Part shown: one piece after another, positions 1 through 32,000 of the stretch | Numbering within the stretch: the stretch's first letter is position 1 | Layout of the letters: every line of letters begins with the position of its first letter | NCBI RefSeq assembly: GCF_001306055.1 | Contig: NZ_LGHJ01000017.1 | Location: 243,516 to 275,515 of the forward strand | DNA: 32,000 bases | Source: Bellilinea caldifistulae | GTDB lineage: Bacteria; Chloroflexota; Anaerolineae; Anaerolineales; Anaerolineaceae | Reading direction: 5' to 3' | Notes under the pieces: generated by a model | What the model was told of the DNA's origin: nothing | The model's database searches: none | Seen by the model: only the letters and a program-made list of their open reading frames with translations | Program-made: the position numbers and the translations under genes

Positions 1-6
1 AACTAT

Positions 7-108
7 AGAACGTTCCAATGGTTTTCAAGGAACGTTCCATTACAACGTTCCTTGAAAAGTAAAGGAACGCTATTATGGAACGTTCCTTCAAAAAATCAAG
101 AACGTTTC
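7..108. promoter_or_regulatory. Array of palindromic GGAACGTTCC boxes (operator- or iteron-like binding sites)
   Basis: The perfect 10-bp palindrome GGAACGTTCC occurs at 29-38 and 77-86. Near copies are aGAACGTTCC 7-16, cAACGTTCC 43-51, GGAACGc 64-70 and aGAACGTTtC 99-108. Boxes 2 and 3 sit inside a longer inverted repeat, CAAGGAACG (26-34) / CGTTCCTTG (46-54). Confidence 0.6.
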
Positions 109-246
109 TTGTCGCGTTTAGAAGCCCTACAAGCCCTCTATTTTTCATGGGTGGCTATGTCAATATGGGTTGTTTGAAAAGGTGGCTGAAAATGGCTAAT
201 TTCGATTGTTTCAGAAACAACCAAAATCCAGTTTTGGAGGTGAAAA

Positions 247-540
247 ATGAGCAGTGAAATCATGGCAAGAGTATGGCAAAACAGCCAGGCGGGGGGCGAC
301 AAACTGTTGTTGCTGCTGGCGTTGGCAGATGGGGCGGACGGCGATGGTCTGGTCATTGTGAACAAGCCGCTGCTGGCGGACAAGTGTCGTCGAAGCGTGA
401 AAGGGATCGAGCGGGCGTTGGAGGAGTTGGAGCGAGCGAACGAACTGGTGCGCAGGGGAAACCTGGCGGTCATTCTGGCAGGGCGGGATCGGGACGAGGG
501 TGAAACCGTCCTGCGCCGTTGGGAGGTGGGGAATGAGTAA
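247..540 (+). CDS. Small winged-helix/HTH DNA-binding protein of mobile-element type
   Basis: ATG 247 is preceded by GGAGGTG (236-242). The product is 97 aa. The segment LLLLLALADGADGDG...CRRSVKGIERALEELERANEL is typical of small wHTH proteins of phages and plasmids. The function is inferred. Confidence 0.65.
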   Translation: MSSEIMARVWQNSQAGGDKLLLLLALADGADGDGLVIVNKPLLADKCRRSVKGIERALEELERANELVRRGNLAVILAGRDRDEGETVLRRWEVGNE

Positions 541-623
541 TGATTTGCAAGGCGTGATCAACCTGATTCGGGCGATAGCGGCGAATATACGGATTTAGAC
601 AATTTAGCGGGAGGGAAGAGGTG

Positions 624-1682
624 ATGAGTGAAAACGACGATTTCGGCCCGATACTGGACGGGATCAGCATACCGGACACGGTGGTGCTGCCGCCGGAGGT
701 GGTGATGCTCTTGCCGTGGCTGAGCCTGGCGGAGTTGAAGGTGGTGATTGCGGCGGTTGCCCGGCTGATGCAGGTGGGGGGCGCCGAGCCGATCACCCTG
801 TCGGAGTTTCAGGAGTTGACCGGCTTATCGCGCCCGGCGGTGCTGGACGGCATTGAACGGGCGATGAAACGGGGGCTGCTGATGCGCTTCGAGATGACCG
901 GTTATCGTGGTCACACCATGCACGTGTACGAGTTGAAACCGAGGGCTATCGGTGGGAATTTTCCACCGATTGGCGGCTCAATCGGTAAAGATTTTATCGG
1001 TAAAAAATTTTTACCGATTACGCCTATTAAAGCAAAGCAAAGTAAAGATGTTGTTAATGATCTAGATTTAACAACAACAAACTTTGCTTTGCTTAACTTA
1101 AGCGAGCGCGAAAAAATTTTTTCAAAAAAAACGCCCGAAAACGAGGCAAAAAACGGGCTTTTTGCGCGGTTGCGCAAAATCGGAATTTACGCCAAAACAG
1201 CAAGATTTTTGCTGGATCACTTCCCCCTGGAGCGGATCGAAAAGTGTTTGGGGTTGTACCCATTGGCGGTCAAAGCGGGAAGAGCGGATGGTCCCGGCTG
1301 GCTGGTCAAAGCGGTGAGCGATGCGACCTGGGATTTGGACATCGAGCAAGCCGACCTGCAGGAGCGGGTTGAAGCGCAAACGGCAGAACAAGGCAAATCG
1401 AACGGACGCCGAAAACCGACCAAACCACAGTTGCCCAAGAGCATGGCGGAGGGGCTGCAAGAAATCGGCTGGAACGGGAACCCAGCGGAGTTGGCGGAGT
1501 ATTACCGCGCCGACCGCAAAGCGTTCAAGGCGTGGTTGGAATGGGCTTTGACGCAGCCGAGGGAATATGCTGCCGCCCGCTTTCTGACCGGGCTGCGTTC
1601 CGGGCTGCTGCCGCCCAAAAAACAAACCGATGACCGCCGCCGGTATGTCGAGGGTGAGTATGCGGACTTCATCGAGCATTAG
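624..1682 (+). CDS. Replication-initiator-like protein (N-terminal wHTH, repeat-encoded linker, helical C-terminal domain)
   Basis: RBS GGGAGGG (609-615) precedes GTG 621 / ATG 624. There is a wHTH-like stretch ITLSEFQELTGLSRPAVLDGIERAMKRGLL. The central low-complexity linker is encoded by the AT-rich repeat block at 948-1178. The reading frame is confident. The product name is an inference from architecture. Confidence 0.6.
   Translation: MSENDDFGPILDGISIPDTVVLPPEVVMLLPWLSLAELKVVIAAVARLMQVGGAEPITLSEFQELTGLSRPAVLDGIERAMKRGLLMRFEMTGYRGHTMHVYELKPRAIGGNFPPIGGSIGKDFIGKKFLPITPIKAKQSKDVVNDLDLTTTNFALLNLSEREKIFSKKTPENEAKNGLFARLRKIGIYAKTARFLLDHFPLERIEKCLGLYPLAVKAGRADGPGWLVKAVSDATWDLDIEQADLQERVEAQTAEQGKSNGRRKPTKPQLPKSMAEGLQEIGWNGNPAELAEYYRADRKAFKAWLEWALTQPREYAAARFLTGLRSGLLPPKKQTDDRRRYVEGEYADFIEH
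948..1178. repeat. Origin-like block of ATCGGT iterons and nested palindromes inside the initiator ORF
   Basis: Palindrome ATCGGTGG-gaatttt-CCACCGAT spans 948-970, and an extra ATCGGT copy starts at 981. Palindrome ATCGGTAAAAAATTTTTACCGAT spans 996-1018. A long hairpin pairs AAGCAAAGCAAAGT (1030-1043) with ACTTTGCTTTGCTT (1081-1094), enclosing GTTGTTAA...TTAACAAC. Further pairs are GCCCG (1133-1137)/CGGGC (1154-1158) and TTTGCGC (1161-1167)/GCGCAAA (1172-1178). The block is AT-rich within a GC-rich gene. Confidence 0.65.
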
Positions 1683-1902
1683 GCAGTTGCAGGAGCAATT
1701 GGGCGGCGAGTTGGTCATCGAGTTAGTGCGGGACTTACCCACCGCCGAACTGCAAGCCGCCTTTCTGGACGAGAATCACCCGCTGGCCAAAGATTTGCGG
1801 ACGGCGGTCATAGCAGCGGTGGATGCCGGGCGCAATCATGCGCGGCAGATCGTGGTCACGGCGTTGGAGAAGGTTTTACAGGAGCGGTTGGATGAACGAT
1901 AA
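1660..1902 (+). CDS. Hypothetical small protein
   Basis: ATG 1660 follows GAGGGTGAG. The ORF overlaps the 3' end of the upstream gene and the start of the next one, an operon-style arrangement. No motif recognised. Confidence 0.45.
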   Translation: MRTSSSIRQLQEQLGGELVIELVRDLPTAELQAAFLDENHPLAKDLRTAVIAAVDAGRNHARQIVVTALEKVLQERLDER

Positions 1903-2290
1903 ATTTCTGCCGATTGTGGGCAAGATCATCCGCCATGCCCGGCGGGTGCAGCGGGAGTTGGGACCGGGACATGCCGAACTGGTGTATCATCGGGCGTTGC
2001 TGCTGGAATTGCGCTCCGCCGGTGAAGAAGTGTTTTACCAGCCGCGCCTGAAAGTGCGCTATGACGGGCAGGCAGTGGGTGAGGTGGTGCCGGACTTGCT
2101 GGTGCGCAAGGGCAACGCTTCGGTGTTGATCGAGTGCAAGGCAACGGGGCGGTTCGAGCAGGCGGACTTCGACCAGTTGCGCCGCTACCTGCGGGCGTAT
2201 CAGGGCGATGCGGTGGGGCTGCTGCTGGGCTTTAGCGGCGAGCGGTTGGAGTTCCGGCGGGTGTGGCGGGAAGAGCGGGTAAAATCTTGA
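1892..2290 (+). CDS. GxxExxY family protein (PD-(D/E)XK nuclease-like fold)
   Basis: The sequence MNDKFLPIVGKII...LGPGHAELVYHRAL contains the G-x-x-E-x-x-Y signature (GHAELVY). It is followed by PDLLV...VLIECKA, a D...ExK-like core. Confidence 0.75.
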   Translation: MNDKFLPIVGKIIRHARRVQRELGPGHAELVYHRALLLELRSAGEEVFYQPRLKVRYDGQAVGEVVPDLLVRKGNASVLIECKATGRFEQADFDQLRRYLRAYQGDAVGLLLGFSGERLEFRRVWREERVKS

Positions 2291-2306
2291 AAAACCGGGA
2301 GGTTTG

Positions 2307-2738
2307 ATGAAACGGTACAATCAGGTGATTCTGGACGGGCAGATGAGCCTGAGGCGGGTGTACGCCATCCGGGGCGTGCTGGCGGTAGAAGCCGTCCTGT
2401 CCACCGATTTGGCGGTGCTGGGCGGCAGTCATCGGGTGGTGTGTGAGAACGACCTGGCGCTGGAAACGCTGGCGTTCGTCCTGACCAGCCGGGCGCATCG
2501 GGAAGCCCTGCACGCCACCGTCCACGGCTGGCTGTGGTCTGCGGATGAGCGGGCGCATGTGGTTGCCCGTGAAGTGGTCTTTCATGTCCCGCCGCTTCTG
2601 CGGGAGCAGGCGGTCAATGTCATCAAGCAGTTGCGGAAATCGCAGCCCGGCTTGCCGGAGCGAGTAGCGGTGAACGGCTGGCAGGTGAATGTGCGGGAGA
2701 TCCTGGCGGATGTGGAGATGGACGGCGCGCCGGTCTAG
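2307..2738 (+). CDS. Hypothetical protein
   Basis: GGGAGG is followed by TTG 2304 / ATG 2307. The ORF is GC-rich and co-directional with its neighbours. No recognisable motif. Confidence 0.55.
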   Translation: MKRYNQVILDGQMSLRRVYAIRGVLAVEAVLSTDLAVLGGSHRVVCENDLALETLAFVLTSRAHREALHATVHGWLWSADERAHVVAREVVFHVPPLLREQAVNVIKQLRKSQPGLPERVAVNGWQVNVREILADVEMDGAPV

Positions 2739-2915
2739 CGACCGGCAAGGGCAGCCTGGCGGCTGGGCGTGCGGCACAAAGCGCCTTGCGCCCCGTCACC
2801 GCTGGACGCCTAGCGGCGTCTGCGCTCTTGGCGTAGCCGCCTGCGTTCGGGGGCGCACCGGCGCAGGTGTGCCTTGTGCGGGCTACCGCCCGCTGAATCT
2901 TTGCGGAGGCGCAGC

Positions 2916-3119
2916 ATGGACTACCTGATGCGGTTTTTCAGAAATGTGCTGGTTTTGTTTTTGGTCGTGGGCGGGATGCTGCTGGTCTTGCTGCTCACCG
3001 GTCAGGGTGAGGCTTTGAACGTGTTTGGCTCGATGTTCGAGGTCTATGATGCACTGGGCATATTGCCGTATGTGTTGATTTTGCTGATATTGGCTGTTTT
3101 ACCGAAACGGCGGAGGTAA
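2916..3119 (+). CDS. Small two-TM membrane protein
   Basis: ATG 2916 follows GCGGAGG. Two hydrophobic helices (VLVLFLVVGGMLLVLLL and ILPYVLILLILAVL) precede a basic C-terminus, KRRR. Confidence 0.55.
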   Translation: MDYLMRFFRNVLVLFLVVGGMLLVLLLTGQGEALNVFGSMFEVYDALGILPYVLILLILAVLPKRRR

Positions 3120-3213
3120 AGGGCTGAACGAGGTGGTATGGCGTTTCGACATCACAAAACGAACCGGCAAATTTTGCCGCTTCGTTTTTGGGACGTGCGG
3201 GGAGGAGTGAGGC

Positions 3214-4104
3214 ATGAATGCCCTGGATTTGTTCTGCGGTGGTGGTGGGGCTGGTCTGGCGATGGCACGCTTGGGGCTTGAGCCGCTGGGGGTGGATCGG
3301 GATGAGAGCGCACTGGAGGTTTACCGGCATGTGGGTACAACAGTGCGGGGAGATGGGGCGCATCTCGACCCGCTTGCTGTGTGGGAGGAGAATCTACCGC
3401 CCTGGTTGATCTGGGCGTCTCCACCCTGTCAGCCGTGGAGCGAAGGGAGGCGCAATCGGGGCTTGCTGTGGGGCTTTGAGACGACCGGCGGTAAACTCCT
3501 GTTGGAGCCCTTGCGTTGGGCAGAGGCACTTAAGCCGGAGTGGGTGGTGGTGGAGAACGTGGATGGATTGCCGGATGAGCAAATCGTGCCGCTCACGGAT
3601 GGGCTGGCCAGGCAGTTTGCCTTTGTCAGCATCCTGCGCTTGAACGCACGGGACTGGCTTCCGCAGAAACGAGGGCATGTGTTTGTGATTGGCGGTCCCG
3701 CTCCGGTGGTTGAACCGGCGGGAGCGGGTGGAAAACGCTTTGGTGATATTCTGGATGGACATGACGCCGAACCGGTGAAAGCCAATCACCTGCGCTACGC
3801 CCTGCGCAAGCGATTCGATGTGCCGATTGTGACACTGGATGACGTACTGCCAACGGTGACGACCCGACCGTACAGCCAGCGGTGGACGGCGTTCGTGATG
3901 ACCGAGCGGGGTAAACTGCGCTTCCCAACGTTTCTGGAAGCGGCACGGGCGCAGGGTTTCCCGGATGAGCATCCTCTTCATGACCTGTACCGAAGGCATC
4001 CACAAGTTGCCTGGCGTTTACTGGGCAACGCTGTGCCGGTGCCTCTGGCAGAGTCAGTATTGCGGGTACTCATTGGAGCGGGCGATGAGGGTGGTGGGGG
4101 GTAA
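3214..4104 (+). CDS. DNA (cytosine-5)-methyltransferase
   Basis: Motif I is LDLFCGGGGAG, motif IV ASPPCQPWS, motif VI VVVENVDG, motif VIII QKRGHVFVIG and motif X LGNAVPVPLAESV. RBS GGGGAGGAG lies upstream. Confidence 0.9.
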   Translation: MNALDLFCGGGGAGLAMARLGLEPLGVDRDESALEVYRHVGTTVRGDGAHLDPLAVWEENLPPWLIWASPPCQPWSEGRRNRGLLWGFETTGGKLLLEPLRWAEALKPEWVVVENVDGLPDEQIVPLTDGLARQFAFVSILRLNARDWLPQKRGHVFVIGGPAPVVEPAGAGGKRFGDILDGHDAEPVKANHLRYALRKRFDVPIVTLDDVLPTVTTRPYSQRWTAFVMTERGKLRFPTFLEAARAQGFPDEHPLHDLYRRHPQVAWRLLGNAVPVPLAESVLRVLIGAGDEGGGG

Positions 4105-4143
4105 TTGCATGGCGAAACAAATCGGAATTGTTTGGGAGCGAAA

Positions 4144-4614
4144 ATGAGTTACGCCTTTCGCAAACACGACTACAACCTGGACGACTTTGACCGTTGCCCG
4201 GAACACGGCTGTGTGATGATGCAGGTACAGGACTTGCCGCCGGTGTGTTTGATTGAGTGGCTGGTCAAGAACGCTGCCGAGCGCAGGGTGCGGGACGTGA
4301 TTCCGCGTGAGCCGGTCAATCCGGTGGAGGCGGGACTGCCGGGGGTGGTACTGGACAACGGCTTTCTGCTGCCGGTGCGCAAGGCGGTGGATGTGGCATC
4401 GAGGAGACCGGACGGCGAGGTGAACGAGAGCATCGTGGGCTGGCGGGTGACGGACATTCTCTACATGCGGGGGGAGAATCAAGAGTTGGTGGGGGTAGAA
4501 CTGCTGCCGGACGGGACGGTGGTGGACGAGGATCCGGGTTTTCTGCTGTATCTGGACATGCAGATACTGCTCTACCTGCTGTTCGATGAGGAAATCCGCA
4601 AGTGTGAGCCGTGA
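4144..4614 (+). CDS. Hypothetical protein
   Basis: ATG 4144 follows GGGAGCG (the track start at 4105 is TTG). It is co-directional and directly downstream of the methyltransferase. No motif beyond CPEHGC near the N-terminus. Confidence 0.55.
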   Translation: MSYAFRKHDYNLDDFDRCPEHGCVMMQVQDLPPVCLIEWLVKNAAERRVRDVIPREPVNPVEAGLPGVVLDNGFLLPVRKAVDVASRRPDGEVNESIVGWRVTDILYMRGENQELVGVELLPDGTVVDEDPGFLLYLDMQILLYLLFDEEIRKCEP

Positions 4615-4765
4615 GGTAAAATGACCGTACCCGGAAACTGGCGGAACGGATTGCTTGCCGTAAAATCCGGCGGGGATACCGCTTTTCGGCAGGGTGAGGG
4701 CAGGGTTGCGGGAAAAATCTTATCCGTACCATTGTGCCAGGAAAAAATAGGGGGGTTGCAGGCAC

Positions 4766-4811
4766 AAGGGTACGCTTGTGGTAAGGTAGCGGAAGGGTAC
4801 GCTTGTAATAT
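4766..4811 (+). promoter_or_regulatory. Direct repeat AAGGGTACGCTTGT x2 with a -10-like TAATAT
   Basis: Identical 14-mers occur at 4766-4779 and 4793-4806. The first lies within the palindrome CACAAG-ggtacg-CTTGTG. The second abuts TAATAT (4806-4811), about 18 nt before ATG 4829. Confidence 0.4.
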
Positions 4812-4828
4812 ACTGACATATCCCGCTT

Positions 4829-5557
4829 ATGCAAAAAGTGAGACCAATTCGTAGTGACTTGTGGAGACGTGTCGAAAATGCCTTGCAAATTCTGGCGGAG
4901 GGAGTTTCCCTGCGGGTTGAGGTGGAGTACCGCATGGGAATACACGGCGGGGCTTCTAAACGCCTGTTCGATACCCTGATTGCGGAGGGATTTGTCGAGC
5001 AGTGGCTTTTGCCAATGAACCGCTTTACTTACGGTGTCGTTCGCCTTACAGAGTTAGGAGCCGACTTCACCATGCGGGAGTACGGCATCGCAATAAACCC
5101 TTCCGAGTGGGATGTTCTTGTCCAAAAACACAACGCCGAAGAACACGCCAATCACGCCTTTGCCATCCTGTTGTTTGCCTACCATGCTCGCAGACGGGGC
5201 TGGCGGGTGGAAGTGTGTCCGCCGGTGGACAATCCGCTGGTCGAGCCGGATGTGCTGGTCGAGAAGGGCAGCGATCGGATTTATGTCGAAGTGGAAGTTT
5301 TACGCAATCCCCGCAAACTCCGAGACGGTGCAGATAACACCTGGGTACGCAAGTGGCGCAATCAGCGGAATTTTCAAGGGCGGGTGGCGGTATGCACCCT
5401 GACGCCCAAACGGATGCAGGGAATACTCCGCTATCTCAAACTGCGCTATCCGGGAGTGGCCACCGAACTGACCACGCTGGCAAAGCAGCCGGATAGTGAC
5501 CTGTGGCTGGAACGCTGGAACTGGCCAAACGAGTTTTCGATGCGAGGGTATCGGTAG
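4829..5557 (+). CDS. Hypothetical protein, possible N-terminal wHTH plus nuclease-like core
   Basis: A 242-aa ORF. The stretch VEPDVLVEKGSDRIYVEVEV is reminiscent of a PD-(D/E)XK core, but no clear catalytic Lys is visible. The function is not established. Confidence 0.6.
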   Translation: MQKVRPIRSDLWRRVENALQILAEGVSLRVEVEYRMGIHGGASKRLFDTLIAEGFVEQWLLPMNRFTYGVVRLTELGADFTMREYGIAINPSEWDVLVQKHNAEEHANHAFAILLFAYHARRRGWRVEVCPPVDNPLVEPDVLVEKGSDRIYVEVEVLRNPRKLRDGADNTWVRKWRNQRNFQGRVAVCTLTPKRMQGILRYLKLRYPGVATELTTLAKQPDSDLWLERWNWPNEFSMRGYR

Positions 5558-5561
5558 GGGG

Positions 5562-5607
5562 TTGACAAATTGTGTAATATTGTGTATCTTGTAAGCAAGA
5601 TTGTGTA
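5562..5607 (+). promoter_or_regulatory. Sigma70-like promoter with three ATTGTGTA repeats (likely antitoxin operator)
   Basis: TTGACA (5562-5567) is followed by a 17-nt spacer and TATCTT (5585-5590). ATTGTGTA occurs at 5569-5576, 5579-5586 and 5600-5607, immediately upstream of the RHH gene. Confidence 0.6.
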
Positions 5608-5623
5608 TTAGCGAGGTTATCTC

Positions 5624-5899
5624 ATGGAACGCTATCAGGTCTTGCTGGAACCGGAACAGAAAGAGCGCATTCAGCGTCTGGCTGCGCTGCAACGGCGGTC
5701 TGCTGCCAGCGTGCTGCGTCAGGCTTTGGACATTGGGCTGGATGCACTGGAAGGCAACGATGAGGTGTGGGAGCGGCGGATGGAAATTCTGTCCAAGAAC
5801 CGCAAACGCATGAAGAACCTGCCGCTGATTGAACTGGATTTGGTCAACGATGCCCGGCAGGAACGGGAGGAGGAGATTGAGCAAACATGGCGGTTGTGA
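5624..5899 (+). CDS. vapB: Ribbon-helix-helix (CopG-type) antitoxin
   Basis: The N-terminal beta-strand plus helix pattern is MERYQVLLEPEQKERIQRLAALQRRSAASVLRQAL. The gene overlaps the PIN gene by 13 nt. Confidence 0.8.
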   Translation: MERYQVLLEPEQKERIQRLAALQRRSAASVLRQALDIGLDALEGNDEVWERRMEILSKNRKRMKNLPLIELDLVNDARQEREEEIEQTWRL

Positions 5900-6318
5900 T
5901 TGACGCAAACATTGCCCTGGCTTTGTTCCTGCACCTGCCGTACACCGAACAGGCTTACCGCCTGATGGATCGTCTGCGGGAACGGCGGAGCGCCGTTCTG
6001 TCGCCGGTGTTGTGGGAGTACGAATGTTTGAGCGGTTTTCATCGAGCGGCGCAGTTAGGAGCAATCCGCCCCGAAGATGCGCGGGAGTTTATGGCTGACC
6101 TGCTGGCGTTGGAGATTGAGCGAGTAACGCCGACTGTTGAAAGTCATCATGCCGCCCTGCGCTGGGCGGAACGAATGGGACAGAGCAAAGCCTACGATGC
6201 CCAGTATGCAGCCCTGGCGGAGCAGTACGGGACGGAGTTGTGGAGCGCAGACCAGCGGCTGGTCAACACCCTGCAAGCACAGGGAGCAGGTTGGGCGCAT
6301 TGGATTGGGGAGGTGTGA
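5887..6318 (+). CDS. vapC: PIN-domain toxin (VapC-like ribonuclease)
   Basis: Acidic PIN residues are present in VVIDANI, LWEYE, AYDAQY and SADQRL. The size (143 aa) and the overlap with an upstream RHH gene fit a VapBC module. Confidence 0.85.
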   Translation: MAVVIDANIALALFLHLPYTEQAYRLMDRLRERRSAVLSPVLWEYECLSGFHRAAQLGAIRPEDAREFMADLLALEIERVTPTVESHHAALRWAERMGQSKAYDAQYAALAEQYGTELWSADQRLVNTLQAQGAGWAHWIGEV

Positions 6319-6319
6319 G

Positions 6320-6840
6320 GTGGCAGTCGTTACACGCAAAGGTTTGAAACTGGCAGCCCGCAACCTGGCAGCCTTGCCGTTCAGGGTTTTGCTGTTTGCG
6401 TTTGAGTGGGTGTTGCGCCTGACGATCATCGCCGTACTGGTCTTTGTGCTGGCTGTTGGCGGGGTGGGCTGGTACTTCTACGCCGTCAAAGCCAATCAGC
6501 CGATGCAGATTGACCCGCGCTTTGCCCGGACACTGCCGCCGGAAGGGATGACCTTCGGGAGTTCTGGCAAGACCGCTTTGCCGGGTGGGAGAAGATTGAC
6601 GAACTCCGCTATGATATGGGGGTATCAAAAAGCGATGATAATTGTCGCTTTGTAGGGTTTGTCTTATTTCCCGCCTATCAAATCCTGGCTCCCTCCCTGC
6701 GGGTGTATTTCGTGCGCACCCAGCCCTGAACAGCCGAAGCCGAATCGTGGATTCGGGGGATAAAAGGCATCATTGCGCCGGAGGATTTGCCATTTCTCGA
6801 TGCCTGGAGGTGGCAGATCGAGAACGAGTCATGGTGGTAG
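6320..6840 (+). pseudogene. Decayed paralog of the membrane protein at 22154..22618 (1-nt frameshift plus in-frame TGA)
   Basis: GTG 6320 follows GGGGAGG. Frame 2 gives a TM helix and then YAVKANQPMQIDP...PPEGMTF, compared with YKGNQPMQVPEAPKGMTYFEF in the paralog. Similarity continues in frame 1 from about 6553 (REFWQDRF...CRFVGFVLFPAYQILAPSLRVYFV). It then crosses TGA 6727-6729 (IAPEDLPFLDAWRWQIENESWW, stop at 6838-6840). Confidence 0.65.
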
Positions 6841-6956
6841 TGGGTTGACCATCAGGCTATCTGTAAACTGCCTCCACCGCAAAGACCGGCGGCAACTCCC
6901 TGACCTTGCAATTTTGTAAGGAACTGGAAAATACCACTTGCGAACGGAAAAATAAC

Positions 6957-7934
6957 TTTACATGAGTTCAGGATAAGGGGCTCCCTGGCGTAGACTTGGA
7001 TTTACCAAAACAAGCCTTCCAAGGAGCCCCCGATGGATAGTCAAATTGAATCGTTCTCTGAGCTCGATGATTTTTGCCAATCTTTTCTGCCTGTCTGGCG
7101 AAAACAATTGTTGAGCGCAGGTGAAATTCAGCGGCAGCGTGAAAGAAGCCTGAGCATGAGTAAGGTCATGACTATTTTGATCCATTTTCATCAATCACAC
7201 TATCGTAATTTCAAAGCGTACTACACCGAATATGTGCTGGAACGCCTGCGCGCTGAATTTCCTGGTCTGGTCAGTTATAACCGTTTTGTCGAGTTTATTC
7301 CTTCCGTCCTGGTTCCGTTGTGTGTGTACCTGCGCACACGCTGTCTGGGAACTTGTACAGGCATTTCGTTTATCAATTCAACCGCTTTGGCGGTCTGCAA
7401 AAATCCCAGAATCCACTCTCATAAGGTCTTTGCTGGACTGGCAGCGCGTGGCAAAACCTCCACCGGCTGGTTTTTTGGCTTCAAACTTCATCTGGTTTTC
7501 AACGACCGCGGCGAATTACTCAATTTGATGCTCACTCCGGGCAATGTGGATGACCATAAACCTGTTCCTAAGTTGGCTCAGCGCCTATTTGGTAAGCTGT
7601 TTGGAGACAAGGGTTACGTCTCCCAACAGCTGGCGCAACAATTGCGTGAGATGTTCAATGTGCAGCTCATTACTAAGCTGCGCGCCAACATGAAGAACCA
7701 ACTCATGCTGCTCACAGCGACCGGCTGCTCCTGCGTCGTCGCGCGATCATCGAGACGATCATCGATCAGTTGAAAAACATCTCGCAGATTGAGCATTCCC
7801 GGCATCGCAGTGTCACTAATTTCTTTGTCAATGTGCTGTGTGGTTTGATTGCTTATTGCCGTCGACCCATCAAGCCGTCGCAGGGCTTGGACAGTTATCT
7901 GCCCTTGCCCGTCTAACCCGAACTCACGTTACCA
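6957..7934 (+). mobile_element. IS982-family insertion sequence (about 1 kb; ends approximate)
   Basis: The terminal inverted repeats are ACATGAGTTCAGG (from 6960) and the reverse complement of 7918-7930, ACGTGAGTTCGGG. ATAAC occurs on both outer flanks (6952-6956 and 7935-7939), so it may be a target duplication. A single transposase gene lies inside. Confidence 0.7.
7033..7917 (+). pseudogene. IS982-family transposase, frameshifted near codon 230
   Basis: Family-typical strings are [39 protein letters not shown] and [11 protein letters not shown]. After NQLMLL the family-typical tail [31 protein letters not shown] continues in another frame (shift at about 7715-7720) and ends at TAA 7915-7917. 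Confidence 0.8.
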
Positions 7935-8353
7935 TAACAAATTTCGAGCCGTCAATGCATTCCGTCTTTGAAACCACTTGTAACACCTGAAAACTTTATG
8001 TCGAACTTGATCTGGCGATTATTTTTGAAACACTGTCTAATGTCCCTAATTGTTTCACTCAAACAGAATTACGGAAAATATCCGCACGATTTGCATTTTG
8101 GCTGATTTAGGTAGTATTAAGTCTAAAAGGGTATAGCTGGCCTTGTAACCAATGCAAGTATTCAGATCAAGTGTATATATCGGTGCCTGGAAATTTAGCT
8201 ATGGGCAAAAGCGCTTTGTTGTCAATACATATTAACCTGCTTGTTGAAGTAAAATTCGTTTGAGTACAACCCAAAACATTTTCGTATCATCAATATTTTT
8301 TAAAAAATCTGAAATGAAGCGCCAGGTTCAATCTTAACGCTATAATTCTAATT

Positions 8354-11008
8354 GTGAAACCTTTACCATTGATTGCAACCAAATTTTTCCCGCTGCCATC
8401 GCCCGGGAAACAATTGAAGCGGCAGGGTCTTATCTCTCGCATGGAAGAGGGTTTGGCGGCGCGCCACCCACTGATTTTGATTTCGGCTCCCGCCGGCTAT
8501 GGGAAAAGTACTCTCGTTGCGGAGTGGCGGGAGAGCACCCAACGAACAATCACCTGGCTTTCTCTGGATGATTCCGATAATGAACCTTCGCGTTTTCTTG
8601 TTTACTTGATTGCAGCACTTCAAAATGCGGACAAATCGATCGGGATGGAATTGATGACCATGCTGGAAGCCAATCAACTCCCGCCTCGCGAAACGATCAT
8701 AGCATTGTTAACTGAAGACTTGTTGGCTTCTAGGAATTCGTTGGTGTGCGTATTAGATGACTTCCAGGTGATCCAGGACCCCAATGTCCTCGACATTCTG
8801 CAAGACCTCATCGTTCATCCCCTTCCGTTACAATTCGCCATTGTCACCCGGGAAGATCCCGCCCTGCCTTTGGGTCGCTTGCGCGCAAACGACCGGTTAA
8901 CCGAGATCCGCGCTTTGGATTTACGCTTTACGAAGGAAGAAACGGCAGCATTCTTTCGAGAGGTGATGAACATTCCACTTACCGAGCGTGACCTTTCGCT
9001 TTTGCTGGAACGCACCGAAGGTTGGGTGGCGGGGCTTCAGCTGGCTGGTCTTTCCATGCAGGGAGGAAAAGACCCATCTGAGGTAATTGCCTCCCTGAGC
9101 GGGAATAACCGCCATATTCTCAGTTATCTCACCGAGGAAGTTCTCAAGCAACAAGAAACTTCCGTACAGGAATTTCTTCTATATACCTCGATCCTCTCAA
9201 AATTTAATGCGGATCTATGTAATGCCGTTACCCAACGAAGTGATTCGGCTGTCCTGCTGGAAGCAATGCTGGCTTCCAACCTCTTCTTGATCCCATTGGA
9301 TGACGAAGGATTCTGGTATCGTTACCACCATCTTTTTGCGGAATTGCTTTTCAGTTATCTGCTCCGTTCCCAGCCAGGCCTGCTGAAAGAATTACATCAT
9401 CGCGCCGCAGAGTGGTTTGAGAGCCAATCCATGCCAGCGGAAGCTATCGACCACGCTCTGGCTGCAAGAGATTTCGCCCGCGCTGCGACCCTGCTTGAAA
9501 TAAATACCTGGACATTGTTGAATCAAGGATATGTTCGCCGTATCGAAGCCTGGATGCAATCCCTGCCTGTCGAGTGGCGTACCCAAAGCCCACGGACAAA
9601 CCTCAGCTTTGCCTGGATGTATCTCCTGCGGGGAAATTTCATCAAAGTAGTACCCCATCTCCAGGAGGCTGAAACTGCGCTGGAGAACGCACCGGAGGCA
9701 GATGACTTGAGAGCAGAGTGCCATGCATTGAGAGCTAACCTCTTACAATCCCAGGGTGAGATTCCTGCCGCAATTGAAAACGCCAAAGAGGCTATAAAGA
9801 TCGTCTCTCCGGGAAATGTTCGCCTGTTAGGGTTGGCGAATCTGGGATTGGGAGCAGGGTATCGACAAGCGGTGCAGTTTGATCTGGCAGTAAATGCCCT
9901 GCAGCAAGCAATTCGTTTCAGCCGTGAATCAGGCGACTCTGTCACGGGTGCATTAGCAGCCACGCATCTCATCCTGATGAGTCTCCAGCATGGGCGATTG
10001 AATCTTGCAGAAGCAGTGTCTTCGCAGATGATCGAACTAATGGAGTGCATCGGGGAGGCGGTGCCACCCATCATCGGCGCAATCTATGGGGCGTTAGGGT
10101 TAGTCTATTACGAGCGAAATCAGATCGAGCAGGCGCGTGACCATTATTTACGGGGAATTCATTAAGGAACCTTTCTCGGACATCATGCCTCCCTGGTCTA
10201 TACAAAACTCAATTTTGCTCGCTTGTTAATGGCTGAAGATAATTTCATTGACGCGAAAAAGAATCTGCAAGATGCCGAGGTATTGGTCCAGGCAGGTGCC
10301 CCAGACTGGTTGAGACCCGGTCTGATTGCGCATCAGGTTCAATATTTTCTTGCAACCGGCAATTTGCCGGAAGCAGAAGCAATATTACGGCAGAGTGGCG
10401 TCACACCAGACGGGCGAATCACTCATGCCACAGATGAGATTTATCTTGCTTTTCTACGCATCAAGTTGACGCGTGGAAAAGAAGCAGACCTCCGTGAAGG
10501 AGCAGAACTTGCGGGGAGGATTCTCACACTAGCAGAAAGTGGCCAACGGAACAAAACAACCATATTGGCTTCCATGTTGGGAGCTTTGTTTCACGAACGA
10601 TTAGGAGATACAAGATCTGCCTCTATGTGGCTCGAACATGCACTGGTATTAGCTGAACCTGAAGGATATGTACGCCTTTTTGTGGACGAGGGAATGGAAA
10701 TTGTTGCATTGCTAAAGCGATTAACACCGACGGATTATATTCGGACCCTGCTGGCGGCGTTCCCTGCGGTAGAGAGATCTGTCGTTAGACCTCGGCCGGT
10801 AGATGGAATCATCGAACCACTCAGTGAGCGTGAAGTGGAAGTATTGCGATTGTTGGCGCAAGGGATGAAATATGCCGAGATTGCAGAGTATTTGTTCGTG
10901 AGTATGAATACAGTACGTTTTCACGTCAAGAGCATTTACGGAAAGCTAAATGTCGATAAACGGGTTAAAGCGGTTGAGCGGGCAAGGGAACTAAAACTGA
11001 TCGAGTAA
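8354..11008 (+). pseudogene. MalT/LAL-type large ATP-binding LuxR-family regulator interrupted by one in-frame TAA
   Basis: The N-terminus LIATKF.. and Walker A SAPAGYGKST are followed by a long helical-repeat region. The C-terminal LuxR HTH reads LSEREVEVLRLLAQGMKYAEIAEYLFVSMNTVRFHVKSIYGKL. ORFs 8354..10165 and 10223..11008 are in the same frame. Only TAA 10163-10165 separates them (..YLRGIH*GTFLGHH..). Confidence 0.8.
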
Positions 11009-11034
11009 CCCCAAAACCACATCAATTACACCTA

Positions 11035-11068
11035 ACGGGCTACATCTTTGTGTAGTCCGTTTTTGTTT
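11035..11068 (+). terminator. Rho-independent terminator after the LuxR gene
   Basis: Stem ACGGGCTACA / TGTAGTCCGT (9 of 10 pairs) with loop TCTTTG, followed by TTTTTGTTT. Confidence 0.6.
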
Positions 11069-11101
11069 GATGCAAGATAAACTGCAAACATACGAGGAAA
11101 C

Positions 11102-11353
11102 ATGATGCAATCCAATCCCGACACAACTCTGAGCGCAATTCGCACGTATACCCTGATTATAGACGGGGAACTTGATGTAGATTTTGCTGCCGCCTTTTGT
11201 CCACCTGATACCATGCTTGAGCATGACGGGAAAACCCTCAGGTTGACTAACCTGCGCGTGGACCAGTCCGGCCTGCTGGGCATCATCCGCAGCCTGCACA
11301 ACCTGGGCTGCGTCCTTGTTTCTTTATCCATCGATACCGGAGAAATATCATGA
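11102..11353 (+). CDS. Hypothetical small protein
   Basis: An 83-aa ORF whose stop overlaps the next start (ATGA at 11350-11353). No motif recognised. Confidence 0.55.
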   Translation: MMQSNPDTTLSAIRTYTLIIDGELDVDFAAAFCPPDTMLEHDGKTLRLTNLRVDQSGLLGIIRSLHNLGCVLVSLSIDTGEIS

Positions 11354-11997
11354 GTCCGCGAAATATGTCGCGCCGCGAGTTTTTGAAATTCACCGGATTG
11401 ACGTTGGACGCAGCGGCCGTCGCCTGCTCCGGGCTGGGCTACGCCGCCACCCGTTCCCCCAGAACTGCCGACCCGAAAATCAAATTTGAAAAGGACCCTG
11501 CCGTGAATAAAAGAGTATTAATCGCTTAGGCCACCCGCGCCGGTTCCACCACGGAGATTGCCGCGGTAATTGGCGAAACCCTCGCCGGGCGTGGTTTTGG
11601 CGTGGACGTCAAACCCGCCAAAGACAATCCATCCCTCCAGGAGTACGACGCGGTGATCCTGGGCAGCGCTGTTCGCATGGCAAACTGGCTGCCAGAGATG
11701 GTGGATTTCATCAAGAAAAACCAGGCAGAGCTTGGAAGAAAACCCGTGGCGCTGTTCACCGTTCACATACTCAACCTTGGCGATAATGAGGCCAGCCGTG
11801 AGGCGCGGCATGCGTATTTGAATTCTCTTCATCCATGCTTGAACCCAATCGATGAAGCGTTTTTCCCGGGGAAAATCGACCTGGAATCCCTATCCTTTGT
11901 GGATCGCCTGATGGTGAAGATGGTTAAATCGCCTATTGGCGATTTCCGAGATTGGAAGCAGATTCGAGCCTGGTCACCAGTCATTTTTTGGGAATAA
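11350..11997 (+). pseudogene. Tat-signal flavodoxin-domain protein with in-frame TAG
   Basis: The twin-arginine signal is MSPRNMSRREFLKFTGL. The flavodoxin-like start reads KRVLIA*ATRAGSTTEIA, with TAG at 11527-11529 where this fold normally has Tyr/Phe. The same frame continues to 11997 (DAVILGSAVRMANW...). Confidence 0.75.
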
Positions 11998-12028
11998 GTA
12001 TTATTGTCTGAAAAACGAAAGAAAAAAG

Positions 12029-12886
12029 ATGAAAAATCAAGTTGCATTGGTAATTCTCATCCCGTTAATATTTATCCTTGCGTTCATTGCTGCAGGTATG
12101 GGGCTCATTAGTCAGACACCTGGAGAACCTTTTCCTGTGACCACTCTACACGGCGAGCAAGTAACCATCAATGCGCACGGGCTGTACTACTGGGACACGG
12201 TCAGTTCCGCCACCCAGATGCAAGCCAACGACATGGTGACGCTCATACTTGGACTGCCCCTGTTGGCGGTTTCGTTCTGGCTAACGTTGCGCAATTCCTT
12301 ACGCGGACGGCTGCTTCTGGCTGGCACGCTCGGCTTCATCCTCTACACCTACGTCACCATGTGCTTTGGGGCAGCTTACAACGCCCTGTTTATGATCTAT
12401 GTCGCCCTGTTTAGCCTGAGCCTGTTTGCCTTTGTGTTGGTGATGATGTCCTTCGACCTGACGACCCTGCCCGCGCATTTTTCCGACAAACTGCCGCGCG
12501 GCTGGATTGCGGGCTTGCTCTTCTTCACCGCCGTCTTCATTTCGCTCGCCTGGCTGTGGCGCATCGCCCCGACTTTTACTCCGGGGTCAATCCCCGCCCT
12601 TGAAAACACGACCAGTATGTTCATTCAGGCGATGGATTTGGGACTTATCGTCCCGCTATGTGTGTTATCGGGCGTCCTGCTTTTGTACCGAAAGCCTTGG
12701 GGCTACCTACTGGCTTCGGTGGTGTTGATAAAGTTCCTGACGATGGGAACGGCCGTCAGCCTGATGGCGCTCAACATGGCGCGCCTGGGTGTGTCCGTCA
12801 GCGCGGTGGAATTGGTGGTTTTTCCCGCCATGGCCATTGCCAACCTGGTCATGGTGTCGTTGCTGCTTCGGAATATCAAGAATTAG
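12029..12886 (+). CDS. Polytopic membrane protein, unknown function
   Basis: ATG 12029 lies within ORF 11936..12886. About 7-8 hydrophobic helices are visible. No family motif recognised. Confidence 0.7.
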   Translation: MKNQVALVILIPLIFILAFIAAGMGLISQTPGEPFPVTTLHGEQVTINAHGLYYWDTVSSATQMQANDMVTLILGLPLLAVSFWLTLRNSLRGRLLLAGTLGFILYTYVTMCFGAAYNALFMIYVALFSLSLFAFVLVMMSFDLTTLPAHFSDKLPRGWIAGLLFFTAVFISLAWLWRIAPTFTPGSIPALENTTSMFIQAMDLGLIVPLCVLSGVLLLYRKPWGYLLASVVLIKFLTMGTAVSLMALNMARLGVSVSAVELVVFPAMAIANLVMVSLLLRNIKN

Positions 12887-12902
12887 AACAAAGGAGGAAC
12901 AA

Positions 12903-13112
12903 ATGGATAAAAAATTTGGTTTCATAATCATCTTGGGAGCGCTGATAGGCGCGGTTTTCGGTGTGTCTTTTACGCCAGTCATCGAGAGCGACATGTTTGC
13001 CGTCTTGGGCGGAGCGCTCGCAGGGATTTTCATCGCCTGGTTCATCGCCACCGCTCTTCGCCAGAAGTCTGCCCGCCAGTGGCCTCAAAGCGAGAAAAGG
13101 GACGAACAGTAA
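12903..13112 (+). CDS. Small two-TM membrane protein
   Basis: ATG 12903 follows AAGGAGGAAC. The sequence MDKKFGFIIILGALIGAVFGV...LGGALAGIFIAWFIATAL has Gly-zipper-like helices. Confidence 0.6.
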   Translation: MDKKFGFIIILGALIGAVFGVSFTPVIESDMFAVLGGALAGIFIAWFIATALRQKSARQWPQSEKRDEQ

Positions 13113-13199
13113 AATATGCATCACCATCTGTATCTAATCGGCTTGAGTGCATCACGACCAGATTAAGATTTTGAACGGAATTTATTAGGAGACTATCCA

Positions 13200-13529
13200 A
13201 TGACTGATTTTAAACCCGCAATAAGTAACGCTTTTCAACTATTCCTGAGCGAAGCACCTCAACATGCTGAGGCTTGGATGACATTAGTTCAAGGATTGGA
13301 TAACGCGAGTGCCCTGGAGAAGAAAACTGAAGAATTGGCATATTTAGCCGTTTTGGCAGCCTTACGAATGGAAAGCGGTGTTCCCTTTCATGTGCAGTCA
13401 GCCAAAAATGCAGGTGCTTCACGTGAAGAAGTGATTAGTGCTGTTCTTATCGGTTTGCCTGCCGCGGGTCACTGCGTGACCCAAGTTCTGCCGGCGGCCA
13501 TAGCCGCTTATGACGAAAGTCAATCATAG
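13200..13529 (+). CDS. Carboxymuconolactone decarboxylase (AhpD-like) family protein
   Basis: A 109-aa all-helical protein. The pattern LEKKTEELAYLAVLAALRMESGVPFHVQSAKNAGASREEVISAV is typical of the CMD family. Confidence 0.7.
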   Translation: MTDFKPAISNAFQLFLSEAPQHAEAWMTLVQGLDNASALEKKTEELAYLAVLAALRMESGVPFHVQSAKNAGASREEVISAVLIGLPAAGHCVTQVLPAAIAAYDESQS

Positions 13530-13608
13530 CACAAACCTAAGAGAACCTGGCGATAACAGACAGCGCATAAAGAAAAAGCATTTGGCAGGTAAGAAACAAC
13601 AAATAATT

Positions 13609-14484
13609 ATGAAACTCACCATTTCCCAACTCTCCAAACAATATCCGCGCAGCGTCTGGGGATTGCGCGACTTCGACTTGGAACTCGTCCCTGGCGTGAT
13701 TGGCTTACTGGGACCGAACGGCGCAGGTAAATCCACGCTCATGCAAATCCTGGCGACGGTAGTCCTGCCCAGCGCAGGGACGGTCAAATGGAACGATGCC
13801 GACATCCTCAAATCGCCAGACACCCTGCGCGCCGTGCTCGGATATTTGCCGCAGGATTTTGGCGTCTACCCCAATCTGACTGCCGTTGAATTTCTCGAAT
13901 ACATGGCTGCTATCAAAGGCATGGATGCCAAATCCGCCCGCAGCCGCATCGAAGAATTGCTCGTTGTGCTCAATCTCACCCTTGCAGCGAAGCGCCCGCT
14001 GGGTGGATATTCTGGCGGAATGAAACAGCGCGTTGGTATTGCCCAGGCTTTGCTCAATGATCCACAACTGCTCATTGTGGATGAGCCCACCGTTGGTCTG
14101 GACCCCGAAGAGAGAGTTTATTTTCGCAGTTTGCTTTCCGATTTATCAGGTGAGCGCATCATCATTCTCTCGACACACATTGTATCGGATGTGGAAGCTG
14201 CCGCCACTGAAATCGTCCTCATCAACCAAGGACGCAAAATTCAACACGCCGCGCCTGAAAACCTACTGGCGCAGTTGGACGGCAAAGTTTGGCAATGGAC
14301 GATTCCATCCTATGAGTTGCCCACCCTCAAGCAGAAGTATCTTGTCAGCGGCATTATTCGCCGCGAGAATTTGATTCAGGTTCGCGTGGTTAGCGATGCG
14401 TCTCCATCGCCGGAAGCTCAAGCCTTATCGCCAAGCCTTGAAGATGCCTATCTCCATCTTATGCAAAACGGGGACAAATCATGA
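13609..14484 (+). CDS. ABC transporter ATP-binding protein
   Basis: Walker A is GLLGPNGAGKST, the signature is YSGGMKQR, Walker B is LLIVDEP, and the H-loop is STHIV. The start was chosen at ATG 13609 (MKLTISQL). Confidence 0.9.
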   Translation: MKLTISQLSKQYPRSVWGLRDFDLELVPGVIGLLGPNGAGKSTLMQILATVVLPSAGTVKWNDADILKSPDTLRAVLGYLPQDFGVYPNLTAVEFLEYMAAIKGMDAKSARSRIEELLVVLNLTLAAKRPLGGYSGGMKQRVGIAQALLNDPQLLIVDEPTVGLDPEERVYFRSLLSDLSGERIIILSTHIVSDVEAAATEIVLINQGRKIQHAAPENLLAQLDGKVWQWTIPSYELPTLKQKYLVSGIIRRENLIQVRVVSDASPSPEAQALSPSLEDAYLHLMQNGDKS

Positions 14485-16049
14485 ACGCCCTGCGTGTCCT
14501 CTATCATTTGACGCGCGCCGATTTTTTGGAGCGCGTCCGCCGCTACAGTTTTCTCATCACCCTGGGGTTGGCGTTGTTTCTGGGTTACAGCATCGCCAGT
14601 GGACAACTGACGCTGGTAGTCGGACAACACTATCGCGGGATGCTTAACTCTGCCTGGGTGGGTGGATTGATGTCGGCGATGGTCAACTTTTTCCTGGGGC
14701 TGTTCGGCTTTTATCTGGTCAAAGGCTCGGTCAGCCGGGATTACAAAACAGGTGTGGGGCAAATCATGGCGGCGACTCAGCTCAAACGTCCGATTTACAC
14801 GGTAGCGAAATGGATGAGTAACTTTGCCGTGCTGGGTGCCATGGTGGTCGTATTGATGGCTGTTGCTGTGGTTATGCAAACCCTTTTCCGCGAAGCCCCA
14901 GTGATCCAGTGGTGGGCATTGCTGACGCCGTTTTTGTGGCTGGTTCTGCCATTCATGGCGTTCACAGCCGCACTGGCTGTACTGTTTGAAACCATCGCAG
15001 GACTGCGCGGCGGTGTTGGCAATGTGTTTTATTTTTTCTCCTTCATCATTGTCGTCACAGCGCTCAGCGCCGCCGTCTGGCTGGGAGCCAGCCCAGCCCT
15101 CGACCTGATGGGGATGGGTATCTTGAGCCGCAGCATGGGGCAGGCGGCGCAAGCCGTTTACCCAAATTACGATGGCAGTTTTCGCATCACCTGGCTTGTT
15201 CCACAGTTCCAGATTTTCCGCTGGGATGGCATAGACTGGACGCCCGAAATCATCCTCTCGCGCCTGGCGCTGATTTTTGTCTCCATCGGGATTGCCGCGC
15301 TGTCTGCCCTTTTCTTTGACCGCTTCGCCCCCGCGCGGAGTCAACCCTCCAGGCGGATGGAGAACGCTTCGGACTCCCCCGCGCCTGCTCCCGCGCTCGA
15401 AGCGGCTCCCCGCTCGAACCTGGTCCTGACCCCGCTGCCCGCCGCCCGCGCCCGCTTCCGTTTCGGCGCCTTGTTCGCCGCCGAATTGAAACTGCTCCTG
15501 AAGGGACAGCGCTGGTGGTGGTATCTCGTCGCCGCGGGACTGCTGCTGGCGCAGTTATGCGCGCCATTGAAGTCCGTCCATTCGCTGCTGATTGCTTCCT
15601 GGCTTTGGCATCTCCTGCGCCTCAGCAAACTTGGTTGCCGCGAGACCGTTTACAACACCCGCCAGATGATTTTTTCCGCGCCGCGCCCGTTGGCGAATCA
15701 ACTGCCAGCCGCCTGGCTCTCCGCTTTTGCGGTCACCGCCCTGCTGGGTTCAGGCGCATTGATGCGCTTTCTCCTCGCGGGTGAGACGTTCAGTCTGCTC
15801 GGCTGGCTGACGGGCGCGCTTTTCATCCCCTCGCTGGCGCTTGCCCTCGGCGCGCTGACGGGCAGCAGCAAAGCCTTTGAAGCGCTTTACGTGCTATGGA
15901 TGTACCTGCTCAGCCAAAAAGTCCCTGCCTTCGATTTCATCGGTCTAACGCCCCAAAGCCCGCTGAGCGCTTACGTTTTGCTATCGCTGCTCTTGCTTTG
16001 CCTGGCTTTCATCAGCAGGTCCACAATGAAAATCAAAACTATGCGATGA
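14481..16049 (+). CDS. ABC-2-type permease-like membrane protein (two multi-TM halves joined by a Pro/Ala/Arg-rich linker)
   Basis: The ATGA overlap with the ATPase gene suggests translational coupling. There are more than 10 hydrophobic helices. The linker reads APARSQPSRRMENASDSPAPAPALEAAPRS. Confidence 0.8.
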   Translation: MNALRVLYHLTRADFLERVRRYSFLITLGLALFLGYSIASGQLTLVVGQHYRGMLNSAWVGGLMSAMVNFFLGLFGFYLVKGSVSRDYKTGVGQIMAATQLKRPIYTVAKWMSNFAVLGAMVVVLMAVAVVMQTLFREAPVIQWWALLTPFLWLVLPFMAFTAALAVLFETIAGLRGGVGNVFYFFSFIIVVTALSAAVWLGASPALDLMGMGILSRSMGQAAQAVYPNYDGSFRITWLVPQFQIFRWDGIDWTPEIILSRLALIFVSIGIAALSALFFDRFAPARSQPSRRMENASDSPAPAPALEAAPRSNLVLTPLPAARARFRFGALFAAELKLLLKGQRWWWYLVAAGLLLAQLCAPLKSVHSLLIASWLWHLLRLSKLGCRETVYNTRQMIFSAPRPLANQLPAAWLSAFAVTALLGSGALMRFLLAGETFSLLGWLTGALFIPSLALALGALTGSSKAFEALYVLWMYLLSQKVPAFDFIGLTPQSPLSAYVLLSLLLLCLAFISRSTMKIKTMR

Positions 16050-16073
16050 TTGAATGAACAATGAGGAGAAAGA

Positions 16074-17243
16074 ATGACTCACATTTTGAAATGCCACGAC
16101 AATATAGCCAAAAATCTTGTGCGCGGAGAGAATTGTTATCTATACGATGATCAGGGAAGGCGTTACATCGATTTTGAATCGGGAATTTGGTGTACAGTTC
16201 TCGGTCACAGCCACCCACGGATCAGCCAGGTTGTTGCAAAGCAGGCTGCAACATTAATGCATTTGGGAACTCGTTATCCAAATTCTATTACCGAAGACGC
16301 AGCTTTGGCTGTGTTGGGTATTGTTGGGCTGGATAATGGTAAGTGCATGTTTCTGAGTTCGGGCAGTGAGGCTGTTGAGTTTGGTGCTCAAACAATCCGA
16401 AAAGTGACCGGTAAAAACCTTTTATTGACTTTTTCTAATTCCTATCTGGCAGCTTATGGATCAGCCGGAAGAAAAAATATTGATGAATGGTATCTTTTCG
16501 ATTGGGATTCAGACTCAGAATCAAATCAATCCCTGATTCAAATTCCATTTGAGCACATTGGCGGTTTTATTTTTGAGCCTGGAGGCAGCGGTTCGGGATA
16601 TGTCCGGTTTCCACCGCAACCTGTGGTCACCAAAATTATTCAAAAAATCCGTGAGGCAGGCGGCCTCGTCATGTCAAATGAAGTCACAACTGGGATGGGG
16701 CGAACAGGAAAGTGGTTTGGTTTTCAGCATTATGATTTTCAGCCTGATATTGTTGCTCTTGGAAAAGGTCTTGGTAATGGCTATCCAGTCAGCGCAATTG
16801 CTATGAGCATGGATGTGGCCAAAAAACTTGAGGACAGTGGGTTACGATATGCTCAATCCCATCAAAATGACCCATTGGGTTGCGCCGTGGCAAAGGAAGT
16901 CATCGCTGTTCTGCGCGACGAAAGCCTGATTGAACATGGTGCAGCGCTCGGAAAATATTTTTTGGATAGATTGCAAACTTTGGTCGATGAGTTTGCCATT
17001 GTAAAACAAGCGCGTGGTCGCGGAATGTTGTTGGGATTGGCATTTTACCCGAATGAAAGATTCTCTGCTGAAACAGCCTTTCATGCTTTGCTGGAACAAG
17101 GTTTACTTGTTGGATGTTATCCAGGTGGAAATATGTTACGTTTTGACCCTGCTCTGGTCATTGAAAAACAATGTATTAACCGTCTTTTTGACTGTCTTGA
17201 AAAAGTTTTACAGGGACTCAAGCCCCAACCGTCTTTAGGATAA
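16074..17243 (+). CDS. Class-III (fold type I) PLP-dependent aminotransferase family protein, atypical active-site motifs
   Basis: Family strings are LGHSHP, SSGSEAVE, NEVTTGMGRTGKWFGFQHY and ALGKGLGNGYP (Schiff-base Lys, aa 231). The usual DEV Asp is Asn (aa 202, AAT 16677-16679). RBS GAGGAG lies upstream. Confidence 0.85.
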   Translation: MTHILKCHDNIAKNLVRGENCYLYDDQGRRYIDFESGIWCTVLGHSHPRISQVVAKQAATLMHLGTRYPNSITEDAALAVLGIVGLDNGKCMFLSSGSEAVEFGAQTIRKVTGKNLLLTFSNSYLAAYGSAGRKNIDEWYLFDWDSDSESNQSLIQIPFEHIGGFIFEPGGSGSGYVRFPPQPVVTKIIQKIREAGGLVMSNEVTTGMGRTGKWFGFQHYDFQPDIVALGKGLGNGYPVSAIAMSMDVAKKLEDSGLRYAQSHQNDPLGCAVAKEVIAVLRDESLIEHGAALGKYFLDRLQTLVDEFAIVKQARGRGMLLGLAFYPNERFSAETAFHALLEQGLLVGCYPGGNMLRFDPALVIEKQCINRLFDCLEKVLQGLKPQPSLG

Positions 17244-17755
17244 TGCGCGAAGAAAGAAGCTATGCTGTCATGAGTCAATCGTTGAATTTTTCTCCTGCCC
17301 TTGTCCAATACCTGCCTGAAACCTGTACCTTGCTTCAGTCTGCCAACCTGGTCGTTCACCCCACCGTCGTACGGGTAGTTCTGCATGGTTCGCGCGGCCT
17401 GGGAGGCGGCGCTCGTCCAGATTCAGATATTGACCTGAGTCTGATTGTGGATTTGCCTGTCAACTTGGAAGCAACGCAACTTGAGCCGCTTTTGCATGTT
17501 GTTTTCCAAACCACGTTCAACGCCTGGCAATCTGAGATTGAGCCAGATCTGGCTGTGATATTTAAGACTCGCGCCTGCGCGCTGGACTGTTTCACTCAAA
17601 CAAACTGGCAGGATGATATGTGTTCCATCGGTGGATACGACTGTTTTGGCTTGTACAAAGTCCAAAAAGGTTTCAGCGGTCTTGTTACTCACGCCGGGAT
17701 TGAGATCAGGCGCATGGTCCCCTGCCTGGAAATCTGGAGACGAGCCATCTGTTGA
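17243..17755 (+). CDS. Pol-beta-superfamily nucleotidyltransferase domain protein
   Basis: The TAATG overlap suggests coupling to the aminotransferase gene. The motif LHGSRGLGGGARPDSDIDLSLIV matches hG[GS]..D.D. Confidence 0.7.
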   Translation: MREERSYAVMSQSLNFSPALVQYLPETCTLLQSANLVVHPTVVRVVLHGSRGLGGGARPDSDIDLSLIVDLPVNLEATQLEPLLHVVFQTTFNAWQSEIEPDLAVIFKTRACALDCFTQTNWQDDMCSIGGYDCFGLYKVQKGFSGLVTHAGIEIRRMVPCLEIWRRAIC

Positions 17756-17826
17756 CCCCGTTGCAGATGGCAAAATATTCGCCTTAGAAATTTTAATTGA
17801 AAACTAATACAAGGAGAAAATAAAAA

Positions 17827-18009
17827 ATGAACAACAATTCAACTTCCCAATCTCAGAGAAATCGCCGCAAGCAAATTGCAGCCAGCTTGGGGCTTGGCGT
17901 TGCCCTGGGCATAGCACTTGGTGCCGCACTGGGAAACGTTGCGCTGGGTCTGGTGATTGGCATCCTGATCGGGGGTTTGGGAGCCGCTGTTCGAGCCAAG
18001 AGATCATAA
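17827..18009 (+). CDS. Small glycine-zipper membrane protein
   Basis: AAGGAG is the RBS. The helix reads LGLGVALGIALGAALGNVALGLVIGILIGGLGAA. The stop overlaps the next start (TAATG). Confidence 0.55.
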   Translation: MNNNSTSQSQRNRRKQIAASLGLGVALGIALGAALGNVALGLVIGILIGGLGAAVRAKRS

Positions 18010-19025
18010 TGAAGAAATCTCGTTGGCTGGGTTTCGCTATTCTGCTCGCTATAGCAGCGATTTCGTTCGCTGCGCTTTTTCCCCACCATCAGCCTTTGGC
18101 TGTGAGTGGAGCTTATGCTGTTCGAACAGAGCGTTACACCTACATGGACGACCAGCGCACGGAACCATATACCAACAGCAGCGAATTTCGACAGATCAAT
18201 GTGACCTTTTGGTATCCCCAAAATGAGAGCGATGGCGAAATCTTCCCGCTGGTTATCTTTTCACATGGCGGGCTTGGCTCGGAAAACAGCAATGAGTCTC
18301 TGTACCGCGAGTTAGCGAGTCATGGCTATGTGGTCTGTTCGATTGGTCATCCCCACCACGCCTTGTGGACAAAAAGCAAAGATGGACACTTGACTTTCGT
18401 AAGCCTGGAATACTTTGGCGAGCTCCAACGAGAGGATGCCCATGCCGACAAAGAGCAAAGTTACCGCTACTACCAGAAGTGGATGAATATCCGCACGGCA
18501 GACATCAACTTTGTGGTGGATACCCTCCTGACAAAAGCCGCGGAAGGCACAAGCGGCGTGTACACCCTCATAGACGGCACAAAAATCGGCGTGATGGGGC
18601 ATTCCCTGGGCGGCTCGGCAGCGCTGGCTATCCCAAGGCAGCGAGAGGATATTGACGCAGTCATTGCGCTGGAATCTCCTTTTCTCTACGACATCGTTGG
18701 CGTGGAAAATGGTGAGTTCATCTGGCTGGACGAAGAATATCCCGTCCCCGTCCTCAATATCTACTCGGACAGCTCCTGGAGTCATCTCGCCGAATGGCCG
18801 CAATATGCCCGTAATGCATCGCTGCTGACCAATGCTCCGGCGACCGCTATCAGCCTTTACCTGCCTGGCAGGGGACATTTCTCGCTGACTGACCTCTCGC
18901 TTGCCAGCCCGCTGCTGACAAGAATACTCGATAGCGGGAGACCAGCGCGCGATAGCGTAGAATATCTGCGCGAGGTCAATCAGACCTGTCTGGAATTTTT
19001 CGACCGCTATTTGAAAAATCAATAG
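18009..19025 (+). CDS. Membrane-anchored/secreted alpha/beta hydrolase (lipase/PAF-acetylhydrolase-like)
   Basis: The N-terminal hydrophobic anchor is WLGFAILLAIAAISFAALF. VIFSHGG is oxyanion-like, and the nucleophile elbow is GHSLGGSAA. Confidence 0.8.
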   Translation: MKKSRWLGFAILLAIAAISFAALFPHHQPLAVSGAYAVRTERYTYMDDQRTEPYTNSSEFRQINVTFWYPQNESDGEIFPLVIFSHGGLGSENSNESLYRELASHGYVVCSIGHPHHALWTKSKDGHLTFVSLEYFGELQREDAHADKEQSYRYYQKWMNIRTADINFVVDTLLTKAAEGTSGVYTLIDGTKIGVMGHSLGGSAALAIPRQREDIDAVIALESPFLYDIVGVENGEFIWLDEEYPVPVLNIYSDSSWSHLAEWPQYARNASLLTNAPATAISLYLPGRGHFSLTDLSLASPLLTRILDSGRPARDSVEYLREVNQTCLEFFDRYLKNQ

Positions 19026-19039
19026 GTGGAGATAAAGCG

Positions 19040-19582
19040 ATGACTCTAAACGAGTGTCAACGTGAAATGCGTTTCAACTTTCTGGGCGGGTTTGCCGGGC
19101 AGCTGGTTTCCGGAATCATCTGGTTGGCCGCGGCGGCGCTCGGAACCTGGCTCTCGCCTGGCGCGGGCATGGCTGTGCTCTTTTTCGGCAGCATGGGTAT
19201 CTTTCCGCTCACCCGGTTGTTGGTGCGCCTGATGGGGCGTCCCGGCAAAGTCAGTCCGGATAATGGGTTATGGCAGTTGGGTTCCCAAGCGGCATTTACA
19301 GTACCGCTCAATTTCCTGTTGGTCGGTGCGATAACGCTTAACCGTGAAAACTGTTTTTTTCCGGCGGCGATGATTGTGGTCGGCACGCATTACCTTCCCT
19401 TCATCACCTTGTACGGCATGAAAATGTTCGGCATTCTAGCTGGTTTGCTGGTTAGCCTCGGTGCAGGGCTGGCGCTGTACGGACCGGATATGTTCAGCCT
19501 GGGCGGCTGGGTCACTGCCGCCCTTCTGATTGCTTTTGCCTTCCTGGGGCGATCTCTGGTTTTGCTGGAGGAAAAACGATGA
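19040..19582 (+). CDS. Polytopic membrane protein, unknown function
   Basis: GGTGGAG is the RBS. The 180-aa product has about 5-6 helices. An ATGA overlap links it to the next gene. Confidence 0.65.
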   Translation: MTLNECQREMRFNFLGGFAGQLVSGIIWLAAAALGTWLSPGAGMAVLFFGSMGIFPLTRLLVRLMGRPGKVSPDNGLWQLGSQAAFTVPLNFLLVGAITLNRENCFFPAAMIVVGTHYLPFITLYGMKMFGILAGLLVSLGAGLALYGPDMFSLGGWVTAALLIAFAFLGRSLVLLEEKR

Positions 19583-20343
19583 ATCCAAGTTATCCGATTC
19601 TCGAAAACGATACCGTTTCCGCGTCCAAACTCGAACCATCGCGCATCATTGCGCCGCGCGATGTACCTGAGCACTGCGTGATTTCGTTTTTTCGCGAAGT
19701 GAATGAAAAAGTGACAACTGAAAAGCAAGCCAAAGTCGCTGTCGCCAACCGCTGGGAGGATGGTGAACATCCCCTTTACGAAATCGAGCACCGCGGCCGG
19801 CGGCTGGCATTTTTTCACCCCGGCGTGGGCGCGCCGCTTGCCGCCGGATTGCTGGAAGAGGTCATTGCATTCGGCTGCAAGAGATTTGTCGTGATTGGTG
19901 GCGCGGGGGTGTTGGAGAAGGGACTGACGGTCGGCAAACTCATTCTGGTCGAGAGCGCCGTGCGGGATGAAGGCGTTTCATATCACTATCTCGCGCCGGA
20001 CCGCGAAATTCAGGCGCCGCAACCGGCACTGGCAGCGATTCGCGCCGCGCTCGAAACGCGCCGCGTTCCGTTTGTGAGCGGCAAGACCTGGACAACCGAT
20101 GCCCCCTACCGGGAAACCCAGGCGGTGATCGCTGCCCGCCGCGCCGAGGGTTGCCTGACGGTCGAGATGGAAGCCGCCGCGCTGCTGGCGGTGGCGCAAT
20201 TCAGAAAGGTTTTGCTGGGGCAAATCCTGTATGCGGGCGATGACCTGAGCGGTGAATACTGGGACAATCGCGGCTGGCAATCGCGCCGTGAAGTGCGGGA
20301 GAGTCTGTTCTGGCTGGCCGCCGATGCCTGTTTGGAGATGTGA
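19579..20343 (+). CDS. Nucleoside phosphorylase family-1 (PNP/UDP-like) protein
   Basis: The strings FFHPGVGAPLAA, VVIGGAG, TWTTDAPYRET and the VEMEAAAL motif are characteristic of the PNP_UDP_1 family. Confidence 0.8.
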   Translation: MNPSYPILENDTVSASKLEPSRIIAPRDVPEHCVISFFREVNEKVTTEKQAKVAVANRWEDGEHPLYEIEHRGRRLAFFHPGVGAPLAAGLLEEVIAFGCKRFVVIGGAGVLEKGLTVGKLILVESAVRDEGVSYHYLAPDREIQAPQPALAAIRAALETRRVPFVSGKTWTTDAPYRETQAVIAARRAEGCLTVEMEAAALLAVAQFRKVLLGQILYAGDDLSGEYWDNRGWQSRREVRESLFWLAADACLEM

Positions 20344-21182
20344 ACGTGAAACATAAATACACTGTCCTCATCCTTTTAATCACGGCGGTTGGGATGATCT
20401 TCATCACGCGCGCCTGGCTGGCTGTTCACACGGCTGCGCCGCGCACTTTTGAAATTTTTGATATCCTGACGGTGGTCAGTGCGGTTATTCTTTTATTGAA
20501 AGGCGGCCGCAGCTTGCGGTGGGGAGATTGGGCGGCCGCTCTGGTCCTGGGCGCAGTGGTTACCGCAGGAATGCTGTTTGCCACGCTATTCTCCCCCTAT
20601 CCTTTCTTGGGGTTCATTAAAAGCAACGCCGAACAGGCTGTCATTCGCGGAACATTCACAACCCTGGCGGCATTGGGCGGGCTGGTGGTGATGCGCCGGG
20701 GCGGACCGGTGCAATTTCACGCGGCTGCGGGCAACTGGCGGGCGATAAGCAAAGGCATATTGTTGGGACTGGTGATTGGTTTACCGTTGGCCGTTCTCAA
20801 TGTTTTTGCCTTAAAGTTCACGCAGGGGCATCCCATTCAATGGCAAAGTCCCGGTGCGGCGCTGCTGGACGCCCTGCAGCCCGGGATTGGAGAGGAAGTC
20901 ATCTACCGCTTTGCTTTGTGGGGTTTGCTGTGGCTGATGCTGCGAAAAAGCCTTCCGGAAAAGGCACACGGGATATCCGGGCTGCTGGCGATGCTGATCC
21001 ACAATTATTCGCACTTCGACGACCTGTTTATCCAATCGCCGCTGACGGCGCTGGGGTTAGGCGCCGTGCTGGCGCTGGTGTGGGGGTTACCGCCCCTCCT
21101 CCTTGCCCGCCGGCGCGGACTTGAATCCGCCATTGGATTCCATTGGATTCAAGATGCGGCCCGTTTTCTGGCCGGTTATTAG
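20340..21182 (+). CDS. CPBP-family intramembrane glutamic endopeptidase (CAAX protease/Abi-like)
   Basis: The start is GTG 20340. Motif 1 is GIGEEVIYRFALWG (EExxxR), followed by LIHNYSHF and GFHWIQDA (HxxxD). The protein is multi-TM. Confidence 0.8.
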   Translation: MNVKHKYTVLILLITAVGMIFITRAWLAVHTAAPRTFEIFDILTVVSAVILLLKGGRSLRWGDWAAALVLGAVVTAGMLFATLFSPYPFLGFIKSNAEQAVIRGTFTTLAALGGLVVMRRGGPVQFHAAAGNWRAISKGILLGLVIGLPLAVLNVFALKFTQGHPIQWQSPGAALLDALQPGIGEEVIYRFALWGLLWLMLRKSLPEKAHGISGLLAMLIHNYSHFDDLFIQSPLTALGLGAVLALVWGLPPLLLARRRGLESAIGFHWIQDAARFLAGY

Positions 21183-21237
21183 GTTTGACAATTCGCTTCG
21201 TACCAAGAACGGCACAAATCAAATATCTTGAGGCGGC

Positions 21238-21891
21238 ATGTATTTTGAGATGAACACAACTGACGACAACCTTAATCAACTCCTTTCAAACTCTTATATC
21301 CTGGCTGGTTCACCCTGCTGCGGAAAAAGCACGCTGGCAGAACGACTAAAGGATGAATTTCATTTCCAATGGTATACCGTGGACGACCACCAGGATTTGC
21401 ATCTCAAACAATGTACGCCTGAGAGACACCCAACTTTGTGCTGCTACGCATCCATGTCCTGGAATGAAAGATGGAGCCGCCCCGTAAACGTTCAGGTGCA
21501 AGAGGTGTTTGCCATTAGCCGCGAACGGTTTGAGATGATTCTTCAAGATCTGGAACCATTTGATCCGGCAAAGCCGCTAGTCCTCGAGGGGACGGCATTT
21601 CTGCCAGAATGGCTGGCAGCCCACCGGGTCGACCCCGGACGTGTGATTTTTTTTGCACCCACACCGGAATTTCAACGCCGCCAGTACGGCAAACGCTTAT
21701 GGATCAGGGATATATTGAAAGAATGCGAAGATCCGGAACAGGCATTTGAGAATTGGATGCTGCGTGACCAGGCCTTTGGAAGGGAAATACTCCGCCAGGC
21801 TGTGGAGAGGCAGTATCGGACGCTGTGGGTTGACGGCCGGCAAACCATAGACGAACGATATCATGAGGTCAAAGGAATGCTGGCTATCTGA
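21238..21891 (+). CDS. P-loop NTPase/kinase-like protein
   Basis: Walker A is ILAGSPCCGKSTLAERL. The size (217 aa) and layout resemble small nucleotide/metabolite kinases. The substrate is unknown. Confidence 0.7.
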   Translation: MYFEMNTTDDNLNQLLSNSYILAGSPCCGKSTLAERLKDEFHFQWYTVDDHQDLHLKQCTPERHPTLCCYASMSWNERWSRPVNVQVQEVFAISRERFEMILQDLEPFDPAKPLVLEGTAFLPEWLAAHRVDPGRVIFFAPTPEFQRRQYGKRLWIRDILKECEDPEQAFENWMLRDQAFGREILRQAVERQYRTLWVDGRQTIDERYHEVKGMLAI

Positions 21892-22153
21892 CAGTCTATG
21901 AAGGATATCGGGGTGGTTGACGGATGAAAACCAAGGAGAGTTTTTCCCAAGGAAAATTCGTACCAGTGACTCATCAGGTCGATCGTCGTCAATGACCATC
22001 CCTCTCATGCGATAGCGCTGAATTTGATCCCAGATGGATAGAACTGGTTTGAGAAAAAGATCAACCTCGGTGAGCATGCAAAGTAGAGGCGCGGTGGGTA
22101 CAATTGATAAGATTATCCCCAGAATTCTCAAGGCAACAAAATCAATTTGGGGA

Positions 22154-22618
22154 TTAATTATTTGTGTATTGTACTGATCTAAAATTACATCCATAGACCG
22201 ACTGCTTCCCCACCATAGTCCAGGATAATCTTTCAATCGTATTCCACCAAATGCCAGGCATTTCATACCACTTAGCATTTGCGACTTCCTTAGGGATATC
22301 TGGATCTGGGGCGGTGCCTCGCGCAAGAGCTCCATCCGGATGGATACCAACCTCCGTATAAACAAATGAATAAATTGGACCCAGGGTGGCTAAAGATAAC
22401 ATCATACCCCACCCGCACCGGGAAGGTTCTGCCGTTTTTGCGGCATCAATCCGATCAGCAACGAATTCAAAGTAAGTCATCCCCTTCGGAGCTTCAGGAA
22501 CCTGCATAGGCTGGTTTCCCTTGTAGGCAACGAATAAAATACTGGAGCAAATCGCCAGGATGACAGTAGTTTTGACAACCCATCCAATCAACTTAAGAAT
22601 AACTACGATGAATTTCAT
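22154..22618 (-). CDS. N-terminally anchored membrane protein, unknown family (intact paralog of 6320..6840)
   Basis: AAGGAGAAA is the RBS before the ATG. One TM helix is followed by a roughly 115-aa domain. The gene starts 7 nt after the stop of the RHH gene. Confidence 0.7.
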   Translation of the reverse strand: MKFIVVILKLIGWVVKTTVILAICSSILFVAYKGNQPMQVPEAPKGMTYFEFVADRIDAAKTAEPSRCGWGMMLSLATLGPIYSFVYTEVGIHPDGALARGTAPDPDIPKEVANAKWYEMPGIWWNTIERLSWTMVGKQSVYGCNFRSVQYTNN

Positions 22619-22625
22619 TTTCTCC

Positions 22626-22847
22626 TTAATTCTCTTGATTCATCTGATACTGATCCTCAGGTCGGGCACCTTCTCGTAGGACCCGGTTATAACGAATCTC
22701 CTCGCGATACATTCGATCAAGAGCAACCTCAATCACATCGCTTTCACTCCGTCCCATAACGCTTGCCATCGCTCTTAATTGACTCACGCCTTCTGGGCTA
22801 ATTCGAAAAGATCGTACTGGTTTTTTCGCGGAATTTGTTTTCGGCAT
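22626..22847 (-). CDS. Ribbon-helix-helix (CopG/Arc-type) DNA-binding protein
   Basis: RSFRISPEGVSQLRAMASVMGRSESDVIEVALDRMY fits the RHH strand-helix-helix pattern. The product is 73 aa. Confidence 0.75.
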   Translation of the reverse strand: MPKTNSAKKPVRSFRISPEGVSQLRAMASVMGRSESDVIEVALDRMYREEIRYNRVLREGARPEDQYQMNQEN

Positions 22848-22878
22848 GCTCGTTTTCCTTATCGGTTAGTTTATCTAT

Positions 22879-22907
22879 AATGTAATACTCTAGTATTTCT
22901 TTGTCAA
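22879..22907 (-). promoter_or_regulatory. Candidate promoter of the RHH operon with an embedded palindrome
   Basis: On the minus strand, TTGACA (22907-22902) is followed by a 17-nt spacer and TACATT (22884-22879). The palindrome AATACT-ct-AGTATT (22884-22897) lies within the spacer. Confidence 0.35.
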
Positions 22908-23008
22908 GTTAATTTCCACTTTTTTCCTAATTTCGTCAAATATGTCCCCCTAGGATAGGTGCTTTCTTCTTGCTATGATTAGAGTCACAACCAAATATCT
23001 GTTCGGTC

Positions 23009-23117
23009 GCTGATAATCATCAGCTGTTCCAAAGAATCCTTGGAGCGACCATCAGCTTCTTCCCTATCTACACAACTTACGTGCGTGTAAATATGCGTTG
23101 AGATCTAGATGGTCGCT
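23009..23117. promoter_or_regulatory. Palindrome and distant inverted repeat in the divergent intergenic region
   Basis: GCTGAT-aatc-ATCAGC spans 23009-23024. The 10-bp perfect inverted repeat AGCGACCATC (23044-23053) / GATGGTCGCT (23108-23117) is separated by 54 nt. A further GGTCGC is at 23005-23010. Confidence 0.35.
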
Positions 23118-23165
23118 TTTGTTTTAACTTACTTTCGAACCCGTTAACCGGAAAAGGAGAAAAAA

Positions 23166-23726
23166 TTGAAAGAAATTCCAGTCTCAAAACGTAATCTGAT
23201 CATTGCCGTCATCTTGGCAGTTGTCGTTGCTTTAGGTATCCTGGTGATCGAAAACTGGCCACTTCATACGGAGCAAGGTTCAGCAGCAGCAACCAACGAA
23301 GATCGTCTGGTTTCTACTGCAGCGGTCAATGCTATCGAGCAGGTCTTCCAGGTGAACTATCAGGAAGGAAAAGAAGCCTGGCTTGAGCGTATCTGCGAGG
23401 TAAGCACTCCCGCTGGATGTGAGCTGTTTTCGGCCGGCGCAGACCGTATGTGGGAAAAATACGTGGATGCCAAATCTGTGGTCACAGCTGCCTCTCAGGC
23501 AGCAGAAAAAGTAGCAGACAATGGTTTTGAGCAAGTCTGGAAGATGACCATCACGCTATCTTCTCCCCTACCAGGCAGCAATAAAACCCAGGATACAGCA
23601 TATGTTGTTCTCGCGAAAACAGAAAGTGGTTGGAAGTTTGATCGTTTCCTGATGGAAGAAGAAATCAATGCCATTCTCGCTCGGGGAAAAACTCCCACCA
23701 CAACTGTAGAAGAAGGAAAGAAGTAG
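23166..23726 (+). CDS. Membrane-anchored protein with a roughly 150-aa ectodomain, unknown family
   Basis: AAGGAG (23154-23159) is followed by a 6-nt spacer and TTG 23166. The TM helix is NLIIAVILAVVVALGILVI. The C-terminal part ends in beta-rich ..AYVVLAKTESGWKFDRF. Confidence 0.65.
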   Translation: MKEIPVSKRNLIIAVILAVVVALGILVIENWPLHTEQGSAAATNEDRLVSTAAVNAIEQVFQVNYQEGKEAWLERICEVSTPAGCELFSAGADRMWEKYVDAKSVVTAASQAAEKVADNGFEQVWKMTITLSSPLPGSNKTQDTAYVVLAKTESGWKFDRFLMEEEINAILARGKTPTTTVEEGKK

Positions 23727-25018
23727 TGAAAAGAATCTTCCTGATCATTGTCGTTATGACCTTGCTCATACCATCTGCTGTTTATGCTCAGGGCACTGAT
23801 CCCTGGTCAGAAGTTTTTCAGCCGGATGGAAATCTGAATCCTGATTTGATTGATCTGGGAGTTACCACAGATCACCCCGATTGGATGTCAATTGAACTGC
23901 CTTTTGGCCAGTCCATTGATCTTGATGCTAATTATCACCGCTATCAAACGCCTAGCGGGAATATCGTCGTCTTACCCTCTGCCTCGACGTTATTTTTTAT
24001 GGCCATGAACTCCCAAGAAAGCGGTTTGACCGGCTCTTATGGATCACTGGGAAATGGTTACGGCAGCCTGATCTCTTTTCTTGGGCTTGTTGCCGGCGAT
24101 AATCTGGATTGGAGCAAGGTACAGGCGGAACATCCAGAGTACACCAGCCCGGATCAATTCTGGGGAGCGGTTCTCAATGGGCAGCAAGATGTATGGACCT
24201 ATTTCTCCGGGTGGGGATTCATCACAACCCTGCTTCAAATGACTTGGAATGATGGCGCTCTTCGCTCATTGTATTTGTTGTATCTGAATGGTTCACAAAA
24301 CTGTGCGGCCATTCCAGGGGGGTGCTCGGGAATTGTCACCCCACCTCCTCCCCCAAGGGAGTGTCCTGATCCAACGGTTTCTATACAACAACCTGTCCTC
24401 GTTATTCAAAAAACTGCGCCGAACAATCCCCTGGTTGTGGGACAAGATACCGAAAATCGCCGCGGTGCAGATATCCAGGTCAGGGTGACAGTTCCTCCAG
24501 TGATCTTCACCTGGTATGAGCCGATTTATGAAGAAAGAGATGTTTGCCGCTCAGCCAGTTCCGGAGAAACCGCCAATTGTAATACCGGAGCTGGATCAGC
24601 TATGAATGATGGTGTTTCAGATACAGAAATGGTATTCAAGGAATGCCGGACACATGTAGAACATCTACCGGATGCGGTAGCATCACTGCAAGCTACTGCA
24701 GCATTGGATGGTGCCAGCCAGGATTGGATCACAGGTAGATTAGGGCAAACCCATTATGAAGCCTTCGTCCACCAGGCAAATTTCACCCTGATTCCCGGAA
24801 TTGGTTCATGGACAGGCGGATGTGATGGCGGCGGCACCTGCACTGCTACTGGCCAGGCACTCCGTGTTCCATTTGCAGATCCAGGAACCTTCAACTTGCG
24901 AATGGACGTAGTGACCACGGGGACTCGCTTCCGCGGAGTTCCAATCACCCAACCGAGGCGAGTAGGGATTGATGGAACGATGCAAGTATATGTGGCTCTT
25001 CCGGCGCTGGTGCCTTAA
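23726..25018 (+). CDS. Secreted two-domain protein, Cys-rich C-terminal half, unknown family
   Basis: GTG 23726 overlaps the upstream stop (TAGTG). The signal peptide is MKRIFLIIVVMTLLIPSAVYA/QG. A PPPPPRECPDP linker precedes a Cys-rich C-terminal half that contains most of the protein's Cys residues. Confidence 0.7.
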   Translation: MKRIFLIIVVMTLLIPSAVYAQGTDPWSEVFQPDGNLNPDLIDLGVTTDHPDWMSIELPFGQSIDLDANYHRYQTPSGNIVVLPSASTLFFMAMNSQESGLTGSYGSLGNGYGSLISFLGLVAGDNLDWSKVQAEHPEYTSPDQFWGAVLNGQQDVWTYFSGWGFITTLLQMTWNDGALRSLYLLYLNGSQNCAAIPGGCSGIVTPPPPPRECPDPTVSIQQPVLVIQKTAPNNPLVVGQDTENRRGADIQVRVTVPPVIFTWYEPIYEERDVCRSASSGETANCNTGAGSAMNDGVSDTEMVFKECRTHVEHLPDAVASLQATAALDGASQDWITGRLGQTHYEAFVHQANFTLIPGIGSWTGGCDGGGTCTATGQALRVPFADPGTFNLRMDVVTTGTRFRGVPITQPRRVGIDGTMQVYVALPALVP

Positions 25019-25027
25019 AAGGTCAAA

Positions 25028-25147
25028 GTGCAGATTTTATCGATTGCGGTCGGTGTGTTGCTGACAGTCGTCCTGGGTTTCATGGCCGTCATCTATTTAC
25101 TACTGGTGATTGGGTTGTGGTGTCCACGAAACGATTATGACAAGTAA
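25028..25147 (+). CDS. 39-aa single-TM peptide (below the ORF-track cutoff)
   Basis: From GTG 25028 the product reads VQILSIAVGVLLTVVLGFMAVIYLLLVIGLWCPRNDYDK, ending at TAA 25145-25147. It exactly fills the gap between two operon genes. The RBS is weak. Confidence 0.4.
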   Translation: MQILSIAVGVLLTVVLGFMAVIYLLLVIGLWCPRNDYDK

Positions 25148-25161
25148 GGAGGCATTGGTTC

Positions 25162-25845
25162 ATGACAGATTATTTTGTCGTCTTTGGAGATTTTCTCACT
25201 GCTCTGCCTACTTACCTGTTGAACGGCGTCCTCGCAACCGTTTACTGGCTTGGCGAATCTGGAGCTGCTCTAGTAAGTATTCTTTGCGCAGGGTTGATCA
25301 TCCGTTTCGTGGATCAACGTGTGCAATCCAGAGCAGCTTTCCGACCAGGACGAAGTGGGCGGGAGGCTGCTACTCCGGATTTATACACAGCTCAAATCAC
25401 AACGGCGATTATTCTGGTGCTTTGGGTAATCAGCCAATGGGGGATGGGAGCACCGGTTCCCTGGCTGGGTGCAGCAATGTGGATCGCTGGCACAGTCATC
25501 CTTTTACTGGTGCACATGCAGGAACATACCCTTTTGTGGAATATGAAATCGGGAATTGCGATTTATTCCCTGGCCGTCATCGGAAGCCGGCTCTACCTGG
25601 CATACACCGCTCAATTATCAGCAGATCAATGGGCTGCACTGATAGGGACATCTGAAAGCGCATCAGCAGTGATTGCGAATACACGCGGAAATGTAACTAC
25701 GATTATTCTTTGGGCTTTATGGTTGGTGATCCCGTTAGGTTATTTTGCCATGTTGCTGCAGCAAGTTCTGATCAATCCGATGTCGTTGGTCAATCCATTG
25801 GCAGGCGCCAGCGAGTTGATCAATCGCTATCGAACCAGAAGATAG
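25162..25845 (+). CDS. Polytopic membrane protein, unknown family
   Basis: AAGGAGG is the RBS. The 227-aa product has about 6 hydrophobic helices. No motif recognised. Confidence 0.7.
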   Translation: MTDYFVVFGDFLTALPTYLLNGVLATVYWLGESGAALVSILCAGLIIRFVDQRVQSRAAFRPGRSGREAATPDLYTAQITTAIILVLWVISQWGMGAPVPWLGAAMWIAGTVILLLVHMQEHTLLWNMKSGIAIYSLAVIGSRLYLAYTAQLSADQWAALIGTSESASAVIANTRGNVTTIILWALWLVIPLGYFAMLLQQVLINPMSLVNPLAGASELINRYRTRR

Positions 25846-25997
25846 GGTGATAGATGAAACCAGCACACAAAATCGTGGGCTTGCTTGATTTATCCCAAAG
25901 GGACGCTTCGCGTACTCAACCTTTTTAGGTGAGAGTCTTATGAACGTCGGAAATTCTTGATTAACGCCAGATTCTATTTCAACGATTGGAGGTCAAT

Positions 25998-26351
25998 ATG
26001 TCACAACTGATGGATTTGCTGCGCGGACCTGCTTTAGGCGTGATTGTCATGATCATCCTGATGGCAGGCGTTCTCATCATCACTGCATTTGCGGCGCTGA
26101 TTGCCCAGATGAGTCTCTTGTTCCGGCTTCGACCTTGGAATACTTCCGAAAAGAGAAGTGAAAAAGGGAATGAAGGTTACCCACAAGAAACATTTGAGCA
26201 ACGTTCCGCAACTCGTGAAGGCCAGCGAGCATCATCTCCCCATCGCCAGAGTTCACCATCGGAACATCCCCGCAGGGGACAGGTGGTGGTTGTCGAACCA
26301 AATACGAATGAGGTGGTTGATGCAATCTGGTGGGAAACAGTGAAGCAATAG
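25998..26351 (+). CDS. Single-TM protein with a disordered basic/Ser-Pro-rich tail
   Basis: GGAGG precedes ATG 25998 (the track start is TTG 25986). The TM helix is ALGVIVMIILMAGVLIITAFAALIA. A low-complexity stretch follows (EKRSEKGNEG...SSPHRQSSPSEHPRRG). Confidence 0.65.
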   Translation: MSQLMDLLRGPALGVIVMIILMAGVLIITAFAALIAQMSLLFRLRPWNTSEKRSEKGNEGYPQETFEQRSATREGQRASSPHRQSSPSEHPRRGQVVVVEPNTNEVVDAIWWETVKQ

Positions 26352-26389
26352 CAATCCAGGGCTTCTCTTGCGCAAGTAAGAGCAGCCTC

Positions 26390-27697
26390 ATGAATTTACC
26401 AGCTGGTCAAGTTGGCGAATTGATGAGGCAGAACGCCAAGTACGGAGAAAAGAGAACGATGATTATTGGAAAACTGACCGAAAAAATACCCTGGCTGAGA
26501 ACGAAGGACTCTCTATCCATTCCAAATGACCTGGAAGTGGAAGGCACAGAGCTACATTTCAACGACCGAAATGAGCTGGACTATCTGGTCTTTCGTGTCA
26601 AAGAGCGGGAAGGCCCGCGGGAATATCAGGGATACCGGGCGGTCCGGCTGCTGCAATTACGCTACATCTCTCTGGAAGCTCGCCGGGATGCCGGGCTGCT
26701 ACAAAAGATGCTTACGGTCTCGCGTGGTTTGTATGGCGCTCAAGTGGATCTGGTTTATCTGGCTGCCGGCGTTTTTAAGAACCCCAATGTTGGAATTGTT
26801 CAATGCTATGGAGTCGCTGCGTTTTCGCCAAAGAAAGATGAAGCTATCCAGCGTTCTTTACGTGATCTGTCTGCCTTACGAGCCGGATTGGTGGGTGCTT
26901 ACCGTCAAATCCGCCTTGAACCACTTTCAACTGAAGTGGCTCAATGGTTAGCGCGTGCTCTGGAGCAGATGCCTTATGCCATTGTGGCTGTCGGGCATCC
27001 AGATCCACGTGAAAACGCCCACGGGGGTGATTCTTCGATGCGTGACCCATTAGTGTCTGGAAGTCAGGGTGCACAACAATATTCCATTCAACAGAGTGAA
27101 CTGCTCTTTCGCGGTATGAGCAGCCTGAAAGAAGAATTCTTGTTGATGCTGCTCACAAATCATGTTCGTCTTGAAGATATTACTCGAATGTTGGCCGGTA
27201 TGTTGGAAGACACCTCCGTTTACGCTTCCCGTCAGTTGGGAACCCGGGCTGTTTCGTTTGGAATCAGCCCGCCGGCCATTTTGACTGGGGGACTTGCTGA
27301 AAACGCATCCAGGTCTTATGGCACAAACCATTCGAGCGGCGTCACCCAGGGTGAAGCTGCCACAGATGGCGTCGCAAATTCAGAAGGCCAGGCGCACACC
27401 ACGGGTCATGCCAGCACTCGCGGTTGGGCGCACACGGTTGGAATCTCCGAAACCGATACGATTGGTTTATCTTCCACGGTTGGAACTGCAGTCAGTCAAG
27501 GGACAGCTCATACCGAAGGAACAGCAGTAACCGATGGAACGTCCCACTCAGATTCGTCCGGTGTAGCGAACTCCCATACGGATAGCTCTTCCTATGGCGT
27601 GAATGGCGGTGTGAGTGGGAGCATTGCTCCGGCCGGCGTAGGTTTATCGGCTAACGTGTTAGCATATGGCAACCGGCCAGCCGGGGCACCCTGCTGA
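26390..27697 (+). CDS. Large soluble protein with a C-terminal Gly/Ala/Ser/Thr/His periodic repeat, unknown family
   Basis: The start is ATG 26390 or GTG 26330 (unresolved). There is no Walker or other catalytic motif. Repeats occupy about 27320-27649. The stop at 27695-27697 lies in the GC-rich sequence that may already belong to the IS110 element, so the C-terminus may be non-native. Confidence 0.7.
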   Translation: MNLPAGQVGELMRQNAKYGEKRTMIIGKLTEKIPWLRTKDSLSIPNDLEVEGTELHFNDRNELDYLVFRVKEREGPREYQGYRAVRLLQLRYISLEARRDAGLLQKMLTVSRGLYGAQVDLVYLAAGVFKNPNVGIVQCYGVAAFSPKKDEAIQRSLRDLSALRAGLVGAYRQIRLEPLSTEVAQWLARALEQMPYAIVAVGHPDPRENAHGGDSSMRDPLVSGSQGAQQYSIQQSELLFRGMSSLKEEFLLMLLTNHVRLEDITRMLAGMLEDTSVYASRQLGTRAVSFGISPPAILTGGLAENASRSYGTNHSSGVTQGEAATDGVANSEGQAHTTGHASTRGWAHTVGISETDTIGLSSTVGTAVSQGTAHTEGTAVTDGTSHSDSSGVANSHTDSSSYGVNGGVSGSIAPAGVGLSANVLAYGNRPAGAPC

Positions 27698-27712
27698 GTG
27701 CGGGGCGCCTTT

Positions 27713-27991
27713 CGCATTCCAGGTTTTAGGGGTAGTACCCCTGGTGGTTGAGTGAACGGGGACGCTGCCCCCGGGTGCGTGGCGTTTGGGCAGGCCGTCT
27801 TCGCGTATGGGAAGTCCTTGGACATGCCCGCTCTCGCGTTTGGCCGCCCGTTCGATTCCGCTCACCTGAGATCGGTCAGGCTACCACCCTGATCCAAGCT
27901 CGAAACTGTGTGTGATGCCATGCCCAATCTGGAACGCGCCCGGACCGGCTGGCCGGTGCTTGCCAGCACACATCCAAAGGAGGCTGGACAT
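27713..27991 (+). ncRNA. Candidate bridge (seek) RNA region in the IS110 left arm
   Basis: This is a long structured non-coding arm upstream of the recombinase. GC hairpins are GGGG-tagta-CCCC (27729-27741) and GGGG-acgctg-CCCC (27758-27771). The assignment rests on known IS110 biology. The RNA ends are not determined. Confidence 0.35.
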
Positions 27992-29221
27992 ATGCTGCCA
28001 TCTGATTCTACACCAAAGCGCAGCGAAGCTGCGCACCGTTTCGTGGGACTGGACGTCCACAAGCACTACCTGGTGGCCATCGGCATCGACCGCCAGGGGA
28101 CCCAGGTCTTTGGACCTCACCACGTGCCCATCCCCAGGCTGGAAGAGTGGATCGCCAAGCACCTCACCCGTCAGGACGCGGTGGTACTGGAGATGACTAC
28201 CAACACCTGGAAGATGCACGACCTCTTGGCTCCGCACGTGTTTTCGGTGACAGTGGTGCATCCGCCGCACGTGGCGCTGATTGTGCGCGCCCAGGTCAAG
28301 ACGGACAAGAAGGCTGCCCTCACCCTGGCGCAGCTCCACGCTGCCGGACTCTTGCCGGGTGTCTGGGTGCCGCCTCAGGAGGTGCGTGAGCTGCGGGCGC
28401 TGGTTGCCCAACGCCACAAGATGGTGCGCCTGGGAGCGACCACCAAGAACCGCCTGCACGCCCTGCTGCATGCCAGGCACATCCAACCCCCAGAAGGTAC
28501 AAAACTGTTCGATCCCGAGACGCGCTCCTGGTGGGAGAACTTGCCACTCTCAGCGCTGGAGCTGTACCGCCTGCAATCCGACCTGGACGCGCTGGACTTC
28601 GCCAAAGAGCAGGTAAAACGCCTGGAGCGCTGCCTGGCCGAGTTCGCCGCCAGAGACCCGCGCATGCCGCTGTTGGTGCAGTTGCCGGGCATCGGCCTGA
28701 TCAACGGCGTGACCATCCTGGCCGCCATCGGTGACATCACTCGCTTTCCGGATGCCAAAAGCCTGGTGGGTTATGCCGGGCTGGGCGCACGGGTTCACCT
28801 GAGCGGAAATCTGCACGTCACCGGGCGCATCACCAAAGCTGGAAGGCGTGACCTGCGCCGGTCGATGGTGGAAGCCGCCCATCACGCGGTCGAGTGCAGT
28901 CCGCATTGGAAGGCCGAGTTCGAGCGGTTGGAGAAACGCAAGGGGCGCTCCAAGTCGGTGGTGGCGGTGGCCAGGATGCTGCTGGTTGCCCTGTGGCACA
29001 TCCTCACTAAGGCAGAAGCCGACCGGCACGCCGCACCGCAGCAGGTGGCGACTTCGCTCTTTACCCTGGCGCACCGGGTGCGGGTGCAGAACTTGCCGGA
29101 TGGGCAAACTGCCTTGCAGTTCACCCGCAACCAGCTCGATCGCCTGGTCATTGGGCAAGAGGTGACCCACATCCCGTGGGGCTCGAAGCGCTTCAAGCTG
29201 CCGCCGAGTAAGTTGAAGTAG
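27992..29221 (+). CDS. IS110-family transposase/recombinase (DEDD RuvC-like N-domain plus Tnp domain)
   Basis: AAGGAGG is followed by 8 nt and ATG 27992. Family strings are FVGLDVHKHY, VVLEMTTNTW, VKTDKKAAL, LVQLPGIGLINGVTILAAIGDITRF and GRITKAGRRDLR. Confidence 0.9.
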   Translation: MLPSDSTPKRSEAAHRFVGLDVHKHYLVAIGIDRQGTQVFGPHHVPIPRLEEWIAKHLTRQDAVVLEMTTNTWKMHDLLAPHVFSVTVVHPPHVALIVRAQVKTDKKAALTLAQLHAAGLLPGVWVPPQEVRELRALVAQRHKMVRLGATTKNRLHALLHARHIQPPEGTKLFDPETRSWWENLPLSALELYRLQSDLDALDFAKEQVKRLERCLAEFAARDPRMPLLVQLPGIGLINGVTILAAIGDITRFPDAKSLVGYAGLGARVHLSGNLHVTGRITKAGRRDLRRSMVEAAHHAVECSPHWKAEFERLEKRKGRSKSVVAVARMLLVALWHILTKAEADRHAAPQQVATSLFTLAHRVRVQNLPDGQTALQFTRNQLDRLVIGQEVTHIPWGSKRFKLPPSKLK

Positions 29222-29480
29222 CGCGCCTGGGTGACAAACGAAACTCGCTTGCGCGTTTCGCCCTCTCGCGAAGCGTTAGGTTCACGCGCGCCTTTTTATG
29301 AAATTGTTAAAGTTCCGATCGAGATTGAGTTTATCGCTTTCTGATCCATTGCCAGGGCAAGAAGAAAACGCAAAATATTAGCTATTCTTGTTGGCTGGGA
29401 GCTGGTATAATCCAGACAACCCCCAGAGAGCGGAACAGGCCCATTCCGATGGCTTGTTTCGTTTTCATTTAGGGAATGGC

Positions 29481-30107
29481 CTATTTGTCATGTTCGAATT
29501 TGTCCAGGTAGACGTCTATCTCCACTTCAACTAAAGGAATTAGTTGTACATTGGTGACTTTGGATTTTTTTAGGAGATTGCGCACTTTCTGGGTGACGAC
29601 AATTCCATGATTGCGAATCAGGAAAATATCACTGCCGTCCCAATCGGCTTCGTCGAAATATAAACCTCTATATACCTGAAAGGGTTCGCCCCCTGGCACA
29701 GCCTGACGGGTAAGAATCTGGCTGCGGCTGCGATCTCTCTGACATTCGCTGCCCGTCACGGCAAAACCATGATAGCCGGGCAGCGGCTCGCCTTTCCGTC
29801 CGTGTACCTCTACCGGATATGTCGCCCAGCCGGTGATGTTATTCATTCGCAAGAGTTCTACTACTCGCTCTGATATGCAGACCAGCGGTATTAGACCCGA
29901 CCAGAGAAAATCGGTGACCTGCCCACCCCGATAAGCGCCCAATCTCAAGGGAGTATCCAGTTTCAACCTCCCGCGAAACAGTTCTATCGCCTGCCCTTTG
30001 GTAAGCCAGTCACTATAGCCTTCGTCACTCAACCGGAAAGGCCTTGACGCCAGTGGATCGTCCAGACGATATAATTTGTTGTAATCAAGGATTGCCAAAG
30101 TGGACAT
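29481..30107 (-). CDS. Immunity-like protein cognate to the AHH toxin cassette
   Basis: It lies immediately downstream of, and overlaps, the toxin 3' end. AAGGAG is followed by a 10-nt spacer and ATG 30107 (alternative ATGs at 30116 and 30140). The family was not assigned. The role is inferred from position. Confidence 0.6.
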   Translation of the reverse strand: MSTLAILDYNKLYRLDDPLASRPFRLSDEGYSDWLTKGQAIELFRGRLKLDTPLRLGAYRGGQVTDFLWSGLIPLVCISERVVELLRMNNITGWATYPVEVHGRKGEPLPGYHGFAVTGSECQRDRSRSQILTRQAVPGGEPFQVYRGLYFDEADWDGSDIFLIRNHGIVVTQKVRNLLKKSKVTNVQLIPLVEVEIDVYLDKFEHDK

Positions 30108-31101
30108 CGAATCCATACTCCTTAGACAACCGTCTGGCAAAGTTCAGGATTTCTTCTTTTGTGCGTTCCGACTTAAAGAATTCTTTCCACTTCGCATTGT
30201 AAGCATAACTCCATCCTCGATGGGCCGTCGCATCCACCCAACTGCCAAACACAGGATCATAGATATTGATGCCTGCTTTTACAAAATCCTGGGCAAACTC
30301 CTGTGGCAAGACGTGGTGGGCTTCCATCCCCACAATATCATCCAGCCCTTTTCCTGTCAACCGCTACAAGTTCTCGCGGAAGTTCCAGCTGGCGAAGGAC
30401 TTGAAAGCCTGTTCACCCGCTTCCTCGCCTGCCTCTTTGCCCAGCGTGACCAGCCCCCTCCGGGCAAGATCGTCCAACGGAAGCGAGACGGGCAGCAAAT
30501 CATCCGGTTCGGCGGCTTCAAATCCTGCAGTCAGCGCCAGGTTTACAGCAGCAGCATCTTTGGCTTCCTGGGAAGCATTCGGATCCGCCAATACCCGCCC
30601 TGATTGCCAGGCGTCATACGCCGTCCAGCCATAATCGATAACTTTCAGCGCTACAATCGCAATGGCAATAATCGCAGGAATTGGTATATGGCCATCTGGG
30701 TCAATATACTTGACAGGGTTGCCATAACTGTAGGCATACCGATCCCACGCCAGCGGGTTGCCTGCCCCCGGCACGATACTATCCGGCTGGATGAAGCGTC
30801 CCAGCAGGGGGTCGTAGAAACGGGTGCGGTAGTCATACAGGCTCAAGGCGGCTTCCTCGCGTTGGGCGGTGAATTTGTAGCGCACGGAATACTCACCTGT
30901 AGTATAGCGCAATTCGCCCCAAGGTTTGTAGAGATAGCGAGAGCGGATTGTGCCGCCGATGTCGGTGACTACGCTGGTCGAACCCAGATGATCACCGAAC
31001 AGGAAATAGACACTGCTGGTTGTGGCAGTGTATTCCCTCACAGCAATCCGCTGGCTGCCGATGAATATGTAGTTGCGCCAGGTCTGCCAGGCTGAGGGCA
31101 T
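30085..31101 (-). pseudogene. Orphan Rhs core-end plus C-terminal AHH (HNH/EndoVII-superfamily) nuclease toxin, split by in-frame TAG
   Basis: The Rhs core end reads FGDHLGS..YKPWGE..YDYRTRFYDPLLGRFIQPDS..YSYGNPVKYIDPDGH. The linker then runs into TAG (30366-30364): ..WNFRENL*RLTGKGLDDIVGMEAHHVLPQEF. This second part is in the same frame and carries the AHH motif. The large N-terminal Rhs repeat region is absent. Confidence 0.8.
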
Positions 31102-31327
31102 CTAACCCCAGTGCAGCCCAGTCTCCCCAGCCAACGGCACAGCCGCGCCTGGCCTTATCGGCAATCATGTAAAGGTCAAAGCCCAACATGGCTACATCGA
31201 AGAGCGTCTCGATGAACTCCCCGCTGGAGTCGTACCAAAAACCATCATGAAATAGGACTATGGGGAGGTTTTGTATAAATTTATAAAGGTGCTTGGATTA
31301 TTTTAAGTGAGAAAGTAATTGAGAAAG

Positions 31328-31822
31328 TTATGACTTGAAATTTCGGGGAGTAAACCTGTTGTAAAGGATCAGGTCTTTATAAGGGAAAGGATATTCGCCG
31401 GTTTCAATGCGATGCATCACATCATAAGGACTCCAAACCATCAGGTATTCTTTGGTTTTGTATTCATCGGGTAAGATAGGACCAAGGCGTATGGATTTCT
31501 CTCCGTCCCAGTAATACCAGATGGTGGCTTCACCAGTTTTTTGATTATATAAGGTAGATACAAACCCCGGATATTGAAGATTCTCAACCCTTCTTGATCC
31601 AATGATGGTCCAAAGTCCTGTCCTTACTGCGGCAAATAGTCCCGTAATTACTGGAGGAAATAATTCACCGGAATTTACAATTAAGTCCAGATCTGGCTTC
31701 TCAATTCCAATGTGTTTGAATACTTTAATGATAGGCCCCATTCTATCTCTAATGATGTGTTGAGCGTATGCTTTTCTTTGATTGGATAAAGAAATTTCAA
31801 CAATATTACCAATACGGATCAT
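31328..31822 (-). CDS. Immunity-like protein (pattern resembles Imm26-type), probably cognate to a toxin upstream beyond or at the window edge
   Basis: GAGGAACGAG precedes ATG 31822 (the track start is TTG 31846). The pattern IGNIVEISLSNQRKAYAQHIIRD..GPIIKVF...LFPPVITGL...GLWTIIG is typical of small polymorphic-toxin immunity proteins. The family call is tentative. Confidence 0.55.
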   Translation of the reverse strand: MIRIGNIVEISLSNQRKAYAQHIIRDRMGPIIKVFKHIGIEKPDLDLIVNSGELFPPVITGLFAAVRTGLWTIIGSRRVENLQYPGFVSTLYNQKTGEATIWYYWDGEKSIRLGPILPDEYKTKEYLMVWSPYDVMHRIETGEYPFPYKDLILYNRFTPRNFKS

Positions 31823-32000
31823 GACTCGTTCCTCATTTGTGCCCAATGATTCTTAGAATCTCCAACCCACGCGGATTACGCAACCTTTTTTCTGTAAATT
31901 CGAGTCAGAAATATCCATCGTTCTTTAACAATCAAATGACTTGCCAGAGCAATAATGTTTGCCGATCTGCCACTCTTCTGAGATCTCCATCAAGAGGGCT

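Follow-up and report, generated by a model that had tools for sequence, protein, structure and literature searches.

What is the function of six tightly packed, co-directional genes (g1 to g6) in Bellilinea caldifistulae whose products resemble no obvious family? We addressed this question for a 32,000-nucleotide stretch of the genome (hereafter the window), which an earlier note, made from the sequence alone, had read as carrying a self-contained six-gene operon for a dedicated envelope machine. All six plus-strand reading frames were found at the coordinates first given, and the idea of a dedicated, conserved multi-gene envelope machine, with g1-g5 lacking recognisable domains, was upheld. 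The operon itself is not self-contained: comparison with related loci indicates that g1-g6 are the front part, truncated by an insertion sequence (IS), of a larger module of at least nine genes. The features are collected in Table 1.

Table 1. Features of the module fragment and its boundaries in the window.
Feature	Coordinates	Strand	Description
m154	22154-22618	-	154 aa, N-terminal TM segment, left-most gene of conserved block
RHH	22626-22847	-	73-aa Arc/CopG-like ribbon-helix-helix regulator, divergent from g1
RHH-g1 intergenic region	22848-23165	.	conserved along with the block
g1	23166-23726	+	186 aa, bitopic membrane protein, 150-aa ectodomain
g2	23726-25018	+	430 aa, secreted, two-domain
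g3	25028-25147	+	39-aa hydrophobic membrane peptide, one hydrophobic segment
g4	25162-25845	+	227-aa polytopic membrane protein, several TM segments
g5	25986-26351	+	121 aa, bitopic, basic disordered tail
g6'	26330-27657	+	N-domain and part of linker; reading frame extends to 27697 inside IS
IS110-family element	27658-29290 (right end approximate)	+	closes off the module
IS110 transposase	27908-29221	+	Pfam DEDD_Tnp_IS110 and Transposase_20

The first five reading frames are intact, with a 1-nt overlap between g1 and g2 and subsequent gaps of 9, 14 and 140 nt. The features first described for their products were all seen again, namely the membrane anchor and ectodomain of g1, the signal peptide, PPPPP stretch and late cysteines of g2, the membrane peptide g3, the multiple membrane segments of g4, and the anchor with a basic tail of g5. 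The single transmembrane segment of g1 is N-terminal (residues 3-35), and two cysteines (C77 and C85) and four tryptophans are invariant in its family (alignment A3); its profile had no match among PDB sequences and gave only sub-threshold noise against Pfam. The g2 protein consists of a signal-peptide-like N-terminus, a novel N-domain, the Pro-rich linker and a Cys-containing C-domain, all eight cysteines lying at or beyond residue 193, and its 301 homologues are all unnamed or annotated as 'hypothetical'. Its AlphaFold2 model (mean pLDDT 77.6; 80-97 in the C-domain, residues 217-425) predicts that the C-domain is an Ig-like beta-sandwich, for which Foldseek returned only generic Ig-like and adhesin folds, none at E <= 1e-3 in PDB or BFVD. 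The position and length of the g3 frame are kept in the closer relatives, and g5, with a transmembrane segment at residues 7-48, was detected by phmmer only in these. The best-conserved member is g4 (mean column identity 48%, 36 invariant residues; alignment A4), a candidate channel or platform that has no match among PDB sequences. A relationship of g4 to TadB/TadC was ruled out (hhalign probability 0.6%). No homologue of known function was detected for any of g1-g5, and PHROG scans of these five gave nothing significant.

The sixth product, previously taken for a soluble protein of 435-455 aa with a beta-solenoid-like tail, is instead the remnant of a protein of ~1200 aa. As read, its frame covers 26330-27697 (455 aa); the true start is likely the ATG at 26459, which matches the start used in homologues. 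The similarity to all relatives ends at nt 27657, where g6 is cut by the IS110 element (27657/27658, codon ~443), and at the junction the last 13 codons and the stop are supplied by the IS. No continuation of g6 past the IS was found in the window. Intact g6 proteins (1150-1270 aa) comprise a 350-aa N-domain, a Ser/Thr/Gly-rich linker of 250-300 aa and a C-terminal P-loop ATPase. The supposed solenoid is this low-complexity linker, left unstructured by AlphaFold2; the N-domain is poorly modelled (pLDDT 45.8), and g6 has no transmembrane segment. The absence of a Walker A motif noted earlier is true of the broken window copy and untrue of the intact copies, all of which have the ATPase; the motif in full-length homologues is GDTGFGKS. 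Intact g6 matches HerA/DUF87 structures and shows similarity to AAA_10 (DUF87 was matched by 17 of 18 members, AAA_10 by 16), and its C-terminal half is a HerA/FtsK-superfamily P-loop ATPase; the ATPase matches are sub-threshold in every Pfam and NCBIfam family but NF033849. The window copy aligns with NF033849 ('ser_rich_anae_1, serine-rich protein') at E 8.5e-121 over model positions 1-360 of 1163 only. Because it is truncated, its 404 bits fall under the cut-off of 650, whereas the full-length protein of locus L016 reaches 1430 bits. The family to which g6 thereby belongs has a name that gives composition alone and is silent on function, ATPase domain and gene context.

The order [m154, RHH] g1 g2 (g3) g4 (g5) g6 is kept in more than 50 Anaerolineae loci, which disposes of the possibility, raised earlier, that the genes never co-occur outside this genome. 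In 51 of 54 loci g6 is preceded by g1, g2 and g4. Downstream of g6, genes for CpaB, TadZ and CpaF (domains RcpC/SAF, AAA_31 and T2SSE) were found in 41 of 49 loci, often followed by TadB, TadC and a prepilin peptidase; Peptidase_A24 and ICMT/PEMT matches occur among these downstream genes. The top NCBIfam match of CpaF is 'TadA family conjugal transfer-associated ATPase', with TrbB and VirB11 next. Locus L002 carries TadB/C, Flp, TadE and TadG, and one distant relative groups SSB, Flp, TadE, TadG, a g6-like gene and ParM. The link to the pilus is frequent and not obligatory, because a clade of eight loci has g1-g2-g4-g6 without Tad genes alongside. Surface-fibre assembly, one of the roles first suggested, was close to the mark in that pilus assembly genes normally follow the module. 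The view that the genes belong to no well-described machine holds for g1-g5 and fails for g6 and for the Tad neighbours, which are absent from the window.

The module fragment at 22155-27657 spans 5.5 kb and derives from a conserved element nearly confined to Anaerolineae. The parent is a previously undescribed integrative, plasmid-like element that integrates at tRNA-Met. Intact copies begin with att (the tRNA-Met 3' half), y213, ParA, a putative partner gene, a replication-initiator-like DnaA_N protein and an SSB-like protein, and continue with u187 (TM), u467 and a first cargo hotspot. The divergent m154 and RHH, g1 to g6, CpaB, TadZ, CpaF and a second hotspot follow, and then either TadB-TadC-ICMT/PEMT-like-prepilin peptidase or ParM-RHH-like-m155-DnaB-HTH, before a tyrosine integrase and att. 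Domain matches in the backbone include DnaA_N, SSB, ParA, integrase and HTH_17. The window has neither the ATPase domain nor any Tad gene, and it also lacks the modules for replication, partition and integration. The u467 protein has a coiled coil and a PD-(D/E)xK-like domain with invariant PD...EVE...K residues, and hhalign (97.6%) pairs its C-terminal region with a protein weakly matching Replic_Relax; it is a candidate DNA-processing protein.

The att core was found with tRNA-like T-arm variants in 24 loci, the tRNA half being identified by eye because half tRNAs escape detection by ARAGORN and Rfam. Int-att-y213 is contiguous in ~15 loci, unrelated DNA lies left of att in ~11, and in L139, L144 and L138 the sequence after CpaF is joined to Int-att-y213; no right end of an integrated copy, with the integrase adjoining an intact tRNA-Met, was seen directly. 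Cultured Levilinea saccharolytica, Flexilinea flocculi and Leptolinea sp. HRD-7 share ~95% nucleotide identity over ~11.4 kb with unrelated flanks, and several loci agree to ~95% in the TadB segment as well. This degree of identity indicates that the element moved between Anaerolineae genera recently. Some genomes hold two or three diverged copies, and the cargo between CpaF and TadB is variable (AbiE, ATPase, nucleotidyltransferase).

On the left, the block common to other genera at ~95% identity begins at 22155-22179. The divergent regulator and membrane protein genes reported earlier are present, and their co-occurrence with the module is confirmed: a homologue of m154 occupies the equivalent position in nearly all loci, and RHH adjoins it in most. 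A paralogue of m154 (m155) is found elsewhere in the element; m154 itself has no Pfam, NCBIfam or PADLOC match. The RHH protein matches a PHROG Arc-like repressor (E 5.3e-5) and, weakly, Pfam RHH_1. The region between RHH and g1 probably holds a putative promoter and operator; loci L004, L010, L014 and L036 have a 4.2-kb insertion at the equivalent of ~22847-22946. On the right, where GC climbs to 0.62-0.64, the IS110 element had been regarded as the boundary of the operon and in fact interrupts it. Rhs C-terminal and Imm11 cassettes do converge from the right of the cluster as described. Their suggested link to the cluster is incidental, because only three of ~55 other loci have Rhs genes nearby, at variable cargo positions.

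We give about an even chance to the reading that the intact module and its Tad pilus form a conjugation-like DNA-transfer apparatus, of which the window copy is a disabled remnant. In intact elements g3, g4 and g5 would form a membrane complex onto which the hexameric g6 motor would dock, g1 and g2 would be extracytoplasmic, wall-side parts, and the Tad-type pilus would provide cell contact. The roles of g1-g5 are assigned from topology and position alone because they have no detectable homologues of known function. No relaxase, T4CP or VirB4 was found at curated threshold.

A mobile colonisation island is a possible, though rather unlikely, alternative. Here g1-g6 would be accessories of a Tad-type adhesive pilus or fibre, with g2 as an Ig-like adhesin or tip, g1, g3, g4 and g5 anchoring or exporting it, and g6 as assembly ATPase; the element would spread by other means, and the module would serve adhesion or filament aggregation. 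Tad loci are horizontally mobile and known as a 'widespread colonization island', which fits this reading, as do the Tad genes directly after g6 in most loci and a distant locus in which TadG and the g6-like gene flank a PKD/Big adhesin of 1671 aa. High transcription has been described for the Tad clusters of Anaerolineae, together with a link to aggregation (PMC4877987). The C-domain of g2 weakly resembles fimbrial adhesins such as FaeG and FnBPA, but its Foldseek matches are not significant (E > 1e-3). Known Tad systems, moreover, need no HerA/FtsK-type ATPase, the eight loci keep the core without adjoining Tad genes, and the module always lies amid DNA-handling genes (SSB, DnaA_N, nuclease-like u467).

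Export of Rhs or WXG/LXG toxins across a monoderm envelope by an EssC-like HerA/FtsK-type ATPase, in line with the toxin-export role first suggested, is improbable. Type VII secretion systems are powered by FtsK-family ATPases, Rhs genes adjoin the cluster in the window, L001, L002 and L029, and L051 has upstream genes that look WXG100/LXG-like on inspection of the sequence; yet toxin genes are near in only ~5 of ~55 loci, in variable cargo positions or flanks outside the conserved core. EssB, EsaA and EccC-type partners were not found, and g6 has a single ATPase domain without a transmembrane segment or FHA domain. We consider very improbable a HerA-ATPase defence or exclusion system carried as cargo, a role akin to the phage-exclusion module first proposed. 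Anti-phage HerA proteins are the nearest matches to the g6 ATPase among solved structures and among PADLOC and NCBIfam models, and AbiE and Abi_2 are examples of further defence-like cargo on the element, but the HerA similarity is weak and confined to the C-terminal ATPase core (20-40 bits against cut-offs of at least 800). The partners of HerA defence systems (Sir2, DUF4297 or a nuclease) were not found, PADLOC matched none of g1, g2, g4, g5, m154, CpaB, TadZ, CpaF and u467, and the module sits in the conserved backbone, outside the variable hotspots. Equally improbable is a temperate virus or virus-like particle, so far unrecognised, whose morphogenesis module this would be, with g6 as genome-packaging ATPase and g1-g5 as membrane or virion proteins. 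The g6 ATPase weakly matches a PHROG terminase large subunit (E 8.7e-10), and integrase, tRNA att site, DnaB helicase and SSB occur as in many prophages. However, capsid, portal and tail proteins were not detected, the PHROG scans of g1-g5 gave no significant match, genes for Tad pilus assembly do not belong to virions, and among 2.9 million IMG/VR viral contigs neither g2 nor the DnaA_N protein has a relative.

The module was compared with several described systems. As in Tad/Flp (type IVc) pilus loci, including the Anaerolineae pilA-cpaB-cpaE-cpaF-tadB-tadC cluster (PMC4877987; PMC6668835), relatives encode CpaB/RcpC, a TadZ/CpaE-like ParA-family ATPase, a CpaF/TadA-type T2SSE ATPase, TadB/TadC and an A24 prepilin peptidase, with Flp, TadE and TadG in L002 and L165. 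In contrast, g1-g6 occur in no described Tad locus, an ATPase of the HerA type is not a component of Tad systems, no Tad gene is left in the window and g4 is no TadB/C homologue. By description, the element resembles ICETh1 of Thermus thermophilus, whose 'transjugation' involves the HerA/FtsK-superfamily ATPase TdtA, proposed or shown to push DNA from the donor, together with type IV filament machinery, there being no canonical type IV secretion system (PMC5365140; PMC7767461). Compared with TdtA, g6 has the additional N-domain and linker; the element brings its own pilus genes, of Tad type, and the hosts are monoderm-like filamentous Chloroflexi. The integrative and conjugative elements of actinomycetes (AICEs: pSAM2, SLP1; PMC3218068) likewise have a tRNA-targeting tyrosine integrase, their own replication functions, an FtsK/HerA-superfamily ATPase as presumed DNA translocase and filamentous monoderm hosts, whereas here neither a TraB homologue nor a clt site was identified, g1-g5 lack AICE counterparts, and the element exceeds AICEs in size and encodes ParA, a ParM-like protein, DnaB and a Tad pilus module. 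The archaeal Ced system with Ups pili (PMC9905601; PMC11823120) is analogous in its polytopic membrane protein, small TM peptides, HerA/VirB4-like ATPase and type IV-like pilus that draws cells together; g3, g4 and g5 have no detectable homology to CedA, CedA1 or CedA2, and Ced is chromosomal and imports DNA, unlike this system on a mobile element.

For B. caldifistulae, the window copy cannot perform the proposed transfer function, and the break in g6 is probably recent because g1-g5 are still intact reading frames. In intact elements, the module and the pilus together would carry the element's DNA from cell to cell by a route that would do without a canonical VirB4/T4CP type IV secretion system and without any known relaxase.

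All six plus-strand ORFs (g1 to g6) lie exactly where the earlier note had placed them, and a hydropathy scan agrees with the topologies that it gave for g1 to g5. The divergent pair of an RHH gene and a membrane-protein gene (m154) to the left of g1 is present, as are the IS110 element and the minus-strand Rhs C-terminal/Imm11 cassettes to the right of g6. The first five products were described there as unassignable, and Pfam, NCBIfam, PHROG and PADLOC scans indeed returned nothing above noise for them. Profiles of g1 (alignment A3) and g4 (A4) had no matches among PDB sequences. The protein g2 gave a good AlphaFold2 model with an Ig-like C-domain, for which Foldseek against PDB and BFVD found generic Ig-like matches, none at E <= 1e-3. 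A divergent TadB/TadC platform was ruled out as the identity of g4 by hhalign (probability 0.6%). No RNA families were found within the window, and its positions 1-22000 look like an accessory region.

Features of the window, and the cargo gap of related loci
Feature	Position	Strand	Remarks
C-5 cytosine methyltransferase	3214-4104		
PIN-like ORF	5887-6318		resembles a gene adjoining the L002 cluster
DDE transposase	7033-7773		
MalT-like AAA/TPR regulator	8354-10165		
Rce1/CPBP-like membrane protease	20340-21182		
m154	22154-22618		154-aa membrane protein; divergent pair with RHH gene
RHH gene	22626-22847		divergent from g1
g1	23166-23726	+	186 aa; single N-terminal TM segment (ORF list, hydropathy scan)
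g2	23726-25018	+	430 aa; N-terminus signal-peptide-like; 8 Cys, every one at residue >=193 (hydropathy scan)
g3	25028-25147	+	39 aa; one hydrophobic peptide
g4	25162-25845	+	227 aa; several TM segments
g5	25986-26351	+	121 aa; one TM segment, basic tail
g6 (window ORF)	26330-27697	+	455 aa; no TM segment
IS110 transposase	27908-29221		IS110 family by DEDD N-domain (PF01548 DEDD_Tnp_IS110, E 2.5e-17) and C-domain (PF02371 Transposase_20, E 2.9e-21), both over Pfam cut-offs
Orphan Rhs cassettes	29481-31846	-	unlinked to the module in most other genomes
Imm11 immunity protein	29481-30140	-	
ORF in Rhs cassettes	30085-30360	-	91 aa
Rhs C-terminal core and toxin tail	30364-31101	-	245 aa
Further ORF in Rhs cassettes	31328-31846	-	172 aa
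CpaF-TadB gap	L006/L010, 17.3-20.1 kb		equivalent positions in L008, L013, L030, L031, L011, L012, L029

A scan of one genome per species identified 120 relatives of g6, nearly all in Anaerolineae; the family is widespread, with g6 relatives forming 267 clusters at 50% identity and one g2 cluster, about 98% identical to the window copy, comprising 874 sequences. Mapping the window and neighbouring proteins onto fetched loci revealed a recurring order in which the divergent m154 and RHH genes are followed by g1, g2, (g3), g4, (g5) and g6, and then by genes for a CpaB/RcpC protein (SAF and RcpC domains), a TadZ/CpaE-like ATPase (AAA_31) and a CpaF/TadA-type ATPase (T2SSE). TadB and TadC frequently follow, and farther on there are a membrane protein resembling ICMT/PEMT and a prepilin peptidase of the A24 family; locus L002 additionally carries Flp, TadE and TadG. 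These later components were found in subsets of the relatives. Upstream of g6, the trio g1, g2 and g4 occurs in 51 of 54 loci, and CpaB, TadZ and CpaF occur together downstream of it in 41 of 49. The g1-g6 core is a separable module, usually but not always joined to the Tad module, because eight loci (L056, L061, L067, L069, L074, L077, L078, L083) lack the adjoining CpaB, TadZ and CpaF genes. In the two exceptions that were read closely, L067 and L069, g4 is separated from g6 by two small extra genes, and Tad genes are missing from the neighbourhood. The observation in the earlier note was largely correct. Its central interpretation as a self-contained six-gene system tied to Rhs did not hold, as the conserved neighbourhood extends beyond the six genes and has no steady rhs partner.

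Tad clusters of Anaerolineae have been described before (PMC4877987). Among NCBIfam models, the CpaF homologue comes closest to "TadA family conjugal transfer-associated ATPase", TrbB and VirB11. In a distant relative at 32% identity, SSB, Flp, TadE, TadG and ParM are clustered with a g6-like gene. Following the TadC and PEMT-like genes, L003, L049, L051 and L052 have a second ParA-like and a second CpaB-like gene (about 19.8-21.3 kb), and L003 also a second T2SSE ATPase; some elements therefore contain two secretion-ATPase sets. In L001 and L003 (ENA ERZ250395xx contigs) g1, g2, g6 and CpaF are broken into many short ORFs, probably by long-read assembly frameshift errors rather than as pseudogenes.

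Beyond the Ser/Thr/Gly-rich region, intact g6 homologues have a further conserved domain. Its Walker A motif, GD(T/S)GFGK(S/T), is present in all 18 diverse full-length copies (1140-1269 aa). Assignment to the HerA/FtsK superfamily was based on this motif together with a C-terminal ATPase core resembling HerA/DUF87/VirB4 (AAA_10). The C-terminal domain matches solved HerA/DUF87 ATPases in PDB (E 2.8e-5 with a single sequence, 2.7e-7 with a profile), and DUF87, AAA_10 and TrwB_AAD_bind are hit by 17, 16 and 4 of the 18 full-length members, respectively, all below Pfam cut-offs; the best AAA_10 hit, our test for VirB4, has E 1.4e-5 and is under the 27.5-bit cut-off. The family label of NF033849, "serine-rich protein" (ser_rich_anae_1), is thus better read as a HerA/FtsK-type ATPase.

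The window copy has lost this ATPase domain and its motif. Window g6 is a truncated NF033849 member, because it scores 404.2 bits (E 8.5e-121) over model positions 1-360 of 1163 only, as compared with 1429.9 bits for the intact homologue L016:10001-13624; family membership is set at a whole-protein score of >=650 bits over the 1163-position model. Nucleotide similarity ends at 27657/27658 in every relative: the window reads ...GGCTAACGT up to this point and GTTAGCATATGG... beyond it, where Leptolinea reads ...GGCTAACGT and then AGGCGGCAATGC... The IS110-family element starts here (27658-~29290, right end approximate), and GC rises to 0.62-0.64 from 27658 on against about 0.48-0.52 in the surroundings. 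Neither a target duplication nor a resumption of g6 was found beyond IS110 in the window, therefore a deletion accompanied or followed the insertion. Since g6 similarity stops at IS110 and the homologues run on into the Walker A domain, the statements of the earlier note that no Walker A is present and that g6 is a soluble protein ending in repeats describe a broken gene. An AlphaFold2 model of the g6 N-domain (mean pLDDT 45.8) reached moderate confidence at residues 68-210 only, with the repeat region unstructured; Foldseek gave generic alpha+beta matches, none at E <= 1e-3, and the model was treated as uninformative. Tad/Flp type IVc genes (CpaF/TadA, TadB/TadC, TadZ/CpaE, CpaB/RcpC, Flp, A24) are absent from the window. 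The window copy is a remnant disabled by IS110 insertion and loss of downstream genes, and this inactivated locus should not be read as a working system. The break is probably recent, because g1-g5 are still full-length ORFs equal in length to the intact copies.

Window positions 22155-27657 are 93-96% identical in nucleotide sequence to Levilinea saccharolytica, Flexilinea flocculi and Leptolinea sp. HRD-7 (complete genome), and several MAGs match this block equally well. In Leptolinea sp. HRD-7 the element lies around 494-516 kb of AP024710, and in Flexilinea flocculi around 1.083-1.104 Mb of NZ_DF968181. The block common to those genomes extends over ~11.4 kb between unrelated flanks, and a TadB segment is again ~95% identical beyond a variable gap. 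Such ~95% identity across cultured genera indicates that the element is actively moving; several genomes hold two or three diverged copies. A few copies in bins or records labelled as Clostridiales, Caldisericales, Acidobacteria, a delta proteobacterium, Pseudomonas or Delftia (L015, L032, L050, L053; P0024, P0033) most likely reflect mis-binning of short contigs rather than transfer outside Chloroflexota.

The conserved set upstream consists of a 580-730-aa DnaA_N protein, an SSB-like protein, the TM protein u187, and u467 (420-470 aa). By fetching 80 metagenomic loci carrying the DnaA_N protein, we could read farther upstream, through a putative partition-partner gene, ParA and y213 (200 aa), to a 45-nt sequence assigned by eye as the reverse complement of the 3' half of tRNA-Met(CAT) (anticodon loop CTCATAA, T-arm and acceptor). 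This half occurs with T-stem variants in 24 loci, and the T-stem of the 45-nt att core shows compensatory changes between loci. Neither ARAGORN nor Rfam recognizes the att core as a tRNA, in keeping with its being half of one, and the presence of a whole tRNA at this site was rejected. Extra att cores, one replacing about 260 nt between TadZ and CpaF in L036 (~17070-17330) and two lying 1.3 kb apart in L090 (5976 and 7279), point to secondary integration events, or to recombination, at att-like sites.

Directly across the tRNA fragment, ~15 loci encode a tyrosine integrase (Phage_integrase E 4.9e-36), preceded by HTH_17 proteins, a DnaB-like helicase, a ParM-like protein and an m154 paralogue, while in ~11 loci unrelated DNA takes its place, which reads as ordinary chromosomal genes in L115. 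Both junction types, Int-att-y213 and chromosome-att-y213, are represented. In L139 the CpaF 3' end and cargo are joined straight to Int-att-y213, and L144 and L138 start with the hotspot-2 metallophosphoesterase and continue through ParM and DnaB to Int-att-y213. On the simplest reading these are views of a single element, in integrated form in some loci and circular or in tandem in others. Its map would run from att through y213, ParA and putative partner, DnaA_N protein, SSB, u187, u467, cargo, m154/RHH, g1 to g6, CpaB, TadZ and CpaF to a stretch of cargo, TadB/C and others, then (ParM, DnaB, HTH), Int and att. An integrative, replicative element has recently spread between genera. The tyrosine recombinase adjoining a tRNA-3'-derived att repeat is found in the relatives; the window fragment, which keeps the m154 to truncated g6 stretch only, contains neither integrase nor att, and no backbone genes, including the upstream replication module, occur in its 32 kb.

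The CpaF-TadB gap is a cargo hotspot whose contents differ between elements otherwise about 95% identical: AbiEi/AbiEii-like pairs, roughly 470-aa DUF234-like ATPases, a metallophosphoesterase, a nucleotidyltransferase with IS256 transposase, and an Rhs fragment. Upstream of m154 there is another variable stretch. In L051 (Longilinea arvoryzae, 1231-5448) WXG100-like and LXG-like genes stand directly upstream of m154/RHH, each followed by an ORF of about 210-255 aa, a possible immunity gene. A 4.2-kb insertion in L004, L010, L014 and L036 (about 2.4-6.6 kb) separates the regulator RHH from the operon at g1 and encodes proteins of 191 aa (sigma-70/ECF-like), 773 aa and 358 aa (lipoprotein-like).

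The conserved core of the element comprises a HerA/FtsK-superfamily ATPase, membrane and secreted proteins, and a Tad-type pilus machine; SSB and u467 are encoded as well. We put it at almost an even chance that g1-g6 and the Tad module form a DNA-transfer apparatus. The proteins g3, g4 and g5 would then make a membrane complex with g6 as its motor and g1 and g2 as wall-side components, the pilus would bring about cell contact, and together they would move the element's DNA. Functional analogues of such transfer would be TdtA/ICETh1 transjugation in Thermus (PMC5365140, PMC7767461), the TraB-dependent AICEs (PMC3218068) and the archaeal Ced and Ups pair (PMC9905601, PMC11823120); no homology of g1-g5 to their components was found, and the likeness is one of function. 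Components of a conjugative type IV secretion system (VirB6, VirB8, VirB3, T4CP, relaxase) were likewise not recognized among g1-g5 by Pfam, NCBIfam, PHROG or PDB sequence matches. No relaxase family appeared in the element parts scanned, the lone lead being a weak link of u467 to Replic_Relax and PD-(D/E)xK nucleases: u467 has invariant PD...EVE...K residues, and its C-terminal region aligns (hhalign 97.6%, E 3.8e-12) with a distant-locus protein that weakly matches Pfam Replic_Relax. Profiles of u467 and of the DnaA_N protein against PDB gave coiled-coil noise only.

Among the other roles considered, adhesion, as a colonisation island, would agree with the association with Tad genes and with a g2 C-domain that is Ig-like, but it leaves the HerA-type ATPase and the Tad-less clade unexplained, and we find it unlikely. 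Toxin export appears improbable: apart from the window, only L001, L002 and L029 have an Rhs homologue less than 10 kb from the cluster, and Rhs or WXG/LXG-like genes occur near only ~5 of ~55 loci, at variable positions. This lack of consistent co-occurrence also speaks against a partner of the Rhs toxins, one of the possible roles named in the earlier note. We give very little credence to a defence system, for which weak HerA similarity is the sole support; PADLOC returned only weak HerA matches for the g6 C-domain and nothing for g1, g2, g4, g5, m154, CpaB, TadZ, CpaF or u467, so that no system's models were matched by several members. Virus-like morphogenesis is just as improbable, a weak match of the g6 ATPase to a terminase PHROG carrying less weight than the missing structural genes and the absence of IMG/VR relatives; a prophage was rejected since neither g2 nor the DnaA_N protein has any relative in IMG/VR.

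Returning to DNA transfer, the intact family is an integrative, probably self-transmissible element with an unorthodox transfer module. More tentatively, and with rather less confidence than in the transfer role itself, the intact relatives may make up a novel class of self-transmissible element within Chloroflexota, with g1-g5 lacking known homologues, a HerA-type g6 with a serine-rich linker, a Tad-type pilus, a PD-(D/E)xK-like protein replacing the classical relaxase, and conjugation independent of VirB4/T4CP type IV secretion. Literature searches found no description of g1-g6, of NF033849 as an ATPase, or of a Chloroflexi Tad/HerA conjugative element.

Anaerobic digesters, activated sludge and sediments all have Anaerolineae among their core members. 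To our knowledge nothing is known of how these bacteria exchange genes, and the phylum is without genetic tools. This work gives five orphan families (g1-g5) a defined genomic context. If g1-g6 and the Tad module are a transfer apparatus, they would give monoderm filamentous bacteria a conjugation machinery of a new type, and the element may offer a vector backbone for this phylum.
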